Origin: a bacterium | GTDB lineage: Bacteria; Patescibacteriota; Minisyncoccia; Phycocordibacterales; UBA2100 | Direction of reading: 5' to 3' | Assembly (NCBI GenBank): GCA_016789445.1 | Contig: JAEUQT010000002.1 | Coordinates: 8,052 to 72,051, forward strand | Length of the DNA stretch: 64,000 nucleotides | Shown here: piece by piece, positions 1 through 64,000 of the stretch | How the letters are laid out: each line of letters starts with the position of its first letter | Position numbering within the stretch: the stretch's first letter is position 1 | The notes under the pieces: generated by a model | Database searches by the model: none | What the model saw: the letters and a program-made list of their open reading frames with translations, nothing else | What the model was told of the DNA's origin: nothing | Translations under genes and position numbers: made by a program

Positions 1-162
1 GGACGTGATGGCGGGTACCGTGGCTATACGCTCGAAGACGTGACCGTGCCGGGCCTCTGGCGCGTGAATGTCCGCACGAGCGATGATCGGCTTATCGGGA
101 AGGTTACGTTCCGCATCCAAGATGTCGGGGTGCGGGCGACGACAACCGAAGTTATCCGTTAA
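1..162 (+). CDS. 3-prime end of an unidentified protein-coding gene (partial at window edge)
   Basis: Open frame 1 runs from the window start to a TAA stop at 160-162. Too short to assign a function. Confidence 0.35.
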   Translation, partial: GRDGGYRGYTLEDVTVPGLWRVNVRTSDDRLIGKVTFRIQDVGVRATTTEVIR

Positions 163-205
163 TCTCGCGTAATCCAAGGGTTTTTGCTATAAAGACTCGT
201 GCAAT

Positions 206-280
206 GGTGGTCGTAGCTCAATTGGTAGAGCTCTGGTTTGTGGTACCAGCGGCTGTGGGTTCGAGTCCCATCGATCACCC
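206..280 (+). tRNA. tRNA-His (anticodon GUG), with G-1
   Basis: Manual cloverleaf: 7-bp acceptor stem GTGGTCG/CGATCAC (one G-T wobble) with an extra 5-prime G (G-1) typical of tRNA-His. D-arm is AGCTCAATTGGTAGAGC. Anticodon stem is CTGGT/ACCAG with loop TTGTGGT, giving anticodon GTG. T-arm is GTGGGTTCGAGTCCCAT. CCA is not encoded. Confidence 0.8.
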
Positions 281-396
281 CTGATAAGTCCTGATTGAAG
301 CGAAGTGCGGCGCACTTCGCGGTGGGGCTCGAAAGACGGAGGCGCGACGGCGCCGAGTCGGGGTCGCGGGTTTCGCGAGCGCGCGAAAACCCGTGA

Positions 397-416
397 CCGA
401 GCCCATCGATCACCCC
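397..416 (+). repeat. Direct repeat of the tRNA-His 3-prime end (CGAG(T)CCCATCGATCACCCC), 118 nt downstream of the tRNA
   Basis: 19 of 20 nt identical to positions 262-281, with a single 1-nt indel. The intervening ~118 nt is very GC-rich and made of hairpins, for example CGAAGTGCG-GCG-CACTTCG. No tRNA D-arm or anticodon arm is present, so this is a remnant rather than a second tRNA. Confidence 0.55.
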
Positions 417-505
417 AAGTGAATCCCGTAGTTATGCACCCAGGTCCGTATACGGGCGGGAGAGGGGGCTATACTGATGGAAAGGTCGATATATGAGCCA
501 TTCTT

Positions 506-718
506 TTGAATGCCATGAGCTCACTTAACTCTCTGACGTTCATCCTCTTGGTCGTCGGCGGTCTCAACTGGCTGCTGTTCGCCCTCACGGGTATGGATGT
601 CGGTTCCATCCTCGGCGGCATGGATTCGATGATTGCAAAGATCATCTACCTGCTCGTCGGTCTCTCAGCGCTCTACCAGCTCTTCACCCACAAGTGGTCG
701 GGCGGTTCGGCGATGTAA
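506..718 (+). CDS. DUF378-family small membrane protein
   Basis: 70-aa ORF with two hydrophobic helices and a GGLNW motif characteristic of DUF378 proteins. A hairpin lies downstream. Confidence 0.55.
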   Translation: MNAMSSLNSLTFILLVVGGLNWLLFALTGMDVGSILGGMDSMIAKIIYLLVGLSALYQLFTHKWSGGSAM

Positions 719-736
719 GTGTTTTTCGATAGGTTG

Positions 737-761
737 CAAAGCCTCCCTTGTGGAGGCTTTG
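737..761 (+). terminator. Terminator-like hairpin (AAAGCCTCC-cttgt-GGAGGCTTT) without a strong U-tract
   Basis: Perfect 9-bp inverted repeat immediately after the DUF378 gene stop. The weak T-run lowers confidence. Confidence 0.3.
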
Positions 762-859
762 TGCGTTCAGTAAGACGGTGCGTGCTCCGCCGTCTCCTCA
801 GATACTGACCAGAGCGTGATACCATTTACACATTAATTTTCACGCTCTTTCGTCTTTTT

Positions 860-1687
860 ATGGATGAACAATTCAATGGTTCGCGCGCGGTACGTTTCTC
901 GCCGCCGGACATCATCGTCAAGACTGCAGCTGCAGCGCTTGGTGTTTTAGCACTCTTCCTCCTCATACAGACCGTAAAGGCCATGAAGGAGTATCGCTAT
1001 GTCGGTAGCGGCGTCACGGCGACCAATACCATCACGGTCACCGGTAACGGCGAAGTATTTGCGGTGCCGGACCGTGCGACGTTCACGGTAAGCGTGCGCG
1101 AAGAGGCTGAAGATGTTGCGGGTGCACAGGACAAATCGACGGCGAAGATCAATGCGATCATCGCGTACCTTAAGGAAGCCGGCGTCGAAGAGAAAGATAT
1201 CAAGACGCAGAGCTACAACGTGAATCCGAAGTACGAGTATACGCAGGCGGCATGCACCAACTTCTCGTGTCCGCCATCGAATCAGAAACTTGCCGGCTTT
1301 GAGGTCTATCAGACGCTCGAAGTGAAGGTGCAGGATCCGAAGAAAGCTGGGGAGCTGCTCACCGGCGTGGGCGGCAAGGGCGCTTCCGAGGTGAGCTCGC
1401 TTTCATTCACCGTTGAAGATGAAGATGCGCTCCGCGCACAGGCCCGCGAGCAGGCAATCAGTGAAGCGAAGGAGAAGGCAGATGCCTTGGCAAAGCAGCT
1501 TGGCGTTTCCGTCGTGCGCGTCGTCGGCTTCTACGAAGATGCCGGTGGCTATCCTCCGATGCCGTATGCGTACGGCAAGGGTGGTGTCGCTATGGATGCG
1601 GCACTCGAATCCCGCGTCGCACCGACGCTCCCGACCGGTGAGAACAAGATCGTCTCGAACGTGAACGTTACCTACGAGATTCGGTAA
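860..1687 (+). CDS. SIMPL/DUF541-domain protein (26 kDa periplasmic immunogenic protein-like), N-terminally membrane anchored
   Basis: 275-aa ORF with an N-terminal TM helix. Architecture and motifs (KxxAxxxAxxKAxxLA, C-terminal GEN..VxxxVxV) match SIMPL-domain proteins. Confidence 0.65.
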   Translation: MDEQFNGSRAVRFSPPDIIVKTAAAALGVLALFLLIQTVKAMKEYRYVGSGVTATNTITVTGNGEVFAVPDRATFTVSVREEAEDVAGAQDKSTAKINAIIAYLKEAGVEEKDIKTQSYNVNPKYEYTQAACTNFSCPPSNQKLAGFEVYQTLEVKVQDPKKAGELLTGVGGKGASEVSSLSFTVEDEDALRAQAREQAISEAKEKADALAKQLGVSVVRVVGFYEDAGGYPPMPYAYGKGGVAMDAALESRVAPTLPTGENKIVSNVNVTYEIR

Positions 1688-1745
1688 TTCTTGCGTTCGT
1701 GCCCATCCCAGCGTAGTCTCGGGGACGGCAGACAAGGAGAGAGTC

Positions 1746-2024
1746 ATGGCCGAGCGACAGCTCTACAAATACGCGAAACGAGCGGAGACGACAGGTGACG
1801 TGAAGGATGCTATCCGTTTTATCCGGACGAAGCAGAAGGACGCCACGATACGGATCCATATCCGAGGAGCGTGGTCGGGATGCCCGAAGGAGATAACCCT
1901 ACGGCCGCACGGTAACATCAATCGCTTTCAAAAGAGATTGGTAGCTTTGCTTTCGGCACCGCCATTCCAAGAGGTGACGGTGGTCCCGGTTAAAATCGTC
2001 CCCGATGCCTCGAACAAAAGGTAG
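1746..2024 (+). CDS. Hypothetical small protein (92 aa)
   Basis: ORF preceded by GGAGAG 4 nt upstream of the ATG and followed by a strong hairpin terminator at 2032-2056. No recognisable family. Confidence 0.4.
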   Translation: MAERQLYKYAKRAETTGDVKDAIRFIRTKQKDATIRIHIRGAWSGCPKEITLRPHGNINRFQKRLVALLSAPPFQEVTVVPVKIVPDASNKR

Positions 2025-2031
2025 GCGAGAT

Positions 2032-2058
2032 GCGCCCCAGCCGACGGCTGGGGCGCTT
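2032..2058 (+). terminator. Rho-independent terminator (GCGCCCCAGCC-gac-GGCTGGGGCGC followed by TTGACTT)
   Basis: 11-bp perfect stem with a 3-nt loop and a downstream T-rich run, sitting just after the 1746-2024 ORF. Confidence 0.5.
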
Positions 2059-2085
2059 GACTTCTGGACAGAAAGGGAGTATCAT
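2057..2085 (+). promoter_or_regulatory. Sigma70-type promoter TTGACT-N17-TATCAT for the secE-nusG-rplK operon
   Basis: -35 TTGACT at 2057-2062, a 17-nt spacer, and -10 TATCAT at 2080-2085, about 55 nt upstream of secE. A small hairpin (GCCCCC-GCA-GGGGG) sits in the leader. Confidence 0.5.
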
Positions 2086-2139
2086 GATGTCGTTAGTTAA
2101 AGCCCCCGCAGGGGGTTTTAAATTAGGAAAACAATCACT

Positions 2140-2403
2140 ATGGGACTCGGACAATACATCAAAGATACCCGCAGCGAACTCAACCACGTCGCGTGGCCGA
2201 CGCGCGTGCAGACCATCGTGTATACGATCCTTGTGGTTGTTATTTCCATCCTCGTCTCCCTCTATCTCGGCGTGTTCGACTTCCTCTTCACGAACGGCCT
2301 CGGCAAGCTCGTTGAAACGGTACCAGCTGCTCCGCAGGTGACTCCGATCAATCTCGACGACGTCCAGTTCTCGACCACTACCAGCACGACCACGGTAGAA
2401 TAA
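2140..2403 (+). CDS. secE: Preprotein translocase subunit SecE, with an unusual Thr/Pro-rich C-terminal extension
   Basis: Conserved SecE core (R.EL..V.WP.R......T..V........L...D) plus a single TM helix. The position immediately upstream of nusG is the conserved gene order. Confidence 0.8.
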   Translation: MGLGQYIKDTRSELNHVAWPTRVQTIVYTILVVVISILVSLYLGVFDFLFTNGLGKLVETVPAAPQVTPINLDDVQFSTTTSTTTVE

Positions 2404-2407
2404 TCAT

Positions 2408-2950
2408 ATGAAGCAGACCTACGGCACAGATCGTCAGTGGTACGCGGTCCATACCTACTCCGGGTATGAGGATGCGGTCGCGCGCAATCTCAAGCAGCGC
2501 ATCGAATCATTCGGCATGCAGAACAGCATCTTCGATGTCGTCGTCCCCACCGAGAAGAAGATCAAGATCAAGAATGGCCGCAAGACCGAAGTGAAGGAGA
2601 AGACTTTCCCAGGCTATGTCCTCGTGGACATGATCGCCACCGATGAGGCATGGTCGGTCGTCCGCAACACCCCGCAGGTGACCGGTTTCGTCGGTACCGC
2701 CAACCAGGCAGTGCCACTTTCTCCGGATGAAGTCGAAAAGATCCTCAAGCGCACCGCAGGGGAGCAGGTCCGCCATGCGATCGACCTCGCCGAGGGCGAT
2801 GCAGTCGCTATCATCGACGGTCCCTTCAAGGATCTCGAGGGCAAGGTCGGCGAGATTGACGAAGAGCGAGGAAAGGTTAAAGTACTGGTTCCTATGTTCG
2901 GCCGCGAGACTCCGGTGGAGCTCGAAGCTGACCAGGTCCAACGCCTCTAA
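2408..2950 (+). CDS. nusG: Transcription termination/antitermination factor NusG
   Basis: N-terminal [11 protein letters not shown] (NGN domain) and C-terminal KOW motif (GD.V.I.DGPF....G.V.E.D). Conserved secE-nusG-rplK synteny. Confidence 0.9.
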
Positions 2951-2955
2951 TTCAT

Positions 2956-3378
2956 ATGGCAAAAGAAATCACTAAAATCATCAAATTGCAGATCCAGGCG
3001 GGTGCCGCTACACCGGCTCCTCCTGTCGGTACTGCACTCGGTCCAGCCGGCGTCAACATCGGCGAGTTCGTCAACCAGTTTAACGCGCAGACCCGTCCTA
3101 TGATGGGCAACGTCGTCCCGGTCGTCCTCACTGTCTACAAGGACCGTTCGTTCACGTTCATCGTGAAGAAGCCGCCGGCATCCCGTCTCGTTCTCAAAAA
3201 GCTCGGCATCGAAAAGGGTTCAACCAAAGCTCAGAACAAGGTCGCGAAGCTCACCAAGCAGCAGCTCACGGAGATCGCTGAGGAGAAGATGGAAGACCTC
3301 AATGCGTACGATGTAGAGCACGCAAAGAAGATCATCGCCGGTACCGCCCGCTCCATGGGTATCGACGCGGAACTCTAA
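2956..3378 (+). CDS. rplK: 50S ribosomal protein L11
   Basis: Highly conserved L11 N-terminus (K..I.KL.I.AG.A.P.PP.G.ALG..G.NI..F...FN). Confidence 0.9.
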
Positions 3379-3395
3379 GAGTTCTGACTCGGAAA

Positions 3396-3426
3396 GAAAA
3401 AGGCTCCGTAAGGAGCCTTTTTCTAT
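3396..3426 (+). terminator. Rho-independent terminator (AAAAAGGCTCC-gtaa-GGAGCCTTTTTCT)
   Basis: Perfect stem plus a T-tract directly after rplK. It terminates where rplA would normally follow. Confidence 0.6.
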
Positions 3427-3436
3427 TGGGGAAGCC

Positions 3437-5113
3437 GTGTACAATTCGCGCATGCCACAGGTACGCGACGCTCTTGCTACGGCCCTCGAGAAGGAGGGAG
3501 TTCAGGATCCTCAGTTCACTCTCGAACACACGGCGGATTTCGCGCACGGTGATTATGCGTCGAGCGTTGCGCTCGCATATGCGAAGCAGTTGAATACGAA
3601 TCCGCGTTCTCTCGCAGAAAAGCTCGTCGCTTCGATGGGGAATATCGAAGGTGTTTCGAAGATTGAGATCGCGGGTCCTGGGTTCATCAACTTCACCCTC
3701 GAGGCGAAATTTCTCTTTGAGATGCTGAAGATTGGTCTCGCGCACGGTGACGCATGGGGGCGCAGCATGCAGCTGCAGGGAAAGAAGGTGATGGTGGAAT
3801 ATACCGATCCGAATCCTTTTAAGGCATTCCATATCGGGCACCTCATGAGCAATACGATCGGCGAATCACTCGCGCGATTGCAGGAAGCTGCTGGTGCCGA
3901 AGTCATCCGTGCGAACTATCAGGGCGATCTCGGCGTGCATGTCGCCTGTGCCATCTGGGGAATCAAGAAGCTCGGCATCCATCCGACAAACGCCGATGAA
4001 TTCGGTCGCGCCTATGCGGAAGGCGCGACCGCCTACAAAGAGAATGCAGAAGCAAAAACGGAGATCGATGCGATCAATAAGAAACTCTACGATCAATCTG
4101 ATGCTGAATTGAATGAACTGTACGATACGGGACGCACAGAATCTCTTGAGGCATTTGAACGGATTTACGCAATTCTTGGTACGAAGTTTGATCACTATTT
4201 CTTTGAAAGCGAGACAGGGCCGATCGGAAAGAAGATCGTCGAGAGCAATCCGGCAGTGTTCCCAGAATCCGAGGGCGCACGTGTTTTCAAAGGCGAAGAG
4301 CATGGGCTCCATACGCGAGTATTTCTCAATTCCCAAGGGCTTCCGACGTACGAGGCGAAAGAGCTTGGTCTGGAGAAACTGAAGACCGAACTATATCCGG
4401 ATGCGGAGACGCTCTACATCGTGACGGCAAATGAAGTCGTTGATTTCTTCCGCGTGGTGAAAAAGGCGATGGAAATCGTCCATCCGGAAATCGCGGCGAA
4501 GCTTACGCACGTCTCGCACGGCATGATGAAGCTTCCTGAAGGGAAGATGTCTTCTCGCACCGGTAACGTCGTCACGGGAGAATCGCTCATCAAGGACCTC
4601 GCAGAAGTCGCGAAAGAGCGTGCAGCGGAGAGTCGTGCCGACGACAAAGAGAAGCTTGCGCAAGATATCGCCGTTGCGGCAATCAAATTCCAGATTCTCA
4701 AAGGCAGTACCGGCAAGGACATTATTTTCGAACGCGAACGCGCACTTTCCGTCGAAGGCGATTCAGGACCATATCTCCAGTACACGCACGCACGAACGCA
4801 TGCGATCGTCGAGAAGGCGAAGGATTCTGGCGTAGAAGCCGCGTTTGATCCTGCTGCATCTGTGCCAGAGCTTGCGCGCCTCATCTTCCGTTTCTATGAC
4901 GTCGTAAAGCGCTCTCGCGCTGAGCTCGAGCCGCACCATGTGACGAACTACCTCATCGCCGTCGCGGCCGCATTCAATAGCTGGTACGCACAGGAACAGA
5001 TCCTCGATGGCACTCCTGCCGCAGCGCACAAAGTCGCACTTACCGATATAACCCGCCTCACCCTCAAGAACGGCCTCTGGCTTCTCGGTATCCCGACGCC
5101 GGAGAAGGTCTAG
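3437..5113 (+). CDS. argS: Arginine--tRNA ligase
   Basis: Class I HIGH motif (FHIGHLMS) and a KMSKS-like motif (KMSSRTG), with ArgRS-type domain order. 558 aa. Confidence 0.85.
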   Translation: MYNSRMPQVRDALATALEKEGVQDPQFTLEHTADFAHGDYASSVALAYAKQLNTNPRSLAEKLVASMGNIEGVSKIEIAGPGFINFTLEAKFLFEMLKIGLAHGDAWGRSMQLQGKKVMVEYTDPNPFKAFHIGHLMSNTIGESLARLQEAAGAEVIRANYQGDLGVHVACAIWGIKKLGIHPTNADEFGRAYAEGATAYKENAEAKTEIDAINKKLYDQSDAELNELYDTGRTESLEAFERIYAILGTKFDHYFFESETGPIGKKIVESNPAVFPESEGARVFKGEEHGLHTRVFLNSQGLPTYEAKELGLEKLKTELYPDAETLYIVTANEVVDFFRVVKKAMEIVHPEIAAKLTHVSHGMMKLPEGKMSSRTGNVVTGESLIKDLAEVAKERAAESRADDKEKLAQDIAVAAIKFQILKGSTGKDIIFERERALSVEGDSGPYLQYTHARTHAIVEKAKDSGVEAAFDPAASVPELARLIFRFYDVVKRSRAELEPHHVTNYLIAVAAAFNSWYAQEQILDGTPAAAHKVALTDITRLTLKNGLWLLGIPTPEKV

Positions 5114-5116
5114 GCT

Positions 5117-5356
5117 ATGGCGGATCTTTCGGAAATCGCACAGAACTTTAAACATGGTACCTACCGCCATTTCAAGGGTGGAATATATAAGACGATCTGC
5201 ATCGGGCGAAGCAGCGAAGAGCGAGATCAAGAATTTGTCGTATATCAGTCACTTGATCGTGGACATATTTGGATAAGGCCGTTACCGATGTTTATTGAAG
5301 AGGTCGACCGCGACGGATATAAAGGGCCGCGTTTTTCATACGTTGCCGAATCATAG
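5117..5356 (+). CDS. DUF1653-domain protein
   Basis: 79-aa ORF with the GTYRHFKGG.Y......EE.....VVYQSL.....W.RP..MF motif typical of DUF1653. Confidence 0.5.
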   Translation: MADLSEIAQNFKHGTYRHFKGGIYKTICIGRSSEERDQEFVVYQSLDRGHIWIRPLPMFIEEVDRDGYKGPRFSYVAES

Positions 5357-5374
5357 TTTTGCTACACTGCCTGC

Positions 5375-6964
5375 ATGACGCAGGAAGATGCACTCTCCAT
5401 ACTCAAGCTTGGCGTGAATGTCTTCCTCACCGGTGAGCCGGGGGCGGGGAAGACGCATACGATCAACCAATACATCCACTGGCTGCGCGAGCGGGGAGTG
5501 GAGCCGGCAGTGACGGCTTCGACCGGTATTGCGGCGACGCATGTGGGAGGCATGACGATCCATAGCTGGAGCGGTATCGGCGTGAAGAAGAGATTGACCG
5601 ACTGGGATATCGAGAACATCCAAGCTCGGGAGAAGACCGCGAAGCGTATCTATGACGCAAAGATTCTCATCATCGACGAGATCTCCATGCTTGATGCGGA
5701 CACGCTTGAGAGCGTGGATGCGGTGCTGCGTGCGTTGCGGCAGCCGGTCATGCAGGAGAGTCGGCCGTTCGGCGGTCTCCAAGTCATCTTCGTGGGGGAC
5801 TTCTTCCAGCTGCCGCCGGTTTCCCGTGGGGAGAACGTACGCTTCGCCTTTGATTCAGATGCATGGAAAGCCGCGAATCCGGTCGTGTGCTACCTCTCCG
5901 AGCAGCACCGTCAGGAGGATGCAGCATTCCTGGATCTCTTGAATGCCGTGCGTCGCGGAGAGGTGGAAGACGTGCACTATGAATCACTTCGCTCCCGCAT
6001 GAAGCGAGTGAGCGAGAAAAAGAAAGTGACCCGACTGCATACGCATAATGCTGAGGCGGATCGCATCAATGACGAATCGCTCGCCGAGGTAGATGGAAAG
6101 ACCCATGTCTTCCATATGACGACGAAAGGTTCACGTACGCTCGTCGACGCACTGAAGCAGAATGCACTCTCGCCGGAGACGTTGGTACTTAAAGAAGGAG
6201 CGACGGTGATGTTCACGCGCAACAATTTCGATATGGGGTATGTGAACGGGACGCTCGGTGAAGTCGTGGGCTTCGCGAACAGTGGGTATCCGATCGTGAA
6301 GACTAAGAGGGGGGATCGTATCGAGGCGGTGCCGGGAGAGTGGAGTATCACCGACGGCTCGAAAATACTGGCGCAGATAAAACAGGTGCCGCTCCGTTTG
6401 GCGTGGGCGATCACGGTGCATAAATCGCAGGGGATGTCGCTGGATGCGGCGATCATCGATCTATCACAGGCGTTCGAGTTCGGGCAGGGATATGTCGCGC
6501 TCTCGCGCGTGCGTTCGCTCGACGGGCTTTTTCTTGAAGGATTTAACGAGCGAGCCTTGCAGCTGCACCCGCAGATCGTGCGCCAGGACGAACTCTTCCG
6601 TGCAAAATCCGACGCCGCACAGCGACGCATTTCGACCATACCTGATGAGGAGCGGGGAGTGTTGGAGAAGAACTTCCTACGTGCCATCGGCGCACGCGAG
6701 CCGGAACCCATAAAACCCAAGAAAGCTCTCGAAAAGGGAAAGCTCGAAAAAATACGTGAGAAGTTCCCGAATGCCGGTCGTCCGTGGACGAAAGATGATG
6801 ATGAGCGCCTGACGGAGCTCTTTGAAGCGGACACGCCCATGAAAACCATCGCCAAGGAATTCGGCCGCAAAGCGAGTGCTATTACGGCACGGCTCGTGAA
6901 GCTTGAGCTTATCGAAGACCCGTACTGGTCGAACAAAAACAAGACACCTCGCGCTGAAGAGTAG
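5375..6964 (+). CDS. PIF1/RecD-family ATP-dependent DNA helicase with a C-terminal HTH tail
   Basis: Walker A GEPGAGKT, helicase motifs (LIIDEISM, VGDFFQLPPV) and a RecD/PIF1-like C-terminal region (HKSQG). The last ~70 aa resemble a sigma-70 region-4-like HTH. Start is supported by an extended -10 (TGcTACACT) 6 nt upstream. Confidence 0.75.
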   Translation: MTQEDALSILKLGVNVFLTGEPGAGKTHTINQYIHWLRERGVEPAVTASTGIAATHVGGMTIHSWSGIGVKKRLTDWDIENIQAREKTAKRIYDAKILIIDEISMLDADTLESVDAVLRALRQPVMQESRPFGGLQVIFVGDFFQLPPVSRGENVRFAFDSDAWKAANPVVCYLSEQHRQEDAAFLDLLNAVRRGEVEDVHYESLRSRMKRVSEKKKVTRLHTHNAEADRINDESLAEVDGKTHVFHMTTKGSRTLVDALKQNALSPETLVLKEGATVMFTRNNFDMGYVNGTLGEVVGFANSGYPIVKTKRGDRIEAVPGEWSITDGSKILAQIKQVPLRLAWAITVHKSQGMSLDAAIIDLSQAFEFGQGYVALSRVRSLDGLFLEGFNERALQLHPQIVRQDELFRAKSDAAQRRISTIPDEERGVLEKNFLRAIGAREPEPIKPKKALEKGKLEKIREKFPNAGRPWTKDDDERLTELFEADTPMKTIAKEFGRKASAITARLVKLELIEDPYWSNKNKTPRAEE

Positions 6965-6984
6965 CCTTTGCTACGATAGCTTCC

Positions 6985-9900
6985 ATGGCTGAAAATCGGG
7001 GAAAATCAGAGACTGCCAAGCGGGAAGAAGAGGTTCTGGCCTTCTGGAAGGAGAACAAGACCTTCGAGCGCTCCTTGGATAAGAAGGCCCCGAAGGGGGA
7101 ATTCGTCTTCTACGACGGCCCGCCGTTTGCAACCGGATTGCCGCACCATGGCTCGCTTCTTTCCTCGATAATCAAGGACGTCATCCCGCGATACAAGACC
7201 ATGCGTGGCTACAAGGTCCGCCGCCGCTGGGGGTGGGACACGCACGGTCTCCCTATCGAATCGCTTGTCGAGAAAGAGCTCGGTCTCAAGACCAAGAAGG
7301 AGATCTTGGAGATCGGCATAGCGAAATTCAACGACGCGGCACGCTCGATGGTATTGAAGTACGTCCATGATTGGCAGCGATATATCGACCGCGTCGGCCG
7401 CTGGGTGGACTATGAGAACTCCTACAAGACGATGGACAATACGTACATCGGTAGCGTCTGGTGGGCACTCAAGGAGCTCGACACAAAGGGACTTCTCTAC
7501 GAAGGGAATAAGGTCCTCATGTACTGCACACATTGCGAGACGCCGCTTGCGAAAGCGGAGATCGCGATGGACAACACCTACAAGGATATAACCGAAGAGG
7601 CGATTACGGTGAAGTTCGAATTGAAAGAGGAATCAAAGACCTATTTCCTCGCATGGACCACGACGCCATGGACGTTGCCGGGTAATGTCGCGCTCGCGGT
7701 AGGGGCAGAGATCGAGTATGTGAAAGCGAAAGCGGGGGGTAGTGTCTACATACTTGCGAAAGAGCGCGCCGCATCGGTTCTTAAAGATGTCACCCACGAG
7801 ATCGTGGGGACACTGAAGGGAAGCGAGATCGTCGGAAAAGCATACAAGCCGGTTTTTGATGTGGCGTCATTGAAGACAGAAAAGTCACACAAAGTGCAGG
7901 CGGCGGATTTCGTCACCACTGAAGACGGTACGGGCATCGTGCATATCGCGCCGATGTACGGCGAGGACGACAACCAGCTCGGGCAGCGCGAGAAGCTGCC
8001 GATGGTACAGCTCCTTAATCCGAATGGTACGTACAACGATCTGGCACCATCGTTCCTGCATGGACTCTACCTGCGTGACGCGAACAAAGACATCAAGAAA
8101 GATCTCGAATCGCGCGGCCTCTTGTTTGCGCGCGCCAACCATACGCATTCCTATCCGCACTGCTGGCGATGCGGCACACCGCTCATCTATAACGCGGTTT
8201 CTTCCTGGTTCATCAATATCCAGAAGATAAAAAGCCGACTCATCGAGGCGAACCAGGAGATCAACTGGGTTCCGGAGCACTTGAAGAACGGTCGCTTCGG
8301 GAAGATTCTGGAAACCGCACCGGATTGGACGATCTCACGCAACCGCTTCTGGGCATCACCGCTTCCGATCTGGAAATCGAAAGAGGGGAAGGTGATGGTT
8401 ATAGGCTCCCTGGGTGAATTGAAAGAAAAGGCGAAGAAGAGCGGCAACACGTACTTTGTCATGCGCCATGGCGAAGCGGAATCCAATGTCACGAATACGC
8501 TGAGCTCGAAGAAGGATGCGCCTGTCCATCTCACCGAGAAGGGGAAGGAGGATGTGCGTGAGTCTGCAAAGAATCTTGGAAAGAAAATCGATCTCATCGT
8601 CGCGTCACCGTTCGTGCGTACGCGTGAATCGGCTGAGATCGCCGCTGAGGGGCTCGGGCTCAAGAAGAGCGACATCGTCTTCGATGATCGTCTTGGCGAA
8701 TACGATCTTGGGTCTCAAGACGGCATCTCGCTCGAAGAGTGGCATCTCGAATATCCGGCAAATCTAGAGCGTTTCGAGAAAGGTCCGGAAGGTGGCGAGA
8801 ATGACTCTCAGGTGCGTCGACGCATGGGCGCTGTCCTCTGGGAACTGGAAGAGAAGTATCGAGGAAAGAACATCCTCATCGTCTCGCATGGCACGCCGCT
8901 CTGGCTCTTAAAGGGTGCTGCTAAGGGCTTCACGAAAGAAGAGATCGTCGCGACCTACAAGACCGACTATCCGAGTAAGGGAAAGATTACCGAACTCCCG
9001 TTCTCTCCCATTCCGGTGAATGCTGATTTCGAACTCGACCTCCATCGTCCGTACACGGATTCCATTGTGCTCCTCGACGAGGCCGGCACTGAATATCAGC
9101 GCATTCCGGAAGTCATCGACTGCTGGGTGGAATCGGGCTCTATGCCATTCGCCGAATATCACTATCCGTTCGAGAATAAGGCGGAATTCGAGAAGCGAAG
9201 CCCGGGCGATTTCATTGCGGAATACATCGCACAGACGCGCACGTGGTTCTACTACCTGCATGCGATGAGTATCGCGCTCTTTGACCATGTCGCGTTCAAG
9301 AACGTGGTCACGACCGGGACCATCGTCGCGGCCGACGGGGAGAAGATCTCGAAATCGAAGAAGAACTACACCGATCCCTTGGAGCTTATCGACACCTATG
9401 GCGCGGACGCGATGCGCCTCTACCTTATGGGCTCTCCCGTCATGCAGGCGGAGGATCTGCGCTTCCGCGATGAGGATGTGCGTGATGCACATAACCGCAT
9501 CATCGGTATCCTCTGGAACAGCTTCAAATTCTTCGATCTCTATCAGAAGGAGTACGACGGCAAGGCAGAGGGGCGAAAGAGCGAGCATGTGCTCGATCGC
9601 TGGATCTTCGCGCTTCTCGACGAAGTGACTGAAGAGGTGACGGCGGCTATGGAGAGGTATGACACTCCGCGCGCGGCACGAGCGATCCGTGGCTTCGTCG
9701 ACGAATACTCGACGTGGTACGTGCGCCGTTCACGCGAGCGCGTGAAAAGCGAATGGCATGAACGTCAGTTCGCGCTTGCGACGCAACGGGAAGTCTTGCT
9801 CACATTCTCGAAACTCATCGCACCCATCATGCCCTTTTTGGCGGATGCGATCTGGCGCAACATCGAGGATGGCGGCAGCGTGCATCTCGAAGAGTGGCCG

Positions 9901-10425
9901 CAGGTGAAGCGTGGGTTCTTCGCGCGACTCTTCGCTAAGCCGGATGCCATCCTTGCGGAAATGAAGGATGTGCGTTCAATCGTCACCAAGGCGCTTGAGG
10001 CGCGCGACAAGGCGGGCATCAAGGTGCGTCAGCCACTCAATCTCCTGGAGATCGGTTCGAATATCTCAAAAGAACTGCGCGACATCATCCGTGACGAAGT
10101 AAATGTGAAGCAGGTTATGCCTGCGAAAGATCTTGCGGCAGGGGAGGTGCGATTGGATACGGTCATCACACCGGAACTGCAGCGCGAAGGTGAAGTGCGC
10201 GAATTGCTGCGCGCGGTACAGGGGCTCCGCAAGGAAGGAGGACTCAATCCGGGGGATGCTGCAACGATATTGGTCTCGGCTACTGATGAAGCATGCATGC
10301 TCATTGAATCTGCAAAGGACGAACTGGATCGCATCGCGAGTGTGAAGGGAGTCGTATTCACCGACAATGTCGAAGGTGTGAGCGTGAAGCTTGGTAGCGG
10401 GAGCGCCAACATCCGCCTCGGCTAG
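6985..10425 (+). CDS. ileS: Isoleucine--tRNA ligase (type 2), with an inserted histidine-phosphatase (PGAM-like) domain
   Basis: HIGH-region PHHGSLL, WTISRNRFWASPLPIW, LDLHRPY, KMSKS as KISKSKKN, and a C-terminal anticodon-binding region; 1146 aa. Nucleotides ~8395-9040 encode a complete RHGE...SHG histidine-phosphatase fold inserted between the PIPIW and DLHRP segments. Confidence 0.9.
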   Translation: MAENRGKSETAKREEEVLAFWKENKTFERSLDKKAPKGEFVFYDGPPFATGLPHHGSLLSSIIKDVIPRYKTMRGYKVRRRWGWDTHGLPIESLVEKELGLKTKKEILEIGIAKFNDAARSMVLKYVHDWQRYIDRVGRWVDYENSYKTMDNTYIGSVWWALKELDTKGLLYEGNKVLMYCTHCETPLAKAEIAMDNTYKDITEEAITVKFELKEESKTYFLAWTTTPWTLPGNVALAVGAEIEYVKAKAGGSVYILAKERAASVLKDVTHEIVGTLKGSEIVGKAYKPVFDVASLKTEKSHKVQAADFVTTEDGTGIVHIAPMYGEDDNQLGQREKLPMVQLLNPNGTYNDLAPSFLHGLYLRDANKDIKKDLESRGLLFARANHTHSYPHCWRCGTPLIYNAVSSWFINIQKIKSRLIEANQEINWVPEHLKNGRFGKILETAPDWTISRNRFWASPLPIWKSKEGKVMVIGSLGELKEKAKKSGNTYFVMRHGEAESNVTNTLSSKKDAPVHLTEKGKEDVRESAKNLGKKIDLIVASPFVRTRESAEIAAEGLGLKKSDIVFDDRLGEYDLGSQDGISLEEWHLEYPANLERFEKGPEGGENDSQVRRRMGAVLWELEEKYRGKNILIVSHGTPLWLLKGAAKGFTKEEIVATYKTDYPSKGKITELPFSPIPVNADFELDLHRPYTDSIVLLDEAGTEYQRIPEVIDCWVESGSMPFAEYHYPFENKAEFEKRSPGDFIAEYIAQTRTWFYYLHAMSIALFDHVAFKNVVTTGTIVAADGEKISKSKKNYTDPLELIDTYGADAMRLYLMGSPVMQAEDLRFRDEDVRDAHNRIIGILWNSFKFFDLYQKEYDGKAEGRKSEHVLDRWIFALLDEVTEEVTAAMERYDTPRAARAIRGFVDEYSTWYVRRSRERVKSEWHERQFALATQREVLLTFSKLIAPIMPFLADAIWRNIEDGGSVHLEEWPQVKRGFFARLFAKPDAILAEMKDVRSIVTKALEARDKAGIKVRQPLNLLEIGSNISKELRDIIRDEVNVKQVMPAKDLAAGEVRLDTVITPELQREGEVRELLRAVQGLRKEGGLNPGDAATILVSATDEACMLIESAKDELDRIASVKGVVFTDNVEGVSVKLGSGSANIRLG

Positions 10426-10427
10426 GT

Positions 10428-11003
10428 ATGTATCAGAAATATCAGACCGATACGCTCGTCCTGCGTAGCTACGAGCGCGGCGAGGCGGATCGTATCTACG
10501 CGCTCTTTACCCGGGAATTCGGATTGGTGTGGGCACGTGCGACGGCGGTGCGACGCGAGAATTCACGGCAGCGCTATGCACTGCAGAGCGGATCGCGCTC
10601 TATGGTCTCCTTGGTGCGTGGACACAAAGGATGGCGTGTCGCAGGAGCCACTGCCATCGAACAGCTTGATATGCGGAAGGTGAGCGGCGTGCATGCGTTT
10701 ACGCGCATCAGCGCACTTCTAGAGCGCCTCGGTGGCGGGGAGGAACCGAATTCGTATCTCTTCGACACACTGGTTCACGCGTACGCATCTCTGATGCGAG
10801 AGGGGGCGGAGTTGCATCCGGTTATTGAATTGGTCACGGTGGCGCGCATGCTCTTCGCGCTCGGCTACCTTTCGCAGGATGCGTTTGGTACGGCGCTTTT
10901 CGCGGAGACGGCGTACACCGAAGCGGGTTTGCGGGAAGTGCAGGGAGTCCGCTCCCAAGTGCTTGCCTCTGTAAACAAATCGCTGTCCGAGACCCAGCTC
11001 TAA
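10428..11003 (+). CDS. recO: DNA repair protein RecO (short form)
   Basis: N-terminal OB-fold pattern (T..VLRS...GE.DRI..LFT...G......A.R..S.....LQ) typical of RecO. 191 aa, shorter than typical RecO. Confidence 0.55.
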   Translation: MYQKYQTDTLVLRSYERGEADRIYALFTREFGLVWARATAVRRENSRQRYALQSGSRSMVSLVRGHKGWRVAGATAIEQLDMRKVSGVHAFTRISALLERLGGGEEPNSYLFDTLVHAYASLMREGAELHPVIELVTVARMLFALGYLSQDAFGTALFAETAYTEAGLREVQGVRSQVLASVNKSLSETQL

Positions 11004-11019
11004 GTGGTATCATTCCCGA

Positions 11020-12996
11020 ATGCCTCCGCGGGAGCCTTCTCCAAGGGATAGGGAAGAACAAGAGCGTATCAAACGGCTGCGTGAAGCGATGTATTCACGC
11101 AAGCTCGAACCCCTGATCAAGGAGAAGCCGCGCCGTGAACTCGAAGTGACCCCGCCGCCGGTCGGTGAAGAATTCATCCGTGAGGAGCCGCTTCTCCAGC
11201 GCAGCACGGTCGCACCGAAAAGCATCCGCTTCACCCGTGTCCTTATCCGATGGGCGATCATGGCCTCTGTTGCGTTCTTTGTCGGCGCGATCGCTTTTTT
11301 TGCCTACTACTTCTTGCTCGGCGGGGGTTCGACGCCGGTTGATCCGGGCAATATCGATATCTCGGTCTCTGGTCCATTGCAGGTATCGAGCGGTTCTCCG
11401 ACTGAACTACAGGTCGCAGTCGTGAACCGTAATCGCGGCGCACTTGAACTTGCTGATCTCGTTATCAAGTATCCAGACGGCACCCGTTCTCCGGTTGATC
11501 TCAGCACGAATCTCAAGGATCAACGCATCTCACTCGGCAACATCGAACCGGGCGGTCGTCGACAAGGAACGGTCTCGGCGGTCTTTTCCGGTGTCGAAGG
11601 TGATCGCGGCACGATCGAGATCGATCTCGAATACCGTCTTGTCGATTCGAGTTCGATCTTCGTCGCTTCGACCAAGTATCAGATCGTCTTCGCATCCTCG
11701 CCGATCTCGCTTTCCATCGAGGGGAACAGCGAGACCGTCTCGGGACAGCCGATCGAATTCAAGGCGACGCTTGCATCGAATGCGGAATCCGTCGTGAAGG
11801 ATGTGCTTCTCAATGTGAATACGCCGTTCGGATTCACGATGTCGTATGCCGATCCTGCGGCGCAGAGGGTCGCGGGTGGCCAGCTCTGGACGCTCGGAGA
11901 CCTTTCTCCAGGGCAGAAGAAGACGGTGACTCTGCGCGGCGTCATAAGCGGAGAAAGTGGCGATGAGCGCGTCTTCCGTTTCAAAGCAGGTACGCGACCG
12001 GACACAGAGCAGAACGTGCTCACGACGACGCTCGCGGATTATGCGCATCACGTGATAGTCTCGCGTCCGTTCCTCGGACTCGCGGTGACGCTCAACAAGG
12101 ATATGGTGGGCGGAAGCGCGGTGGTTTCTCCGGGGGAAACTGTGAACGTCTCGGTCGCCTACGAGAACAATCTTTCAACTGAAGTGACGGATGCAGTCAT
12201 CGTCGCGCGACTCGGCGGAGTGGAGATCGACGGCGCGACGGTGCAATCGACCGATGGCTTCTATCGTTCGACGGATAAGGTTGTGCTCTGGGATAAGACG
12301 ACGACGCGCGGCACGCTCGGGCGCATCGCATCCGGCGCCAAGGGTACGCTCAACTTCTCATTCCAGATGCCGACCAACGACGTTCTGTCGGAGATCCGCA
12401 ATCCTTCGCTCTCGATCAGCGTGCATGCGGCAGGGAAGCGTGTCTCGGAAAACGGTGTTCCTGAGACGCTTCAGGCGACGGCGGTGCAGGACATCAAGCT
12501 TGCGAGCGATCTCCAGCTCATCGCACAGGGGCTCTACTACTCGAATCCGTTCGGCTCTTCGGGACCGATGCCGCCGAAGGCGAATTCCGAAACCACGTAT
12601 GCCTTGGTATTCAGTCTCACCAACACCACGAACAAGATCAAAGATGGCGTCATAACTGCGGTATTGCCGCCGTACGTGCGTTGGGTGGGTATCTACAGTC
12701 CGTCGAGCGAAGACATCAAATTCAATCAGAACGACAGCACGATGACGTGGCGCGTGGGGGACATCGAAGCGGGTACCGGCGTGAATGGATCGCTCCCGAA
12801 GCAGGCCGCGATCGCGATCGGCTTTACGCCCTCGACGTCGCAGATCGGCCAGCAGCCGCTCCTCATTCGCGACGTCACTCTCAAGGGTAAGGACGAGGCG
12901 ACGGGGGCGAATATCACGCGCGTCGCGGACGATGTCACCACCAATATCAGCGGAGACCCGGGCTTTACCGCAGCCAACGCGAACGTGGTCCGGTAA
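11020..12996 (+). CDS. Membrane-anchored surface protein with a disordered cytoplasmic N-terminus, one TM helix and about four tandem beta-sandwich (CARDB/DUF11-like) domains
   Basis: 658-aa ORF with a charged N-terminus, a TM helix (IMASVAFFVGAIAFFAYYFLL), then repeated ~110-aa beta-rich segments with a recurring G..V.V.N.G / L.Y pattern. Start is supported by an extended -10 TGgTATCAT 6 nt upstream. Confidence 0.6.
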   Translation: MPPREPSPRDREEQERIKRLREAMYSRKLEPLIKEKPRRELEVTPPPVGEEFIREEPLLQRSTVAPKSIRFTRVLIRWAIMASVAFFVGAIAFFAYYFLLGGGSTPVDPGNIDISVSGPLQVSSGSPTELQVAVVNRNRGALELADLVIKYPDGTRSPVDLSTNLKDQRISLGNIEPGGRRQGTVSAVFSGVEGDRGTIEIDLEYRLVDSSSIFVASTKYQIVFASSPISLSIEGNSETVSGQPIEFKATLASNAESVVKDVLLNVNTPFGFTMSYADPAAQRVAGGQLWTLGDLSPGQKKTVTLRGVISGESGDERVFRFKAGTRPDTEQNVLTTTLADYAHHVIVSRPFLGLAVTLNKDMVGGSAVVSPGETVNVSVAYENNLSTEVTDAVIVARLGGVEIDGATVQSTDGFYRSTDKVVLWDKTTTRGTLGRIASGAKGTLNFSFQMPTNDVLSEIRNPSLSISVHAAGKRVSENGVPETLQATAVQDIKLASDLQLIAQGLYYSNPFGSSGPMPPKANSETTYALVFSLTNTTNKIKDGVITAVLPPYVRWVGIYSPSSEDIKFNQNDSTMTWRVGDIEAGTGVNGSLPKQAAIAIGFTPSTSQIGQQPLLIRDVTLKGKDEATGANITRVADDVTTNISGDPGFTAANANVVR

Positions 12997-13034
12997 ATAG
13001 CCTCGGCGACTAAAATGCGCTATACAGAATCCCT

Positions 13035-14345
13035 ATGAGCGACGTCAGTATGGAAAAGATCGTCTCCCTCGCCAAGCGTCGAGGATTCATTTACCCCGGA
13101 TCGGAGATCTACGGAGGGCTCTCGGGTACCTGGGACTACGGCCCGATGGGAGTGGCTCTGAAGCGGAATATCCAGAATCTCTGGTGGCGGATGTTTATCG
13201 AGAGCCGAGATGATATGTTCGGCGTCGACGCGGCCATCCTCATGAATCCGAAAGCATGGGAAGCATCGGGGCATGTGAGCGGATTCTCTGATCCGATGGC
13301 GGAATGCACCAAGTGCAAGCGACGTTTCCGTGCCGATCATGTCGAAGGGAATGTGTGCCCTGAATGCGGTGGGAAATTGGGCGAGGCCAAGCAGTTCAAT
13401 ATGATGTTCAAGACGCAGGCAGGCGCCAGCGAAGACGCTGCGGCGACGGTGTATCTGCGACCGGAAACCGCCGGCGGCATGTTCGTGAATTTCAAGAATG
13501 TGATGGACAGCCAGCACCCGAAGCTGCCGTTCGGCTTGGGACAGATCGGTAAGGCGTTTCGCAACGAGATAGCTCCCCGCGACTTTGTCTTCCGCTCCCG
13601 CGAGTTCGAGCAGATGGAGATCGAATACTTCGTCCATCCGTCGCAGTGGGAAGGGAAGTTCGAGGAATGGAGGAAGGCCATGCACGAATGGATGAAAGCG
13701 GTCGGGCTCGATATGTCGAAAGTAAGCGAGCTTGAAGTGGCTCCTGAAGACCGTGCGCACTACTCGTCGCGCACCATCGACTTCGAGTTCGAGTATCCGT
13801 TCGGAAAGAAAGAGCTCTACGGTCTCGCATATCGTACCGATTTCGATCTCAAAGCGCATGCCGAACACTCGAATGTCGATCTTTCGGTCATGGATGAGGA
13901 GGCGAAGGAGAAATACGTACCACATGTCATCGAGCCGTCGTTCGGGCTTGAACGTACGGTGCTCGCGGTCTTACTCTCGGCATACACCGAAGATGGGCTC
14001 GGCGAGAACGGTCGCGTCTTCCTGAAGCTTGATCCGAAGATTGCGCCCGTGAAAGCGGCGGTCTTCCCGCTTCTCAAGAACAAGCCTGAACTCGTCGCGA
14101 AGGCGCGCGAGGTATACGAGATGCTCAAGAAGGAGGTTCCGAACATCATGTGGGATGACAATGGCAATGTCGGGAAGCGCTATCGTCGTCAGGACGAGAT
14201 CGGTACGCCGTACACCATCACCATTGATTTCGATACGCTGGGCGAAAGTGGTGACGAGAAGAAAGACACCGTCACTCTGCGCGATCGTGATACGGGAGAG
14301 CAGGAACGCGTCGCGATGGGGGATCTCCTTGCGCGCATCCGTTAA
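13035..14345 (+). CDS. glyQS: Glycine--tRNA ligase (dimeric alpha2 type)
   Basis: Class II GlyRS motifs (IYGG..G.WDYGP.G, RPETA, FR.EI..R...FR.REFEQMEIE). Confidence 0.85.
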   Translation: MSDVSMEKIVSLAKRRGFIYPGSEIYGGLSGTWDYGPMGVALKRNIQNLWWRMFIESRDDMFGVDAAILMNPKAWEASGHVSGFSDPMAECTKCKRRFRADHVEGNVCPECGGKLGEAKQFNMMFKTQAGASEDAAATVYLRPETAGGMFVNFKNVMDSQHPKLPFGLGQIGKAFRNEIAPRDFVFRSREFEQMEIEYFVHPSQWEGKFEEWRKAMHEWMKAVGLDMSKVSELEVAPEDRAHYSSRTIDFEFEYPFGKKELYGLAYRTDFDLKAHAEHSNVDLSVMDEEAKEKYVPHVIEPSFGLERTVLAVLLSAYTEDGLGENGRVFLKLDPKIAPVKAAVFPLLKNKPELVAKAREVYEMLKKEVPNIMWDDNGNVGKRYRRQDEIGTPYTITIDFDTLGESGDEKKDTVTLRDRDTGEQERVAMGDLLARIR

Positions 14346-14369
14346 ACGTCGCTATGCTATCATCCTCTC

Positions 14370-15422
14370 ATGGGAGGGACTCAGATTTCCATCACGACCG
14401 GCACGATAGTTAAGACGCTCCTTATCCTTATCGGGGCATGGCTCCTATGGTATTTGCGCGATGTCGTCCTCATCGTCCTTACCGCAATCGTCGTGGCCTC
14501 AGCGCTTGAGCCGGCGGTTGCGGCTTTGCGTCGCTGGAAGGTGCCGCGGTTGGTCGCAGTGATCTTCATCTACCTCCTTCTGGCGCTCTTTCTCGTCGGC
14601 ATCTTCTACTTCTTCATGCCGCTCATCCTGGATGAGCTGGCGGCATTCCTGGCATCGCTACCGGTGTACCTGACAGCGATCGATAGTTCTCCCGTGCTGC
14701 AGGACTACAGCGCCATCTTCGGTCTGCCGGGAGGGGACACCAGCGGGGTTATGGAGAGCGTCCGTGCGGGAGCGAGTCTCACAGGGCTTTTCGGTAATTC
14801 ATTCAGCGCGGCGGCAAGCATCTTCACGGGCCTTTTCGCGTTCATTCTTGTCGTCGTCTTCTCGTTCTATTTCACGGTCGCTGAAACGGGTGTCGATGAC
14901 TTCTTGCGCGTCATCGTGCCGAAGAAGCATCAGTCGTATGCACTTGATCTGTGGTTCCGTTCTCGTCACAAGATCGGTCTTTGGATGCAGGGGCAGCTCA
15001 TTCTCGCCGTCATCATCGGTGTCATGGTCTATCTCAGTCTTATGATCCTTGGCATCAAGCACGCGCTTCTCCTTGCGGTTTTTGCAGCCGTATTCGAACT
15101 TATTCCCGTCTTCGGGCCAACGCTCGCGGCGGTACCAGCGGTCCTTATCGGTTTTGCAGAAGGGGGAGTAAGTACGGGGCTTATTATCATCTTCCTCTAT
15201 GTCATCATCCAGCAGTTCGAAAACCATCTCATCTATCCGGTCGTGGTGACGCAGGTGGTCGGCGTGCCGCCGCTTCTCGTTATCTTGGGCCTCATCGCCG
15301 GATGGAACCTTGCCGGATTCCTCGGCATCGTCCTCTCCGTCCCGATGGCGGCAGTATTGCAGGAACTAGTGCGCGACCTCAATCACGGAAAGATGTTTGC
15401 AGGCGAGGGAGGGAAGGTATAG
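14370..15422 (+). CDS. AI-2E family transporter (UPF0118/PerM-like membrane protein)
   Basis: 350 aa with eight predicted TM helices and the AI-2E pattern (YP.......P.L.I..L..G). Confidence 0.7.
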   Translation: MGGTQISITTGTIVKTLLILIGAWLLWYLRDVVLIVLTAIVVASALEPAVAALRRWKVPRLVAVIFIYLLLALFLVGIFYFFMPLILDELAAFLASLPVYLTAIDSSPVLQDYSAIFGLPGGDTSGVMESVRAGASLTGLFGNSFSAAASIFTGLFAFILVVVFSFYFTVAETGVDDFLRVIVPKKHQSYALDLWFRSRHKIGLWMQGQLILAVIIGVMVYLSLMILGIKHALLLAVFAAVFELIPVFGPTLAAVPAVLIGFAEGGVSTGLIIIFLYVIIQQFENHLIYPVVVTQVVGVPPLLVILGLIAGWNLAGFLGIVLSVPMAAVLQELVRDLNHGKMFAGEGGKV

Positions 15423-15431
15423 GGTACGTGC

Positions 15432-16877
15432 ATGGCTAAGCCTTTCTATCTCACGACCACGCTTCCGTACGTGAATGCGGATCCGCATATCGGATTCGCG
15501 CTCGAGATTATTCAGGCGGATTGCATCGCGCGTTATCGCAGTCTTCTGGGGGACGAGGTCTTCTTCAATACCGGGACCGATGAGCACGGGCAAAAAATAT
15601 GGCAGAAGGCGACCGAGGCGAAACAGGATCCGCAGGCGTATGTCGATGGATACGCCGCGAAGTTCAAATCCCTGAAGGAAAAGCTCGATCTCTTTCCGGA
15701 GCTTCACTTCATCCGTACGACCGATGAAAAGCACAAGGCTGCAGCACAGGAATTCTGGAAGCGCTGCCTCACAGCGGGGGATATCTACAAGAAGAACTAT
15801 CAAGTGAAGTACTGCGTCGGCTGCGAGCTGGAAAAGACCGATTCGGAGCTCGAGAACGGGAAGTGCCCGCTCCACCCCACTCTTGATATCGAGATGATCG
15901 ATGAGGAGAATTACTTCTTCAAGTTCTCGCGCTACCAGACGTCGCTTCTCGACTTGTATGCGCGTCGTCCGGATCTCGTCGTGCCTGATTTCCGTTTCAA
16001 TGAGATCAAGAGTTTCGTCGCGCAGGGCCTGCAGGATTTCTCCATCTCGCGTCGCAAAGACAAGATGCCGTGGGGTGTCCCGGTACCGGACGACGATACG
16101 CAGGTGATGTATGTGTGGTTCGATGCGCTCATCAACTACGTTTCCACACTCGGTTGGCCTGAGAATGGAGCGGACTTCGAGAAGTACTGGGGTATCATCC
16201 CATCGCCGAAAGCGCTGCAGATGGCAGGGAAGGATAACATCCGTCAGCAGGCGGCGATGTGGCAGGCAATGCTTATCTCAGCAAATCTTCCTTCTTCGCG
16301 CCAGATCGTCATCCACGGATTCATAACTTCTGGAGGGCAGAAGATGTCGAAATCGCTCGGTAATGTGATCGATCCGTATGCGATCGTCGATGAATACGGC
16401 GCTGATGCGCTGCGCCTCTTCCTGTTACGGCACATCCATCCGTTTGAGGATAGCGACTTTACGATGGAGAAATTCAAGGAGAGCTACAATGCCGATCTTG
16501 CAAATGGTCTTGGCAATCTAGCGGCGCGCATCCTCACGCTTGCACAGGCAAATCTCCCGCAGGCTATCGAGCGACCCGAAGAAGCGGAATTCGCCAAGGA
16601 ATACGCTGATGCTCTTGATCGATACGACTACAACGCCGCGTGTGATCATGTATGGAAACTCATCGGAGTGCTGGACAAAGAACTGACTGATACGAAGCCG
16701 TTTGCGGTCGTGAAGACCGATCCGGAAGCCGGCAAAACGATGATCGCGAGCATGGTAACGCGCCTGTATGAGATCGCTCGCCTCCTGCAACCGATCCTTC
16801 CTTCAACCAGTGATGCCATCACGGCGGCGGTACTGGCGAACCAGAAGCCGGAGAACCTTTTCCCGCGTAAGGTATGA
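15432..16877 (+). CDS. metG: Methionine--tRNA ligase (short form without C-terminal tRNA-binding domain)
   Basis: P.YVN..PHIGFA (HIGH), zinc knuckle CPLH..C, and KMSKSLGN. Confidence 0.85.
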   Translation: MAKPFYLTTTLPYVNADPHIGFALEIIQADCIARYRSLLGDEVFFNTGTDEHGQKIWQKATEAKQDPQAYVDGYAAKFKSLKEKLDLFPELHFIRTTDEKHKAAAQEFWKRCLTAGDIYKKNYQVKYCVGCELEKTDSELENGKCPLHPTLDIEMIDEENYFFKFSRYQTSLLDLYARRPDLVVPDFRFNEIKSFVAQGLQDFSISRRKDKMPWGVPVPDDDTQVMYVWFDALINYVSTLGWPENGADFEKYWGIIPSPKALQMAGKDNIRQQAAMWQAMLISANLPSSRQIVIHGFITSGGQKMSKSLGNVIDPYAIVDEYGADALRLFLLRHIHPFEDSDFTMEKFKESYNADLANGLGNLAARILTLAQANLPQAIERPEEAEFAKEYADALDRYDYNAACDHVWKLIGVLDKELTDTKPFAVVKTDPEAGKTMIASMVTRLYEIARLLQPILPSTSDAITAAVLANQKPENLFPRKV

Positions 16878-17692
16878 GCCCGAAGTATTACGATTGCCAT
16901 ACGCACGTGAATTTTGTGGCGTTCAAGGATGATGCTGATGCGACCATTAAGCGCGCGCAGGATGCGGGGGTGGGCATGATCATGGTCGGGACGCAGTACG
17001 ATACTTCGGCAGACGCGGTGAAGGTTGCCGAGGCGCATGAAAACGTGTACGCAGCCATCGGCTTGCATCCGATCCACAGCACGAAGTCGTATCACGACGA
17101 GAAGGAGCTCGGTGAGGGCGGGAAGGAATTTACGTCTCGGGGAGAGGTTTTCGACGCGGCGAAATACGAGGCGCTCGCGCAGTCGCCCAAGGTGGTGGCG
17201 ATAGGAGAATGCGGACTCGATTACTATCGCCTCGAAGGCGATACGAAGAAAGTGCAGGAAGAAACCTTTGTGCAGCAGATCGAGATGGCGAATCGACTCC
17301 AGAAGCCGCTCATGCTCCATATCCGTAATGCATACGAGGATTCGCTCGCGCTCCTGAAGGCGCACGCGAAGGTAAAAGGGGACGTGCATTTCTTTGCAGG
17401 GGATTGGAATGTCGCAAAGCAGTTCTTGGACTTCGGCTTCACGCTCTCGTTCACCGGAGTGCTCACCTTCGCGCGGGACTACGATGAGGTCGTCCGCAAT
17501 GCCCCCTTGGACATGCTCCTTACCGAGACCGATGCGCCATATGTGGCACCGAAGCCCTACCGCGGGAAGCGGAACGAGCCCGCCTATGTGGTGGAGGTTG
17601 TGAAGGCTATCGCTGAGATCCGCAGGGAGCCTCTCGAGAAGGTCCAGGAACAGCTCGCGGCCAATGCTCGGCGGGTATTTGGGCTGAAATAG
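16874..17692 (+). CDS. tatD: TatD-family metal-dependent hydrolase (DNase)
   Basis: DCHTH motif, GLHP and GECGLDY motifs. 4-bp overlap with the metG stop (conserved metG-tatD linkage). Confidence 0.8.
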   Translation: MSPKYYDCHTHVNFVAFKDDADATIKRAQDAGVGMIMVGTQYDTSADAVKVAEAHENVYAAIGLHPIHSTKSYHDEKELGEGGKEFTSRGEVFDAAKYEALAQSPKVVAIGECGLDYYRLEGDTKKVQEETFVQQIEMANRLQKPLMLHIRNAYEDSLALLKAHAKVKGDVHFFAGDWNVAKQFLDFGFTLSFTGVLTFARDYDEVVRNAPLDMLLTETDAPYVAPKPYRGKRNEPAYVVEVVKAIAEIRREPLEKVQEQLAANARRVFGLK

Positions 17693-17754
17693 CCCGTAAA
17701 TGAGCCGATTCTTGCGATTTTCATACCCGCGTGCTACAGTGCCCGAACTCAAAT

Positions 17755-18246
17755 ATGTCAGCAGAATCCCATGAAAACGAGGTCGTAACCCGCATCTACG
17801 AGGCGGGCTATCATATTGTTCCTACCGTTAAGGAAGAGGACGTCGAAACGGTGGTCTCCAGCATCCGCTCTGAGATCGAGAAGCTCGGCGGTTCGTTCAT
17901 CGCCGAAGGCGCTCCTACCCTCATCAAGCTCTCGTTCGACATGGACAAGCGCGAGGGCGAGAAGCATGTCGCGTATGACCGCGGCTACTTCGGCTGGCTC
18001 AAGTTCGAGGCAGGCACCCATGCGGCAAAGGCGCTTACGGACTCGCTCCAGGCGAACCCACAGATCCTCCGCTCCATGGTGTTCAAGACGCTCCGCGAGG
18101 ATACGCGTGCCAAGTTCAAGGCGCCGCAGCTTCGCGAGGTGAAGCGCACCGACGCTATCAAGGCGTCGCCTCGTAAGGAGGAAGATAAGGCACCGGTTTC
18201 TGAAGCAGATCTTGAGAAGGCTCTCGAGACACTGACGCAGGAATAG
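17755..18246 (+). CDS. rpsF: 30S ribosomal protein S6 with a C-terminal acidic/lysine-rich tail
   Basis: S6 core (Y....I..P.......E....GG......G...LAY.........G.Y) in the rpsF-ssb-rpsR arrangement. Start chosen at MSAES, 14 nt after the extended -10 TGcTACAGT. Upstream ATGs at 17731 or 17737 are possible. Confidence 0.7.
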   Translation: MSAESHENEVVTRIYEAGYHIVPTVKEEDVETVVSSIRSEIEKLGGSFIAEGAPTLIKLSFDMDKREGEKHVAYDRGYFGWLKFEAGTHAAKALTDSLQANPQILRSMVFKTLREDTRAKFKAPQLREVKRTDAIKASPRKEEDKAPVSEADLEKALETLTQE

Positions 18247-18259
18247 GTATACTTATCGT

Positions 18260-18703
18260 ATGTACTTGAACAAAGCGCTGCTCTACGGTAATCTCACCCG
18301 CGACCCTGAGCTTCGTTCCTTGCCGAGCGGCATGAACGTCGTTAACTTCTCGATCGCTACGAACCGCACTTTTAAGGATCGTGACGGCAAGAAGCAGGAA
18401 CAGACGGATTTCCATAACGTGGTAGTCTTCGGACGCCAGGCGGATACCGTCTCGCAGTACCTCAAGAAGGGTTCCGCAGTCTTCGTTGAAGGCCGTATGC
18501 AGACCCGCTCATGGGAGAAGGAAGGTCAGAAGATGTACCGAACCGAAGTGGTTGCCGACCGGGTCCAGTTCGGACCACGAGGTGCCGGCGGAGGAGGTGG
18601 CGGTAATCGTTCGCATGATTCGCAGCCTGAAGATGACGGCGGAAGCAGCGCAGGCATCGATTACCCGAAGGATGATATAAACCCAGACGATATCCCGTTT
18701 TAA
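18260..18703 (+). CDS. ssb: Single-stranded DNA-binding protein
   Basis: OB-fold SSB motifs, a Gly-rich linker and the C-terminal acidic tail ...DDIPF. Confidence 0.9.
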   Translation: MYLNKALLYGNLTRDPELRSLPSGMNVVNFSIATNRTFKDRDGKKQEQTDFHNVVVFGRQADTVSQYLKKGSAVFVEGRMQTRSWEKEGQKMYRTEVVADRVQFGPRGAGGGGGGNRSHDSQPEDDGGSSAGIDYPKDDINPDDIPF

Positions 18704-18712
18704 ACAAGCTTT

Positions 18713-18910
18713 ATGGCAAATATACTTACCCAGAATGATATCCAGCACGTCGACTACAAGGATGTCGACTTGCTCAAGAACTTCATCAATCCGCATGGCC
18801 GCGTGATGGATCGTCGCAAGACGAATCTCACCGCGAAGCAGCAGCGCGCGGTTGAGGAGGCGGTGAAGCGTGCGCGCTTCATGGGGCTTCTACCTTACAT
18901 TCAGAAGTAA
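18713..18910 (+). CDS. rpsR: 30S ribosomal protein S18
   Basis: Conserved S18 sequence (DYKDV..L..F....G....RR.T...AK.QR....A.KRAR...LLPY). Confidence 0.9.
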
Positions 18911-18922
18911 TGCTTCTGGAGA

Positions 18923-18952
18923 AAAAGCCCCGCTTTCGCGGGGCTTTTTCTA
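18923..18952. terminator. Bidirectional rho-independent terminator (AAAAAGCCCCGC-tttc-GCGGGGCTTTTTC) shared by rpsR (+) and efp (-)
   Basis: Perfect 12-bp stem flanked by A-run and T-run on both sides, lying between convergent genes. Confidence 0.6.
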
Positions 18953-18965
18953 TAGGGGAGAGACG

Positions 18966-19532
18966 CTAGGCGCGCTCGACGTATTCGCCGGTCTCGGTAT
19001 TGATAACCAAGACATCACCCTCCTTGATGAACATCGGGACCGTGAGCGTTGCGCCGGTTTCGAGCGTAACGATCTTCGAGCCGCCCTGAGCAGTATTTCC
19101 GCGGACATCTGGTGGAGCCTCCTTAACCTTGAGCTGGACCTTTATAGGAAGCTTCACATGGAAGATCTTGCCGTTGAATGCCTCGGTCTCGACTTCAGTA
19201 TTCGGTTTCAAGAACTGCCCGCCGTCACCCATCATCTCGTCAGAGAGTGAGAAGCGCTTCGACTTGTCAGTGCCTTCGTGGAAGATCCACTCACCCTTGC
19301 GTTCGTCGTGGAAGACGAAGGTTGCCGGCTTCTTCTCGATCTCGGCCTCGTTGAGTTTGTCCGACTGCTGGAACGAGTACTCAATGGAATTGCCGCGGAT
19401 GAGATGGCGCAGCTTGGTCTGATTGACCGGGCGGCGCTGCTGCTTCTGCATGATGTTATTCCACGTGCAGACGTAGGGTTCGCCTTCGACGATGACGGCG
19501 ACGCCAGGCTTTACTTCGTTGTAATTCAACAT
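18966..19532 (-). CDS. efp: Elongation factor P
   Basis: 188 aa. EF-P three-domain pattern (VKPG.......G.PY.V...........Q.....K...L..G and C-terminal G..V.VP.FI..GD...I.T..G.Y..RA). Confidence 0.85.
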   Translation of the reverse strand: MLNYNEVKPGVAVIVEGEPYVCTWNNIMQKQQRRPVNQTKLRHLIRGNSIEYSFQQSDKLNEAEIEKKPATFVFHDERKGEWIFHEGTDKSKRFSLSDEMMGDGGQFLKPNTEVETEAFNGKIFHVKLPIKVQLKVKEAPPDVRGNTAQGGSKIVTLETGATLTVPMFIKEGDVLVINTETGEYVERA

Positions 19533-19571
19533 ATCGGCGTATTCTAGCCAGAAACACGCCCTTGTCCAACC

Positions 19572-20639
19572 TTATTCTTCTTCACTTCCGGAGCCACGGG
19601 ACGGAGTGCCGCCGTTCTCGAGATTCTTGCGGATATCTTTGAGGAGGGAATTGAGTACGGGCTTATTGTCGCGCAGGAAGGTGCGGGCTGCGTCGTAGCC
19701 ACGACCGAGCTTGTGCTCGCCGTACTGATAGGAGCCGCCGGATGATTTCTCCAATACGCCCATCTTCTCGCCGAGCGCCAAGGCTTCGCCTTCGCGGGAG
19801 ATGCCTTCGCCGTACATCATGTCGAACTCTGTCTGACGGAAGGGGGCTGCCACCTTGTTCTTTACGATCTTCACGCGATGGCGGCCGCCCATGACTTCGT
19901 CGCCCTTCTTGATCTGTGCGATGCGACGGATATCGATACGGACCGACGTGTAGAACTTGAGTGCTTTGCCGCCCGGAGTGGTTTCCGGATTGCCGAACAT
20001 GACGCCGATCTGCATGCGGATCTGGTTGATGAAGATGACGACGGTCTTCGTCTTGGAGACGATTGCGGTGAGTTTGCGCAGCGCCTGTGACATGAGGCGA
20101 GCTTGCTTGCCGACATGCTGCGCGCCCATATCGCCCTCGATTTCGTCTTTTGGAGTGAGGGCTGCGACCGAGTCGACGACGATGACGTCGATCTTGCCGC
20201 TGCGCACGAGCGATTCCGTGATTTCTAGTGCTTGTTCGCCGGTGTCCGGCTGCGAGACGAGGAGAGAATTGATGTCGACGCCGAGCTTCTTGGCGTATTC
20301 AGGATCGAGCGCATGCTCTGCGTCGATGAATGCGCACACGCCGCCTTTTCGTTGTGCTTCGGCTATTGCATGGAGGGAGAGCGTGGTCTTACCGGAGCTT
20401 TCAGGTCCGAAGATCTCGACGATGCGTCCACGGGGGAGTCCGCCGATGCCGAGCGCCCAATCGATACCGATAGAACCGGTAGAGATCGCGTTCACGTCTA
20501 CCTTCGGTGTGTCGCCGAGCTTCATGATCGCTTCGTCGCCGAACTTTGTCTTGATCTCAGATAATGCGCGGTCGATGTCTTTGTCGGTGCCGGTACCCAC
20601 TTCTTTCGGAGGAGCTTTCTCTTTCTTTTTGACTGCCAT
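19572..20639 (-). CDS. recA: Recombinase RecA
   Basis: Walker [11 protein letters not shown]1/L2 loop motifs, IFINQ.R. Start placed at MAVKKKEK (ATG at 20639), 6 nt after a TACATT -10-like hexamer. The tabulated ORF extends further upstream without support. Confidence 0.9.
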
Positions 20640-20691
20640 ACGGGAAATGTATCGGTTAATGGGTAAGTATGAATGAAGTATATCGTGCCGC

Positions 20692-21111
20692 TTAGAGAGG
20701 GGTGGAGGGGGTCGAAGTGGCTGGGGATGAGGTTGCGTGGGAAGCACCTGGCACATAAGAGCCCTCAGGCGCACGGTAGACGATATCGAGGGTCGCCGAG
20801 GTGGTGCGACCGCGCGCATCGCGCGCCTCCAGGATGATGCGGTTCGAGCCGTCGGCGAGCAGGTACGGTTCATCGAACTCACCGTCTTCCGTCACGCTGA
20901 TGGTGTTTCCATTCAGGCGGAGTTCGGAGATGCGCTCAACATGACCCTTGATTGAGGTGAAGGCGGTATCCGAAGAAGTGGCCGTGTGTTCAAGCTCGAT
21001 CGAGGGTCCATACACGAGGCCTTGTGCTTCGTAGAGTGCGTAGCCTCCCGCGAGGAGGAAGAAAAGCGTGAGAAGGAGGCGGATGAAGCGGGAATCACGT
21101 GAAGGGCGCAT
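20692..21111 (-). CDS. Hypothetical exported/membrane-anchored protein with an Ig-like beta domain
   Basis: 139 aa with an N-terminal TM/signal helix ([18 protein letters not shown]), a beta-rich middle and an S/T/P-rich tail. Its 5-prime end overlaps the ftsK stop by a few bases. Confidence 0.5.
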
Positions 21112-21114
21112 ACG

Positions 21115-23349
21115 CTAACCCCGGTTGTATTCGTCTTCTTCGGCTGCTTCTGCAGCGGCAACGAGCTCGTCGGCGTTACCGGCACCGATGACTTCTCGTG
21201 GCTTCGCGCCGTCGGCAGGGCCGATGACACCACGCTCCTCGAGCATGTCGATAAGCTTTGCGGCGCGTGAATAGCCTACACCGAGCTTGCGCTGGAGGTA
21301 GGAGGTAGATGCTTTGCCGGCCTCCAAGACCGCTTGTTTCGCTTCGGCGTACTTGTCGTCGCCCTCCTCATCTTCCATAGAGGCGAAGATGGAGCCGGAA
21401 TCGTTTTGCTGCTTCTCGGAGAAGTCCACGCTATCCAATCCTGCGTCGTTGTTCTTGATGATGTGTGCAACGACCTTCTTGACCTCGCTCTCGGAAATGT
21501 ACGGTGCTTGGATACGGCGCGGCTTCGACATATCGCTCGAGAGGAAGAGCATGTCTCCGGCGCCAAGCAGTTTTTCTGCGCCACCGGTGTCCAGGATGGT
21601 GCGGGAATCGATCTGTGAGGCGACCTGGAAGGCGACGCGAGAGGGGACATTCGCCTTGATGAGGCCGGTGATGACTTTCACCGATGGTCGTTGGGTCGAG
21701 AGTATGAGATGGATGCCGACAGCGCGGCTCATCTGGGCAAGGCGGACTATGCCAGCCTCGAGTTCGCGCGGATAGGTCTGCATGATGTCCGCCAGTTCAT
21801 CGATGATGACCACGATGTACGGCATGGCTTCCGGCATCTGCTCGGCGGTGCCTTTCTCGATTGCCGGAGCGACGACGTTCTCGTGATACGAGGCGATATC
21901 GCGGACCTTTTCCGTCTGGAGGACGTCATAGCGTCTATCCATCTCCTTGGCGAGCCACTTCAGCGCGAGGATGGCCTTCTTGGCATCGGTAATGACCGGT
22001 GCAAGCAAGTGGGGAATGCCGCCGTAGAGCGTGAGTTCGACGCGCTTCGGGTCCACCATGATGAAGCGCAAACGCTCGGGGCCTGCGCGATAGAGAAGGG
22101 ATACGACGAAGTCGTGTATACAGACAGATTTACCGGAGCCGGTCGTACCTGCCACGAGCATGTGTGGCATTTTGGCGAGGTCAGCGAAGTGGGCGGCGCC
22201 GGTGATCGTTCGGCCAAGGCCAAGGAGAAGCGGTTTCGGTGATTGCGTGAATTCATTGTCGCCAAAGAGCGGGGCAAGACCGAGCGTGGTGCGAGAGATG
22301 TTCGGGACTTCGATACCGACCAGTGCTTTTCCAGGAATCGGCGCTTCGATGCGGACCGGCGAAGCGGCGAGCGCGAGCTCGAGATTCGACTGAAGGGCAA
22401 CGATTTTCGCAAGCCGGACGCCCTCGGCCGGCTTCATGGCATACCGAGTTACGGTTGGTCCGATCGAAACCTCATCCATCTCTACTTGAATGCCGAAGTT
22501 CTGGAGCGTGCGCTTGATGATGTTCATGTTCGCCTTTACGTCACCGACTTCAGGCTTACCTTTGTTCTTGCCGAGAAGGGCGAGTGGCGGCGGATCATAG
22601 ACGCTCGCACTCGCGGCGATGATCGGGAAGCCAGCATTCGCATTCGATTCGCCGGACATTTCAGCGATCTGCACGCGTGGCGCAGGTGCTTCTCGGGCGT
22701 CCTCTTCATCGGGAACGGTCTCAACGAGTTCATCAGGCTCATCGTCTTGTTCTTCAGGAATGCCAGCGATCGTGACTTCACGATCTTCTTCGTCCGATAG
22801 ACTCTCACCGCCACGCATGCCTTCGCGCAATGAGGCGATCCAGACACTCAAATGGACATCAAAGGCGATGATGAGCGCGGCAACACTGAATGAGAGAAGG
22901 AAGATGACGGTCGCGATGGTATCCACTGCCGCAACGAGGGGATTGGCTATTGCAGCACCAAGAATGCCGCCTTGCTCGGGAAACGCGAGTGCAATGAGCC
23001 CCAAACTTGAGAGAAGGAATACCAGGATGCTTATGATCTCGATGGCACCGAACCGCTTCTCAAACGAGCGCATGAGCGCGATGGCGAGAAGGAGGAGTGA
23101 GAACGGAAGAAGCATGTACCCAACTCCGAGGAGCTTCGAGAGAATGGTGAAGAGGAATGCGCCGACCGCCCCGCCGACTTCAAACGCAGCAAGTGCAAGG
23201 AAGATGCCGACCGCAACCGCAAGGACCGCACACACACCGCGGAGCGCCTCGATGCTTACGGGAAATGCGGGGATGCTTACATCTTCATCTTTTGAACGCT
23301 TATTGCTTTTGCGTTTCTCACGCTCCTTCTTTGCCATAGGTGCGCACAT
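21115..23349 (-). CDS. ftsK: DNA translocase FtsK/SpoIIIE
   Basis: N-terminal TM helices, an acidic linker, a motor domain (HMLVAGTTGSGKSV, Walker B IVVIIDELAD) and a C-terminal gamma winged-helix (YLQRKLGVGYSRAA.LID.LE..G). Confidence 0.9.
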   Translation of the reverse strand: MCAPMAKKEREKRKSNKRSKDEDVSIPAFPVSIEALRGVCAVLAVAVGIFLALAAFEVGGAVGAFLFTILSKLLGVGYMLLPFSLLLLAIALMRSFEKRFGAIEIISILVFLLSSLGLIALAFPEQGGILGAAIANPLVAAVDTIATVIFLLSFSVAALIIAFDVHLSVWIASLREGMRGGESLSDEEDREVTIAGIPEEQDDEPDELVETVPDEEDAREAPAPRVQIAEMSGESNANAGFPIIAASASVYDPPPLALLGKNKGKPEVGDVKANMNIIKRTLQNFGIQVEMDEVSIGPTVTRYAMKPAEGVRLAKIVALQSNLELALAASPVRIEAPIPGKALVGIEVPNISRTTLGLAPLFGDNEFTQSPKPLLLGLGRTITGAAHFADLAKMPHMLVAGTTGSGKSVCIHDFVVSLLYRAGPERLRFIMVDPKRVELTLYGGIPHLLAPVITDAKKAILALKWLAKEMDRRYDVLQTEKVRDIASYHENVVAPAIEKGTAEQMPEAMPYIVVIIDELADIMQTYPRELEAGIVRLAQMSRAVGIHLILSTQRPSVKVITGLIKANVPSRVAFQVASQIDSRTILDTGGAEKLLGAGDMLFLSSDMSKPRRIQAPYISESEVKKVVAHIIKNNDAGLDSVDFSEKQQNDSGSIFASMEDEEGDDKYAEAKQAVLEAGKASTSYLQRKLGVGYSRAAKLIDMLEERGVIGPADGAKPREVIGAGNADELVAAAEAAEEDEYNRG

Positions 23350-23454
23350 GATATCACGCGGGGAAGTGGCGATTTTCCCTTGCGTTATGCCATAAAATAC
23401 GCCTAACGCTTTCAGACATTGATAAGTGCTCTAGGCCGGCGCTATACTCGAGTC

Positions 23455-24267
23455 ATGCCTAAGGGACATGAAAAGGAAGTTTCAAAGACGACCTCGAATC
23501 CCACATCGGAATCTATAAAAGACGCGCAGGATGTATCAAACGTACTTCTTATATTGGACAGTATATCTATACGGACAAATCCTTTTGGTGCCAACGTATC
23601 TGGTGATAATTCATATCGTAGAGCGGAGAGAATAAGCGCTGCATTACACCTCGTGACCAATCATGTCCCAGAGGAAGAGCCATTGAGGTCGGTAATAAGA
23701 AATAAAGGCCTTGAGCTTCTGTCCGTAATTTTGGAACTACGATCGGGTTTCCGTGGGCCGGCTTCAGAAAAGGGACAGTCCGCCCTGGTGTCCATTCGTG
23801 AGCTCATATCCCTGATCCGTCTTCTCGCTGTTTCGGGGTACATCTCGGTCCAGAATGCCAATGCGATCGCCGAGGCGCTTGATGAGCTGGGCAGCCTTAT
23901 CGTGGTATCCCAGCGCTCTGCATTGGCGGAACAGCTCACCATTACGTCTGATCAGTTGATTCCTCCCACGTCTCCCATCGGCTTTATGCGCCAGGATCGC
24001 TCGCATTCCCCCGGACCTCGACCGGTGCGACGTCCACCGATGACGGCGGTTTCCACAGGGGAAGGGGATGCAGGCTCGAGCCAGCGTGCGGAGCGCATTA
24101 TGGATATATTGAAGCTTGGTGGCCTTTTGGGCATCCGAGACATCGCTTCAAACCTCCCGCAGTACAGCGAGAAGATGGTTCAGAGGGAATTGGCCGATCT
24201 GGTAGAGGCGGGGAAGGTAAAGAAAATCGGCGCGAAGCGGTGGAGCCGCTACCAGCTCCTCGGGTAG
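23455..24267 (+). CDS. Hypothetical protein with a C-terminal winged-helix DNA-binding domain (DeoR/MarR-like)
   Basis: Start chosen at MPKGHE because a TATACT hexamer ends 6 nt upstream, matching the leaderless pattern. The C-terminal ~60 aa (ILKLGGLLGIRDIASNLPQYSEKMVQRELADLVEAGKV) look like a wHTH. Confidence 0.5.
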   Translation: MPKGHEKEVSKTTSNPTSESIKDAQDVSNVLLILDSISIRTNPFGANVSGDNSYRRAERISAALHLVTNHVPEEEPLRSVIRNKGLELLSVILELRSGFRGPASEKGQSALVSIRELISLIRLLAVSGYISVQNANAIAEALDELGSLIVVSQRSALAEQLTITSDQLIPPTSPIGFMRQDRSHSPGPRPVRRPPMTAVSTGEGDAGSSQRAERIMDILKLGGLLGIRDIASNLPQYSEKMVQRELADLVEAGKVKKIGAKRWSRYQLLG

Positions 24268-24891
24268 ATAGTTGCCATTTATGTGGCTTATTTGCTGGGT
24301 TTTTTAGACGTTTTTGCGTGAGGATAAATGCCGTGTTTTAGTCGCGTTTTTCGTTGACTTTTTCTTCATCCTGCCGTATCGTCCCGTGGTGGCTAGTTGG
24401 CTAGAAACGCTTAAATTAAGCCGTTTCTCTCCACTAGTTATCCACAAAGATGAATGCCTTAGAGAGGTGTTCTGAAATACAGCTAGTTTATAATTGCGTC
24501 GATGCTGGTCCGGCTTCCGGAGCATGCATTTCGCAGTACAGGCTGGTCTTGGTGCGACGTTCATTGACATCTTCATAGGCATTACATGGAGAGCTTCCAG
24601 CTGAAAGGTTGGGGGCGTTCGCTCGTCTCCATCTACTAGACAGTAGAGAATTACGCGATTCCAGAAACGGTAGAAATGTCCAGTTACGGCTGTACGGATG
24701 AATGTCTTTTCCCAAACGATGCTAACCCTCGTTCCGTCACTTTTTAGAAGCACGGCTCGGGGCTAGCAAATTATTAATGCGTGCTCGCAACGCACGTATC
24801 TAGCATGTGTGACCCGGTCGAACGATCACACGTGCGGTCTTCTGCTTTCCGAAAGGCGGTGGGAGATTGAAAAAGGTCAAATATCAAAACT

Positions 24892-26853
24892 ATGAGTTTA
24901 GCAACAAAGAATGTTGCGACAGTGCTCGTGGGTTCTGTGTTGGTTCTTGCGCTTTCGTTTGCTTTTGTCACTCCGGCAAAGGCGGACATGCTCTCTGACC
25001 TCCAGGCTCAGGTTCAGGCATTGCTCGCTCAGATCGCAGCTCTCGGCGGTGGTTCTACGACTACTTCCGGTGCAGGCTGCTACGCGTTCACACAGTCTCA
25101 TCAGCAGGGTCAGTCCGGCGGCGAGATCATGTGGATCCAGAAGTTCCTTAACAGCCATGGTGCACAGGTTGCAGCTTCGGGCGCTGGTTCTCCAGGCAAC
25201 GAGACTGCATACTTCGGCGCTATGACGAAGGCCGCTGTCGCAAAGTTCCAGGCAGCTAACGGCATCACGCCGGCAGCTGGTTACTGGGGCCCGATCACGA
25301 TCGCAAAGGCTAAGAGCCTCTGCGCATCTGCTCCGACAACGGGTACTCCGTCGACTGGCGGTGAGTCTCTCAGCGGTTCAGCTGGCAGCATCTCGCTCAA
25401 CTCTTACTCTGCAGACGTCGAAGACGATGTCTACACTGGTGAGACTGAGAAGGTCCTCGGCTTCCGCGTTGAGGCTTCGGGTGGTGACGTTCGCGTGACG
25501 AATACTCGCGTGAAGTTCACCTACACCGGTGCTTCGACTGGCTCTGATCGCCTCGGCAACTACGCTTCTGAGATCAGCGTCTGGGCAAACGGCCAGAAGA
25601 TCGCGGCAATGTCGCCGTCGAGCTTCGTCCGTGACTCCGCAGGTGTCTACTCTGCAAGCATCCCGGTTTCTCAGGTTGTCCGCATGGGCAGCAACAACAA
25701 GGTCACCTTCAACATTGGCTTCACGGCTAATGCAAGTGTAGATACGGATGACGTATCGAAGGCTTGGACGGCTGAGCTTGTTCAGACCCGCTACACCGAC
25801 GCTTCTGGCGCAACGCTCTTCGACTCGACGAGCGTCAGCAATGCTGGAGTCAACGTGAAGCGCCTCTCGTCTTCTTCGGACGTGAAGCTCCGCATCGCGG
25901 AAGGTTCTGGCAATCCGAAGGCAGGCAACGTTAAGGTTTCGACCACGGGCACGACTGAAATCACGCTCGCTGAGTTCACCCTTAAGGCTGAAGGTGCAGA
26001 GATGGAGTTCGATACCCTCAAGGCAACGAGCACCATCACGGGCGCTTCAACTAACAGCGATATGGTTCAGGAGTTCTACCTCATGCGTGGTAGCACTCGT
26101 CTCGCAGACATCACCGCGACTTCGACCACTTCGTACCTCGAGTTCGATCTCGATGATACGGAGACGATCGCAAAGGATGCTACGCAGACCTACCGCATCG
26201 TTGCTAAGGTTAACAAGACCAGCACTGGCACTTTCGATGACGGTGACAGCATCAAGGTTGATGTAAACGGCGGTGAATACTACATCGCTGCTAAGTCGAC
26301 GTCTGATGGCAAGTCGGTCACGACTCGTGCAGGCTCGGTCACGACCTACACCCAGACGCTCTACGCAGAAGGTATCCAGGTTTCGAAGGTTGGCGAAAGC
26401 TTCACCCACAACCCTCAGGATACGTCTGCTAACAGCACGGGTGAGTTCAAGGTGACACTCCGCGTTACGAACTTCGGTTCTAACGACGTGTATGTCCCGC
26501 TTAGCGCTCTCGCATCGACGACTGCAGGTGCAGTTGGTGACAACAGCACTAAGGGCGTCTCGTACTACCTCTACAATGGCACTACTGCCACTTCGACGAC
26601 GGTTACGGCGACACTCTCTCGCGTCTCGGGCGGTACTGAGCTTACGAACTCCGTTCGTATCGGCGGCGGCTCTTCGGCTGACTTCCAGCTCGCAGTTACC
26701 TACAATCCGGATGTACCGGCTTCCACTGGTCAGTGGCGCGTACAGATCGGCAGCGTTGGTACTGCACTCACCGACGCTACTGCGGCGACAACTCTCACCA
26801 GGACTGTTCCTGCAGAGGACTTCCGCACTGGCTACTACACGGTCAACAACTAA
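24892..26853 (+). CDS. Abundant-surface-protein candidate (S-layer-like): signal peptide, coiled-coil, peptidoglycan-binding-like domain, long Thr/Ser/Gly-rich beta region
   Basis: Signal peptide ending AKA-DM, heptad Q/A-rich segment, and a PG_binding_1-like motif (GGEIMWIQKFLNSHG...ETAYFGAMTKAAVAKFQAANGITPAAGYWGPIT). Strong bias to GGT/GCT/ACT/TCT/CGT codons, unlike neighbouring genes, suggests very high expression. A strong terminator follows. Confidence 0.65.
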   Translation: MSLATKNVATVLVGSVLVLALSFAFVTPAKADMLSDLQAQVQALLAQIAALGGGSTTTSGAGCYAFTQSHQQGQSGGEIMWIQKFLNSHGAQVAASGAGSPGNETAYFGAMTKAAVAKFQAANGITPAAGYWGPITIAKAKSLCASAPTTGTPSTGGESLSGSAGSISLNSYSADVEDDVYTGETEKVLGFRVEASGGDVRVTNTRVKFTYTGASTGSDRLGNYASEISVWANGQKIAAMSPSSFVRDSAGVYSASIPVSQVVRMGSNNKVTFNIGFTANASVDTDDVSKAWTAELVQTRYTDASGATLFDSTSVSNAGVNVKRLSSSSDVKLRIAEGSGNPKAGNVKVSTTGTTEITLAEFTLKAEGAEMEFDTLKATSTITGASTNSDMVQEFYLMRGSTRLADITATSTTSYLEFDLDDTETIAKDATQTYRIVAKVNKTSTGTFDDGDSIKVDVNGGEYYIAAKSTSDGKSVTTRAGSVTTYTQTLYAEGIQVSKVGESFTHNPQDTSANSTGEFKVTLRVTNFGSNDVYVPLSALASTTAGAVGDNSTKGVSYYLYNGTTATSTTVTATLSRVSGGTELTNSVRIGGGSSADFQLAVTYNPDVPASTGQWRVQIGSVGTALTDATAATTLTRTVPAEDFRTGYYTVNN

Positions 26854-26907
26854 CGTTGCTTGATCCAGGTCTCGCAAGGGATCTCCAGTTGGGAATCGGC
26901 CCAACAG

Positions 26908-26942
26908 CAAAAACTCCCCCGCAAGGGGGAGTTTTTGTTTTG
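26908..26942 (+). terminator. Rho-independent terminator (AAAAACTCCCCC-gcaa-GGGGGAGTTTTTGTTTT)
   Basis: Perfect stem with a GNRA-like loop and a long T-tract after the surface-protein gene. Confidence 0.6.
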
Positions 26943-26999
26943 TGAGGTTGTGCACAGCGCGGTCTCGCGCTTCATGAAGTTTGGGAAGAGAATAGGGGC

Positions 27000-29384
27000 A
27001 TGAAAACGTGGCTTCGGGGCGCCGCGATCATGCCCCTCTTCCTTGGGACTTTCTCGATTGCGGAGGCGCTCGAAAGTCCACAGCCAATCGGATTCTTCTG
27101 CGGCAATGCGACAAGCTCGATTATTGCGAACCAGTTCTATATTCCCGACGGGCAGTGCACGTATCTCTCGCCGAAAATCACCGGTTCGCGCTACGGAGAC
27201 ATCTATCGTGGTGCGGTCGGTAGTTCGACTCTCGTAAATGGCCACTTGCTCGGCTTCAATGCCACGAGCTCTCCGCAATCTGGGGATGTAATACCGAACG
27301 GCGCACAGGGAGAGGATATATTAGTCGCGGTATTTCCGGCGCAATTCGTGAGCGAATTCAGGGCGTACTTCCAGACAGGAGCGGGGATTCCGCTATCGAA
27401 TAACTATGGATTCCTTCCTTTCAAGTGGGGAGTGCCGCCGGAATCAGAGCCAGAGGAGCCGGATCCGGTCATCATCATTCCCGGTATTCTTGGCTCACAG
27501 CAGGATGGTTCAGGGGAATGGGTAATCGATCCGATTCTGCATACCTATGATGACCTGATCGCCACGCTTGATGTCAATCACTACACCCCCGAAGTCGATC
27601 TATTCACCTTCCCATACAACTGGCGGAAATCGAATGTAGAGACGGCTGAGTTGCTGAAGCAGAAGATCGATGAGGTTAAATTGATATGTGGGTGTGAAAA
27701 AGTCGATCTCGTTGCGCATTCGATGGGAGGTCTCGTCGCGCGACAGTATATCCAGTCAGATTCCTACGAGCAGGATGTGGATCAGCTCATTTTCTTGGGT
27801 ACACCGCACCTCGGTGCTCCGAAAGCGTATTTGATGTGGGAGGCCGGCGAGTTCTCTCCTCTCGGTCTTCGGCCGGATTATATGGTTGATTCGATTATTG
27901 AATTGCTCTTACTATTCGAGGCAAAGGAGAAGGGATTTGAAGACGTATTTGCCTATATAAGGAATTCACCAATTGCATCAGTGAAAGAGCTACTCCCTAT
28001 TTATGGATACCTTTTTGAGGGGAATGTTTTGCGCGAGTATCCGAATGAATATCCCTTTAATCACTTCCTGGAAAATCTAGATAGTGAGAAAAATAAGCTT
28101 TACGAATCGGGCGTGGAAGTACACAATTTCGTGGGAAATATTGGAGGGAGCTCGATAAAAGGACTTGAGGTAGTGGCATCACAATCCCATTTTCCGAAGT
28201 GGGAACATGGGTATCCGAGTGTTTTTGATGCTCCGCTCGGGAACCATGGACTCATTTTAGGAGATGGTGATGGAACAGTGCCGTTAGAGAGCGCCTCGCA
28301 TATAAGCTTGAATTTAAGTGTTAATGCCTTTGAACACGGAGAAATGGTAACTGATGCCCAAGGGTCAATCTTCAATATTTTGACTGGAGACGATGCTAGC
28401 GTCTTGATTACCGACCAATCGGGACTCATACAAAATATCTTGCTATTCAAAATTCTTTCACCAGCTGATTTTATGGTTGTTGCTCCTGATGGGCGACGCA
28501 TTGGTAAAGATCCAACAACGAATGCTGAGATAAACGAGATACCAAACTCCTTCTATTCCGGGTTCCATACAGATACTGAATTTGTTGCCATCCCAAATGT
28601 GCTCGATGGGGAGTATAAAATTCTCATTCAAGGTACAGGCAGTGGCGAATATACAATTGAGACAAACTATATTAACGGTGCCACTACCACAGAAGGCTCA
28701 TACACTGAAGATACTTATCCAGGCCTAGTCACCGAGCTGAATCTTATAGTGAACAGCGAGATCCCCGAAGAAATTGAAATCACGGCCTCCGATACAATCC
28801 CCCCACTGATTTCAATAGTCTCGCCAGAGCCCAAGGATTATCTGCGCTCCACACAAATGCCGGTGGAAGTGATCGCGCAAGACGCATCTGGACTGTTCAT
28901 CCTCGAAACAAAGTTCGGCTCTACGACTATTCCAAATAGCGGAACTATTGATTTATTCTTCCAGAAACTCGGAACTTCCACGATTGTGGCCTCGTCTACC
29001 GATGTATTCGGAAATAGCACCACGACATCGCAATCTTTTCGCATAATCGCGACGGCAAGTAGTACCATTTCTGACTTCGAGCGTGCATACATGCTCGGCT
29101 GGATGACCAAGAAGACTTATGATGGATTGCGGCAGAAAATAAAGGGTATTCTGGTAGTGAGGAAGGTGATTAGGAATATTGTTCAGACGATCGTCGAGCC
29201 TGATCCAGGCGGCAAACAAACAACGAAGAAGGTGCAGAAGAAAGTCGAAGTATCCGAACAGGTACTAGATAAGCTTGCAGCCAAGGCTATCCTAAAGGAG
29301 TTGGATAAATATCGAGGAAAGGGGTTGGATGAGCGGGCATATCAATTACTAAAAGAAGACATCATTTGGTTAATAAATTATTAA
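27000..29384 (+). CDS. Secreted alpha/beta-hydrolase lipase/esterase (PGAP1/LCAT-like, nucleophile elbow AHSMGG) with a large beta-rich C-terminal region
   Basis: Signal peptide, a lipase-like core (IIIPGILGS...VDLVAHSMGGLVARQY...FLGTPHLGAP), then ~450 aa of Ig-like beta-domain sequence. The 3-prime half is strongly AT-rich compared with the 5-prime half. Confidence 0.65.
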   Translation: MKTWLRGAAIMPLFLGTFSIAEALESPQPIGFFCGNATSSIIANQFYIPDGQCTYLSPKITGSRYGDIYRGAVGSSTLVNGHLLGFNATSSPQSGDVIPNGAQGEDILVAVFPAQFVSEFRAYFQTGAGIPLSNNYGFLPFKWGVPPESEPEEPDPVIIIPGILGSQQDGSGEWVIDPILHTYDDLIATLDVNHYTPEVDLFTFPYNWRKSNVETAELLKQKIDEVKLICGCEKVDLVAHSMGGLVARQYIQSDSYEQDVDQLIFLGTPHLGAPKAYLMWEAGEFSPLGLRPDYMVDSIIELLLLFEAKEKGFEDVFAYIRNSPIASVKELLPIYGYLFEGNVLREYPNEYPFNHFLENLDSEKNKLYESGVEVHNFVGNIGGSSIKGLEVVASQSHFPKWEHGYPSVFDAPLGNHGLILGDGDGTVPLESASHISLNLSVNAFEHGEMVTDAQGSIFNILTGDDASVLITDQSGLIQNILLFKILSPADFMVVAPDGRRIGKDPTTNAEINEIPNSFYSGFHTDTEFVAIPNVLDGEYKILIQGTGSGEYTIETNYINGATTTEGSYTEDTYPGLVTELNLIVNSEIPEEIEITASDTIPPLISIVSPEPKDYLRSTQMPVEVIAQDASGLFILETKFGSTTIPNSGTIDLFFQKLGTSTIVASSTDVFGNSTTTSQSFRIIATASSTISDFERAYMLGWMTKKTYDGLRQKIKGILVVRKVIRNIVQTIVEPDPGGKQTTKKVQKKVEVSEQVLDKLAAKAILKELDKYRGKGLDERAYQLLKEDIIWLINY

Positions 29385-29386
29385 AT

Positions 29387-29605
29387 ATGATTGACGCAAT
29401 CGGTTTGACTGACGCGCTTCTTGGGCTGGCCGTGTGGTGTAGTTCCGCCTTCTTTGTTCTATCACTTCTGCTTTTTCGTTTTCTGCTGAAAAAGAGTGTT
29501 GCGAACTCAATTTTAATGAGTATTGCAGTAGGGCTGATCGGTGCAATAAGCTCACCGTTCCTTTTTTATGCGTACATAAAACTCATTGGGTATTCCTTGA
29601 TTTAA
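29387..29605 (+). CDS. Hypothetical small two-helix membrane protein
   Basis: Hydrophobic 72-79-aa ORF in an AT-rich segment directly after the lipase gene. Weak evidence. Confidence 0.3.
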   Translation: MIDAIGLTDALLGLAVWCSSAFFVLSLLLFRFLLKKSVANSILMSIAVGLIGAISSPFLFYAYIKLIGYSLI

Positions 29606-29676
29606 GACTAGATAGTTTTTGACCGAGGTCGAAGGGAGGGCTGCCAAAAGACATTGTATAATCCAAGTAAGGGAAT

Positions 29677-29868
29677 ATGGGCGCTGCGGTAAATTCGTTC
29701 TTCAGATTCGTACTGGGATTCAGTCTCTTTGTGGCCGCTTCTCTTGGGCTAGCGTTTACGGTCTCGACGTATGCCATGAAGAAGGATAGGGAAGAGCAGA
29801 CCGCTGCTGCGTTCAAGGCGATGCTCAATCAGCCAGAGGAGACTGCGTGGTGGGAGGTGTGGAAATAG
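29677..29868 (+). CDS. Hypothetical small membrane protein (63 aa)
   Basis: One TM helix, followed immediately by a hairpin terminator. Confidence 0.4.
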   Translation: MGAAVNSFFRFVLGFSLFVAASLGLAFTVSTYAMKKDREEQTAAAFKAMLNQPEETAWWEVWK

Positions 29869-29869
29869 A

Positions 29870-29901
29870 AAAACCGATGCCATGTGGCATCGGTGTTGTT
29901 T
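29870..29901. terminator. Bidirectional terminator (AAAACCGATGCC-atgt-GGCATCGGTGTTGTTT)
   Basis: Perfect 8-9-bp stem with flanking A-tract and T-tract, lying between convergent small ORFs. Confidence 0.55.
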
Positions 29902-30118
29902 AGGCAGGGAATTTGACCCCGTGACTTTCGAAGAGCTTGCGGATGATCTGCAGGTGATTCGGCTTTGTATTGTAGAACCGCTGGATCGACTTGCCGAGAA
30001 CGCAGAGCGTCTCGTTGTGTTCAACCGAGCCTTTGCCGAACTTGCCCTCTATCGCCTGAGCCAGCTTCGTTTCCGCTTGTGAGAGTTGGTAGGGCGCTAA
30101 TTCCGTGGAATCAAGCAT
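29900..30118 (-). CDS. Hypothetical small helical protein (72 aa)
   Basis: Protein-like composition and it ends at the bidirectional terminator. The overlapping + strand ORF looks less protein-like. Low confidence. Confidence 0.35.
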   Translation of the reverse strand: MLDSTELAPYQLSQAETKLAQAIEGKFGKGSVEHNETLCVLGKSIQRFYNTKPNHLQIIRKLFESHGVKFPA

Positions 30119-30124
30119 TACGCA

Positions 30125-30305
30125 TTACTCCTGTGTTTTACCTCGAGCACGGTACCACGCCCCTCCTTTACAGACAACCGCTGGCGTAGTAGAGTCTTCC
30201 CCAAGGGCCAGAGACAGCGGGCACACAGGTAAGTCCCGCCGAGGTCGAACTATCCTTCTTCGAAGGAGAACTCGGGCCCATTTATAAGGGTCTTTTTGTT
30301 TGGAA
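30125..30305 (+). promoter_or_regulatory. Structured 5-prime leader upstream of rplJ (candidate L10 leader autoregulatory element)
   Basis: A ~180-nt non-coding GC-rich region with long-range complementarity (GGGCCAGAG...CTCGGGCCC) directly upstream of rplJ. Many bacteria have an L10(L12)4-binding leader at this position. Not verified against a covariance model. Confidence 0.4.
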
Positions 30306-30309
30306 ACAT

Positions 30310-30819
30310 ATGGCACAGACGAAGCAGCAGAAAGTAGAGATCGTCTCGAAGCTCGAGACTGCGTTCAAGAACGCAGCCACGTCGGTTCTCATCCACTTCA
30401 AGGGGGTGAACATCGGCGAGGAGACCGCGATGCGCCGTGAACTCCGTCAGGCAGGTGTTACGTACACCGTGGCGAAGAAGACGCTCATCAAGCGTGCGCT
30501 CGCATCGCTCGGTCACGAAACCGAGGGCGTGCCGATGGAAGGGGAAGTAGCGCTTGCGTACGGCGGCAACGACGACGCGACCGCACCAGCCCGCCTCATC
30601 CATGAATTCGGAAAGAAGTACCAGACGGCGGATAAGAAGCCAAAGCTTCACATCCTCGGCGGTATCTTCGAAGGTAAGCTTGTCGACCAGGCGATGATGC
30701 GAGAGATCGCAACCATCCCGTCGATGGCAGGCCTGCGTGGCATGTTCGCGAACGTGATCAACAGCCCGATCCAGCGTTTCGCAATCGCGATGGCGGAAGT
30801 GGCGAAGACGAAGAATTAA
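30310..30819 (+). CDS. rplJ: 50S ribosomal protein L10
   Basis: Conserved L10 N-terminal and central motifs, followed by rplL. Confidence 0.9.
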   Translation: MAQTKQQKVEIVSKLETAFKNAATSVLIHFKGVNIGEETAMRRELRQAGVTYTVAKKTLIKRALASLGHETEGVPMEGEVALAYGGNDDATAPARLIHEFGKKYQTADKKPKLHILGGIFEGKLVDQAMMREIATIPSMAGLRGMFANVINSPIQRFAIAMAEVAKTKN

Positions 30820-30837
30820 TCAATCAACTATCAAGGT

Positions 30838-31194
30838 ATGACACAGGAACAGATCATCGAAGCAGTAGAGAAGATGACCGTCCTCGAGCTCAACACGCTC
30901 GTGAAGGCGATCGAAGAGAAGTGGGGCGTTTCTGCAACTGCAGTTGCAGCAGCAGGTCCGGCAGCGGCAGCGGGCGAGGAGAAGACCTCGTTCACCGTCG
31001 AACTCACCGCAGCAGGCGACCAGAAGGTTGCAGTCATCAAGGTAGTGAAGGAAGCACTCAACCTCGGTCTCGCGGAAGCGAAGGCATTCGTGGACGGTGC
31101 TCCGAAGGTTCTCAAGGAGGACATGAAGAAGGAGGAAGCCGACGAGCTCAAGACGAAGCTCGAAGGAGCAGGAGCAAAAGTTACCATCAAGTAA
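30838..31194 (+). CDS. rplL: 50S ribosomal protein L7/L12
   Basis: N-terminal dimerisation helix, Ala/Gly/Pro hinge, and C-terminal domain (VIK.V...L.L.EAK..VDGAPK.LKE...KEEA.ELK.KLE.AGAKV). Confidence 0.9.
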
Positions 31195-31273
31195 CTTTTG
31201 CGAGTGCTCGGGAAGAGTCGGGTGAGCCGTGGGTTAAGGAGCGGCGTAAAGAGTTTCCCGTCTCGGAGAGCAG

Positions 31274-31303
31274 AAAAAGATCCGCACCAGCGGATCTTTT
31301 TCG
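31274..31303 (+). terminator. Rho-independent terminator (AAAAAGATCCGC-acca-GCGGATCTTTTTCG)
   Basis: Perfect stem plus T-tract, 80 nt after the rplL stop. Confidence 0.6.
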
Positions 31304-31307
31304 TTGA

Positions 31308-31370
31308 GAACCGAGGGTTCTCAAGGAGGAGCTTGCGACGACTGTTGGTGCGAAGGTCACGATCAAGTAA
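31308..31370 (+). pseudogene. Diverged duplicate of the rplL 3-prime end (encodes ...PRVLKEELATTVGAKVTIK*)
   Basis: GGTTCTCAAGGAGGA is identical to rplL positions ~31098-31112. The terminal GAKVTIK-stop is encoded with five synonymous codon differences from the real rplL end. It is followed by its own terminator. Confidence 0.5.
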
Positions 31371-31391
31371 TCTCTCGTATCAAAAAGAGAA

Positions 31392-31423
31392 GCGCCCGAC
31401 GATGTGTCGGGCGCTTTTCGTTT
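31392..31423. terminator. Bidirectional terminator (GCGCCCGAC-gatgt-GTCGGGCGCTTTTCGTTT)
   Basis: Perfect 9-bp stem. It ends the rplL-remnant unit on the + strand and abuts the stop of the minus-strand receiver-like gene. Confidence 0.6.
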
Positions 31424-31826
31424 ACGCTGCTTTCTGGTGATCGCGTGAAAGCTCTTGAAAGATCAGCCCTGCTTGCTGGCATATGTTCAATCGCAGCTCT
31501 TGCTCCGTATCACCCGATGCGAAGAAATTACAGCCTGCGACCTGACAGGCGAAGGCCCCCTCATTCGTTGCATAGGCTTCAAACACGATCATCGGGTTTC
31601 CGAATTCTCTGCGGATCTTTCGGACAAGTCGCGCTGTTTCTCGTCCGTTCCCGCAAAAATTCGCATCCACTACGATGATGTCGGTATCAAGCATCTCGGT
31701 CCATCGCCAGCGAAGATTTAAAGGCGATCTCGACCTCTCGACATGGTCGATCCCGAAACGTCTCAAATTCTCCGAAAGCATGTTCCCGAATGAGCCTTCG
31801 GGTGCAAGCAAAAGAACTTTTTCCAC
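31422..31826 (-). CDS. Stand-alone atypical (pseudo-)receiver domain protein
   Basis: REC-like beta-alpha fold with the phospho-acceptor Asp (IIVVDANF), but it lacks the N-terminal acidic pair (LLLAPEG) and the conserved Thr/Lys. Start reassigned to a GTG at 31826, preceded by AAGGAG at 7-nt spacing. The tabulated ORF extends to an ATG at 31889. Confidence 0.5.
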   Translation of the reverse strand: MEKVLLLAPEGSFGNMLSENLRRFGIDHVERSRSPLNLRWRWTEMLDTDIIVVDANFCGNGRETARLVRKIRREFGNPMIVFEAYATNEGAFACQVAGCNFFASGDTEQELRLNICQQAGLIFQELSRDHQKAA

Positions 31827-31941
31827 CGCGTATCTCCTTTCTGAAGAGTGCGAGGATCGAACAATACAACGATAATGCGGGTCAAGCAAGGAGATTTTTT
31901 ACCAGAAAATCACCTCATGCTACAATCCGCTTACTACGGAT

Positions 31942-32544
31942 ATGACGAAAGCTCACGATTTCTTGGAGGCAGTACTAGGGAACCCGTCCCGAGCCAAGAT
32001 ACTGAGACTCTTCGTCCTCCACCCGAAAGAGACGTTCACGCCGGCCGAGATCGCGCGCCGCGCGAAAGTGGGTGCGCACAGCGTGAACACGGAAGTGGAA
32101 TCGCTCAAGAAGACCGGACTCCTGAAGGAAGAGAAAGGACAGGGTTCGACTGCACGTAAGAAGATCTCATACTATTCGCTCAATCCTGAGTGCAAGCAGC
32201 TGAACGCCGTCACCACGTTCGTGCACGCGGTTTCTCCCGCGCAGTACAACGACGTCGAAGCTGCGCTTCGTCGCGCAGGACGTATGTCGGTGGTGCTCCT
32301 TTCTGGTGTGTTCACGGGAGACATCACACGTCCGGCGGATCTCATCATCGTCGCGGATACTTTAAACGACGAGCGCTTGGAGAAGGCAGTGAAATCATTC
32401 GAATCGAAATACGGGAGGGAGGTGCGCTACGCCGTTTTCTCGACGCCGGAATTCCGTTATCGCCTCACGATCAAGGATAAGATCTTGCGCGATATCCTGG
32501 ACTACCCGCATCGGGTGCTCATCAACCGCACCAACTACCTCTAG
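31942..32544 (+). CDS. Winged-HTH plus nucleotidyltransferase-fold-like protein (hypothetical regulator)
   Basis: N-terminal wHTH (SRAKILRLFVLHPKETFTPAEIARRAKVGAHSVNTEVESLKKTGLL). The C-terminal region has a minimal-nucleotidyltransferase-like GS...D.D signature (LLSGVFTGDITRPADLIIVAD). Divergent from the pseudo-receiver gene. Confidence 0.5.
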   Translation: MTKAHDFLEAVLGNPSRAKILRLFVLHPKETFTPAEIARRAKVGAHSVNTEVESLKKTGLLKEEKGQGSTARKKISYYSLNPECKQLNAVTTFVHAVSPAQYNDVEAALRRAGRMSVVLLSGVFTGDITRPADLIIVADTLNDERLEKAVKSFESKYGREVRYAVFSTPEFRYRLTIKDKILRDILDYPHRVLINRTNYL

Positions 32545-32659
32545 AGCCTATCCACACTGCGCGTACTTACCGCACCGCAAAAAGCAGGGGGTTGCTATCA
32601 TGAAGACACTCTTCGGTCGAAGACTTTTAATAATTACTAGTGATAGTACCTAGGTATAT

Positions 32660-33352
32660 ATGATAGTTGCACAATCAGCGGCGACTCTGCAGGGTTCGTT
32701 CAATGATGTGTGGTTCACGGTCGTCACGTTCGTTCCGGCGATACTCGCAGCCGCGGTGATCTTCATCATCGGCTGGATCGTAGGAATGATCTTGGCAAAG
32801 GTGATCGAACAGGTGGTCGACGTCCTCCGCATCGACGATGCTCTCAAGGCATCGGGCGTGCATGAGGCAGTCAAAGACGCCGGATTCAATCTCCATGCAG
32901 GACGCCTTCTCGGCAGCCTCGTGAAGTGGTTCATCATCGTCGTGTTCCTCATCGCATCGCTTGAAGTACTCGGCTTGGTCCGCGTCACGATGTTCTTGCA
33001 GCAGGTGGTCTTGTACTACCTCCCGCAGGTCATCGTCGCGGTCCTCATCATCATCCTTGCGGCGATCGTCGCAGAGGTGGTGCGCAACTTGGTCATCGGA
33101 TCCGCTCGTGCTGCTGGCGTTCGTCAGGCGCACCTCGCAGGCTCCGTCGCCAAGTGGGCGATCTGGATCTTCGCAGTCTTGGCTGCGCTCAACCAGCTCG
33201 GCATCGCGGCGGCTTTCTGGCAGACGCTCTTCACGGGTATCGTGGTCGCGCTCTCCCTTGCATTCGGCTTGGCCTTCGGCCTTGGCGGCAAGGAGGCAGC
33301 GGCTCGTACCATCGAGCGCCTCCGTTCAGAGACTCTGCATCACGACAAATAA
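32660..33352 (+). CDS. Membrane protein with conserved TM-helix repeats (MscS-related/CmpX-like)
   Basis: 230 aa with four to five TM helices and the repeated motif pattern of the conserved-TM-helix family (..L....G.I.........L). Confidence 0.5.
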   Translation: MIVAQSAATLQGSFNDVWFTVVTFVPAILAAAVIFIIGWIVGMILAKVIEQVVDVLRIDDALKASGVHEAVKDAGFNLHAGRLLGSLVKWFIIVVFLIASLEVLGLVRVTMFLQQVVLYYLPQVIVAVLIIILAAIVAEVVRNLVIGSARAAGVRQAHLAGSVAKWAIWIFAVLAALNQLGIAAAFWQTLFTGIVVALSLAFGLAFGLGGKEAAARTIERLRSETLHHDK

Positions 33353-33380
33353 GGCCCAATACCTTGGGTTTTCGGCTCTT

Positions 33381-33498
33381 CACCCCGCCTTCAGGCGGGG
33401 TGAATCCGTAGGGTGAGACGGGGTCGGGGCCCCGTCGCAAGGCCGGAGTCTGCCTCGGGCAGACGAGGCGGGGTCGCGCAATTCGCCAGCAGGCGAAT
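33381..33498 (+). other. Array of four consecutive GC-rich stem-loops, structured RNA or multi-hairpin terminator
   Basis: CACCCCGCC-ttca-GGCGGGGTG (33381-33402), GACGGGG-n-CCCCGTC (33418-33436), GTCTGCC-tcg-GGCAGAC (33447-33463) and ATTCGCC-agca-GGCGAAT (33481-33498). It lies between the stop of the TM-helix-repeat gene and the rRNA promoter. There are no spacer-repeat regularities, so it is not a CRISPR array. Confidence 0.4.
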
Positions 33499-33563
33499 AT
33501 GTGTGACCGGAAGGCCCATTTTATCCACATTTTATGCCCAGATTCGGCCATTTCGGCTCCCGC

Positions 33564-33592
33564 TTGACGGGTGGTAGACGGACGTATATACT
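33564..33592 (+). promoter_or_regulatory. rRNA operon promoter TTGACG-N17-TATACT with an AT-rich upstream (UP-like) tract
   Basis: -35 at 33564-33569 and -10 at 33587-33592. The 16S promoter at 47279-47306 is nearly identical. About 350 nt upstream of the mature 23S 5-prime end. Confidence 0.5.
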
Positions 33593-33944
33593 CCGCCTTA
33601 CATATGGGACTTAAGCAGATGCAAAAGAAGTGGCGTGGATAGCCAGATTTTTTCTGTCCTTCCGATTGCCGCTTCCGAGCGGCTTTTTTTGTACCCGTGT
33701 GTAGCTCGTTGACAACTGAAGAACGACATCAAATTCAGCGTAGAGCCGCAAGGCTTTGCGTTGAGAAAGAAAACGAAAGAATCAAATGTTCTTATTTCTG
33801 GTTACAAGTCTCCAGAAATAAGATCAGGAACCTTCTTCCGAAAGGAAGGAGGCTTGTAGGACACCAAAACCTTCGTATCCTCTGCACTAGACATGCATGA
33901 TGCGAAGTAAAAGAACACGCGGTTCCCAGAATTCTCATAACGAG

Positions 33945-36895
<2,951 letters not shown>

Positions 36896-37170
36896 CGTTA
36901 GGGAATTGTGGGTATCCGTGTTCGCACGGTGTCCAACGCAAGTCTTTCGTTTTTGATGGTGTCGTTCTTCAGTTGCCAAAGGGCATGATCTTTTAGATAT
37001 TCGTGGATTTCAGAGAGGAAAGTCGCATGACTTCTCCTCGGCGGGGGTGAGGGATAGGCTCACACATTGGACATCTGTCCACTTCGGTCGGGCTAAGTTC
37101 CTCTATGAAGGGCAATGCTCTCTCCCCGCTCTTCTCTGAAATCCATGAATACTTAGACTATTGAAGATTC

Positions 37171-37281
37171 TGTGTTGGTGGTTTGGCGAAGGGGGTACAC
37201 CCGTTCTCATTCCGAACACGGCAGTTAAGCCCTTCTGCGCCGATGGTAGTCGAAAGGCGAGAGTAGGTCGCCGCCAACACA
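37171..37281 (+). rRNA. rrf: 5S ribosomal RNA
   Basis: CCCGTTCTCATTCCGAACACGGCAGTTAAGCCC...GCCGATGGTAGT, with terminal helix TGTGTTGGTGG/CCGCCAACACA. Confidence 0.85.
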
Positions 37282-37295
37282 GAGTTTTCAAATCC

Positions 37296-37322
37296 GAAGC
37301 CGCCGCGAGGCGGCTTTTGGCT
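37296..37322 (+). terminator. Terminator after 5S (GAAGCCGCC-gcga-GGCGGCTTTTGGCTTT)
   Basis: Perfect stem plus a T-rich tail 15 nt after 5S. Confidence 0.5.
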
Positions 37323-37338
37323 TTATACTGTTTGATAT

Positions 37339-38124
37339 ATGTCCTGGGCTTCTCGCAGGCGTTTCGCATACATCTTCAGCTTTCTCGTGATCGTGGGCTC
37401 TCTCACGCTCATCCCGCTCGCGATGTATCTCTACGAGCCAGGGGATTGCTTCGACGGGAAAATGAATAACGGCGAGACCGCGATCGATAAGGGTGGAAGC
37501 TGTCGCTTGCTCGATGAGCGTGCACTCCTGCCGACGACGATCGTATGGTCGCGCGCGATGCCGGTGCGAATGCCGGGTGCGGAGCAGGGAAGTTTCAGTG
37601 CCGTCGCGTATGTCGAGAATCCGAATGTCGGTGCGGGTGTCATGGAGGCACCGTACATCTTCCGCCTCTATGATGAGAACAATGTGTTGGTCGCAGAAGT
37701 CGAAGGCGTGACGCCGATCATCCCTGGCAATGTGACGCCGGTTTTCGTCGGTGGCATCAATACCGGTTTCCGCAAAGCGACGCGCGCATTCTTCGAATTC
37801 ACGGCGCCCTTGGTGTGGCAGCGCCTGTATGATGCGACCGAGCCGATCACGGTCCCGACGAAAGAGATCGTGAATGCAAATACCGAACCGCGCCTCAATG
37901 CGGTTATCAGGAATGGCTCCGTCGTCGACCTCAAGAACACGCAGTTCGTCGCCATCGTCTTCGATACGGCAGGGAACGCGTTTGCCGGCTCTGCGACTGA
38001 AGTGCAGTTCCTCGAGCGTGGTAAGCAGATGGATGTCGCCTTTACGTGGCAGGATCCCTTCCCGTATCTTCCGGGCCGCATTGATGTCCTTCCGATCATG
38101 AAGCCCCTCATGGAGCCGCGCTAG
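37339..38124 (+). CDS. Hypothetical membrane-anchored extracytoplasmic protein
   Basis: N-terminal TM helix and a 230-aa soluble beta-rich domain. A TATACT hexamer sits 9 nt upstream of the ATG. The 309-aa minus-strand ORF over the same region looks like a GC-rich antisense shadow. Confidence 0.55.
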   Translation: MSWASRRRFAYIFSFLVIVGSLTLIPLAMYLYEPGDCFDGKMNNGETAIDKGGSCRLLDERALLPTTIVWSRAMPVRMPGAEQGSFSAVAYVENPNVGAGVMEAPYIFRLYDENNVLVAEVEGVTPIIPGNVTPVFVGGINTGFRKATRAFFEFTAPLVWQRLYDATEPITVPTKEIVNANTEPRLNAVIRNGSVVDLKNTQFVAIVFDTAGNAFAGSATEVQFLERGKQMDVAFTWQDPFPYLPGRIDVLPIMKPLMEPR

Positions 38125-38150
38125 CGCGCAGAGCCCCGCTGCGGCAGAAT

Positions 38151-39281
38151 GTGCGGATGTCAGGTTTTCTCGGGCGCCTCTTCGGACACATCGACTGGTA
38201 CCTATTCTTTGCGGCACTGAGTGTCTCCGTTCTTGGATTGGTGACGATGTATCCCTTCGGGCAAGGCGGCGAAGCCTTCTTCGATCGACAGATCATCTGG
38301 ATCGGCCTCGCGCTCCTAGTCTTCTTTCTCGCAGCGATACCGGAATATACATTCCTGCGCCGCACCCAGATCGTGACCACTCTCTACATCCTTATCCTCT
38401 CGCTGCTTGCGCTCATCTTTCTTACCGGAACCATCGTCAAAGGTGCGCAGCAGCGCTTCGACTTCGGTTTCTTCGCGCTGCAGCCGTCGGATCCGGCGAA
38501 GCTCATCCTTATCATCGTCTTGGCGAAATACTTCGCGCGGCGTCACGTCGAGATCGCGAACTTCAAGCACATTTTCATTTCCGGTGCGTATGCCGCTGCT
38601 ATCTGCGGACTCGTCTTCCTGCAGCCTGACTTCGGCGGCGCCATCATCATCGCGTCCATCTGGTTCGGTATGGTCTTGGTCGCCGGTATCTCGTGGAAGC
38701 ATCTCGCGTTCCTGCTTATAACCGGACTCATCGCCGCAGGGTCCTTGTGGATGTTCGTACTGCAGCCCTACCAGAAGGAGCGCGTGATGACGTTCATCCA
38801 TCCGTTAGCTGACATCCACGGTGCGGGATACAACGCGTATCAATCGACCGTTGCGGTCGGCTCAGGCGAACTGTTAGGAAAGGGAATCGGCTTCGGCACG
38901 CAGTCGAAGCTACGCTTCCTCCCCGAATACCAGACCGACTTTATCTTCGCCGCCTATGCGGAGGAGTGGGGATTCCTCGGCGTCCTCATCGCGCTCGGCC
39001 TTTTTGCGGTCATCGTGCTCCGTACGCTGGTCATTGCGAGTCATGGATCGGACAACTTCGCGGTCCTCTTCGGCGTCGGCATCGCGATCATGTTCCTGGC
39101 GCACATCATCGTGCATATCGGTATGAATCTCGGGCTCCTGCCGGTTACCGGTACGACGGTGCCGTTCATGAGTTATGGCGGCTCTCACTTGCTGACCGAG
39201 TTCCTCGCGCTCGGCATGCTCATGGGCCTGCGCCGCGCTGAGCGACCGCTCTCGCGCGAGAAGGAGTTACTCGGTGTATAA
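38151..39281 (+). CDS. SEDS-family peptidoglycan glycosyltransferase (RodA/FtsW)
   Basis: Ten TM helices with FtsW/RodA motifs (QPS.PAK...I...A.Y, DFIFA...EE.GF.G). Confidence 0.8.
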   Translation: MRMSGFLGRLFGHIDWYLFFAALSVSVLGLVTMYPFGQGGEAFFDRQIIWIGLALLVFFLAAIPEYTFLRRTQIVTTLYILILSLLALIFLTGTIVKGAQQRFDFGFFALQPSDPAKLILIIVLAKYFARRHVEIANFKHIFISGAYAAAICGLVFLQPDFGGAIIIASIWFGMVLVAGISWKHLAFLLITGLIAAGSLWMFVLQPYQKERVMTFIHPLADIHGAGYNAYQSTVAVGSGELLGKGIGFGTQSKLRFLPEYQTDFIFAAYAEEWGFLGVLIALGLFAVIVLRTLVIASHGSDNFAVLFGVGIAIMFLAHIIVHIGMNLGLLPVTGTTVPFMSYGGSHLLTEFLALGMLMGLRRAERPLSREKELLGV

Positions 39282-40403
39282 CTTAGCGGTTTTCTCAACC
39301 ATCTGATCAAGCGAGAAGACTTTCTGGATACGCTTTAAAAGCTCGTCGGAGAGTGATCGCGCAAGCGTCGCGTCTCCCAGTACTTTCTCGATAGCTTCAG
39401 AGAATGCGCGAGCTGCACCTGACTGGACGGTCAGTCCCGTGAAATTGTGGAGGATGATGTCGCGCACGCCTGCGGTATCGCTCGCGACCGCGGGGATGTA
39501 GGCATAGCCCGCTTCCATGAGAACGTAGGGAAGTCCTTCTTTCTGTGAGGTGAGCAGGAATGCATCGAAGGCGCGCAGATACTGCGCAGCCTCCGGTACG
39601 AAGCCGAGAAAATGCACGCGTGATGCGACGCCTGCATCTTCTGCGCGCGCGCTGAGCTTTTCTTTCTCCTCGCCATCGCCGATGACGATCAGGTGTGCAT
39701 CGGATTCAAGAAAGCCCACCATCTCGATCGCCGTCGCATAATCTTTATTGACGTGCAATTCTCCAATCATGCCGATCCACTTCGCGTCCGATGGGATGCT
39801 GGCGTCCAGCGTACGGATATCGCGCCGCGCATCTTCAGGTGAGAGGAAGCGTGGTGTGAGGATGCCGTTGTGGATGAGTGCCACTCTCTTTGGCAGGAAC
39901 GGCAATTTCTTCAGACGGTCTGCGGTGTCGTTGGCGATGGCGATCGTGTGGTGGGAGAGAAGAACCGTCATCCACGTCGCGATCGTAATGGCGAATCGTG
40001 AAAGCGTACCGCGGTCTTCGTCGAACGGGAGTCCGTGCGAGGTGAAAATGATGTGCTTCACGCCCGCAATGCGTCCGGCAAGCGCGCCCAAACCGCCGGC
40101 CTTCGAACTGTTGAGGTGTACGACATCTGGTTTTTCTTTCTTAAAGAGTCGCGCTAATGCGCCGAGGGCTTTCATATCCCCGAGCGGGTTCACGTCGCGG
40201 GAGAGTTCCGGTACGAGGAGGATCCGGATGCCTGCCTGAGCGAGCACTTTCGCAAGGCGACCTGGTTTTCCGTCGGGGGCAGGGCCAAAGGCGACGGTAA
40301 CCTCAAAGCGATCTTTAGGGAGGTTCGTCGCGAGGTCGTGGACGTAGCGTTGGGCTCCTCCGTAGTTGGATTTAGTGACCACCAGCAGTACTTTTGTTGC
40401 CAT
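39267..40403 (-). CDS. Glycosyltransferase family 4 (GT-B fold)
   Basis: N-terminal GGAQRYV...L and C-terminal E.G.P..LMEA...G.P.V.S motif. Confidence 0.8.
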   Translation of the reverse strand: MATKVLLVVTKSNYGGAQRYVHDLATNLPKDRFEVTVAFGPAPDGKPGRLAKVLAQAGIRILLVPELSRDVNPLGDMKALGALARLFKKEKPDVVHLNSSKAGGLGALAGRIAGVKHIIFTSHGLPFDEDRGTLSRFAITIATWMTVLLSHHTIAIANDTADRLKKLPFLPKRVALIHNGILTPRFLSPEDARRDIRTLDASIPSDAKWIGMIGELHVNKDYATAIEMVGFLESDAHLIVIGDGEEKEKLSARAEDAGVASRVHFLGFVPEAAQYLRAFDAFLLTSQKEGLPYVLMEAGYAYIPAVASDTAGVRDIILHNFTGLTVQSGAARAFSEAIEKVLGDATLARSLSDELLKRIQKVFSLDQMVEKTAKLYTE

Positions 40404-40462
40404 ACGCGAGGGCCGAAATGTGGCTTGTAGTATAGCTTTTTTATCGGTATGATGCCAGGACT

Positions 40463-41818
40463 ATGACCCTGGTTCCGAAACGGGACTATCTCATCCTCCT
40501 TCTGGGAGATCTGTGTATTTTTGCTGCCTCGCTTTGGGTGGCGCTGACGCTGCGGTATCTGGAGATTCCGTCCCTGAGCTTCCTCAGTCTCCACACTGCA
40601 CCGTTTTCCATCCTCTTCGTGGCGTGGGTCGGTATCTTTTTCCTTGCCGGGCTCTATGGTCGCTACACCCGCATCTTTCGCACGAAGCTCCTCTCGACCA
40701 TCGTGTATACGCAGCTCATCAACGTCATCATCGCAGCCCTCTTCTTCTTCTTCGTCGAATTCTTCCTTATCGCACCGAAGACGGTCCTTCTCATCTATCT
40801 CATCGTCTCGTCGTTCCTTATTATCTTCTGGCGTGCGTTTCTCTATCCGCGTTTGCGTGGCGGTCGGAAGTTGAAGGGCGTGCTCATCGCCGCGGGAGCT
40901 GATGCTCGTGCATTGGCAGAAGAGATCGGATCGGATTCACGCTATCCCTTCGCCTTCGAATATGTCGTCGATACGTCGCAGACGCCATCACACGAGGTCA
41001 TCCAACACGCATGCCGTGTCGCCGAGGAAGACGATATTGCATTCCTCGTGGTGGATGTCTCCGACAATGCGATCCAGACGGCACTGCCGATCCTCTACGA
41101 TGCTGCGTTCCATAAGCGCCGCTTCGTGATGGTGAATATGATGGATCTCTATCAGGAAGTCTTCGACCGCGTCCCGCTCTCATTAGTGAAGTACGAGTGG
41201 GTGTTGGAGAATTCATCCATCTCACCGGCGTACGATATTCTGAAGCGACTCATGGATGTCGCTGCGGCGCTCATCGGTGGCGCGCTCTCGTTGCTCCTCT
41301 ATCCCTTTATCATGCTCGCGATCAAGCTTGATGATGGGGGAGATATTTTCATCAAACAGGAACGCGTCGGTCGCTTCCAAAAGCCCATCTATGTCTACAA
41401 GTTCCGCAGCATGACGGGGAATGACAGTGGCAAGTACGGCGAAAGCGGCAAGAGTGAACTGGTGGTTACGCGCGTCGGCCGGATCCTACGCGTCCTGCGT
41501 CTCGATGAGCTGCCACAGATCTGGAATGTCTTGAAGGGCGATCTCTCGGTCGTCGGACCGCGCCCGGAATTCCCGACGCTCGCCGAGCACTACAACGCAC
41601 GCATTCCATACTACAACGCGCGCTACCTCGTCACCCCCGGACTCACCGGTTGGGCGCAGATTTTGCACGATCGTCATCCGCACCACGGCACCGACGTCGC
41701 GGCCACGAAAGAAAAACTCTCGTACGATCTCTACTATTTCCTGCGTCGTTCGCTCTTGCTCGATCTCTACGTCATCTTCCAGACGGTACGTATTGTGCTC
41801 ACCGCGAAGGGCACGTAG
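40463..41818 (+). CDS. Polyprenyl-phosphate sugar phosphotransferase (WbaP/bacterial sugar transferase family)
   Basis: Four N-terminal TM helices plus the C-terminal catalytic domain (QERVG......YKFRSM.....DELPQ..NVL.GD.S.VGPRP). Confidence 0.85.
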   Translation: MTLVPKRDYLILLLGDLCIFAASLWVALTLRYLEIPSLSFLSLHTAPFSILFVAWVGIFFLAGLYGRYTRIFRTKLLSTIVYTQLINVIIAALFFFFVEFFLIAPKTVLLIYLIVSSFLIIFWRAFLYPRLRGGRKLKGVLIAAGADARALAEEIGSDSRYPFAFEYVVDTSQTPSHEVIQHACRVAEEDDIAFLVVDVSDNAIQTALPILYDAAFHKRRFVMVNMMDLYQEVFDRVPLSLVKYEWVLENSSISPAYDILKRLMDVAAALIGGALSLLLYPFIMLAIKLDDGGDIFIKQERVGRFQKPIYVYKFRSMTGNDSGKYGESGKSELVVTRVGRILRVLRLDELPQIWNVLKGDLSVVGPRPEFPTLAEHYNARIPYYNARYLVTPGLTGWAQILHDRHPHHGTDVAATKEKLSYDLYYFLRRSLLLDLYVIFQTVRIVLTAKGT

Positions 41819-41827
41819 TATCAGGAT

Positions 41828-42739
41828 ATGGCTGATAAAGCAGTAGTAACCGGCGGCGGAGGATTCATCGGTGCGCACATCGCTGATGCACTCGTCGCTA
41901 AGGGATTCGACGTGCATGTCGTCGACACGTTCGTCGCAGGGCGATTCGAAGATCGCATCAATCCGAGGGTGACCTATCACGAGGTAGACATACGGGATTA
42001 CGAAAAGCTCGTTCCAATCCTCAAGGATGCTGTGTATGTATTCCACGAAGCCGCGCTTCCGCGCGTGCAGTTTTCCATCGAGAATCCGATCGAGACGTTT
42101 GCAGTAAACGTCGAAGGTCTCGTCGCAACGCTGAAAGCTGCGCACGAAGGCGGTGTTCGTAAGTTCGTCTTCGCGAGTTCCGGCTCGGTGTATGGCGATC
42201 AGGAAACCATGCCGCTCACGGAAGATATGAGCGCGCAGCCGAAGAGTCCATATGGCCTGCAGAAGCATGTTGGCGAACTGACATGCAAGGTCTGGAGCGA
42301 GGTATATGGATTGCCGACGGTATGTCTTCGCTATTTCAACGTCTACGGTTCACGCATGGATCCGAACGGTGCTTATGCGCTCGCGGTCGGAAAGTTCATC
42401 AAACAGCGTCAGGACGGAAATCCGATCACCATCTGGGGTGACGGAACGCATAGTCGCGATTTCACCCATGTGACAGATGTCGTCAACGCTAACCTTTTGG
42501 CAGCGGAATCGACAAAGGTGGGGAAGGGAGAGGTTATCAATATCGGCGCGGGTAAGAACCGCACGGTGAACGAGCTCGCAGCAGCAGTCGGGGGACCTAC
42601 CGTTAACGAACCGGAACGCTTGGAGCCGGCGCACGCACTCGCCGACAATCGGAAGGCGAAGGAACTCCTCGGTTGGGAACCAACGATCTCGCTTGAAGAC
42701 GGTGTTGCCGAGCTTAAGAAAGCTGCAGGACTTACATGA
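41828..42739 (+). CDS. NAD-dependent sugar epimerase/dehydratase (UDP-hexose 4-epimerase-like SDR)
   Basis: TGGGGFIG Rossmann motif and YxxxK catalytic pair (SPYGLQK). Confidence 0.8.
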   Translation: MADKAVVTGGGGFIGAHIADALVAKGFDVHVVDTFVAGRFEDRINPRVTYHEVDIRDYEKLVPILKDAVYVFHEAALPRVQFSIENPIETFAVNVEGLVATLKAAHEGGVRKFVFASSGSVYGDQETMPLTEDMSAQPKSPYGLQKHVGELTCKVWSEVYGLPTVCLRYFNVYGSRMDPNGAYALAVGKFIKQRQDGNPITIWGDGTHSRDFTHVTDVVNANLLAAESTKVGKGEVINIGAGKNRTVNELAAAVGGPTVNEPERLEPAHALADNRKAKELLGWEPTISLEDGVAELKKAAGLT

Positions 42740-43497
42740 TCATCGACGGGAAGAGAATCGCGGAAGAAATCTACGGGAGCTTGCAGCTCCCGCGTCCGCT
42801 TACGCTCGGCATCCTGGTCGGAGCGGAGAATCCGGTAACCGATTCGTTCGTGCGCATCAAAGAAAAAGCCGCGGCGCGTCTGGGTGTTACCTTGGTTCGT
42901 CACGAGATCGCGAAGGATGCAACGACTGAACGTGCGGTCGCTGGCGTTGCTGAACTTGTTGGCTCAACCGATGGCATCATCGTACAGCTTCCGCTCCCGC
43001 ACGGAATCGAAGTCGAGACCGTGCTCGCGGCAATCCCGCCTGAAAAGGATGTTGATGGTATCTCGCCGCATCCGAAAGTCCGTCCGCCGGTCGCTGAGGC
43101 GGTCGGGGAAATCCTTGTTCGTGCAGGTATTGATCCGCACGGAAAGAAAGCGGCGGTCGTGGGTTCAGGTCGTTTGGTTGGCGCACCGGTCGCTGCGCTT
43201 CTCGCGAATCTCGGTGCAGACGTCCACGTGCTTACCTTAGGGGATTCTTTAGATGGATTGAAAGAAGCGGATATCATCGTCTCGGGTGCAGGGAAGCCGG
43301 GACTTATACAGCCTGAGTATGTAAGAGAGGGCGCCGTGCTTGTCGATGCGGGAACGAGTGAGAGCGAAGGGAAGGTGATCGGTGATGCTGATCCCGCATG
43401 CGCTGATAAAGCATCTGTTTTTACGCCGGTTCCTGGCGGTGTCGGGCCAATCGCGGTCGCGATGATTTTCAAGAATCTCGTCGAGCTCGCAAAATAA
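42736..43497 (+). CDS. folD: Methylenetetrahydrofolate dehydrogenase/cyclohydrolase FolD (compact form)
   Basis: Conserved FolD motifs (DGIIVQLPLP, DVDG, GAGKPG, TPVPGGVGP). 253 aa, shorter than usual. Confidence 0.7.
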   Translation: MIIDGKRIAEEIYGSLQLPRPLTLGILVGAENPVTDSFVRIKEKAAARLGVTLVRHEIAKDATTERAVAGVAELVGSTDGIIVQLPLPHGIEVETVLAAIPPEKDVDGISPHPKVRPPVAEAVGEILVRAGIDPHGKKAAVVGSGRLVGAPVAALLANLGADVHVLTLGDSLDGLKEADIIVSGAGKPGLIQPEYVREGAVLVDAGTSESEGKVIGDADPACADKASVFTPVPGGVGPIAVAMIFKNLVELAK

Positions 43498-43527
43498 AAA
43501 GCGGGAACCAGAGGTTCCCGCTTTCCT
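43496..43527. terminator. Bidirectional terminator (AAAAAGCGGGAACC-aga-GGTTCCCGCTTTCC)
   Basis: Perfect 9-bp stem between convergent folD and the 43527-44417 gene. Confidence 0.6.
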
Positions 43528-44417
43528 TAGAGTGCATACTTCTGCTCGATTTCCGCACACGTTTGTTCGTGAGCGAGGACCTGAGCAGCTTCTTCCTTGG
43601 TGAGAGTCGGATGCACGAAGGAAACCACGGCGAAACGGTCATCTGTCGCGCCTGATTCACGTGCGGTGTCGACGACGCCATGCAGCGTGCCGTGTCCGTA
43701 CGCGTACTTCGTGATGGCTCCGAACTTCTTGCCGGGGAAGATGCAGATCGTGTCGTACTCGGTCTCGAGAATGCGGTGGCGCGTTCCCGATTCGTCGATG
43801 ACAACCAGTCCCTGTCGGCTGCCCCACCAATGGACGGTGATGCCGGCGCGATCGATATGAGCGGTCGCATCAGGCTTTCCGACTGCCCGCTCCAGATATC
43901 GGAGCGTGCGCGTGACGCATGCGCCGCCGATGAATGATTGCTCGAGCGAATAGGGAACCTGTATCCCGTTCGCAGCATGATATTCATCGAGCAGCGTGCC
44001 GACGAGCGTGGCGATTCCCAGTGAGCGACGATTCAGATCTTCCATCGCATGGAAAAGATCGGTGTACCGATCCACGGGAGCGGCTCGTGCGATCATGCGA
44101 TCGGCAGTTTCCTTGAAGCAGTGGAAGAACCACTTCTGCTCCCGTTCACTGCGGCGATAGAGGCCGCTGTCGTGCTGCCAGCCGACTTCATCGCGACCGA
44201 AGATGTCGGCTGCGAATGCGTCGCGATCCTCGCCGTCGATCATCCGGCGCACATCATTGATGATGGCCGGTGTATGTTCGGCGAGTACGCTCGGGTCGTA
44301 TCGGATCTGCAGGAAGCCTTGGCGAAGAAATGTTTCAACGCCGCCGGCTTCACGTATGGTTTCTCTAAGATCATAGGCGTGTGCCTCACTGCGAGACAAC
44401 GTCGCTGTACCGTGCAT
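43527..44417 (-). CDS. Hypothetical protein, possible Fe(II)/2-oxoglutarate-dependent dioxygenase fold
   Basis: 296 aa with a candidate HxD...H facial triad (AHIDRAG ... GHGTLH). The family assignment is tentative; a profile search is needed. Confidence 0.45.
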   Translation of the reverse strand: MHGTATLSRSEAHAYDLRETIREAGGVETFLRQGFLQIRYDPSVLAEHTPAIINDVRRMIDGEDRDAFAADIFGRDEVGWQHDSGLYRRSEREQKWFFHCFKETADRMIARAAPVDRYTDLFHAMEDLNRRSLGIATLVGTLLDEYHAANGIQVPYSLEQSFIGGACVTRTLRYLERAVGKPDATAHIDRAGITVHWWGSRQGLVVIDESGTRHRILETEYDTICIFPGKKFGAITKYAYGHGTLHGVVDTARESGATDDRFAVVSFVHPTLTKEEAAQVLAHEQTCAEIEQKYAL

Positions 44418-44578
44418 GAGAAAACTCCTTTTCCAGTGCCGGCTGTGAAGGTTCAGTATTGAACCCTGTAGCCCATCGTAGCCTCTTAAAAACGGGGGAT
44501 TTTGCCGCTTTCGGGATTCGTGGCCTCATATGGGGATATCTGGTGGATAACCGGAAACGGGGTACAATACGGCGCTAT

Positions 44579-45883
44579 ATGAAGTACCGTCTGGGAGCAG
44601 TCGTCATCCTCATTCTCGGGGCGCTTTTGGTGTGGTACGTCTACCAGTCTGAAGTCAGCGGCTCCAAGAAGTTCCGCCTCGGGCTCGACCTCTCGGGCGG
44701 CACCCAGCTCCTCTACAAGGCGGATACCAGCGCGATCGCGGGGGATGTCGAGGAATCGATGAATGCATTGCGTGAGACCATCGAGCGCCGCGTAAACCTC
44801 TTCGGCGTCGCGGAGCCGATCGTGCAGCGTGAGAAAGGAAGCTCGGTCGCGGGCGAAGGCGAGGAGCGCCTCATCATCGAATTGCCGGGAGTCACTGATG
44901 CGAACGAGGCGATCCGTCAGATCGGCCAGACGCCGGTTCTCGAATTCCGCATGCTCAAGGAAGATGCGCCACAAACCGCATCGACGACGGTGAACGAGCA
45001 GTTCGGTCCAGCCATCCTTACCGGTCGCCACATCAGCCGCGCCGAATTGCAGTTCGGTCAGGCAGGAGGCTTCTCCAACGAGGCGGTGGTCGTCATCCAT
45101 TTCAATACTGAAGGTAGGGACATCTTTGCGAAGACGACTAAGGATAATGTCGGCAAGGTATTCGGCATTTTCCTCGATGGAACGCCGATCTCCACGCCGG
45201 TCATCAACGAGGCGATCCCTGATGGTACGGCGGTCATCTCAGGCAGCTTCACGCCGGACGCGGCGCGTGAACTTGTGCGCAACCTCAACTTCGGCGCACT
45301 TCCAGTACCGATCGATCTCGTCTCGACGCAGACCGTGTCCGGTACGCTCGGTGGCGAAGCGGTGCAGGACGGTGTCATGGCGGGCCTCATCGGTTTCGCG
45401 GCGGTCGCACTCTTCATGATCCTCTGGTACCGCCTTCCGGGTTTTGTCGCGATCCTCGCCCTCTCGGTCTACGTCATCCTCTCGCTCGCGCTCTTCAAGC
45501 TCATTCCAGTGACGCTCACGGCGGCGGGTATCGCCGCATTCATTCTCTCGATCGGTATGGCGGTGGATGCCAACGTACTTATCTTCGCCCGCATGCGTGA
45601 GGAGTTGGCTCGCGGTAAGGATATGGAAGAAGCGATCCACGACGGTTTTGCGCGCGCATGGCTCTCGATCCGCGACTCGAATATCTCTTCCATCATCACC
45701 GCGATCATCCTCTTCTGGTTTGGTACTTCGATCATCCAGGGCTTCGCACTTGTCTTCGGTCTCGGCGTGGTGATCTCGATGTTCACGGCGATCACGGTCT
45801 CGCGCACGTTCCTCCTCGCTATTGCCCCCAAGAAGGCTGGTCGTATGACCAAATTCCTCTTCGGTAGCGGCATCAAGATCTAA
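44579..45883 (+). CDS. secD: Protein translocase subunit SecD
   Basis: LGLDLSGGT motif, a periplasmic domain and six C-terminal TM helices. Start chosen at MKYRLG (signal/TM helix). The upstream in-frame ATG at 44459 would add 40 non-conserved residues. Confidence 0.85.
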   Translation: MKYRLGAVVILILGALLVWYVYQSEVSGSKKFRLGLDLSGGTQLLYKADTSAIAGDVEESMNALRETIERRVNLFGVAEPIVQREKGSSVAGEGEERLIIELPGVTDANEAIRQIGQTPVLEFRMLKEDAPQTASTTVNEQFGPAILTGRHISRAELQFGQAGGFSNEAVVVIHFNTEGRDIFAKTTKDNVGKVFGIFLDGTPISTPVINEAIPDGTAVISGSFTPDAARELVRNLNFGALPVPIDLVSTQTVSGTLGGEAVQDGVMAGLIGFAAVALFMILWYRLPGFVAILALSVYVILSLALFKLIPVTLTAAGIAAFILSIGMAVDANVLIFARMREELARGKDMEEAIHDGFARAWLSIRDSNISSIITAIILFWFGTSIIQGFALVFGLGVVISMFTAITVSRTFLLAIAPKKAGRMTKFLFGSGIKI

Positions 45884-45884
45884 T

Positions 45885-46790
45885 ATGCTTATCGTCAAAT
45901 ACAGGAACACGTTCTTCGCACTCACTGCAGCCCTTGCGGTGGCGGCGCTCGTCGTGCTAGGTGTCTTCGGGCTCCACATCGGTACCGACTTCACGGGCGG
46001 GGCACTCATTGAAGTGCAGTATCCGCAGAATCGTCCTTCGGTAGAGGAAGTGAAAGAATCCCTCACGAATGCGGGACTTGAAGATGTGACCGTGCGTGGT
46101 GCAGGAGAATACAGCTACATCGTGCGTGCCGCGCCGCTCTCGCAGGATGCTCGCGCGAAAGTTGCTGAGGCGGTCGCTATCAACGGCACGCAGCCGGTCA
46201 TCGAGCGCCTCACTGACGTTGGGCCCTCCATCGGTTCGGAGCTCCGCACGAAGGCGATCATCGCGCTCGGTCTCGTGGCGCTCTGCATCATGCTCTACAT
46301 CGCCTTCGTCTTCCGCAAGGTCTCGAAGCCGGTCTCTTCATGGGTATACGGCGTGATCACGGTCATTACGCTCTTGCATGACCTCGCGATCCCGCTCGGC
46401 GCGTTCGCGATCTTCGGACATCTCTGGGGTGCGCAGGTGGATACGCTGTTCGTCACCGCGATCCTTACGGTCCTCGGCTACTCGGTGCACGACACCATCG
46501 TCGTATTCGACCGAACTCGTGAGAATCTGCGTCTCAATGAGGAGCATAAGCGCAAGGAGGACTTCGAGCACGTCGCAGGACGCTCGATCGAGCAGACCTT
46601 CGTGCGCTCGGTGAACACTTCGATGACCACGCTCGTCTCGCTCGGAGCCCTCTTCTTCTTCGGCCCGGTCGCGACGCAGGATTTCGCACTGACGCTCATC
46701 ATCGGTGTCATCGCGGGAACCTATTCTTCCATCGCACTTGCGACGCCGCTCCTCGTCGCCTACGAACGCTGGAGTGCCAAGCGTTCCTAA
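45885..46790 (+). CDS. secF: Protein translocase subunit SecF
   Basis: DFTGG motif and six TM helices, directly downstream of secD. Confidence 0.85.
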   Translation: MLIVKYRNTFFALTAALAVAALVVLGVFGLHIGTDFTGGALIEVQYPQNRPSVEEVKESLTNAGLEDVTVRGAGEYSYIVRAAPLSQDARAKVAEAVAINGTQPVIERLTDVGPSIGSELRTKAIIALGLVALCIMLYIAFVFRKVSKPVSSWVYGVITVITLLHDLAIPLGAFAIFGHLWGAQVDTLFVTAILTVLGYSVHDTIVVFDRTRENLRLNEEHKRKEDFEHVAGRSIEQTFVRSVNTSMTTLVSLGALFFFGPVATQDFALTLIIGVIAGTYSSIALATPLLVAYERWSAKRS

Positions 46791-46795
46791 AAGAG

Positions 46796-46826
46796 AAAGG
46801 TGCCGCTTGGCGGCACCTTTTTGATT
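46796..46826. terminator. Bidirectional terminator (GGTGCCGC-ttg-GCGGCACCTTTTTGATT)
   Basis: Perfect stem between the secF stop and the stop of the minus-strand small ORF. Confidence 0.6.
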
Positions 46827-47016
46827 ACCAGGTACGGATCTCCGTGGTGCGCGTCGACAGTCGGTCGCGAAGATCGTTCTTGTGAGCGATCATGCCGCGT
46901 TTCGTGTCAGCGCGAACCTGTTTGAGCCACTCCTGGAATTCAGGCGATGAACGATACTCGACACCCCAGATCTGGACATAGAGATCATCGTGTTCGCCAG
47001 GATCCTTATGGACCAT
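46825..47016 (-). CDS. Hypothetical small protein (63-67 aa)
   Basis: GGAGGAG lies 5 nt upstream of the second ATG (MVHKDP...). Basic and helical, ending at the bidirectional terminator. Confidence 0.45.
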   Translation of the reverse strand: MVHKDPGEHDDLYVQIWGVEYRSSPEFQEWLKQVRADTKRGMIAHKNDLRDRLSTRTTEIRTW

Positions 47017-47278
47017 AGTCTCCTCCATTCTAAAGAACAGAAACCAAAACCCCCTCCGGGAAGGAGGGGGTTGGTATCAAGTGGGGGTTACTTAATCACA
47101 ATCCTCTCCTTCGCGAGGGGGTGCGTAAACCAATACCAGACGAAGCTGGCGGTGCGGAGGAGGTTTCGGACCTTCGATTGCATACGGAAAGGGTAGCACG
47201 GCACTGGGGGTCCGCAAGGGGGAGGGGCGGTCCCGCGGCGGACCCCTCTTTTATGGCTCAGTTGAGGCGCGGTAGCGC

Positions 47279-47306
47279 TTGACAGGGGTCGGAAAGCGAC
47301 TATACT
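47279..47306 (+). promoter_or_regulatory. 16S rRNA promoter TTGACA-N16-TATACT
   Basis: Consensus-like hexamers about 250 nt upstream of 16S. A terminator-like structure (GGGGTCCGC...GCGGACCCC + TCTTTTAT, 47208-47254) precedes it. Confidence 0.5.
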
Positions 47307-47554
47307 GCCTCTACTTGTCTCACTCTACTGATCTAGAGCTTCGTGAGATCGAGGATCCCACGAGGCCTTCTTTGGCGTGGGGTAGACCTTTGAAAACTGA
47401 AGAGAGAAACAAACGATCTCCGACCCGCAAGGGTTCGGGGAACACACACATAAGCAAGAACACAAGAAAGTAAAAGAAAGCATTGGAACAAAAGATGTAC
47501 ATTCTTTTGTTCCGTCCAACCTAATCAAGATAGGAGTAGAAATACTCCGTCTTT

Positions 47555-49015
47555 AACTGAGAGTTTGATCCTAGCTCAGGGTGAATGCTGGCGACGTGGA
47601 TAGGGCATGCAAGTCAAGGGGACCGCAAGGTAACCGGCAGACGAGATAGTAACGCGTAGGAACGTACCCAGAAGTCGGGCACAGCTCGCCGAAAGGCGGG
47701 GTAATTCCCGATGGTCTCGCAAGAGTAAAGATTTATCGCTTCTGGAGCGGCCTGCGTAATATCAGCTAGTTGGTGAGGTAATGGCTCACCAAGGCTATGA
47801 CGTTTAGGGGAGCTGAGAGGCTGACCCCCATCGATGGAATTGAGATACGGTCCATACTCCTACGGGAGGCTGCAGTCGAGAATATTCGACAATGGGCGAA
47901 AGCCTGATCGAGCGACGTCGCGTGGTGGATGAAGTCCTTCGGGACGTAAACATCTTTTATGAGGGAGGAAGTTATTGACGTTACCTCATGAATAAGGGGC
48001 TCCAAACTCTGTGCCAGCAGGAGCGGTAATACAGAGGCCCCAAGCATTACCCGGAATCATTGGGCGTAAAGGGTGCGTAGGTGGTCATATTAGTCGAATG
48101 TTAAATCCCGGGGCTTAACTCCGGAATCGCGTTCGAAACGGTACGACTCGAGAGCGTGAGAGGTGAATGGAACTCATGGTGTAGGGGTGAAATCCGTTGA
48201 TATCATGGGGAACACCGAAAGCGAAAGCAATTCACTGGCACGTTTCTGACACTCAAGCACGAAAGCGTGGGTAGCGAACGGGATTAGATACCCCGGTAGT
48301 CCACGCCCTAAACGATGATAACTGGATTTAGGGAGTATCGACCCTCTCTGAGTCGAAGCTAACGCGTTAAGTTATCCGCCTGGGTAGTACGGTCGCAAGA
48401 CTAAAACTCAAAGGAATAGACGGGGGCTTGCACAAGTGGTGGAGCGTGTGGCTTAATTCGTCGCTAAGCGAAGAACCTTACCAAGGTTAGAAATCCTACT
48501 GCACGCCTTCCGAAAGGAAGGAAGCCTTCGAGGGTGTAGGACAGGTGATGCATGGCTGTCGTCAGTTCGTGGTTTGAATCGTTCCCTTCAGTGGGGTAAC
48601 GAACGCAACCCTCGTTGCCTGTTATATTTGTCAGGCGAGACTGCCCCCTCACGGGGGAGGAAGGTGGGGATGACGCCAAGTCAGCATGTCCCTCTGATAT
48701 CTTGGGCTGCACACGCGCTACAATGGCTACTACAGCGGGGCGCGACGGGGTAACCCTGAGCAAATCCTTCAAAAGTAGCCTCAGTTCGGATTGAGGTCTG
48801 CAACCCGACCTCATGAAGCTGGAATCACTAGTAATCGCGGGTCAGCCACACCGCGGTGAATACGTTCTCAAGCCTTGTACTCACCGCCCGTCAAGTCAGG
48901 GGAGTTGGGAGTGCCCGAAGCGCATCCTTGCGATGCTTCAAGGCAAACTCAATGACAAAGACTAAGTCGTAACAAGGCACGGGTAGCGGAAGCTGCTCGT
49001 GGATTCATTCTAAAC
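47555..49015 (+). rRNA. rrs: 16S ribosomal RNA (unlinked from 23S-5S), with a non-canonical 3-prime tail
   Basis: GAGTTTGATCCTAGCTCAG start, CTCCTACGGGAGGCTGCAG, GTGCCAGCAGGAGCGGTAATAC, GGATTAGATACCCCGGTAGTCC, AAACTCAAAGGAATAGACGGGGG and GTCGTAACAAGG. The 3-prime end reads GGATTCATTCTAAACAACCTTCTCTT instead of GGATCACCTCCTTA, so the exact 3-prime boundary is uncertain. Confidence 0.85.
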
Positions 49016-49174
49016 AACCTTCTCTTCGGAGAAGCTGTTAGTCGATTCGTATGCCTCAATTGAGCATACGAGGGTCATGACACTACGACCCCTCAATGTG
49101 TCGGACAACGCGGGAAAGACCGCGGGTTAATGGACGGAACAAAAGAGTGTGTATTGTGTGACGTAAACAAAAAC

Positions 49175-49207
49175 AAAGGCCGCCTTCTCTGGCGGCTTTT
49201 TGTTTGT
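49175..49207. terminator. Bidirectional terminator (AAAGGCCGCC-ttctct-GGCGGCTTTTTGTTTG)
   Basis: It ends the 16S transcription unit and lies just downstream (in minus-strand sense) of the stop of the 49-aa minus-strand ORF. Confidence 0.55.
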
Positions 49208-49267
49208 CGGAATATGGATGCGGCGCGTCTTTCGACGCGCCGCGGAATGTACTGAGATCAAAGTCGA

Positions 49268-49417
49268 TCAGCGTGCGCCGGGTCGCTGGCAGGCCCTGTC
49301 GGTCTCGGCTCGTGCCTGGTCTTGCCATGCCTGCCGACGGCTGACTTTGCCGGACTTGAATCGGCCGGTTGCCTCCTTGCGATCTTCCTTCTTACGCGAA
49401 TCGTTGCCTTTAGCCAT
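49268..49417 (-). CDS. Hypothetical small basic protein (49 aa, MAKGNDSRKKEDRKEATGRFKSGKVSRRQAWQ...)
   Basis: GAGGAG lies 6 nt upstream of the ATG, a terminator is just downstream, and the sequence is lysine/arginine-rich like small ribosome-associated proteins. The longer tabulated ORF (to 49675) runs through the tRNA antisense and is rejected. Confidence 0.4.
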   Translation of the reverse strand: MAKGNDSRKKEDRKEATGRFKSGKVSRRQAWQDQARAETDRACQRPGAR

Positions 49418-49602
49418 TTCTAGCTCCTCTGAGACTTTGAAAGCGGCTTCGCACCTGCCGCGCTCAGAAAGGTAGCATGTCAGCCATATTTTTGCTACTA
49501 TCCTTTCCACGTTGGGGAACCAGCGATATGTGCGTTGAGCTCCGGCGGATGATGCTGATAGTTGGGCCGGGGAGGTGCGTGCTGATAGAGTGACACAATA
49601 AC

Positions 49603-49674
49603 GCGCGTTTAGCTCAGTGGTAGAGCATCCCTCTGATAAGGGGAAGGCCGTAGGTTCAATCCCTACAACGCGCA
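49603..49674 (+). tRNA. tRNA-Ile (anticodon GAU)
   Basis: Manual cloverleaf: acceptor GCGCGTT/AACGCGC, D-arm GCTCAGTGGTAGAGC, anticodon stem TCCCT/GGGGA with loop CTGATAA (anticodon GAT), variable AGGCC, T-arm GTAGGTTCAATCCCTAC, discriminator A. A TGcTACTAT extended -10 at ~49489-49498 may drive it. Confidence 0.85.
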
Positions 49675-49687
49675 CTAAAGACAGAAA

Positions 49688-49715
49688 AGACCTGCCCTGC
49701 GGCAGGTTTTTCTGC
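49688..49715 (+). terminator. Rho-independent terminator after tRNA-Ile (GACCTGCC-ctgc-GGCAGGTTTTTCTGCTTT)
   Basis: Perfect 7-8-bp stem plus a T-tract. Confidence 0.55.
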
Positions 49716-49777
49716 TTTAGTGCGAGCCGGAGGCATGTTTCGTGAGTACGCGAAACAGCCGAGGCGGGGTCGCGGAA

Positions 49778-49803
49778 TTTCTTGCACGACGGTGCAAGAA
49801 ATA
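49778..49803. promoter_or_regulatory. Perfect 11-bp inverted repeat ATTTCTTGCAC-gacg-GTGCAAGAAAT upstream of murA (operator-like)
   Basis: AT-rich perfect palindrome with a 4-nt spacer, about 75 nt upstream of the murA start, with no T-tract. This looks more like a dimeric regulator site than a terminator. Confidence 0.3.
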
Positions 49804-49875
49804 TCTGTGACCACTGAAGCCTTCCTCAAGCTGTCGACATACCACCAAGTCCGTGTAAAACTGACCCTCATTCAT

Positions 49876-51180
49876 ATGAACTACCGAGTCGTAGGCGGGA
49901 AGACGCTCTCCGGAGAGGTCACCACAAATATCTCAAAGAACGCCGCCGTGGTGTTGCTTGCCGCGTCTCTCCTCAATAAGGGGAAAACGACGCTCAAGAA
50001 GATGCCGAAGATCGAGGAGGTGAATCGTCTCATCGAGGTCTTGAAATCCATCGGTGTTTCCGTCGAGTGGGTGAATGGCGATGTAGTCATCACTCCTCCG
50101 GCAAAGCTTGATATCACGAAAGTAGATCGTGCGGCGGCGGAACGCACGCGCTCGATCGCGCTCTTCATCGCACCGCTCGCACACCTCGTTTCTTCGTTCG
50201 ATCTTCCTGCTCCGAAGGGGTGCGACTTGGGCAAGCGATCACTCGGGGCACACATCGATGCGCTCTCTCGTCTCGGAATTGCGATCGAAGGAAGCGAAGA
50301 CACGCATAGCTATCATGTCGAAGTCGGTGAGAGGCGTCCGCGCGAAATCATTATGTACGAAGCGTCGGATACCGGTGTCGAGAATGTGCTCATGGCCGCG
50401 GCGAAGATTCCTGGAGTTACGACGATCAAATTCGCGAGCGCGAATTATATGGTGCAGGATCTCTGCTTCTTCTTGGAACGATGCGGCGTAAAGATTGAGG
50501 GTATCGGAACTTCCACACTCGTTGTGCATGGTGTCGAAGATATTAATGCGGACATTGAAGCGTATCCAAGCGAGGATCCCATCGAGAGCATGTTCTTCAT
50601 CGCTCTTGCGGCGACGACACATTCGGAAATCACCGTGAAGCGCTGCCCGATCGATTTCCTCGAGCTCGAACTCGCAACCCTCTGGAGTATGGGACTTCGT
50701 CACACTCGCTCAGAGGAATATCTTGCCGACAACGGCAAGACGCGACTCATCGATATCACCGTCAAGAAAGCAGATGCTTTGAATGCGCCGCCAGAGAAGA
50801 TCGCGCCGCGTCCGTACCCGGGCATCAACATAGATAATCTTCCGTTCTTCGTGCCGGTGGCGACACAAGCGAAGGGGACGACACTCATTCATGATTGGGT
50901 GTACGAAGGCCGTGCGCAGTACTATCTCTTGATGAGTAAACTCAATGCCAACGTCTCGCAGCTTGATCCGCATCGCGTCGAGGTGACCGGCCCGTCGAAA
51001 TTGCATCCGGTGCATATGGAGGCACCGCCGGCGCTTCGTCCCTCGACGATGCTGCTCATCGGTATGCTTGCCGCAGAAGGTGAATCAGTTTTGGAGAACG
51101 TGTATCCGATCAATCGTGGATATGAACGATTGCACGAACGCCTGAAGGCGATCGGTGCGGAGATCGAGGCTATCGAATAG
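49876..51180 (+). CDS. murA: UDP-N-acetylglucosamine 1-carboxyvinyltransferase (MurA/EPT family)
   Basis: EPT-fold repeats with an N-terminal G.K..S..V..NISKNAAVVLLAASLL pattern. Start placed at MNYRVVGGK (ATG 49876). The tabulated ORF start at 49720 adds 52 unlikely residues and overlaps the palindrome. Confidence 0.75.
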   Translation: MNYRVVGGKTLSGEVTTNISKNAAVVLLAASLLNKGKTTLKKMPKIEEVNRLIEVLKSIGVSVEWVNGDVVITPPAKLDITKVDRAAAERTRSIALFIAPLAHLVSSFDLPAPKGCDLGKRSLGAHIDALSRLGIAIEGSEDTHSYHVEVGERRPREIIMYEASDTGVENVLMAAAKIPGVTTIKFASANYMVQDLCFFLERCGVKIEGIGTSTLVVHGVEDINADIEAYPSEDPIESMFFIALAATTHSEITVKRCPIDFLELELATLWSMGLRHTRSEEYLADNGKTRLIDITVKKADALNAPPEKIAPRPYPGINIDNLPFFVPVATQAKGTTLIHDWVYEGRAQYYLLMSKLNANVSQLDPHRVEVTGPSKLHPVHMEAPPALRPSTMLLIGMLAAEGESVLENVYPINRGYERLHERLKAIGAEIEAIE

Positions 51181-51307
51181 ATTGGCCAAACGAGGCTTAC
51201 TGCGTACAATGCCTCCGAAGGGCACGTGGTGGAATTGGTATACACGTACGTTTCAGAAGCGTATTCCGCAAGGATTGGGAGTTCAAGTCTCCCCGTGCCC
51301 ACTGAAT

Positions 51308-52675
51308 TTAGAAGGGATAGGTGCGTCCGTTCCCTGAATTGTAGAGAGACTCAATTTGTTCGTTGGTGAGAACGGTGTCCCAAATGCCGCATTCATCAAT
51401 AATGCCGTCGAAGAAATTAAAGTTCAATTTCTGGTATCGTCCTATGCTGATACTTGTCTCTCCAGCCGTCAAAGTTTCGTCTGCAGTGTTCGTGCCGTCA
51501 CTTACCCCGTTCAAAAACAGCTCCTTGCCTGACTGATTCCAGGTGAAAGTCGCCATGTACCACGTATCTGTGGCAAGGGGGGTGTTTCCAAGTACTGCGT
51601 TGTTTCCTGCCCCCATGTAGCCGAACAGAACATCACCATTATGTACCGCTACTCCAAAATCCAGTCCACCCGTTGTGACATTAGTAGCGCTACTAAAGAT
51701 AGATGGATTTCCGGGAGAAGGGTCGAGGGTTTCGGCTTTTATCCAACAACTCAACGTTCCTGTCGTCGTGTCAAAGTAACCCTCATTTGCGCGGGAAAAG
51801 TACTGGGATGATGAATATTCTAAGTCCGCACCGTTATTAATTCGTCCGGAAGCATACAAAATCGAATTCATGTTAGTAAGTGTCTTTCCATTCCCCGTAG
51901 CATCTGCCGCATCGCCACTTGACTCATCAAACTTCCAATACGCAATCGGTTCCGGAATTGAGACGGATGGTCTCGGATTGAGTGCAATGAGTTGCGATAC
52001 CCAGTTTTGTTTGATGGATTTGCTGAATGTAGATGATTTAGATCCTGACGCCCCGGCTGACGATTGTGCACTGACGTCCAACGCTGTTGAGGGGCCCAAT
52101 GGAGCATAAGAGATATCGTACTTTTCTGACATGCCGTTCGGAGCGCTGAATCTGCCTCCGGAGAACAATCCTGCATCAATAGAGAAGAGTGCGACAAGTT
52201 GGGAATCCTCGGTGGTCGTTGTGATGGACGGGGCGGTGGCCGTAGTGCCGCGTCCGCTCGATTCAGACACTGGTCCGATAGGATCACCCGCGTCGACGCC
52301 GCTGAATCGAGTGATGCCTCCTGCTGCGCGGGTGGTAGGGGAGATTCTCCAGATGTAGGCATCTGGCTCGGATCCCGTTGCGAGCTTCCAATATGATGCA
52401 ATTGAGATCTCATTTCCTTTGTTCGTGTGCTCGATTACATTCCAGCCATCAGGAATAGTGATTTGAGGACCAGTGCCTCCAAGGAAGGTTATGTTTGCAA
52501 TGAGTATGTCGCCAGCACCTACATCAGCGGGTGTGTCGACACTTACCTCTGAATACGCAACGTTTGTCGAAAATGCGGTCGATGACGACCCGGCTGTGAT
52601 GCCAGCGAGTGCGACGGTGGCGAGTACTAAAGAGACTAAAATACCTGCAGGAACACCAAAACGGGCTCGTTGCAT
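51308..52675 (-). CDS. Secreted protein with a C-terminal LamG-like (concanavalin A-like lectin) jelly-roll domain
   Basis: Start at MQRARFGVPAGILVSLVLATVALAG (signal peptide, ATG 52675). The C-terminal ~200 aa carry the LamG_3-type pattern (YWKFDE..GD.A.D.SGNG..GTL ... LFLNGV). The 3-prime part of the gene is AT-richer than the 5-prime part. Confidence 0.6.
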   Translation of the reverse strand: MQRARFGVPAGILVSLVLATVALAGITAGSSSTAFSTNVAYSEVSVDTPADVGAGDILIANITFLGGTGPQITIPDGWNVIEHTNKGNEISIASYWKLATGSEPDAYIWRISPTTRAAGGITRFSGVDAGDPIGPVSESSGRGTTATAPSITTTTEDSQLVALFSIDAGLFSGGRFSAPNGMSEKYDISYAPLGPSTALDVSAQSSAGASGSKSSTFSKSIKQNWVSQLIALNPRPSVSIPEPIAYWKFDESSGDAADATGNGKTLTNMNSILYASGRINNGADLEYSSSQYFSRANEGYFDTTTGTLSCWIKAETLDPSPGNPSIFSSATNVTTGGLDFGVAVHNGDVLFGYMGAGNNAVLGNTPLATDTWYMATFTWNQSGKELFLNGVSDGTNTADETLTAGETSISIGRYQKLNFNFFDGIIDECGIWDTVLTNEQIESLYNSGNGRTYPF

Positions 52676-52784
52676 AATTAGGTAGATGAAGAAGTAATTG
52701 CCGCAATCGTAGCATGGGCCGATAACCAGCATGTGGGTTGTGCACTGCGTTGTGCTCTCTAGGAGGCTCGGCTAGAATCGACCA

Positions 52785-53855
52785 ATGAACGCGCCCATTC
52801 CCGGACCCTCGTTTTTCATCGGGAAGGGCGACGAATCCCTTATTTCCTTCGGTTCCGGACAGCCGGATCTTCCGCCGCCGGAGGAGGCGTTCCGCATCCT
52901 GCAGCAGTATCGCGGCTTCAAATATGGTCCGGTACAGGGATCCGTCGCCCTGCGCAGCGAGCTCGCGAAGCTGTATCCGGACGCTGAGCCGCATCAGTTC
53001 GTCATAACCAATGGGGCGTCCGAGGCGATTGATCTCGTCTTGCGCGCGATCTACGAACCGGGTGGCAAGATCCTTTTGCCGCGGCCGTACTACTACTCGT
53101 ATCCGCACAACGTGACCTTGGCGCACATGGAGCCGGTCTACTATGACCTTGATGAAAACGGGAAGATCAATCTCGGTACCTTCATGGAGGCAGCGAAGGG
53201 TGTCGTTGCGGTGATGATAAACTCGCCATCGAATCCGACCGGTACCGTACAGGAGGTTGAGACCCTGAAGGCGATCGAGCAGTTTTGCGCGCGAGAAGAT
53301 ATCTACATCATCTCCGATGAGGTCTACAAGGATCTCATCTATGTGCGCGAGAATTATCTCCTGCATGGTCCGCATGTGGTGACCGTCAATTCGTTTTCTA
53401 AGACGTACGCTATGTGTGGTCTCCGTGTCGGATACGTATATTCGCAGGATCAGGAGCTCATCGAGAAGATCATCGAGATGAAGACACACACGGCGATGAA
53501 CACGAGCATTCCGGCGCAGGAGATGGCGATCGCGGCGCTCGCTTCACCGCGCTCGTATGTGACGGATTACGTCGAAGTATGGAAAGCGCGCCGCGACCTC
53601 ATGTACCAGGGAATGAAGGCGCTCGGCCTCGAATTGTGGGAGCCGGAGGGGGCGTTCTACGTGCTCCCTAAGTTCAAGCACTCGGGGAGGGTCGTGAGTG
53701 ATTTATACTATACGTACCGCATGATCACGTATGACGGCGCCTGGTTCGGTGCCTCGGATCGCGTGCGGTTCAGCTACGCCCTGGATGTCTCGAAGATCGA
53801 AGAGGGTCTGAAGCGACTGAAGCAATTTCTTGAAAACGAGTACAAAAACTATTAA
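52785..53855 (+). CDS. Pyridoxal-phosphate-dependent aminotransferase, class I/II fold
   Basis: NSPSNPTG, SDEVY, and SFSKTYAMCGLRVGY (PLP-lysine region). Confidence 0.8.
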   Translation: MNAPIPGPSFFIGKGDESLISFGSGQPDLPPPEEAFRILQQYRGFKYGPVQGSVALRSELAKLYPDAEPHQFVITNGASEAIDLVLRAIYEPGGKILLPRPYYYSYPHNVTLAHMEPVYYDLDENGKINLGTFMEAAKGVVAVMINSPSNPTGTVQEVETLKAIEQFCAREDIYIISDEVYKDLIYVRENYLLHGPHVVTVNSFSKTYAMCGLRVGYVYSQDQELIEKIIEMKTHTAMNTSIPAQEMAIAALASPRSYVTDYVEVWKARRDLMYQGMKALGLELWEPEGAFYVLPKFKHSGRVVSDLYYTYRMITYDGAWFGASDRVRFSYALDVSKIEEGLKRLKQFLENEYKNY

Positions 53856-53857
53856 GT

Positions 53858-53886
53858 ATGATCGGGCTTTTCGATTCAGGATCAGT
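53858..53886 (+). pseudogene. Diverged duplicate of the murI 5-prime end (encodes MIGLFDSGS...)
   Basis: The first nine codons encode exactly the same residues as the real murI start at 54020 (MIGLFDSGS), but six of the nine codons differ synonymously. The frame then diverges and stops after ~45 codons. It lies 2 nt after the aminotransferase stop. Confidence 0.4.
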
Positions 53887-54019
53887 CGCGCACAACCCCG
53901 ACCCCCGCTTAAGAAACCAAAGGTTTCTTACGTCGCTCCGCTCCTATCTTCCTGACACGGGGTCGTGCGTCGCCAGATCGCCGCTCGCCCGATGAATATG
54001 ACCTATAATTTCACATAAT

Positions 54020-54817
54020 ATGATTGGTCTCTTTGATTCTGGATCTGGCGGGCTCTCGGTTCTCCGGGCGATCCGTCAGCGCAATCCGAATGCAGATGTC
54101 GTCTACTTCGGCGATATCAAGCACGCACCGTACGGGACGCGCGAAGCACATGAGCTCGTACATCTTGCTACCAATGGCCTCCGCACGCTCCGCATGTTTG
54201 GGGCGCAAGAGATCGTGAGTGCCTGCAACACGGTCTCCCCGCACGTGCTGAGTCATGGTGCGGAAGGTGCCGATGTTATCGAGATGACCCGTCCAGCGGC
54301 ACGCGGCATGCGTCAGCACGCTGGGGGAAAAGTGCTTCTTCTCGCGACACCTGCAACCGTTTCTGCACGTATTTACGAAAGTGCGTTCGGCGGGATGGTC
54401 ATCCTCCATCAGCATGCGATACATGATCTCGCGGGAGCTATCGAATTCGGTGCGCATGACGACAAGATCCGCGATATCGTACGTAGCGAATTCCAGAAGC
54501 GCTGGGGGGAGAATTTCGATCACGTCTTTCTCGGCTGCACGCACTATCCTTTTGCACGACACATCATCGAAGAGGAGGCGCAGGCGGCATTCGGTACCAT
54601 TTCGATCATCGACCCGGCAGAATCAGTTGCGGAAGAAGCCGACCGACGCTTCGAGACACGAGGCTCGGGATCCATTTTCTTCCGTGCCTCGCAGGATTCG
54701 GAGCATTTTCGTCGCCGCATTCAGGAGTTGTTCCCGGAGTACGAACATACTATAAAGATAATTCCTCCTTTCAGCTCCGTATGGCTCACCAGCAATTTTT
54801 CAATGGGAAACGCGTAA
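54020..54817 (+). CDS. murI: Glutamate racemase
   Basis: MIGLFDSGSGGLSV, CNT (active-site Cys) and GCTHYP motifs. A perfect TATAAT sits at 54005-54010, 9 nt upstream of the ATG. Confidence 0.85.
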   Translation: MIGLFDSGSGGLSVLRAIRQRNPNADVVYFGDIKHAPYGTREAHELVHLATNGLRTLRMFGAQEIVSACNTVSPHVLSHGAEGADVIEMTRPAARGMRQHAGGKVLLLATPATVSARIYESAFGGMVILHQHAIHDLAGAIEFGAHDDKIRDIVRSEFQKRWGENFDHVFLGCTHYPFARHIIEEEAQAAFGTISIIDPAESVAEEADRRFETRGSGSIFFRASQDSEHFRRRIQELFPEYEHTIKIIPPFSSVWLTSNFSMGNA

Positions 54818-56094
54818 CCGTCCTCGGTCTCGGTCTGCTTGGTCGGGGTATTGGGGATGCTGCGTTCATCGCATCGCAGGGCGGCATTGTAACGGTTACT
54901 GACCGGAAATCCGGTGCCGAGCTTCAGGAATCCATTCAACGACTTGCGGAATACGACATCACGTTCCATCTCGGCGGACATATTGAGAGCGACTTCACCG
55001 ATACCGATATGGTAATCAAGGCGGCGGGCGTGCGCCTCGATTCGCCGGAAATCGCGGCCGCGCGCGCGGCGGGTGTTCCGGTCTATATGTCGACCGCGCT
55101 TGCGGCGAAATTTGCCGCTGAGTCCGGAGTAACCGTCGTTGGTGTGACCGGCACGCGCGGCAAATCGACCGTGACCCACATGATTCATCACGCGCTGGTG
55201 GCAGCAGGAAAGCGAGCGCACCTCGGCGGCAATATCCGCGGTGTCTCGACCTTGGCACTGCTGCCGGAGATGCAGAAGGGCGACTTCTTGGTTCTGGAAC
55301 TTGATTCGTGGCAGCTGCAGGGATTCGGGGATCTCGAGATGAGCCCGAATGTAGCGGTGTTCACGAATCTGCAGACCGACCACCAGAATTACTATCCTGA
55401 TATGGATACGTATTTCAGTGATAAGGCGAATATCTTCCGTTTCCAGAAGAAAGGGGATTCGCTCATTGCGACGCCCGAGCTTGCGGAAAAGATCACGGCG
55501 ATCGCGGCGGGGGAAGAGGCATACCGCACGCATGTCGAATCTCCCGCACCTGCAGAATGGAAACTCAACATGCCGGGCGAGCACAATCGCGTGAACGCGG
55601 CACTTGCGGCCGCGGCACTTGAGGTGCTTGGTCTGAGCGCCGAAGAGGTCCGTACTGGTCTTGAATCATTCGCTGGCGTGGAAGGCAGGCTCCAGTTCGT
55701 CCGCGAATTCGCCGGCGTGAAAATCTATAACGACAACAATGCCACCACGCCACAAGCCACTATTGCGGCTCTTCAGGCGCTTGATGCAGGAAAGAAAAAC
55801 ATCATCCTCATCATGGGCGGGGCAGATAAGGGACTTTCTTTCGACGATCTTCTTGGGCAGGCTGAGAAAAGTTGCAAGGAAGTAGTATTGCTCACCGGAA
55901 GCGGCAGCGACCGTGTGTTCGATAAGAAAGCGATGTATCGCTATGACGATCTCGATATGGCAGTTCAGGCGGCCCTCGGGCGCTCGCAAGAAGGTGACGT
56001 TCTCCTCTTCAGCCCGGCGTTCGCATCATTCGGTATGTTCAAGAACGAATACGATCGTAACGATCGATTCCTTAAGATCATCAACGCACTATGA
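54781..56094 (+). CDS. murD: UDP-N-acetylmuramoyl-L-alanine--D-glutamate ligase
   Basis: N-terminal Rossmann G.K..V.GLGL.GR, GVTGTRGKST P-loop, and a Mur-ligase central and C-terminal domain. Overlaps the murI 3-prime end by 37 nt. Confidence 0.75.
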   Translation: MAHQQFFNGKRVTVLGLGLLGRGIGDAAFIASQGGIVTVTDRKSGAELQESIQRLAEYDITFHLGGHIESDFTDTDMVIKAAGVRLDSPEIAAARAAGVPVYMSTALAAKFAAESGVTVVGVTGTRGKSTVTHMIHHALVAAGKRAHLGGNIRGVSTLALLPEMQKGDFLVLELDSWQLQGFGDLEMSPNVAVFTNLQTDHQNYYPDMDTYFSDKANIFRFQKKGDSLIATPELAEKITAIAAGEEAYRTHVESPAPAEWKLNMPGEHNRVNAALAAAALEVLGLSAEEVRTGLESFAGVEGRLQFVREFAGVKIYNDNNATTPQATIAALQALDAGKKNIILIMGGADKGLSFDDLLGQAEKSCKEVVLLTGSGSDRVFDKKAMYRYDDLDMAVQAALGRSQEGDVLLFSPAFASFGMFKNEYDRNDRFLKIINAL

Positions 56095-57362
56095 GCCCTA
56101 TCCCGCAGCGTATCTATATGGTCGGTATCGGGGGTATCGGGATGTCGGGTCTCGCACAGCTCTTGGTCGCACGTGGACTCGCGGTTTCCGGCTCCGACCG
56201 GGAAGAATCCCCGACTACGATGCTTCTTCAGAAAAAGGGAATCCGGGTCTTCATCGGTCACGATCCATTGTTTGTTCCCACCGATACCGAGCTCCTCATC
56301 TACAGCGATGCAGTGCCCGCAGAGAGCCCGGAACGCATGAAGGCGCATGAGCTTGGCATAAAGCAGATCTCTTACTTCGAGATGTTGGGGGAAATCAGCA
56401 AGGGTTCTCGGACGATCGCGGTCGCAGGAACGCATGGAAAGACGACGGTGACCGGCATGCTTGCGGCGATCCTTAAGGCTGCGGGCAAAGAGCCGACCGC
56501 GATCGTGGGATCCATCGTCCGTGATTTCGATTCGAACTTCCTTCCGGGCCGGAACGATCTTTTCGTCGTCGAGGCATGCGAATACCGCGATCATCTTCTC
56601 GAGCTCTCCCCGGAGATTCTCGTCATCACGAATATCGAACTCGATCACACTGATTTCTTCCCGTCGCTCGTTGCACTCCAATCGACCTTCTCGCAAGCAG
56701 TGCGGCGTGTCCCCGAGAAGGGGGTGATCATCACCAATACGCACGATCCAAACGTTGCATCGGTCTTGGAGAAGGTGCAGGCGGAGATATTCGATTACAC
56801 CATAGAGGAAGTACCAAAGCTCGACCTTATCGGGGAATTCAATGCGGCGAATGCGCGGGCTGCGAAGTGCGCTGCGAAGGCGGCGTTTCCTGATATCTCA
56901 GACGAGGTGATCGACATCGCACTCAAGGAATTCAAGGGCGCGTGGCGCCGGTTTGAATACAAAGGGGAGACAAAGAACGGCGCGATCGTCTATGACGACT
57001 ACGCACATCATCCGACTGCAGTCGAGAAAACCATCCAAGCAGCGCGCGAGAAATTCCCGGGTAAGCGCATCGTGGTCGCGTTCCATCCGCATCTCCATAG
57101 CCGCACTGAAACCTTCCTGCATGAATTCGCGCAGGCACTCGATAGTGCTGATCGCGCGATCGTGGCCCCGATCTATGAAGCCCGTCACGAGCAGACGCAT
57201 ACGATCTCGAATCACTCAGTCGCTGAAGTCGGTCAGCATGTAGAAGCGATGGATAGTTTCGATGAGATTCGTGAAGCTCTTGCGGCAGAGTCGGCAGGAA
57301 CACTCATTATCACGATGGGTGCGGGAGATATTTATAAAGTCGCTGAGCAGCTCGTCCACTAA
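56091..57362 (+). CDS. murC: UDP-N-acetylmuramate--L-alanine ligase
   Basis: IYMVGIGGIGMSGLAQLL, GTHGKTT, and Mur-ligase domains. 4-nt overlap with murD. Confidence 0.85.
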   Translation: MSPIPQRIYMVGIGGIGMSGLAQLLVARGLAVSGSDREESPTTMLLQKKGIRVFIGHDPLFVPTDTELLIYSDAVPAESPERMKAHELGIKQISYFEMLGEISKGSRTIAVAGTHGKTTVTGMLAAILKAAGKEPTAIVGSIVRDFDSNFLPGRNDLFVVEACEYRDHLLELSPEILVITNIELDHTDFFPSLVALQSTFSQAVRRVPEKGVIITNTHDPNVASVLEKVQAEIFDYTIEEVPKLDLIGEFNAANARAAKCAAKAAFPDISDEVIDIALKEFKGAWRRFEYKGETKNGAIVYDDYAHHPTAVEKTIQAAREKFPGKRIVVAFHPHLHSRTETFLHEFAQALDSADRAIVAPIYEARHEQTHTISNHSVAEVGQHVEAMDSFDEIREALAAESAGTLIITMGAGDIYKVAEQLVH

Positions 57363-57364
57363 CT

Positions 57365-58030
57365 ATGGCGCTCTTCATCCTTGCAACGCCGATAGGGAAT
57401 CTCGAGGACATCACCTTGCGCGCACTGCGCACACTCAAGGAGGCGGATGTTATTTACGCGGAAGACACGCGGGTGACGGCAAAGCTCTTGGCAAAATACG
57501 ATATCCAGAAGCCGGTATTCCGTCTTGATGAAGCAAAAGAGGCTATCAAGGCCGCCGAGGTGATTGAGCGCTTGGAGAAGAACGAGAATGTGGTGTACGT
57601 ATCTGACGCAGGAACACCTGGTATATCCGACCCTGGTGCTCGGCTGGTCCGCATCGTGCGTGAAGCAGGGCATTCGGCAATCGCCATCCCCGGACCATCG
57701 GCGCTCACTGCGGCGCTCTCCATCGCGGGGATCTCCGGTCACGAATTCATCTTCCTCGGCTTCCTTCCCCACAAGAAGGGGCGACAGACGGCACTGAAGG
57801 CGATTTCGGAAGAGAAGCGCGCGATCATTCTCTATGAATCGCCGCATCGCATACTGAAGCTCTTGGAAGAGCTTGAGATACTCGGCGATCGCCGCATCCT
57901 TGTGGCGCGGGAACTCACGAAAATCCATGAAGAAGTGGTCTCCGGCAGCGCCTATGAGCTCCGCATGCGGTTGGAAACTTCGGGGACCGCGCGAGGCGAG
58001 TTCGTCGTGATTGTCGACGCAACGGAGTAG
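57365..58030 (+). CDS. rsmI: 16S rRNA (cytidine1402-2-prime-O)-methyltransferase RsmI (tetrapyrrole-methylase fold)
   Basis: L.ATPIGNLEDIT.RAL..L...D.I.AEDTR, SDAGTP.ISDPG, and ESPHR. Confidence 0.8.
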   Translation: MALFILATPIGNLEDITLRALRTLKEADVIYAEDTRVTAKLLAKYDIQKPVFRLDEAKEAIKAAEVIERLEKNENVVYVSDAGTPGISDPGARLVRIVREAGHSAIAIPGPSALTAALSIAGISGHEFIFLGFLPHKKGRQTALKAISEEKRAIILYESPHRILKLLEELEILGDRRILVARELTKIHEEVVSGSAYELRMRLETSGTARGEFVVIVDATE

Positions 58031-58045
58031 GGTATACTTTCCGTC

Positions 58046-58279
58046 ATGACAATCGATGCTTTGATCATGTTCGTGGGTGCGTTTATTGCTACACTGCCAT
58101 TCCTTGGTTTCCCGATCCGCATGGACAACATCATCATGGTCGTCACGGGCATCATCGTGATCTCGCTCGGCATCATCATCCGTCGCCGCGCAGTTGCAGC
58201 TCGTGCACGCGCGAAGCGTGTCCATACGTACGTCGAAAGTGCGCCGCAGGTGCGTGGGGAAGTGCATGAGACGGCCTAG
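58046..58279 (+). CDS. Hypothetical small membrane protein (77 aa, two TM helices)
   Basis: Hydrophobic ORF whose 3-prime end overlaps the next gene start by 14 nt. Confidence 0.4.
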   Translation: MTIDALIMFVGAFIATLPFLGFPIRMDNIIMVVTGIIVISLGIIIRRRAVAARARAKRVHTYVESAPQVRGEVHETA

Positions 58280-59564
58280 AGGGTCAGGGCGCATAATTGC
58301 GCTCGGATTCGTCTGCTTCGTTATCGTCGCGGGCGCTTTTGTTGCGAGCGGCTATGCATCGGGTCTGACCCGAACGATCGCGAATGCCGCATTCGCGGTA
58401 ACTCCGGGGACGATGGTGTATACCCGTGGCGCAAGCACCACGTCGGAAGCGGAACCGATTCCTGCAGCACCGAAGCCGGTCGTGAAGCATGTCCCGACGC
58501 CGGATCCGGTTAAGGCGATCTATATGTCGCAGTGTGTCGTGGGTACCCCGAGTTTCCGCGACTCCTTGGTAAAGCTTGTAGATGAGACCGAGCTTAATGC
58601 GATCGTTATCGACATCCGTGATTACACGGGCGGCATCGCGTTTCCGACGGACCACCCGCTTCTCAAGACAATGGTCTCCGATCAGTGCGGCGCGCGTGAC
58701 ATGAAGGCGTTCATCGAACGATTACACGAGAAAGACATCTATGTGATCGGTCGCATCACGACCTTCCAGAATCCGCTCTATACCAAGATGCACCCCGAAC
58801 AGGCAGTGCAGAGCAAGAAAGGGGGCGTATGGAAGGATCACAAAGGTCTCGCGTTCGTCGATGTGGGTGCAACCGCGTATTGGGAGAGCGTCGTTGCGCT
58901 GGCAAAAGAATCGTACGAGATCGGATTCGATGAGATCAATTTCGACTACATCCGCTATCCATCGGACGGCAATATGCTTGATACCGATTTCATCAAGCGC
59001 GACGGGAAGACGAAGCAGGAGATGCTCGAGGATTTCTATAAGTATCTTGATACCAATATTCCGCAGGAGATCGTTATCTCCGCCGATCTTTTCGGCATGG
59101 TCACGACGAACTATGACGATCTGAATATCGGACAGGTGCTGGAGCGGGCGCTGCCGTATTTCGACTATATCGGCCCTATGGTGTATCCCTCGCATTATCC
59201 GAAGGGATTCAATGGCTGGAACGACGTGAATGCGGTGCCGTATGAGCTCATGAAATATGTGATGGCGAGTGCGGTGAAGCGAACCGAAGCCACGACCACC
59301 TCGATCCCAAGTATGGCCTATACCCGTATCGGCACCTCGACGCCCGCAGTGTATTCCAAGCCTGCGTATGACAAGAAAAAGATGCGTGCCTGGATCCAGG
59401 ATTTCGACTATCCCGTTGAATACACGCCGGCCATGGTGGAAGCCCAGCTACGTGCGAATGCTGAATTAGGCCTCCATTCCTACATGGTATGGGATCCCGG
59501 TAACAAGTATTCGAGCTTGAAACCGGTACTGAAGCCGCAACAGGATCTGGCAGCTTCTCATTAA
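58266..59564 (+). CDS. Membrane-anchored putative glycoside hydrolase (GHL10/DUF4015-like TIM-barrel)
   Basis: Start at MRRPRGSGRIIALGFVCFVIVAGAFVA (TM anchor). The body matches the pattern of hypothetical glycosyl-hydrolase-like family 10 proteins (KAIYMSQCV...NAIVIDI.D..G...IGRI..FQ...W.D.....EIGFDEINFDYIRYP). The tabulated start at 58194 is in a GC-rich upstream extension. Confidence 0.55.
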   Translation: MRRPRGSGRIIALGFVCFVIVAGAFVASGYASGLTRTIANAAFAVTPGTMVYTRGASTTSEAEPIPAAPKPVVKHVPTPDPVKAIYMSQCVVGTPSFRDSLVKLVDETELNAIVIDIRDYTGGIAFPTDHPLLKTMVSDQCGARDMKAFIERLHEKDIYVIGRITTFQNPLYTKMHPEQAVQSKKGGVWKDHKGLAFVDVGATAYWESVVALAKESYEIGFDEINFDYIRYPSDGNMLDTDFIKRDGKTKQEMLEDFYKYLDTNIPQEIVISADLFGMVTTNYDDLNIGQVLERALPYFDYIGPMVYPSHYPKGFNGWNDVNAVPYELMKYVMASAVKRTEATTTSIPSMAYTRIGTSTPAVYSKPAYDKKKMRAWIQDFDYPVEYTPAMVEAQLRANAELGLHSYMVWDPGNKYSSLKPVLKPQQDLAASH

Positions 59565-59584
59565 AAAGCGCTATACTATCGGGA

Positions 59585-61354
59585 ATGCAACCCATCAGGG
59601 ATAGTGGGGCTGATGATGAGCGCCGCATCACGTACTTTGCGACGACCCATACCCGCGGCAAGCGGGAGATGTTCGGCATACGTGCGGTAGATCGCGGTAA
59701 GCACATGTACGTGATCGGGAAAACCGGTATGGGGAAGTCCACCATGCTCGAGAACATGGCGATCCAGGATATCCAGAACGGGGAAGGTATCGCGTATATC
59801 GATCCGCATGGTTCGACGGCGGAGAAACTTTTGGATTTCGTTCCGCATGAACGAATCAAGGATGTGCTCTACTTCGCGCCGTTCGATACCGACTATCCAG
59901 TGGGCTTTAATGTCATGGAAGATGTTGGCTACGACAAGCGTCACCTCGTCGTCTCAGGCCTCATGGGTGCCTTCAAGCGCATCTGGGTCGATGCTTGGTC
60001 GGCACGTATGGAATACATCCTCCAGAACGTCCTCCTCGCGCTTCTCGAGTATCCCGGCTCCACACTCCTCGATGTGAACCGCATGCTCACGAACAAACCC
60101 TTCCGTGCGGCGGTCATCGAAAAGATCACCGACCCCATCGTGAAAGCGTTCTGGACAGAGGAGTTCGCAACCTACACCGATCGCTATACCCAGGAAGCGA
60201 CGCCAGCGATCCAGAACAAGGTGGGTCAATTCGTAGCGAATCCTTTGATCCGCAATATCGTGGGCCAGCCGAAATCGACATTCAACCTGCGTCAGATGAT
60301 GGACGAAAAGAAGATTTTCATCGTGAATCTCTCCAAGGGGCGCATGGGTGAATCGAATGCCGCGCTCTTAGGCTCGATGCTCACGGTGAAGATCTATCTC
60401 GCGGCGATGTCGCGTGCCGATGAGCCGCCCGCACGCATGGCGAAGCTGCCACGCTGCTATTTCTATGTCGATGAGTTCCAGTCGATGATGAATGAGGCGT
60501 TCGCCGACATCCTTTCGGAATCGCGCAAATACAAGCTCGCGCTCACCCTCGCAAACCAGTACATCGAGCAGATGGAGGAGAATGTACGCAATGCGGTCTT
60601 CGGCAACGTGGGAACACTCGTCACGTTCCGCGTGGGACCTTTCGATGCGGAGGTCTTGAAGACGGTTTTCGAACCGACGTTCGAAGCGGAGGATCTCGTC
60701 GGCCTCGGTCTCGGTCAGATCTACCTCACGCTCATGATCGATGGCGTGGGATCGGCGCCATTCTCAGCCGAGACGGTTCCGCCTATCGAGGCGCCGCATG
60801 TTTCGTATCGCGAGGACGTCATTCATCACACGCGCAGCGCACACGCGAAGCACCGTTCGGAAGTCGAGGCCATCATCGGGAAGCGGCAAGAAGAATTTGC
60901 GCCGCCTCCGAAAGCACCACCGCGAGAGCGCGATCGATATCCGCGGGAGAACAATTCTGGTGCAAACGGTAATCACCAGCGAGCACCGCAGCCGCGACGA
61001 GAAGATCGTCCTCGTGACGAGGCTCCGCGCGAACCGCGACCGCAGCAACCACAGCCAGCGCCCGTGGCAGAACAGCGCTCGGCTCTGCGAGATGCGATCG
61101 CATCGGTCCAGAAGAAGCCGGAGGAGGTACCAAGGAGCGACGTTCGTTCGCCAGCAGAAATCATGCGTTCGCGCCTCGCCAAGAAAATGGCACGACATGC
61201 GGGCGATGCACCTCCGGAATTCCCGCGCGCACCGCAGGCTCAGCCACAGCCCGTGCGGCCTCCACGAGTTGAATCTGAGGCGCCCCGAACTCCGCGAGCC
61301 AAGCGCGATGAAATCGCAACCGAAGACCTCAAGAAGATATTGAGCGGGGACTAG
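59585..61354 (+). CDS. P-loop NTPase of the FtsK/HerA/TraD-TrwB (type IV coupling-protein-like, DUF87-like) superfamily with a ~160-aa Pro/Arg/Glu-rich disordered C-terminal tail
   Basis: Walker A VIGKTGMGKST, IDPHGS (resembling the DPKG motif of coupling proteins), Walker B YFYVDEFQ, KYKLALTLANQ. There are no TM segments. The C-terminus from ~aa 430 is low-complexity P/R/E/Q-rich. A TATACT hexamer lies 7 nt upstream of the ATG. Confidence 0.55.
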   Translation: MQPIRDSGADDERRITYFATTHTRGKREMFGIRAVDRGKHMYVIGKTGMGKSTMLENMAIQDIQNGEGIAYIDPHGSTAEKLLDFVPHERIKDVLYFAPFDTDYPVGFNVMEDVGYDKRHLVVSGLMGAFKRIWVDAWSARMEYILQNVLLALLEYPGSTLLDVNRMLTNKPFRAAVIEKITDPIVKAFWTEEFATYTDRYTQEATPAIQNKVGQFVANPLIRNIVGQPKSTFNLRQMMDEKKIFIVNLSKGRMGESNAALLGSMLTVKIYLAAMSRADEPPARMAKLPRCYFYVDEFQSMMNEAFADILSESRKYKLALTLANQYIEQMEENVRNAVFGNVGTLVTFRVGPFDAEVLKTVFEPTFEAEDLVGLGLGQIYLTLMIDGVGSAPFSAETVPPIEAPHVSYREDVIHHTRSAHAKHRSEVEAIIGKRQEEFAPPPKAPPRERDRYPRENNSGANGNHQRAPQPRREDRPRDEAPREPRPQQPQPAPVAEQRSALRDAIASVQKKPEEVPRSDVRSPAEIMRSRLAKKMARHAGDAPPEFPRAPQAQPQPVRPPRVESEAPRTPRAKRDEIATEDLKKILSGD

Positions 61355-61355
61355 T

Positions 61356-62099
61356 ATGCGTATCATTGCGGCACTCATCCTCATGGTGCCGTGTCTCGCG
61401 TCTGCGCAGGTCTCGATAACCGAGATCATGTATGACCTGCACCAAGGTTCGGACAGCGGTCGGGAGTGGATCGAGGTGTATAACAGCGGTACTGCTACCG
61501 TTGATCTTACGAAATGGAAGCTCGTGGAGAGCGGGAAGAATCACAAGATCTCGAAAACGAGAGGGGGTCTTGCTGCGGGTACGTATGCAATTATTGCGGA
61601 CAATCCCACCAAGTTCGCCGTTGATCATCCTGACTACGCAGGCGCGTTGTTCGATAGCGCATTCAGCCTGAGCAATGACGGTGAGATGCTCTTCCTGTAT
61701 GCGCCGGACGATGTTCTTGCAGACGAAGTCGGATTCACCAAAGAAGACGGAGGTAGCGGGACCGGGGACTCCCTGCAGCGCGTGGATCTTGAAGCGCGCG
61801 TCTTCTCTCCGGGGATTCCGACACCGGGAGCATCAATTCCTGAGAGCGGCCTTGCACGAACGCCGCAAGTGTCTAGCGGCTCGGAATCGAAAACGGTCTC
61901 GGCGCCGATTTCAGCGACTCCTATACAAGGTGAGCCAGTGAAGCGCAGTGGACTTCAGATCGCCGCAGCAGGAGGTACTGACGTGCCGGCAATCATGTGG
62001 TGGGGCGCCGTCGTTCTGATCGCACTCTGGGGAGCGGGAGGGATCGTCTATGCACGGCGCTTGCAGGGAACCGAGTGGGAGATCATTGAAGAAAGCTGA
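61356..62099 (+). CDS. Lamin-tail-domain (LTD) protein with a signal peptide and a C-terminal TM anchor
   Basis: Signal peptide MRIIAALILMVPCLASA. The LTD signature ITEIMYD....D.GREWIEVYN.G...VDLT.WKL...G is present, followed by an S/T-rich linker and a C-terminal hydrophobic helix (AIMWWGAVVLIALWGAGGIVYA). Starts 2 nt after the ATPase stop. Confidence 0.6.
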   Translation: MRIIAALILMVPCLASAQVSITEIMYDLHQGSDSGREWIEVYNSGTATVDLTKWKLVESGKNHKISKTRGGLAAGTYAIIADNPTKFAVDHPDYAGALFDSAFSLSNDGEMLFLYAPDDVLADEVGFTKEDGGSGTGDSLQRVDLEARVFSPGIPTPGASIPESGLARTPQVSSGSESKTVSAPISATPIQGEPVKRSGLQIAAAGGTDVPAIMWWGAVVLIALWGAGGIVYARRLQGTEWEIIEES

Positions 62100-62120
62100 A
62101 AAAGGGGCTACTCTGGCGCA

Positions 62121-62972
62121 ATGTCAGAAAAGCTCGCACTGGTGACCGGCGGAGAAGGATTCGTCGGATCGAATCTCGTAAAGCGTCTCGTCTCTGAGGG
62201 CTATCGGGTCATCTCCCTGGATAACCACTCGACGGCTCCTGAAGGGAATCGTATCGATGGTGTCGAATACCGTTCGGGGCATACGAAGGATATCGGTGAA
62301 CTCATCCCTGAGACGCCGGACATCATCTTCCATCTTGCCGAGTACGCGCGTCCGGAGAAGAGCTTCGAGGATATCGCGATGGTATGGGATCTGAATATGG
62401 TCGGCACTTTTTCGGTCTTGGAGTTCTGGCGGACCCGCAAGTGCAAGCTGGTGTACGCAGGATCATCGACGAAGTTCGCCGACGGCGGCCTTGGTCGCGA
62501 CCAGAGTCCGTATGCGTGGACGAAGGCGGCGAATACGGAACTGGTACGCAATTACGGCGCATGGTTCGGCCTGCAGTACGCGATCACGTATTTCTATAAC
62601 GTATATGGCCCGGGCGAGCGTGCGGGCAGGTACGGCACGGTGATCGAGATCTTCCGTCAGAAGAAAGAAAAAGGAGAGCCGCTGCAGGTCACATCTCCGG
62701 GAACGCAGCGTCGCAATTTCACGCATATCGATGATATCGTCGATGGGCTTCTCTTGGTCGGCGAAAAAGGTGAGGGAGATGAGTACGGTTTAGGCAATGA
62801 GAAAGATTATTCGATCCTGGAGATTGCCGAACTTTTCGGTGGTCCCGTCGAGATGAAGCCGGAAGTTCCGGGGAATCGCATGAAGGGGATTGTCGACACC
62901 GCAAAGACCAGTGAGCTTGGTTGGAAGGCTACGCGTTCGGTAGAGGAGTACATCCGCTCGGTTATTACATGA
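62121..62972 (+). CDS. NAD-dependent epimerase/dehydratase (SDR family)
   Basis: VTGGEGFVGSNL Rossmann motif and YxxxK (SPYAWTKAAN). Confidence 0.8.
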   Translation: MSEKLALVTGGEGFVGSNLVKRLVSEGYRVISLDNHSTAPEGNRIDGVEYRSGHTKDIGELIPETPDIIFHLAEYARPEKSFEDIAMVWDLNMVGTFSVLEFWRTRKCKLVYAGSSTKFADGGLGRDQSPYAWTKAANTELVRNYGAWFGLQYAITYFYNVYGPGERAGRYGTVIEIFRQKKEKGEPLQVTSPGTQRRNFTHIDDIVDGLLLVGEKGEGDEYGLGNEKDYSILEIAELFGGPVEMKPEVPGNRMKGIVDTAKTSELGWKATRSVEEYIRSVIT

Positions 62973-64000
62973 AGAAGATCCTCATTTTCTCGCTTGCGTA
63001 CTTTCCGAGACATATCGGCGGCGCGGAGATCGCCATCAAGGAGATCACTGATCGTATCAAACCATCGGATATCGAATTCCATCTGATTACGCAGCGCTTC
63101 GATGAATCACTCCCGCTCGAGGAGCGCATCGGTACCGTGCAGGTCTATCGCATCGGGAACGGCGCATCGTATCTCGCCAAGATTTTATTCGTGCTGCGCG
63201 CTGCTGCGCTCGGCGCGAAGCTGCATCGCACACATCATTTCGATACTGCCTGGGCGATGATGAGCTACATGGTGTTTCCTGTGCTGCTTATGCGCCTGTG
63301 GGGAATCCGTCTGCCGTATGTCCTCACGCTGCAGGAAGGAGACCCGTTCGAGCATGTCTTCGGGCGCTGGCATATCCGACTCCTTATGCCGCTTCTGAAA
63401 AAAGGTTTTCGCGAGGCGAGTGTGGTACAGACGATCTCGACCTTCCTTGCCCAATGGGCCCGTTCCGCGGGATTCCGCGGGCCGCTCTATGTCGTGCCAA
63501 ACGGTGTCGATACGGCACACTTTTCCCAGGAACATCCTCAGTCGGTGATCGATGAAATCAAGGATTCTCTCGGCAAGCGAATGGGCGATGTGTTCCTTAT
63601 CACTACGTCGCGTCTCGTCCATAAGAATGCGATCGATGACGTGATCCGTGCACTTACGAAGCTCCCGGCGAATGTTCGATTCATGGTGCTCGGGACCGGT
63701 AATGATGAGACGATGCTTCGCGCTCTCGCGAAGAAAGAAGGTGTCGTTGATCGTGTCGAATTCCTCGGACAGATCTCGCATGCAGAAATGCCCAAATATT
63801 TGAAGGCAAGCGATATCTTCATCCGCCCCAGCCGCTCGGAAGGTATGGGGAATTCGTTCGTTGAAGCGATGGCCGCAGGTTTACCGGTTATCGCGACCCA
63901 GGAAGGGGGACTTGCGGATTTCCTCTTCGATGCGAAGCGTAATCCCGATCAGCCGGTCACGGGATGGGCGGTCGATAAGGATTCGCCGGACCAAATCGTG
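62969..64000 (+). CDS. Glycosyltransferase family 4 (partial, continues beyond window end)
   Basis: GT-B N-terminal domain and the start of the C-terminal E.G.P..V..A..GGL motif region (EGMGNSFVEAMAAGLPVIAT). 4-nt overlap with the upstream gene. Confidence 0.8.
   Translation, partial: MKKILIFSLAYFPRHIGGAEIAIKEITDRIKPSDIEFHLITQRFDESLPLEERIGTVQVYRIGNGASYLAKILFVLRAAALGAKLHRTHHFDTAWAMMSYMVFPVLLMRLWGIRLPYVLTLQEGDPFEHVFGRWHIRLLMPLLKKGFREASVVQTISTFLAQWARSAGFRGPLYVVPNGVDTAHFSQEHPQSVIDEIKDSLGKRMGDVFLITTSRLVHKNAIDDVIRALTKLPANVRFMVLGTGNDETMLRALAKKEGVVDRVEFLGQISHAEMPKYLKASDIFIRPSRSEGMGNSFVEAMAAGLPVIATQEGGLADFLFDAKRNPDQPVTGWAVDKDSPDQIV

Follow-up and report, generated by a model that had tools for sequence, protein, structure and literature searches.

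Pairing between the Shine–Dalgarno (SD) sequence and the anti-SD is the textbook account of how bacteria find their start codons. The CCUCC core of the anti-SD is near-universal in bacterial 16S rRNA tails, the Rfam covariance model for the bacterial small subunit (RF00177) does not require it, and its complete loss is rare. There are also prokaryotes rich in leaderless mRNAs: Mycobacterium and other Actinobacteria, Deinococcus-Thermus, the haloarchaea and the Sulfolobales. The literature on such mRNAs includes Cortes et al. 2013, and GeneMarkS-2 (Lomsadze 2018) reportedly has a leaderless class. Loss of the anti-SD has been described in Flavobacteriia (Chryseobacterium, Elizabethkingia, Riemerella and Blattabacterium), Mycoplasma, Ca. 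Carsonella and Ca. Hodgkinia by Lim et al. (2012, PMC3457768) and by Amin et al. (2018, PMC6107228), whose surveys included no taxa of the candidate phyla radiation (CPR). The closest precedent to the case described here comes from Tsurumaki, Saito, Tomita and Kanai (RNA 2022, PMC9297842), in whose data 48% of Parcubacteria had a detectable anti-SD motif and the losses overlapped with a group lacking uL1. Their analysis concerned the motif detection rate only. They concluded that SD helices probably do not form and proposed no mechanism of initiation; the word 'leaderless' is absent from their text. In open-access literature in PMC and bioRxiv, we found nothing relevant on leaderless mRNAs in Patescibacteria, Parcubacteria, the candidate phyla radiation or Saccharibacteria.

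The DNA analysed here (the window) is a 64-kb stretch from a bacterium of the ultra-small CPR/Parcubacteria, in which one 16S rRNA gene is visible. It lies on the + strand at 47553–49014 (1462 nt) and matches RF00177 over its full length, model positions 1–1533, scoring 1363 bits where the gathering threshold is 50. Helix 45 (48978–49001, +) is intact, with a 10 bp stem and a GGAA loop (CACGGGTAGC-GGAA-GCTGCTCGTG), and a single-stranded 3′ tail, GAUUCAUUCUAAACAACC (49002–49019, +), follows it. The covariance model pairs its own tail, GAUCACCUCCUUA, position for position with GAUUCAUUCUAAA in the window. A focused scan sets the model 3′ end GGAUcACCUCCUUu against GGAUUCAUUCUAAA column for column, with posterior '*' throughout and no insertions. 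The 16S rRNA has lost its anti-SD core: by our own mapping from the alignment columns to E. coli numbering, CCUCC has become AUUCU at positions 1535–1539, and every other feature of the RF00177 family that we tested is present. The preliminary description of this DNA was right that the canonical anti-SD is missing from an otherwise recognizable 16S gene, and its coordinates and sequence for the tail are accurate. Its suggestion of a small insertion in the tail does not survive, since the model aligns the 13-nt tail without insertion and the loss is thus one of substitution.

Could a real CCUCC lie further downstream, or be missing because the sequencing or assembly went wrong, the gene is a pseudogene or an intervening sequence interrupts it? 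CPR rRNA genes often carry insertions (in one relative, L004, a LAGLIDADG ORF adjoins or sits within the 16S gene), and contigs of metagenome-assembled genomes (MAGs) frequently break within rRNA genes. Against this stand the span of the covariance-model match and its insertion-free 3′ end. As the preliminary description had stated, no CCTCC occurs before the terminator; the next on the + strand is at 49372, past the hairpin and T-run (49175–49205, +), resembling an intrinsic terminator, that ends the 16S transcription unit. The gene has its own strong promoter, TTGACA-16 nt-TATACT (47279–47306, +; 11 of 12 matches), and by inspection a 5′ leader strand, TACATTCTTTTGTTCCGTCC (47498–47517, +), is complementary to a 3′ trailer strand, GGACGGAACAAAAGAGTGTGTA (49132–49153, +), the two probably forming a pre-16S processing stem. 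The trailer strand is kept in nine related loci (L006 and L128–L135). Finally, an identical tail, GGATTCATTCTAAACAAC(C), is found in an independent MAG (DATMBM010000016.1, here L006) and in eight metagenome contigs. The same 19-nt tail and structured trailer thus appear in 10 independent assemblies, which already refutes the artefact, the least probable of all the explanations we weighed. Scanned against Rfam by E-value, the trailer yielded nothing beyond sub-threshold chance matches to Phe and Leu leaders (lying on the terminator) and to PhotoRC-I.

The loss extends well beyond these ten. CCTCC is absent in 50 of 50 scanned genomes with the same, Paceibacteria-type helix 45 (one of the 50 loci repeats L006, leaving 49 distinct genomes) and is kept in 22 of 24 CPR genomes with a GGCATCC-type helix 45. 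The helix-45 sequence GGCACGGGTAGCGGAAGCTGCTCGTGG is common to MAGs named Paceibacterota, Nomura-, Taylor-, Zambryski-, Ryan- and Adlerbacteria, and the taxon-named matches to the window SecF come from Candidatus Paceibacterota (70% identity) and Minisyncoccia (65–74%); the L006 SecF is ~70% identical, and NCBI has one protein that is 100% identical. Signatures in the 5′ part of the 16S and the unlinked rRNA genes had at first pointed to PVC/Planctomycetes, an origin that these protein matches reject in favour of CPR. The closest relatives (L001, L002, L004 and L007) contribute no 3′ ends, their contigs ending within the 16S gene. Within the clade the tail varies (GAAUAAUUCAAUU, GAUUAAUUCAAUU and GAACAAUUAAAUU, where the window has GAUUCAUUCUAAA), with only G1530, A1531, A1534, U1537 and, mostly, C1538 kept throughout. 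On the sequences compared, anti-SD loss characterizes the entire clade and a local defect is excluded.

This is the clade of the anti-SD-less Parcubacteria subgroup of Tsurumaki et al. (PMC9297842), and CCUCCU is missing in both. A second likeness may lie in the ribosomal protein genes. The gene order in the window is nusG-rplK-argS; rplA does not follow rplK, and rplJ is 27 kb off. No L1 domain or rplA was found in any ORF of the 64-kb window. The gene order would match the overlap with uL1-lacking genomes that those authors reported. Anti-SD loss in this clade has therefore already been published, and what is new here is the lineage and the tail variant. Beyond their report, we describe the tail GAUUCAUUCUAAACAACC, the covarying hairpins of the trailer and an architecture in which the promoter sits at the ATG.

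If the anti-SD is gone, are SD sequences still used? In the window, AAGGAG-like sites occur at chance frequency. SD-like 5-mers are not enriched, being present at 4 of 52 starts and at 15 of 289 internal in-frame ATGs (p=0.51), and mean duplex energies to the canonical anti-SD show no excess (−4.18 at starts vs −4.83 at controls). The conflict that the preliminary description saw with genes carrying canonical SDs dissolves with these counts. One of its examples is GAGGAG, 6 nt 5′ of the ATG of a 49-aa basic ORF (49418–49429, −; the ORF at 49268–49417, −). Another SD-bearing gene (43527–44417, −) is a lineage-specific insertion absent from L004 and L006. The preliminary description had also allowed for a benign lineage variant, with relatives sharing both the tail and normal SD usage. 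The relatives do have identical tails, but their SD usage is not normal either.

A divergent anti-SD might instead pair with an altered SD in mRNA leaders, the candidates being AUUCU, in the tail, and CCUUCUC, ~12 nt further 3′. There is indeed a pyrimidine-rich run, CCUUCUCUU, directly 3′ of the tail, and a 28-nt version of the tail is computed to form strong duplexes with some purine-rich upstream regions. The conserved 17-nt tail GAUUCAUUCUAAACAAC, on the other hand, shows no excess pairing at starts (mean duplex energy −3.05) over internal ATGs (−2.83; p=0.96), in a test that covered these 17 nt and left out the CCUUCUC run. With the run outside this control, its rejection rests on covariation. 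CUUCUC (49019–49024) forms the 5′ side of a spacer hairpin with a UUCG cap, CTTCTC-TTCG-GAGAAG (49019–49034, +), which contains ACCTTCTCTT, and its stem is compensated in L006, L128–L130 and L132–L135 (ATTCTT/AAGAAT, CTTTC/GAAAG, TTTCC/GGAAA, ACTTC/GAAGT, ATCC/GGAT and GTCCC/GGGAC). Because the stem changes with compensation among relatives, ACCTTCTCTT behaves as a structural spacer element, unlike a conserved single-stranded pairing site. Published surveys have found no case of a variant anti-SD accompanied in the same organism by a matching variant SD (Amin 2018, PMC6107228), and the promoter boxes described below leave no room for an SD-holding leader. We regard a divergent anti-SD as very improbable.

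The signal that does mark gene starts in the window is a −10 promoter box. Only ~50 genes are available, with starts assigned by ORF logic and eight of them refined with the motif in view; the following counts are for unbiased starts. A box at a spacer of 5–9 nt precedes 15 of 51 such starts and 7 of 289 internal ATGs (Fisher p=4.8e-9). Nine of the 51 longest-ORF starts have TAnnnT beginning at −12, where the background is 0.0066 per position, and the spacer profile has a sharp peak at 6 nt (11 observed vs 0.94 expected, p=6e-9). When 21 boxes are anchored and aligned, T1, A2 and T6 are present in 19, 21 and 20 of them, and a G lies two nt 5′ of the box in 15, as in an extended −10 element (G-n-TAnnnT); these 21 gene-start boxes have no clear −35 element before them. 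The start codon of every boxed gene is ATG. Boxes of the same type also precede tRNA genes at promoter-like distances: TGcTATAAA lies 13 nt 5′ of tRNA-His (185–206, +) and GcgTACAAT 9 nt 5′ of tRNA-Leu (51202–51219, +). Their presence there argues for reading the gene-start box as a promoter.

The boxed genes are varied in function. On the + strand, a spacer of exactly 6 nt separates the box from the ATG in nusG (TAGAAT, 2396–2410), argS (TACAAT, 3440–3454, refined start), a RecD2-like helicase gene (TACACT, 5363–5377, a candidate leaderless start), the gene at 11008–11022 (TATCAT), an AI-2E transporter family gene (TATCAT, 14358–14372), ssb (TATACT, 18248–18262), an aminotransferase gene (TAGAAT, 52773–52787) and an epimerase gene (TACTCT, 62109–62123). 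The spacer is 7 nt, again on the + strand, in ileS (TACGAT, 6972–6987), where the box lies within the 20-nt gap after the preceding gene, and in a VirD4/TraD-like gene (TATACT, 59572–59587). On the − strand, efp has TAGAAT-N8-ATG (19530–19546) and recA has TACATT-N6-ATG (20637–20651). From the boxed recA start the product is 355 aa long, and in the longer ORF the Pfam RecA domain starts at residue 101.

Orthologs in L001, L004 and L006 keep the box at 6–10 nt while the flanks diverge. A 261-aa gene with TACTGT-N7-ATG (37326–37341, +) has TATACT or TATAAT at 6–7 nt in all three. A second epimerase gene, TAGTAT-N6-ATG (41816–41830, +) in the window, has TAGTAT-N6 in L001 and L004 and TAATAT-N9 in L006. 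The refined ftsW start, CAGAAT-N6-ATG (38145–38159, +), corresponds to TATAAT-N6-ATG in L006, and the refined secD start, TACAAT-N10-ATG (44563–44581, +), is the one called in L001. Among pipeline-called starts in these three loci the box is present at 18 of 39; the murA start called in L006 falls within tRNA-Ile and was discarded. The spacer-6 peak recurs in 48 other Paceibacteria-type genomes (24 vs 7.2 expected, p=6e-7) and, more weakly, in CPR groups that retain the anti-SD (11 vs 5.8, p=0.03). Since these groups keep CCUCC, the leaderless architecture is not specific to the anti-SD-less clade. A causal tie may nonetheless connect that architecture with anti-SD loss.

A second set of genes starts on the heels of the gene before. 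Ten of the 51 starts are coupled to an upstream stop, about eight of these genes being additional to the boxed ones. The ATGA overlap between metG and tatD (16874–16877, +) is an example; further cases lie at 42736–42739 and 56091–56094, at 45881–45887 (TAAtATG), at 61352–61358 (TAGtATG) and at 10423–10430 (TAGgtATG). By unbiased count, 29% of genes are boxed and ~16% coupled. Around 40% of window genes have neither a box at 5–10 nt nor coupling, among them rplJ at 30310, murA and a GT4 gene whose box lies 26 nt 5′ of its start. These must either use another SD-independent route or have wrongly called starts.

This remainder favours SD-independent initiation on leadered mRNAs of the Bacteroidetes kind, with unstructured A-rich leaders, Kozak-like positions and possibly S1, and with TAnnnT acting as an AU-rich translational signal. 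CPR genomes do encode short S1 proteins. Baez et al. 2019 (PMC6847099) indicate that SD-free initiation on leadered mRNAs is feasible in bacteria: in Bacteroidetes, as in the window, genes naturally lack an SD and other mRNA features are needed. Bacteroidetes ribosomes keep their anti-SD and work on leadered mRNAs with Kozak-like A-rich positions. The window differs on both counts, having lost the anti-SD and having as its main signal a promoter box beside the ATG. The element also has the informative positions of a sigma-70 −10 box (T1, A2, T6) with a G at −14, its fixed 6–7 nt spacing is the usual distance from such a box to the transcription start, it stands 5′ of tRNA genes, which undergo no translation, and the boxed starts are all ATG, as expected of 5′-terminal start codons. 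We consider a Bacteroidetes-like scheme unlikely, if a good deal less so than a divergent anti-SD.

The reading we prefer, with a probability of roughly 0.7, is SD-independent initiation through leaderless mRNAs and stop–start coupling, together with clade-wide loss of the anti-SD. From the DNA we infer the transcription start sites, the mature 3′ end of the 16S rRNA and the ribosomal mechanism as follows. In many genes an extended −10 box (G-n-T-A-n-n-n-T) ends 6–7 nt 5′ of the ATG, dense same-strand runs included, where the box falls in the 10–40 nt gap or overlaps the end of the preceding gene. RNA polymerase would start at or beside the A of the ATG, and the boxed genes, judged by the geometry of promoter and ATG, would yield leaderless mRNAs. 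A ribosome carrying the initiator tRNA would then recognize the 5′-terminal AUG directly. In the second set, a start −4 to +6 nt from the upstream stop (ATGA, TAAnATG) would allow termination–reinitiation. With many mRNAs starting right at the start codon, the genes appear to cope without an anti-SD, and an unused 16S tail would be free to drift. The tail has not drifted everywhere. Across the 10 assemblies it is invariant through AAC, with L006 and L131 differing in the final bases, and the invariance of GAUUCAUUCUAAACAACC hints at some remaining function. The 3′ trailer motif CTGTTAGTCGATT (49035–49047, +) is conserved too, and its GTCGA(T) core recurs 3′ of the 16S gene in many CPR genomes.

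How does this compare with the described systems? The Flavobacteriia, Mycoplasma, Carsonella and Hodgkinia cases share with the window a tail without CCUCC, no enrichment of SDs and no compensating variant SD. They belong to a different phylum, are mostly AT-rich endosymbionts or Bacteroidetes using leadered mRNAs, and none has been reported to have a position-locked −10 box at the start codon. The leaderless-rich prokaryotes resemble the window in that TAnnnT ends ~6–7 nt 5′ of the start, stops and starts overlap in operons and AUG is preferred. A short, fixed −10 spacing above background, SDs that are not enriched and AUG starts are what the window would share with genomes dominated by leaderless transcripts. 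Actinobacteria and Deinococcus, however, retain the anti-SD and use SDs on many genes, whereas the window has none to pair with; unlike theirs, its boxes extend into densely packed runs of same-strand genes. Their leaderless transcripts have been demonstrated experimentally, while ours are predicted from sequence.

A wider version of the preferred reading is more tentative, and we would put it somewhat short of even odds. Across Paceibacteria, and possibly much of the CPR, initiation would be essentially SD-free, mostly on single-gene leaderless mRNAs made from extended −10 promoters 6–7 nt 5′ of the AUG, dense gene arrays included, with stop–start reinitiation for the remainder; SD-independence would have come before decay of the anti-SD, and the invariant tail and structured trailer would have acquired another role, perhaps in factor binding or rRNA processing. 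The suggested order of events would follow from the weaker spacer-6 signal, with no visible SD enrichment, in the CCUCC-bearing CPR groups. The present analysis adds a testable account, in which boxes locked 6–7 nt 5′ of ATGs would give leaderless mRNAs alongside stop–start coupling. Were this true genome-wide, SD-tuned gene callers would misplace starts in CPR MAGs (several starts in the window needed moving), and it would guide the design of expression constructs for the few cultivable Patescibacteria. It would also bear on the evolution of reduced ribosomes, and on whether SD-independence preceded anti-SD decay or not.

Our panel of 120 loci came from a scan that took an unusual change at the decoding site, A1396U (GTACTCACCGCCCGTCA), as its probe for the lineage. 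The change proved to be CPR-wide, is also typical of Campylobacterota and is unlinked to anti-SD loss. The 16S gene of the window stands alone, its rRNA genes being unlinked.

The 16S rRNA gene in the window lacks a canonical anti-Shine–Dalgarno (anti-SD) sequence. The preliminary description had said as much, and its sequence, its coordinates and this main claim all hold under covariance-model alignment. The Rfam bacterial SSU model gives a full-length match at 47553-49014 (+) (model positions 1-1533, 1363 bits); the gene is short, at 1462 nt, which fits CPR/Parcubacteria. A focused Rfam scan of 48780-49250 pairs the model's final 14 positions, GGAUcACCUCCUUu, with GGAUUCAUUCUAAA at the presumed mature 3' end, at maximal posterior and with no insertions. 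The anti-SD core (positions 1535-1539 in the E. coli numbering we use) reads AUUCU in place of CCUCC, and helix 45 (48978-49001) is intact, with 10 bp and a GGAA loop. As had also been noted, no CCTCC occurs on the same strand between the tail and a terminator-like hairpin at 49175-49205; the next one is at 49372. The small insertion once offered as an explanation finds no room in the alignment and, with 10 independent assemblies also speaking against it, an artefact or insertion has next to no probability.

How far does the loss extend? The named matches of SecF, whose gene lies 760 nt upstream of the 16S, belong to Candidatus Paceibacterota and Minisyncoccia and put the window in the Parcubacteria, within CPR/Patescibacteria. 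Here nusG-rplK leads straight into argS instead of rplA (2408-5113), and rplJ lies 27 kb off (30310-30819). No uL1 domain or rplA occurs in the 64-kb window, which fits the published uL1-lacking Parcubacteria group without proving genome-wide absence. Only one of the SecF-found relatives, L006 (MAG DATMBM010000016.1; SecF about 70% identical), has a complete 16S; its tail, GGATTCATTCTAAACAAC, is identical, and a metagenome scan with CTCGTGGATTCATTCTAAAC returned 8 additional contigs. Scanning genomes for another 16S signature close by yielded 120 loci, which were sorted by helix-45 type. CCTCC was absent from 50/50 loci with the Paceibacteria-type helix (GGCACG...CGTGG; one locus duplicates L006), a set spanning Paceibacterota, Nomura-, Taylor-, Zambryski-, Ryan-, Adlerbacteria and others. 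GATCACCTCCTT was kept in 22 of 24 CPR genomes with a GGCATCC-type helix 45 (Magasanik-, Falkow-, Uhr-, Moranbacteria), and Peribacteria and Gracilibacteria have variant cores (CACTTCC and CATCTCC, for example). The tail also differs among members of the anti-SD-less clade (consensus G-A-(U/A)-(U/C)-A-A-U-U-C-A-A-U-U); only G1530, A1531, A1534, U1537 and, mostly, C1538 are retained. Across these sequences, the loss is a trait of the clade, not an artefact. Anti-SD absence itself is no new finding for the clade: Tsurumaki et al. (RNA 2022, PMC9297842) detected the motif in only 48% of Parcubacteria and found the lineages lacking it to overlap the uL1-lacking group, offering no mechanism. Earlier surveys of anti-SD loss (PMC3457768, PMC6107228) covered Flavobacteriia, Mycoplasma, Carsonella and Hodgkinia, and no CPR taxa. 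What the window adds is a further lineage with a distinctive, invariant tail.

The preliminary description had also proposed a divergent anti-SD, CCUUCUC, just beyond the gene. That stretch, 'ACCTTCTCTT', forms the 5' arm in a CTTCTC-TTCG-GAGAAG hairpin at 49019-49034. In same-tail relatives the stem changes with compensation (ATTCTT/AAGAAT, CTTTC/GAAAG, TTTCC/GGAAA, ACTTC/GAAGT, ATCC/GGAT; GTCCC/GGGAC in L006) and the loop stays UUCG or similar, so we regard the arm as a structural element of the 3' trailer. Nor is complementarity to the tail enriched at gene starts: mean pairing with the organism's own tail is -3.05 at starts and -2.83 at controls (p=0.96). A divergent anti-SD is thus very improbable. 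Beyond this hairpin the trailer carries a conserved motif, CTGTTAGTCGATT, and more covarying hairpins; its strand at 49132-49153 can pair with 47498-47517 in the 5' leader, and the two presumably form the usual pre-16S processing stem. With the terminator-like hairpin after the trailer and a near-consensus promoter of its own (47279-47306), the 16S is a complete, functional-looking transcription unit.

The trailer, about 120-140 nt long (window 49015-49160; L006 17776-17935; the same-tail metagenome contigs L128-L135), has strong structure overall (z = -4.45 over 48975-49210). Compensatory changes among relatives mark several hairpins in it, and it carries a conserved motif, GYTGTTAGTCGATT; a GTCGA(T) core recurs 20-50 nt past the 16S in many CPR genomes, anti-SD keepers included. 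In Peribacteria/Peregrinibacteria (panel loci L011, L024, L028, L038, L079, L080, L099) the tails have variant cores, CAUCUCC and CACUUCC, and the spacer 3' of the core shifts in step (…CCAGGGAG vs …CCAGGGAA), which suggests a pre-rRNA hairpin that may mask the variant anti-SD and covary with it.

Do the genes behave as though an anti-SD were missing? About 51 long ORFs were called, and the sequence ahead of each was examined. SD-like 5-mers in -20..-4 occur at 4/52 starts and 15/289 internal in-frame ATGs (p=0.51), with no enrichment, and duplexes with a canonical anti-SD average -4.18 kcal/mol at starts, no stronger than the -4.83 kcal/mol of controls. The three genes with canonical SD motifs that had seemed to conflict with the tail can therefore be put down to chance frequency. 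One of these motifs, AAGGAG(G), belongs to a 296-aa ORF at 43527-44417 (-), which lies between folD and secD, is read from the opposite strand and has no Pfam match. This insertion occurs only in the lineage of the window and its relative L001 (6623-7468 (-)), being absent from L004 and L006, and is compatible with a recent acquisition that retained a foreign SD. A small, very basic ORF of 49 aa (MAKGNDSRKKEDRKEATGRFKSGK...; 49268-49417 (-); no Pfam match) sits between the 16S terminator and tRNA-Ile with GAGGAG at ideal SD spacing; its counterpart in L006, at about 18385-18612 (-), has GGGAG upstream.

What many starts do carry is a -10 promoter-like hexamer, TAnnnT. On longest-ORF starts, selected independently of the motif, it begins exactly at -12 in 9/51 genes, where the background rate is 0.0066 per position. 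Allowing 5-9 nt between box and ATG, it precedes 15/51 starts vs 7/289 internal ATGs (Fisher p=4.8e-9). When every candidate ATG within the first 40 codons is counted, the spacers show a sharp peak at 6 nt (11 vs 0.94 expected, p=6e-9). Box-anchored alignment of 21 sites gives T 19/21, A 21/21, three free positions and T 20/21, with a G two nt upstream in 15/21, making an extended -10, and no clear -35 element. Boxed starts are ATG in every case. The same type of box precedes tRNA-His (TGcTATAAA, 13 nt ahead of the mature 5' end) and tRNA-Leu (GcgTACAAT, 9 nt ahead), which argues for a promoter rather than a translational signal. Transcription usually starts about 7 nt past a -10 box, and a 6-nt spacer would put the start on the A of the ATG. 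Leaderless genes of Actinobacteria, Deinococcus and archaea have this arrangement, which the window boxes match in their sequence geometry. Boxes also lie within 10-40 nt gaps of dense same-strand runs (e.g. 5375, 6985, 11020, 14370, 15432, 18260), and homology-guided start corrections add argS (3452), ftsW (38157), secD (44579) and recA (20639), the last because the Pfam RecA domain starts at residue 101 of the longer ORF. Between tRNA-Ile and the promoter box upstream of it, tgCTACTAT, lie about 95 nt in the window (49494-49602) and about 11 nt in L006 (18668-18688); the window has an extra segment there.

Orthologs in L001, L004 and L006 retain the box at 6-10 nt while the flanks diverge: TATACT/TATACT/TATAAT for a 261-aa gene, TAGTAT/TAGTAT/TAATAT for an epimerase and TACAAT/TATACT/TACAAT for secD, respectively. 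At ftsW the box is CAGAAT in L001 and TATAAT in L006, both at 6 nt, and the nearest box-like sequence in L004, CACAAT, is 15 nt upstream. With source-pipeline starts, 18/39 genes in these loci have a box at 5-10 nt. Further afield, where samples were small and start calls crude, the spacer-6 peak recurs in 48 other genomes with a Paceibacteria-type helix 45 (24 vs 7.2 expected, p=6e-7), in other CPR genomes without CCUCC (9 vs 2.0, p=2e-4) and, more weakly, in anti-SD-keeping CPR genomes (11 vs 5.8, p=0.03), which as sampled show no visible SD enrichment. Campylobacterota controls have no box peak and an SD peak at 5 nt instead. Tentatively, this suggests that SD-independent, leaderless-type initiation may be older and broader than the loss of the anti-SD.

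Ten starts lie at -4..+12 nt from the stop of an upstream same-strand gene, and eight of them have no box, among them ATGA overlaps at 16874, 42736 and 56091, TAAtATG at 45885 and TAGtATG at 61356. Their arrangement would fit termination-reinitiation. With refined starts, eight of them adjusted with the motif in view, about 22/52 genes are boxed and 8 coupled only; the remaining 40% or so are unexplained or possibly have miscalled starts. We put at roughly 70% the reading that initiation is SD-independent: promoters adjoining the ATG would yield leaderless mRNAs, some downstream genes would rely on stop-start coupling, and relaxed selection would have let the anti-SD go. Of this, the loss, its spread through the clade, the lack of SD enrichment and the conserved, position-locked boxes are seen in the sequence, from which the transcription starts, the mature 3' end of the 16S and the mechanism at the ribosome are inferred. 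Bacteroidetes-like initiation on leadered mRNAs, which possibly holds for box-less genes, is an unlikely explanation of the box itself and, overall, we consider it improbable. Leaderless initiation is a known kind of phenomenon; the open-access literature searched, with incomplete coverage, held no link between CPR/Parcubacteria and leaderless gene architecture.

The 16S has other peculiarities. Its 515F universal primer site (48016-48034) reads GTGCCAGCAGGAGCGGTAA instead of GTGCCAGCAGCCGCGGTAA, an alteration that fits CPR/Parcubacteria, and standard amplicon primers are likely to miss the lineage. The decoding-centre sequence at 48866-48882 (positions 1392-1408), GTACTCACCGCCCGTCA, has A1396U. 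In the genome scan this change ran across CPR (Paceibacteria-type, Magasanik-, Peri-, Gracili-, Berkelbacteria, and also MAGs with a Saccharibacteria label but a Paceibacteria-type helix 45 and tail) and turned up in Campylobacterota as well; it does not track anti-SD loss. In L004 a LAGLIDADG homing-endonuclease ORF (15424-15951) lies at the 5' edge of the 16S, sharing ~50 nt with the start of the Rfam match (which begins at 15899); insertions of this sort are typical of CPR rRNA genes, and the window 16S has none.

The rRNA genes are split and reordered (33942-37279; 47553-49675): 23S-5S lead, protein genes (ftsW, glycosyltransferases, folD, secDF) fill the next 10 kb or so, and a stand-alone 16S, which has a promoter and a terminator to itself, comes before tRNA-Ile and murA. 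This unusual order is common to the SecF-found relatives (L001, L002, L004-L007; SecF identity 70-92%), with protein genes spanning about 10-14 kb. Isoleucyl-tRNA synthetase (6985-10425 (+)) has a histidine-phosphatase/phosphoglycerate-mutase-like domain inserted at about residues 481-642, separating the two halves of the IleRS match. Finally, codon-position GC is atypical over ~24300-31900 (GC3 ~0.5 vs ~0.7 elsewhere), a block that is possibly a horizontally acquired segment. Its products include a peptidoglycan-binding-domain protein (24892-26853) and one with an LCAT/PGAP1-like lipase fold (27000-29384).

Follow-up and report, generated by a model that had tools for sequence, protein, structure and literature searches.

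SXT/R391-type elements integrate into the 5′ end of prfC, where they supply a new promoter and N-terminal codons and leave the old 5′ end upstream. Correia elements, which are promoter-bearing MITEs of ~100–170 nt with an internal inverted repeat, deliver a −10-like box beside a gene, and free-standing homing-endonuclease loci are marked by co-converted, recoded flanks and by presence/absence polymorphism at a conserved target. In homology-facilitated illegitimate recombination (de Vries & Wackernagel 2002; Prudhomme et al. 2002; Meier & Wackernagel 2003, cited in PMC5361080), also termed 'homologous recombination at the border', foreign DNA is trapped by a homologous anchor (see also PMC3240628); one junction lies in conserved coding sequence, the other is illegitimate, and the resident sequence is displaced, not cleanly replaced. 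Displaced 'orphan' gene ends in other systems have been attributed to this process (PMC5361080; PMC3240628). Such are the orphan ends of Rhs, CDI and T6SS effector–immunity loci, in which an anchored incoming allele leaves a remnant of the resident end beside the new copy (Kirchberger et al. 2017, PMC5361080).

The murI (glutamate racemase) locus analysed here, from an uncultured CPR (Patescibacteria) bacterium related to Kaiserbacteria and Paceibacterota, appears to share these features of homology-facilitated illegitimate recombination and of the orphan ends. We hold, with moderate confidence, that it carries a recombination scar, still segregating, left when a foreign patch with promoter and start pushed the native murI start aside. 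The window, by which we mean the whole 64-kb stretch of DNA analysed, contains murI followed by the overlapping murD and murC genes, and a second version of the first murI codons, here called the echo, lies upstream. The empty allele named below is the form of the locus that lacks the insert.

52785–53855, forward strand: class I/II aminotransferase gene, the upstream homologous anchor (Pfam PF00155, E = 2e-57)
53858–53889, forward strand: echo, read here as the ancestral murI start; nt 1–23 match the empty allele exactly
53858–53995, forward strand: upstream ORF of 45 codons starting at the echo ATG and ending 24 nt before the real ATG
54020–54817, forward strand: murI, the functional gene, 265 aa (PF01177)

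The echo ATGATCGGGCTTTTCGATTCAGGATCA (53858–53884), whose ATG lies 2 nt beyond the aminotransferase stop TAA (53853–53855), and the functional start ATGATTGGTCTCTTTGATTCTGGATCT (54020–54046) both encode MIGLFDSGS, and MurI homologues begin without exception with MIG[LF]FDSGSGG. A sequence-only reading of this DNA had reported the same nine residues with six synonymous changes, followed by a frame that diverges and then terminates. Sequence and coordinates hold, and the echo frame runs for 45 codons to a TGA at 53993–53995. All six differences fall at synonymous sites, for which p is ~1.7e-4, considering that 19 of the 81 possible single-base changes in the nine codons are synonymous. The last part of the echo (nt 24–32) is a degenerate tail, GGATCAGTCG in the window. 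When both ends of 49 ORFs were scanned against their flanks, the murI 5′ echo was a clear outlier (z = 8.5; runner-up 3.4). Both tests place the echo beyond chance.

We looked up the contigs that encode exactly the MurI of the window and found both states of the locus. The filled state, with the same 162-nt offset as in the window, is present in L009, L011, L012 and L013. The empty state is present in two independent contigs, L008 (50 kb) and L010, in which the aminotransferase stop is followed by GT and then directly by murI, starting 2 nt past the stop and without a spacer. At a MurI identity of at least 99%, eight contigs are filled, counting the window, and two are empty. The empty-allele murI begins ATGATCGGGCTTTTCGATTCAGGTTCAGGTGGTCTC (L008 and L010 start ATGATCGGGCTTTTCGATTCAGG...), and its first 23 nt have the spelling of the echo, not that of the functional start in the window. 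Compared column by column with L008/L010, the window shows 0 mismatches over 51300–53880, its sole difference at 53881–54053, and again 0 mismatches over 54054–54150; past 54150 there is ~10% purely synonymous divergence to ~55100 and near-identity beyond.

53881–54053, forward strand: the 173-nt patch, that is, the difference from the empty allele, replacing murI nt 24–33 (TTCAGGTGGT) of L008/L010 (fine-scale alignment)
54020–54053, forward strand: imported, re-spelled murI codons 1–11, whose spelling resembles that of relatives L001 and L002 more than that of the empty allele of this strain

The patch is made up of a hairpin-forming spacer, with blocks such as ACAACCCCGACCCCC and CACGGGGTNNNNNGTCGCCAGATCGCC, a TATAAT box and the re-spelled copy of murI codons 1–11. 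Since empty alleles with identical flanks use the echo spelling, the echo is evidently the original (ancestral) murI start, displaced by the insert, and in this comparison it is the identical-flank empty alleles that prove it. They bear out one of the two readings that had been offered from the sequence, a small structured insert that displaced the original start. The other, allelic replacement by recombination with divergent relatives, is upheld by the spelling of the new start, by mosaic SNP tracts and by the presence of the allele in diverged lineages. As to direction, the difference between the window and L008 reflects either a patch gained by the window or an empty allele regained by L008. 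The empty allele was also considered as a simple excision product and rejected as such, given that copy-to-copy recombination would yield ...GGATCTGGCGGG and L008 has GGTTCAGGTGGT.

Two direct copies only 162 nt apart would also be left by a local tandem duplication of the murI 5′ end, with the upstream copy decaying in place. However, a decaying copy should change at any codon position, and here the differences are all synonymous, which fits two orthologous alleles, not a decaying local duplicate. Moreover, the echo is the start of the strain's own empty allele and the functional copy is the divergent one, and the spacer has no similarity to murI or its flanks. We therefore regard a duplication as very improbable. 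An assembly or chimeric-contig artefact, for which only the general risk of metagenome assemblies speaks, is hardly credible at all: at least seven independent assemblies, made from separate runs, show the filled structure and two show the empty one, and the filled structure recurs in a second species, in three Hainich samples. Misassembly had been named beforehand as grounds for abandoning the sequence-only reading, and there is no sign of it.

Among relatives, the aminotransferase gene also lies 5′ of murI in L001, L006, L008, L010, L021–L026 and L029. The state of the junction, with MurI identity to the window, is as follows.

L015–L017, MurI 99%: filled; spacer 100% identical to that of the window
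L018, MurI 95%: filled; spacer 97.7% identical
L002/L014/L027/L028 (Hainich groundwater MAG), MurI 80%: filled; echo ATGGTCGGCCTATTTGATTCGGGATCAGGCG, homologous spacer, then the real start
L006, P0007, L001, L029, L021–L024 and L025/L026, MurI 87, 86, 85, 84, 81 and 80%, respectively: empty
L019 and L020, MurI 83 and 84%: murI lies downstream of a tRNA and has a −10-like box of its own, 6 nt ahead of the ATG
L030, MurI 79%: at the same junction, an AT-rich element of 135 nt, unrelated in sequence and bounded by terminal inverted repeats of 21 bp

In the empty relatives, the murI ATG follows the aminotransferase stop by 2–6 nt. The filled architecture appears to have arisen once, because the echo/spacer junction (after GGATCAGGCG, the form that the echo tail takes in L002) is one and the same in all three filled lineages. 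Its distribution is patchy: most relatives between the filled lineages at 95% and at 80% MurI identity lack the patch. The filled allele is old enough to occur also in a species whose MurI is only 80% identical, and it is polymorphic within the population. The spacer of the L002 group carries ~54 extra nt of hairpins compared with the window, and the blocks that align between window and L002 are 80–87% identical, about as conserved as the coding flanks. This conservation would imply later transfer or constraint, neither of which the scar model itself predicts. Two candidates from this comparison were rejected: the L030 insert as a homologue of the spacer, being AT-rich, bounded by terminal inverted repeats and unrelated in sequence, and a faint LAGLIDADG ORF in L020, which sits in a different, tRNA-linked context and has no similarity to the spacer.

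Every pair of strains forms a mosaic of tracts with ~0% and ~10% divergence. The window and L015 share an identical tract of 209 nt (53867–54075) with flanks ~10% diverged on both sides, and further identical tracts at 54700–54900 and 55700–56700. Given that such tracts also occur elsewhere between these two, short-tract homologous recombination is a general feature of the population and suffices to carry the allele between backgrounds; since its flanks are mosaics of this kind, the allele was probably passed around by homologous recombination. In its 5′ part each echo goes with the haplotype of the adjoining flank (the window has GGG, L015 has GGA and L018 has GGC TTA). As remnants of starts that once functioned, the echoes differ among themselves almost only at synonymous sites. 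On the left, the breakpoints of the tract shared with L015 are confined to a 14-nt interval inside the echo (53867–53880). This interval seems tight for RecA-type exchange, and a targeted mechanism would also fit it. The right boundary of the patch lies inside murI codons 11–18 (54053–54075), beyond which the sequences are collinear and identical, so that at this boundary one junction is found in homology, as in a scar of homology-facilitated illegitimate recombination. No spacer in a native (donor) context was found.

The ancestral layout would have had murI 2–6 nt past the aminotransferase stop, without a promoter of its own, and a layout of this type persists in the identical-flank strains and in most related species. 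We suggest that one event in some ancestor joined a foreign fragment into the resident murI. This fragment would have brought the opening codons of a diverged murI, preceded by a leaderless-type promoter and an upstream region able to form hairpins. Homology inside murI would have anchored the right end of the fragment, and its left end would have been joined illegitimately after resident nt 32, stranding the first 32 nt of the resident murI upstream. This would place the event in the class of homology-facilitated illegitimate recombination, or 'recombination at the border'. The allele segregates today as an insertion/deletion polymorphism and would have been moved between diverged backgrounds by homologous recombination, a step that the shared tracts show in part, with the echo and the 3′ end of the aminotransferase gene as the left arm and murI as the right arm. 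Set against homology-facilitated illegitimate recombination as portrayed in PMC5361080, the murI event is deduced from natural variation, not observed, and its product has been kept, has spread to several lineages and has probably rewired expression.

The last point concerns a short motif just upstream of the functional gene.

54004–54009, forward strand: TATAAT, resembling a −10 box, with 10 nt between it and the murI ATG

The sequence-only reading had placed a perfect TATAAT 9 nt before the ATG; the box stands, and the distance is 10 nt. The genome is essentially without Shine–Dalgarno motifs, and on a reading of its sequence the 16S 3′ end is GGATTCATTCTAAA where CCTCC is expected. A TAnnnT motif ending 5–10 nt before the start was found in 13 of 42 other ORFs (expected 1.6), with a peak at 6–7 nt, a spacing that appears to be the layout of leaderless transcripts. 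The TATAAT of the patch resembles this arrangement but sits 3–4 nt further from the ATG than the modal distance, and L002 has TACTAT at an offset of 9 nt before its ATG. In a consensus scan of both strands over 53600–54300, neither a two-hexamer promoter nor an intrinsic terminator was found. The TATAAT is probably a leaderless-type promoter brought by the patch. In the empty allele there is no TAnnnT-type box before murI, whose expression there must rely on tight coupling and on the transcript of the aminotransferase gene. The patch would uncouple murI-murD-murC from the aminotransferase, the operon gaining its own −10 box beside the ATG. The stranded ATG keeps the coupling position, and ribosomes would probably translate the 45-codon junk ORF that follows it.

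The spacer itself can fold. A long-range stem and an inner hairpin had been proposed from the sequence, and both were recovered by a repeat finder and by folding.

53880–53900, forward strand: left arm of the long inverted repeat (core 53889–53900, CGCACAACCCCG); its outer part overlaps the echo tail
53910–53930, forward strand: inner perfect hairpin TAAGAAACC-aaa-GGTTTCTTA, 9 bp (repeat finder, folding)
53958–53979, forward strand: right arm of the inverted repeat (CGGGGTCGTGCG), then t-CGCCAGATC

The stem CGCACAACCCCG/CGGGGTCGTGCG (53889–53900 with 53958–53969) forms 11 of 12 pairs, with a single A·C mismatch, and the 9-mer CGCCAGATC at 53971–53979 is the exact reverse complement of murI nt 23–31. 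Such features could belong to a selected cis-regulatory RNA leader, in which hairpin and echo together switch murI expression. The echo might, for instance, be a decoy: it and the real start would compete to pair with CGCCAGAUC, and translation of the upstream ORF would provide the readout. This possibility gains from L002, where the outer stem is kept with two adjacent compensatory pairs (CGCAC/GTGCG to CTTAC/GTAAG) and lengthens to 21 bp by taking in the echo tail GATCAGGCG and CGCCAGATC, the fold z-score being −3.0. The 9-mer complementary to murI nt 23–31 is also present in all lineages, and the upstream ORF is open in all three; in L002 it spans 72 codons and its end runs into the real start as ATGA. 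However, only three distinct sequences are available, both compensatory pairs come from one lineage, and 54 of 500 shuffles match the covariation. The fold z-scores of the window reach only −1.5 to −2.0, and in the predicted fold the partner of GAUCUGGCG is a nearby part of murI instead of the upstream 9-mer. The openness of the upstream ORF is at chance level (30% and 15% of shuffles match), conservation of its peptide was rejected because the window and L002 differ by a frameshift and an indel of 54 nt, and a protein search with the 72-aa L002 ORF matched only itself. Rfam 15 gave no match on either strand of the window or L002 at gathering or permissive thresholds (best 12 bits, E > 4). Transcripts starting from the new −10 box would lack the structure entirely, and the structure is absent from most relatives. 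Taken together, these observations point only weakly to a functional RNA structure or a conserved upstream ORF, and we find a selected leader quite improbable.

The scar that we favour does not, for its part, account for the inverted repeat taking in both the echo tail and the murI-complementary 9-mer. It is tempting to speculate that, with murI-derived sequence in the inverted repeat, complementarity may have templated the original illegitimate join. The idea that the spacer holds the complete murI start in inverted orientation was examined and rejected, just the 9-mer CGCCAGATC aligning (p ~0.01–0.03), and an apparent resemblance between GACCTATAAT and ATGATTGGTC was lost on alignment.

A targeted mechanism has a fuller form, a dedicated non-autonomous mobile cassette residing in the first 11 codons of murI and moved in trans by a nuclease or recombinase whose gene lies at another locus. 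Such a cassette, homing or site-specific, would carry a re-spelled target copy that restores the gene and perhaps blocks re-cutting, together with a promoter. Much about the patch suits it: presence/absence polymorphism in otherwise identical backgrounds, a patchy distribution over lineages, breakpoints close to the ends of the element and an imported target copy recoded at synonymous sites. The element is also identical to that of L015 and 97.7% identical to that of L018, against flanks 10–17% diverged, and in L030 a different small inverted-repeat element occupies the same junction. That degree of identity is nevertheless unexceptional, as these strains share identical tracts of comparable length at other places too.

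The searches for further copies, which the sequence-only reading had proposed as a MITE-like test, also speak against a cassette. No other copy of the patch was found in the 64-kb window (30-mer search allowing 3 mismatches; blastn), nor was the spacer found at other loci in 214 kb of fetched related loci (regex and blastn), where murI sites alone matched. A pattern scan of JGI metagenomes matched solely the L002 contig, and a viral-contig scan and phage blastn gave no match. One hit in L002, AACCCCG...CGGGGTT at 6495, was dismissed as a chance match inside coding sequence. As regards the further hallmarks of a MITE, the arms at 53880–53900 and 53958–53979 do not bound the insert, which continues beyond the right arm with 40 nt of spacer and 34 nt of new start, so the mobile-element outcome that terminal inverted repeats would have signalled did not materialize. 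Instead of a target-site duplication, there is a flanking direct repeat of 27–32 nt with six synonymous differences, in which it is the upstream copy, not the downstream one, that agrees with the empty allele. In place of multiple dispersed copies, one copy was found in the 64-kb window and none at other loci in 214 kb. There is no identical attL/attR core with a single exchange position: to the right of the putative crossover the real copy reads ATCTGGCGGG, not the native TTCAGGTGGT. The right boundary thus misfits the single crossover point that a site-specific attL/attR pair requires, and the longest run identical between echo and real start in the window is 5 nt. Neither a recombinase, among the 10 neighbouring proteins scanned, nor an endonuclease ORF within or beside the insert was found, the sole ORF of the insert being the junk upstream ORF.

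Considering these points, none of which lends it positive support, a dedicated cassette, the main rival of the scar, is unlikely. Its most specific version, a trans-mobilised 'start-replacement cassette' that homes into murI codons 1–11 with a recoded target and a leaderless promoter and is immune to re-cutting, deserves still less credence. The described elements resemble the locus in part only. Like SXT/R391 at prfC, the murI insert lies within the first codons of an essential gene and supplies a putative new promoter and a new start, but it comprises 135 nt of non-coding DNA and has no integrase, large element or shared identical core. Like Correia elements, it is small, has a hairpin-capable internal inverted repeat and places a −10-like box beside a gene, but its inverted repeat is not bounding, no short fixed target-site duplication is present and a single copy was found; the L030 element at the same junction is, unlike the insert in the window, genuinely bounded by inverted repeats. 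As in homing-endonuclease loci, the target is synonymously recoded in the filled allele and the shared tracts are short, but there is no endonuclease ORF in or near the insert.

A recombination scar at murI has company within the same window. Echoes of the rplL and tRNA-His ends had been pointed out as further cases, and both are present. The real rplL ends at 31194, and the spacer that follows has its own terminator hairpin (31274–31303). An rplL 3′-end remnant (~31306–31370) comes next. Its last seven codons show five synonymous differences, part of its interior is deleted, and a second terminator stands 3′ of it. The remnant is fixed in 10 of 10 population contigs, and two unrelated haplotypes start exactly past its stop codon. 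The rplL 3′ echo appears to be a parallel case, with the same synonymous-only signature and a spacer carrying its own terminator, and it looks like the Rhs/CDI/T6SS orphan ends (PMC5361080). Those, in turn, are 3′ toxin/immunity modules under diversifying selection, in contrast to murI, where 32 nt of the 5′ end of a housekeeping cell-wall gene have been displaced. At the tRNA-His gene, the 3′ 15-mer CCCATCGATCACCCC (267–281) recurs 135 nt downstream (402–416), across a GC-rich and hairpin-rich insert. The rplL and tRNA-His cases support the earlier view that displaced gene ends are recurrent here, and both agree with the orphan-end pattern that has been ascribed elsewhere to homology-facilitated illegitimate recombination (PMC5361080; PMC3240628).

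The murI scar is clean but fairly ordinary, and it still varies between strains. It offers an unusually clean natural example in having filled and empty alleles in base-identical backgrounds. If the patch were instead a start-replacement cassette, the tRNA-His and rplL echoes and the L030 element could point to a broader class of mini-elements that target gene ends in CPR bacteria, and a targeted mini-cassette would be a new kind of mobile DNA. As a recombination scar, it suggests how, in an uncultured CPR bacterium, an essential cell-wall operon can have its expression rewired through exchange with diverged relatives. This operon would have shifted from translational coupling with the aminotransferase to its own putative leaderless-type promoter, with the old start left as a probably still-translated stub. 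Small genomes without Shine–Dalgarno motifs carry several such 'gene-terminus echoes', which may be useful markers of this kind of recombination in metagenome-assembled genomes.

Apart from the start of murI at 54020, further features were noticed in the window and in contigs of relatives. The features concerned, in window coordinates unless a comparison contig is named, are the following:

207-416, tRNA-His with an insert and a repeat of its end
30838-31420, rplL region with an echo of the 3' end
33942-37279 and 47553-49014, rRNA genes
51308-52732, minus strand, Laminin_G_3 protein of 474 aa
59585-61354, protein of 589 aa whose domains are those of type IV secretion coupling proteins (TrwB/VirD4-like)
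L020 (a relative, MurI 84%) 1590-2430, ORF and tRNA upstream of murI
L030 (a relative, MurI 79%) 1362-1503, AT-rich element of 135 nt

The intact rplL extends to 31194, and the spacer behind it has a terminator hairpin of its own (31274-31303), downstream of which lies a remnant of the rplL 3' end (approximately 31306-31370), with five synonymous differences over the last seven codons and an internal deletion, and then a second terminator (31390-31420). This remnant was found in all ten population contigs (L031-L040), and immediately past its stop codon two unrelated haplotypes start (31371-31941 in the window). The first, of about 560 nt and encoding a 155-aa ORF on the minus strand (31422-31889), is present in the window, L032 and L033, and the second, a different sequence of about 130 nt, occurs in seven other contigs. 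The site after the remnant resembles one of cassette-like replacement, with the gene end as its anchor.

Directly after tRNA-His (207-281) lies a GC-rich, hairpin-filled insert of 135 nt, whose end (402-416) repeats the last 15 nt of the tRNA (CCCATCGATCACCCC), and which resembles a small insertion of the att type, or what remains of one, at the tRNA 3' end. Upstream of murI in L020, a tRNA gene is adjoined by an ORF of 235 aa that gives a faint LAGLIDADG match; about 30 nt past the tRNA lies a partial copy of the tRNA 3' end (GGGAGTTCGAGTCTCCCCATGCCCAC), a further gene-terminus echo from a CPR genome. In L030, the aminotransferase stop and the murI ATG are separated by exactly the 135-nt AT-rich element, which is unrelated to the insert of the window. 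Its terminal inverted repeats are 21 bp long (CCCGGTAGGACAATTTCGAAT / ATTCGAAATTGTACTAACCGG), and TATG stands on either side of it (TATG...TATG). The element is a MITE-like insertion, located at the junction that the window's insert also occupies.

The rRNA genes do not form a linked cluster, and their order is unusual: the 16S lies about 10 kb downstream of 23S-5S on the same strand, with protein genes in between. The 16S 3' end (approximately 49000-49014) reads GGATTCATTCTAAA where CCTCC would be expected, and the genome appears to be devoid of Shine-Dalgarno motifs. Across the window, a TAnnnT box ends 5-10 nt ahead of the start codon in 13 of 42 ORFs, against approximately 1.6 expected, which suggests that most transcripts are leaderless.

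Between the window and L015 (a filled allele, MurI 99%), the 3' third of the Laminin_G_3 gene (51300-51900, coding for the C-terminal part) shows about 45% divergence, and the remainder differs by about 5%; 51300-51900 is a hypervariable segment of what is likely a surface protein. The TrwB/VirD4-like gene lies downstream of the mur genes, and the same protein was called at the corresponding position in L008.

Compared with the murI alleles of L008 and L010 (lacking the spacer patch) and L011 (carrying it), the window (54020-55100) differs at 73-74 nucleotide sites, with an identical 265-aa protein. This divergence of about 9% is all synonymous, partly an ascertainment effect, since the alleles were looked up by exact protein. 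Such divergence shows that murI is under very strong purifying selection and that diverged haplotypes coexist in one population.

Follow-up and report, generated by a model that had tools for sequence, protein, structure and literature searches.

A coupling-protein-like ATPase without transmembrane segments at a chromosomal envelope locus conserved among sampled Paceibacteria

An ATPase that resembles the coupling proteins (T4CPs) of type IV secretion systems (T4SSs) is encoded here among genes for cell wall and glycan enzymes, and the question is what such a motor does there and with which partners. Its gene is the third of four packed, co-directional genes that follow rsmI in the window (the whole stretch of 64,000 nucleotides that was analysed), which comes from a Kaiserbacteria-like Patescibacterium. 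An ORF check recovered all four reading frames, which an earlier note had described and interpreted as a minimal DNA-uptake or secretion system. The analysis places an orphan coupling-protein-like ATPase, which lacks a transmembrane (TM) segment, at the centre of a chromosomal locus for the envelope that is conserved across the sampled Paceibacteria.

Gene order and the envelope proteins

All features below lie on the + strand of the window unless otherwise given. The first gene starts 15 nt after rsmI and overlaps the second by 14 nt (given a start of the latter at ATG 58266); gaps of 20 nt and 1 nt then precede the ATPase gene and the fourth gene respectively. This tight spacing, on which the earlier note had remarked, is real but not special to the four genes: the upstream murI-murD-murC-rsmI genes (with 2 nt between murC and rsmI) and the downstream epimerase and GT4 glycosyltransferase genes are packed as tightly, and the entire stretch is co-directional. 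A promoter-like site, TTGTCG-16-TATACT (58011..58038), lies within the 3' end of rsmI just upstream of the first gene and is the sole sigma-70-like match in the 53.5-64 kb region, for which shuffles give 6.4. It is a weak candidate for a promoter, picked out by its match to a sigma-70 consensus that may not be that of the CPR host.

The first gene (58046..58279) encodes a protein of 77 aa, here called smTM, in which hydropathy and motif scans confirmed the two hydrophobic helices previously claimed and for which a Pfam search returned no family. In an alignment that includes distant copies, the short outer loop (LPFLGFPxxW) is conserved and the cytoplasmic tail is basic; the topology is probably N-in/C-in. 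The overlapping start and stop couple smTM translationally to the second gene and not to the ATPase. This second gene (58266..59564) encodes a 432 aa product, identical to NCBI MBL8158354.1, with a single N-terminal TM segment (aa 6-35 by hydropathy scan) followed by an extracytoplasmic hydrolase-like domain. The domain matches Pfam PF13200 (DUF4015) at 272.9 bits against a cut-off of 27 (4e-81) and PDB entry 4s1a, an 'uncharacterized protein', at 7e-46. Pfam describes DUF4015 as a putative glycosyl hydrolase. Of the label 'GHL10/DUF4015-like' that this membrane-anchored protein had been given, the DUF4015 part and the anchor hold; the GHL10 part was dropped, as the Pfam scan gave no GHL10 match at E<=0.01 and just a sub-threshold GHL6 match (22.6 against 35).

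The fourth gene (61356..62099) encodes a 247 aa surface protein that bears out its earlier description as a signal-peptide protein with a lamin-tail domain (LTD) and a C-terminal membrane anchor. An N-terminal signal-like helix (61356-61406) is followed by the lamin-tail domain (aa 15-128; Pfam LTD 5e-16, 59.4 against a cut-off of 34.3), a Ser/Thr/Ala-rich linker, a WW-TM anchor predicted by hydropathy scan at aa 212-233 (61989-62054) and a conserved cytoplasmic tail, TEWEIIEES (62070-62096). The anchor motif LWW-TM-RRxKKxEW(D/E)I(I/V)EE was found in 112/120 homologues. A signal peptide and an N-terminal LTD (PF00932) are also combined in other bacterial surface proteins, the ExeM/NucH nucleases among them; in contrast to these, the protein has its own C-terminal anchor and conserved cytoplasmic peptide and is without a catalytic domain, the Pfam scan having found no nuclease or channel domain in it. 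Downstream lie an NAD-dependent sugar epimerase/dehydratase (62121..62972; Pfam Epimerase 8.5e-44), the first gene of a glycan cluster in the lineage of the window, and a GT4 glycosyltransferase of at least 343 aa, GT4A (62969..64000), which overlaps the epimerase stop by 4 nt, continues past the window end and matches generic GT4 families only.

The ATPase motor and its tail

In the motor part of the ATPase (aa 1-429; 59585..60871) an all-alpha region is inserted into the nucleotide-binding domain, and a hydropathy scan detected no TM segment in the protein. Motif scans located a Walker A motif, GKTGMGKS (aa 45-52; 59717..59740), which is invariant or near-invariant in homologue alignments, a Walker B motif, YFYVDE (aa 292-297; 60458..60475), of which V295, D296 and E297 are invariant, and between them the motif IDPHGS (aa 72-77; 59798..59815), of which D73, P74, H75 and G76 are invariant in 73 ATPase sequences. 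The last of these presumably resembles the DPK motif of FtsK and T4CPs. Three Pfam T4CP families score above their cut-offs (TrwB_AAD_bind, 37.2 against 20.5; T4SS-DNA_transf, 31.2 against 20.1; TraG-D_C, 22.6 against 22), and the best Foldseek matches of an AlphaFold2 model (pLDDT 81.8, pTM 0.83) are TrwB, HerA, DotL, Cagβ and VirB4, with TM-scores of 0.5-0.63 to TrwB, DotL and Cagβ. By Pfam thresholds and modelled fold, then, the ATPase is a coupling-protein-like NTPase of VirD4/TrwB type, as the earlier note had proposed from GKTGMGKST and IDPHGS. The family is very large (20,931 clusters at E<=1e-3), and NCBI annotates this member as a 'type IV secretion system DNA-binding domain-containing protein'.

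With VirD4, TrwB and TraD the ATPase shares the Walker A/B nucleotide-binding domain and the all-alpha insertion. It differs from them in having no N-terminal TM domain, in being only about 15% identical to solved T4CPs, in falling far under the cut-offs of the NCBIfam TraD and VirD4 equivalogs (46 against 366 bits) and in its setting, which is chromosomal, widespread among the Paceibacteria sampled and beside glycan and wall genes, with no T4SS or relaxase gene identified nearby.

The remainder of the protein (aa 430-589; 60872..61354) is a disordered tail whose claimed Pro/Arg/Glu/Gln-rich composition was confirmed, these residues making up 50% of the last 160 aa and 21% of the body; it has a single Tyr. 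Three conserved islands emerge from the alignment: QRSALRDAIASV, RSPAEIMRSR and the C-terminal peptide DEIATEDLKKILSGD (61307-61351). The pattern of the last, E(V/I)xE(D/E)xL(R/K)K(I/V)L, occurs in both the close and the distant groups of ATPases, whereas the tail motif RSPADILR is found in 90/120 close homologues and 0/120 distant ones.

Conservation of the locus

The synteny of the ATPase was surveyed at 91 loci. An HMM of smTM built from 8 homologues was run on these 91 loci of the short, TM-less form and on 80 loci of long-form relatives, which have an N-terminal TM segment of their own. Exactly one smTM copy was found in 79/91 short-form loci, and the misses are mostly due to short flanks, with four real exceptions, so that about 83 loci are informative and 79 of these (~95%) have smTM upstream of the ATPase; there were no matches in the 80 long-form loci. 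The upstream two-helix protein ranges from roughly 50 to 130 aa, is usually preceded by rsmI and is kept where DUF4015 is absent (locus L170 and about 29 close loci). DUF4015 itself is upstream of the ATPase in 41/70 loci (~59%) and present in 9/11 distant loci, and where it is missing other wall enzymes take its place. The space between or beside the core genes is occupied by extracytoplasmic wall enzymes that differ among genomes (DUF4015, YkuD+Peptidase_S11, SLT+LysM and PG_binding_1 recur) and, in Kaiserbacteria-like genomes, by the anchored LTD protein too.

On the other side, a GT4A orthologue heads the glycan cluster downstream of the ATPase. It was found in 53-54/58 loci (~92%), and in 8/8 distant loci it is the glycosyltransferase gene nearest downstream of the ATPase, at 42-51% identity and 244-339 bits, other GT4s scoring at most 66 bits. 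In five of these it follows the ATPase directly (-4 to +19 nt), and in the other three the two are separated by an epimerase, an LTD gene or a 204-aa protein; the epimerase is downstream in nearly all close loci. GT4A follows the ATPase even at loci with an unrelated upstream context, L084 for example. The flanking housekeeping genes (murD/murC, rsmI, SecDF) vary between distant loci while the core order is constant, and smTM...ATPase-GT4A is retained beside flanks as different as a VTT protein, SecDF, an rRNA intron endonuclease, an S1 protein and pyruvate kinase. No ComEC, ComEA, DprA, nuclease, relaxase or VirB4/T4SS gene was identified near the ATPase in the annotated loci, and by neighbourhood in these loci it is a T4SS-orphan.

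Possible roles of the ATPase

We tentatively favour a split coupling protein, consisting of a two-TM anchor and a soluble motor, that would act without a T4SS and be tied to envelope glycan or glycoprotein biogenesis. Canonical T4CPs have an N-terminal region of about 70 aa with two helices, so smTM could supply the membrane domain missing from the ATPase and the two together would make up a hexameric ring at the membrane, like that of a coupling protein but split between two polypeptides; the contact is suggested by synteny and complementarity. The layout, of a 2-TM mini-protein and a soluble P-loop NTPase with a disordered C-terminal tail directly upstream of glycosyltransferase genes, recalls capsule pairs of the Gram-positive CpsC/CpsD type, in which a GT operon starts with the genes for a 2-TM adaptor and for a cytoplasmic P-loop protein that has such a tail. 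The analogy is one of organisation, CpsD being a MinD-like BY-kinase with a Tyr cluster and the ATPase being of FtsK/HerA class. A precedent is the TM-less T4CP TraJ of pIP501 and its separate membrane protein TraI (class iii of Llosa and Alkorta, cited in PMC7431656): there, as with the ATPase and smTM, a soluble ATPase and a membrane protein could restore a VirD4-type complex, and the TrwB TM domain (about 70 aa, two helices; PMC7431656) is matched by smTM in size and topology, including the short outer loop. TraJ/TraI, however, belong to a complete conjugative T4SS, none being seen at the ATPase loci, and smTM is coupled translationally to DUF4015.

The chief alternative, which we consider rather unlikely, is that there is no functional module and that four unrelated neighbours sit in a long envelope and housekeeping block, the ATPase having an independent core role. 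The co-directional, tightly packed murI-...-GT4 block recurs in 80/80 close loci, DUF4015 and LTD are each dispensable at their positions, and the ATPase domain, at 62-90% identity to that of the window across aligned Paceibacteria homologues, is far more conserved than LTD (28-55%) or GT4A (42-67%). A protein so strongly conserved would more usually be an enzyme of nucleic acids or of core machinery than an envelope accessory, and we know of no glycan pathway that uses an FtsK/HerA-class motor, both of which count against the split coupling protein. The linkage, moreover, is all synteny from a single class of compact genomes, where close packing extends to unrelated genes and long blocks of synteny endure; smTM is coupled to DUF4015, usually after rsmI, and the ATPase is often set off by a gap (46-350 nt in distant loci). 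No fusion protein was found joining the ATPase to a GT, DUF4015 or smTM. Against the absence of a module stand the persistence of smTM...ATPase-GT4A where flanks have changed and the restriction of smTM to the TM-less form.

It is unlikely that the ATPase serves in trans as a conventional coupling protein, the substrate receptor of the Patescibacteria VirB4-type (monoderm conjugation-like) T4SS whose genes lie elsewhere, in Paceibacteria near dnaA/dnaN, with its neighbours here incidental. The Pfam thresholds and the TrwB, DotL and Cagβ fold would suit this, and TraD and DotL carry C-terminal extensions, which the short conserved peptide ending that of the ATPase recalls. According to a 2025 study (PMC12102498), most Patescibacteria classes have a T4SS and t4cp genes often lie far from virB4; yet just 148/5,713 Patescibacteria T4CP homologues were near virB4, exaptation not being ruled out by its authors, and the t4cp homologue of Ca. 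S. epibionticum is non-essential while other T4SS genes are essential. The missing TM domain, the failed equivalogs and the stable smTM and GT4A linkage despite rearranged flanks also argue against it.

The DNA device of the earlier note, in which the LTD protein would be exported to bind extracellular DNA or envelope polymer and the ATPase would pull DNA across the membrane, is improbable. T4CP, FtsK and HerA relatives are DNA translocases, LTD occurs in the extracellular nuclease ExeM (NCBIfam), and the conserved cytoplasmic tail of the LTD protein could contact a cytoplasmic partner. In haloarchaea LTD is found in ComA-like proteins and Hvo_1477, which are eDNA-metabolism proteins (PMC5118699). 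The pairing with the ATPase holds among close relatives, where an LTD-type protein with the same anchor follows it in about 53/59 loci with enough flank (~90%), but fails outside this immediate clade, LTD occupying the position in 1/11 distant loci although the ten distant ATPases aligned are 62-70% identical to that of the window. Since the C-terminal peptide of the ATPase is universal and LTD is absent from 10/11 distant loci, LTD is not its universal partner. The ATPase has glycan and wall enzymes around it, neither a nuclease nor a channel domain is present in the LTD protein, and no DNA-related genes were identified in the annotated loci, which leaves such a system weakly supported. A role as an FtsK-like chromosome-segregation or dimer-resolution translocase is very improbable: the Pro/Gln-rich linker recalls FtsK, mur genes are nearby, both belong to the ASCE superfamily and long-form relatives adjoin an XerC-like recombinase (6 loci), TopA and the dcw genes FtsQ/MurG/FtsW/MraY, but a canonical FtsK, complete with its 4TM, alpha, motor and gamma domains, is encoded in the window at 21115-23349(-), no FtsK structure is among the best 50 fold matches listed, and Pfam finds neither FtsK_SpoIIIE nor the gamma domain in the ATPase.

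The earlier note had held that this arrangement is not a described system. Orphan Patescibacteria T4CP homologues, of which the ATPase, not near virB4, is one, were reported in 2025 (PMC12102498), though not in this setting: the accessible part of that report describes no short and long forms, smTM partner or DUF4015/GT4 setting. As a split coupling protein, the motor would act without a VirB4-type T4SS on a substrate related to the assembly of envelope glycans or glycoproteins and not on DNA, its tail peptide may recruit a partner or cargo, and the wall enzymes could locally open or remodel the wall. The LTD protein is probably a clade-specific (Kaiserbacteria-like) surface accessory that may act as glycosylated cargo or as a receptor, and not a core partner. 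Because its linkage is to smTM and the glycan cluster and not to LTD, the ATPase looks like a coupling protein that has been repurposed in these bacteria, not a DNA-uptake device.

Layout of the locus and the coupling-protein-like ATPase

The four genes considered here lie one after another, and all four open reading frames (ORFs) are present at the positions reported for them in the earlier note. The first, smTM (58046-58279), is an ORF for a 77 aa protein in which a hydropathy scan detected two transmembrane (TM) helices. It is followed by the DUF4015 gene, which likely starts with the ATG at 58266 and ends at 59564 (432 aa, NCBI MBL8158354.1), by the ATPase gene (59585-61354; 589 aa, MBL8158355.1) and by the gene for a lamin-tail domain (LTD) protein (61356-62099; 247 aa, MBL8158356.1). 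By the same scan the DUF4015 protein has a single N-terminal TM helix, and the LTD protein has a TM helix at its C-terminus and an N-terminus that resembles a signal peptide. The spacing along this series is a 14-nt overlap, a 20-nt gap and a 1-nt gap. Tight co-directional packing is no peculiarity of these four genes, as the neighbours are packed equally tightly, both upstream (murI-murD-murC-rsmI) and downstream, where an epimerase gene (62121-62972) is followed by a GT4 glycosyltransferase gene that starts at 62969 and continues past the window end. A single promoter-like site stands just upstream of smTM, and this is a consensus match of uncertain relevance in CPR. The window itself is part of a Patescibacteria (CPR) chromosome, and the nearest homologues of the window proteins come from MAGs of Kaiserbacteria, Paceibacteria and Parcubacteria. 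The protein features described earlier (TM helices, Walker A, IDPHGS, the ATPase tail and the LTD anchor) were borne out by hydropathy and motif scans. The earlier observation is confirmed and its interpretation partly supported; functional inference throughout rests on synteny, on domain and fold assignment and on analogy.

A motif scan of the ATPase located Walker A (GKTGMGKS) at aa 45, IDPHGS at aa 72 and Walker B (YFYVDE) at aa 292. This P-loop domain scores above the Pfam gathering cut-offs for three families of type IV coupling proteins (T4CPs; VirD4/TrwB/TraD), namely TrwB_AAD_bind (37.2 against 20.5), T4SS-DNA_transf (31.2 against 20.1) and TraG-D_C (22.6 against 22). Searching PDB sequences with the ATPase sequence profile found no solved structure and fold comparison alone succeeded. 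An AlphaFold model built from a 73-sequence alignment reached a pLDDT of 81.8 and a pTM of 0.83 (a shallow 28-sequence alignment gave a pLDDT of only 42) and has a TrwB-like fold with an inserted all-alpha domain, predicted at about aa 119-240. The top Foldseek matches were TrwB (1e9s/1gki), DotL (6sz9) and Cagβ (8dol), with E of about 1e-10 to 1e-9, at TM-scores of 0.5-0.63 and identity of about 15%; structures of HerA, VirB4 and DndH-C match the model almost as well. The earlier assignment to coupling-protein-like NTPases is therefore upheld, by Pfam T4CP families just over their cut-offs and by the TrwB-like fold. Scores against curated T4CP equivalogs fall far short (TIGR03743, 46.3 against 366; TIGR03754, 34.4 against 647; NF045973, 30.3 against 250). 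The HerA-type domain DUF87 also stays below its cut-off (22.6 against 23.2, aa 39-76 only) and no NurA or Sir2-type gene was identified as a neighbour. Neither the FtsK_SpoIIIE motor nor the gamma domain is matched in Pfam. The hydropathy scan found no hydrophobic segment across the 589 aa; most T4CPs carry an N-terminal transmembrane domain (TMD). The ATPase is T4CP-like in sequence and in modelled fold, yet without a TMD.

This ATPase belongs to a very large and highly conserved family. A word-indexed search returned at least 8,000 matches, the best 120 of which are 67-97% identical over nearly the full length, and an exhaustive search of 50%-identity representatives returned 20,931 clusters at E<=1e-3, of which 5,588 reach E<=1e-30. 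TM-less homologues of the window type (short forms) in Paceibacteria groups that include Taylor-, Yonath-, Zambryski- and Pacebacteria are mostly 62-70% identical to the window motor domain, with 55% the lowest, and few proteins encoded at its locus are as well conserved as the short-form ATPase.

Some further features of the window may be recorded here. Its 16S rRNA gene (47553-49014), followed by tRNA-Ile, is not linked to the 23S and 5S genes, which come before it (33942-37279), and this order is unusual. About 10 kb of envelope genes (FtsW/RodA, GT4, Bac_transf, epimerase, SecD/SecF) separate 23S/5S from 16S, and these include a second glycan-synthesis cluster at 39267-43497, between FtsW/RodA and SecDF, with a GT4 (-), a Bac_transf initiating transferase and an epimerase. 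An isoleucyl-tRNA synthetase-like protein of 1146 aa (6985-10425, +) contains a histidine-phosphatase (His_Phos_1) domain at aa 491-653, flanked by stretches that match class-I tRNA-synthetase catalytic domain models.

Genomic neighbourhoods of short and long forms

Close relatives of the locus were sampled as 80 loci from GTDB species representatives with an ATPase identity of 64-87%. ORFs in the loci were chosen by codon-usage scoring; choice by length gave antisense shadow ORFs in this GC-rich DNA. Common to all 80 is a block of murD-murC-rsmI-smTM, a variable slot, the ATPase gene, an optional LTD gene, the epimerase gene and glycosyltransferase genes. Depending on the genome the slot between smTM and the ATPase gene holds DUF4015, an unknown secreted 370 aa protein, a fusion of YkuD L,D-transpeptidase and Peptidase_S11 carboxypeptidase, or toxin-antitoxin genes or transposases. 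A lytic transglycosylase (SLT+LysM) follows the ATPase or LTD gene in two genomes, and two further genomes encode a PG_binding_1+PKD protein ahead of the ATPase. Swapping of extracytoplasmic wall proteins beside the ATPase can be seen at locus L030 (4759-5889), L055 (6095-7666), L033 (3915-5216) and L005 (2061-3776).

As the close loci all come from a single clade and share a single syntenic block, function and inheritance are inseparable there. That the whole neighbourhood is inherited synteny without functional coupling we consider rather unlikely. Distant loci were obtained by a profile search with short forms of 44-51% identity, followed by look-up of 11 encoding contigs, and their flanks vary and include a VTT-domain protein, MraY-like and ATP-grasp proteins, SecDF with a LAGLIDADG endonuclease, ribosomal and S1 proteins, and pyruvate kinase. 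The order of the core genes is kept across the 11. A small protein is encoded upstream of the ATPase in 10 of these 11 loci, and in nine DUF4015 lies upstream, its start overlapping or abutting the small gene. The small proteins that distant loci encode between DUF4015 and the ATPase gave no NCBIfam match and are apparently unrelated to one another. A same-strand GT4 gene follows the ATPase gene in 10/11, straight after it (-4 to +19 nt) in six and with an epimerase, an LTD gene or small ORFs intervening in four. In all 11 a glycan cluster adjoins (GT4s, Wzy_C-TPR, GtrA, PMT_2, methyltransferases, UDP-glucose dehydrogenase, epimerases). The gap before the ATPase gene is usually larger (46-350 nt) than that after it, which makes smTM-DUF4015 and ATPase-GT4A the tightest pairs. 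Here GT4A denotes orthologues of the window GT4 (62969-64000), and the first glycosyltransferase gene after the ATPase was one of these in all eight distant loci compared. They are 42-51% identical to the window protein (244-339 bits), other GT4s reaching at most 66 bits. Searches of NCBIfam and the PDB with GT4A gave generic GT4 matches only; its best match is TuaC, below threshold.

Over 90 short-form loci GT4A lies downstream of the ATPase in 53-54 of the 58 with a flank of at least 5 kb, DUF4015 lies upstream in 41/70 and an LTD domain downstream in 42/69. An HMM of smTM found exactly one copy in 79 of 91 short-form sequences (the 90 loci and the window); among the misses, most of which have short flanks, L005, L012, L054 and L084 are the true exceptions. 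The evidence favours smTM and the GT4A-led glycan cluster as the most stable genomic partners of the short-form orphan T4CP-like motor.

Many relatives of the ATPase are longer (900-1100 aa), with an N-terminal TM helix of their own and a conserved domain, about 350 aa in size, that belongs to no Pfam family. In a sample of 80 metagenomic loci of these long forms (L089-L168) a Sigma70_r4+HARE-HTH protein is encoded directly upstream and the neighbours are TopA, SecDF and a XerC-like recombinase, with dcw genes (FtsQ/MurG/FtsW/MraY) on the opposite strand. At times there are two tandem paralogues, or the N-domain is a separate gene; such a separate N-domain gene was looked for near short-form ATPases and none was found. 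None of the 80 long-form loci contains smTM, DUF4015 or GT4A. As smTM is missing there, the separate two-TM protein goes exactly with the form that has no TM of its own. This gene context suggests a different role for the long forms, possibly linked to DNA or to division.

The DUF4015 and LTD proteins and the ATPase tail

The DUF4015 protein matches PF13200 over profile positions 1-313 of 313 (272.9 bits against 27, 4e-81) and is a putative glycoside hydrolase by this sequence match. The label GHL10 in the earlier note could not be retained, as no GHL10 match was found in Pfam at E<=0.01 and GHL6 is sub-threshold (22.6 against 35). The sole solved relative is 4s1a, an uncharacterised protein, and a literature search on DUF4015 yielded just a domain-fusion remark that ties it to partners of peptidoglycan deacetylases.

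The LTD protein matches PF00932 at aa 15-128 (59.4 against 34.3, 5e-16). LTD-type proteins of 250-570 aa, many with PKD and further domains, are encoded after the ATPase in about 53 of 59 close loci with enough flank. In the distant loci an LTD was found in one of 11 (L086), and the ATPase-LTD pair of the earlier note is not generally kept beyond the close clade. Common to the LTD-type proteins is a C-terminal module made up of a Ser/Thr/Ala-rich linker, LWW, a TM helix, R(R/H)x(R/K)K and a cytoplasmic EW(D/E)I(I/V)EE. The module (61989-62096 in the window; also in LTD genes of L002-L073) recurs in 112 of 120 database homologues and matched no NCBIfam family. A search of the 80 close loci (L001-L080) and of the window located the motif in LTD-type proteins only, bar one out-of-frame chance match, and in the distant loci L081-L088 it was not found. 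With its Ser/Thr-rich stalk, C-terminal anchor and conserved cytoplasmic tail the LTD protein is seen as a surface accessory, best described as a clade-specific surface protein inserted into the locus and probably glycosylated.

Other large and probable surface proteins in the window, all sparsely annotated, are a 658 aa ORF with a weak DUF11 match only (11020-12996, +), a 653 aa protein with PG_binding_1 (24892-26853, +), a 794 aa protein with a lipase-like LCAT/PGAP1 domain (27000-29384, +) and a 474 aa Laminin_G_3 protein (51308-52732, -).

The ATPase tail is disordered, 160 aa long and 50% P/R/E/Q, and contains conserved islands. At its end lies a peptide, DEIATEDLKKILSGD in the window, of the form E(V/I)xE(D/E)xL(R/K)K(I/V)L, and this is found in close and distant groups alike. 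TraD and DotL bind adaptors through a conserved C-terminal peptide on an extension, and by analogy the tail peptide resembles such an adaptor-binding device. It is kept where LTD is absent and the LTD protein therefore cannot be its general partner. A second element of the tail (60872-61354), the RSPADILR island, is present in 90 of 120 close homologues (P0001-P0120) and in none of 120 distant ones (P0391-P0510). A possible tracking of LTD by this island was rejected: P0417, from the LTD-positive locus L086, is without RSPADILR, which leaves no clean correlation in a comparison that is also phylogenetically confounded.

Possible roles of the short-form motor

It is unlikely that the ATPase serves in trans a VirB4 type IV secretion system (T4SS) encoded elsewhere. 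No T4SS or relaxase gene was found in the 11 Pfam-annotated loci, among the recurrent families sampled from the 80 close loci or among 20 larger window ORFs. Orphan homologues of this kind are already on record: a 2025 study (PMC12102498) counts 5,713 VirD4-type homologues across 2,918 genomes of Patescibacteria and places just 148 near virB4. It gives the T4CP homologue of Ca. S. epibionticum as non-essential and other T4SS genes as essential, and its authors state that exaptation of Patescibacteria T4CP homologues could not be excluded.

We propose that smTM and the TM-less ATPase could together form a split coupling protein, since smTM matches the TrwB TMD, which has about 70 aa, two helices and a small periplasmic loop (PMC7431656), in size and in inferred N-in/C-in two-helix topology, and since TM-less T4CPs with a separate membrane partner are already recognised as a class that includes TraJ/TraI of pIP501 (PMC7431656). 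To judge from the glycan cluster and from the wall enzymes that recur at the locus, this machine would belong to envelope biogenesis, where the motor may work. More specifically, smTM and a hexameric motor may constitute a stand-alone, T4SS-independent split translocon in Paceibacteria, a DNA-translocase-type ATPase having been exapted to export or assemble an envelope polymer or glycosylated surface proteins; as a specific reading this is decidedly doubtful. The polymer could be an anionic teichuronic-acid-like glycan, to which the sub-threshold TuaC match of GT4A and the UDP-glucose dehydrogenases of the cluster point, the LTD protein would be an example of glycosylated cargo, and wall hydrolases encoded at the locus would make openings in the sacculus.

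The DNA-uptake or DNA-secretion model of the earlier note, with the LTD protein as receptor, is very doubtful. Two results speak against it: LTD is lost in distant loci, and no DNA-processing gene was found in the loci annotated. ComEC, ComEA, DprA and pilus genes were absent from the Pfam-annotated loci and from the 20 larger ORFs examined in the window. An FtsK-like role is extremely improbable, as it is largely excluded by the complete canonical FtsK (4TM, alpha, motor, gamma) encoded in the window at 21115-23349 (-), and the ATPase is therefore no FtsK substitute.

The short form is a T4SS-orphan homologue of coupling proteins that lacks TM segments; its envelope-glycan setting is conserved, and smTM is a candidate for its detached membrane anchor. 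Among the thousands of VirD4-like genes in Patescibacteria that are unattached to a T4SS, the short form now has a candidate partner in the membrane and a stable place beside a glycan cluster, and it is distinct from the TM-bearing long forms with their DNA and cell-division context. The suggestion that orphan T4CPs are 'maybe exapted' becomes testable, through the smTM-ATPase complex, the partner of the tail peptide, and glycan or glycoprotein versus DNA as cargo. If the motor does serve envelope assembly, motors of the FtsK/HerA/T4CP class would have acquired a new use.
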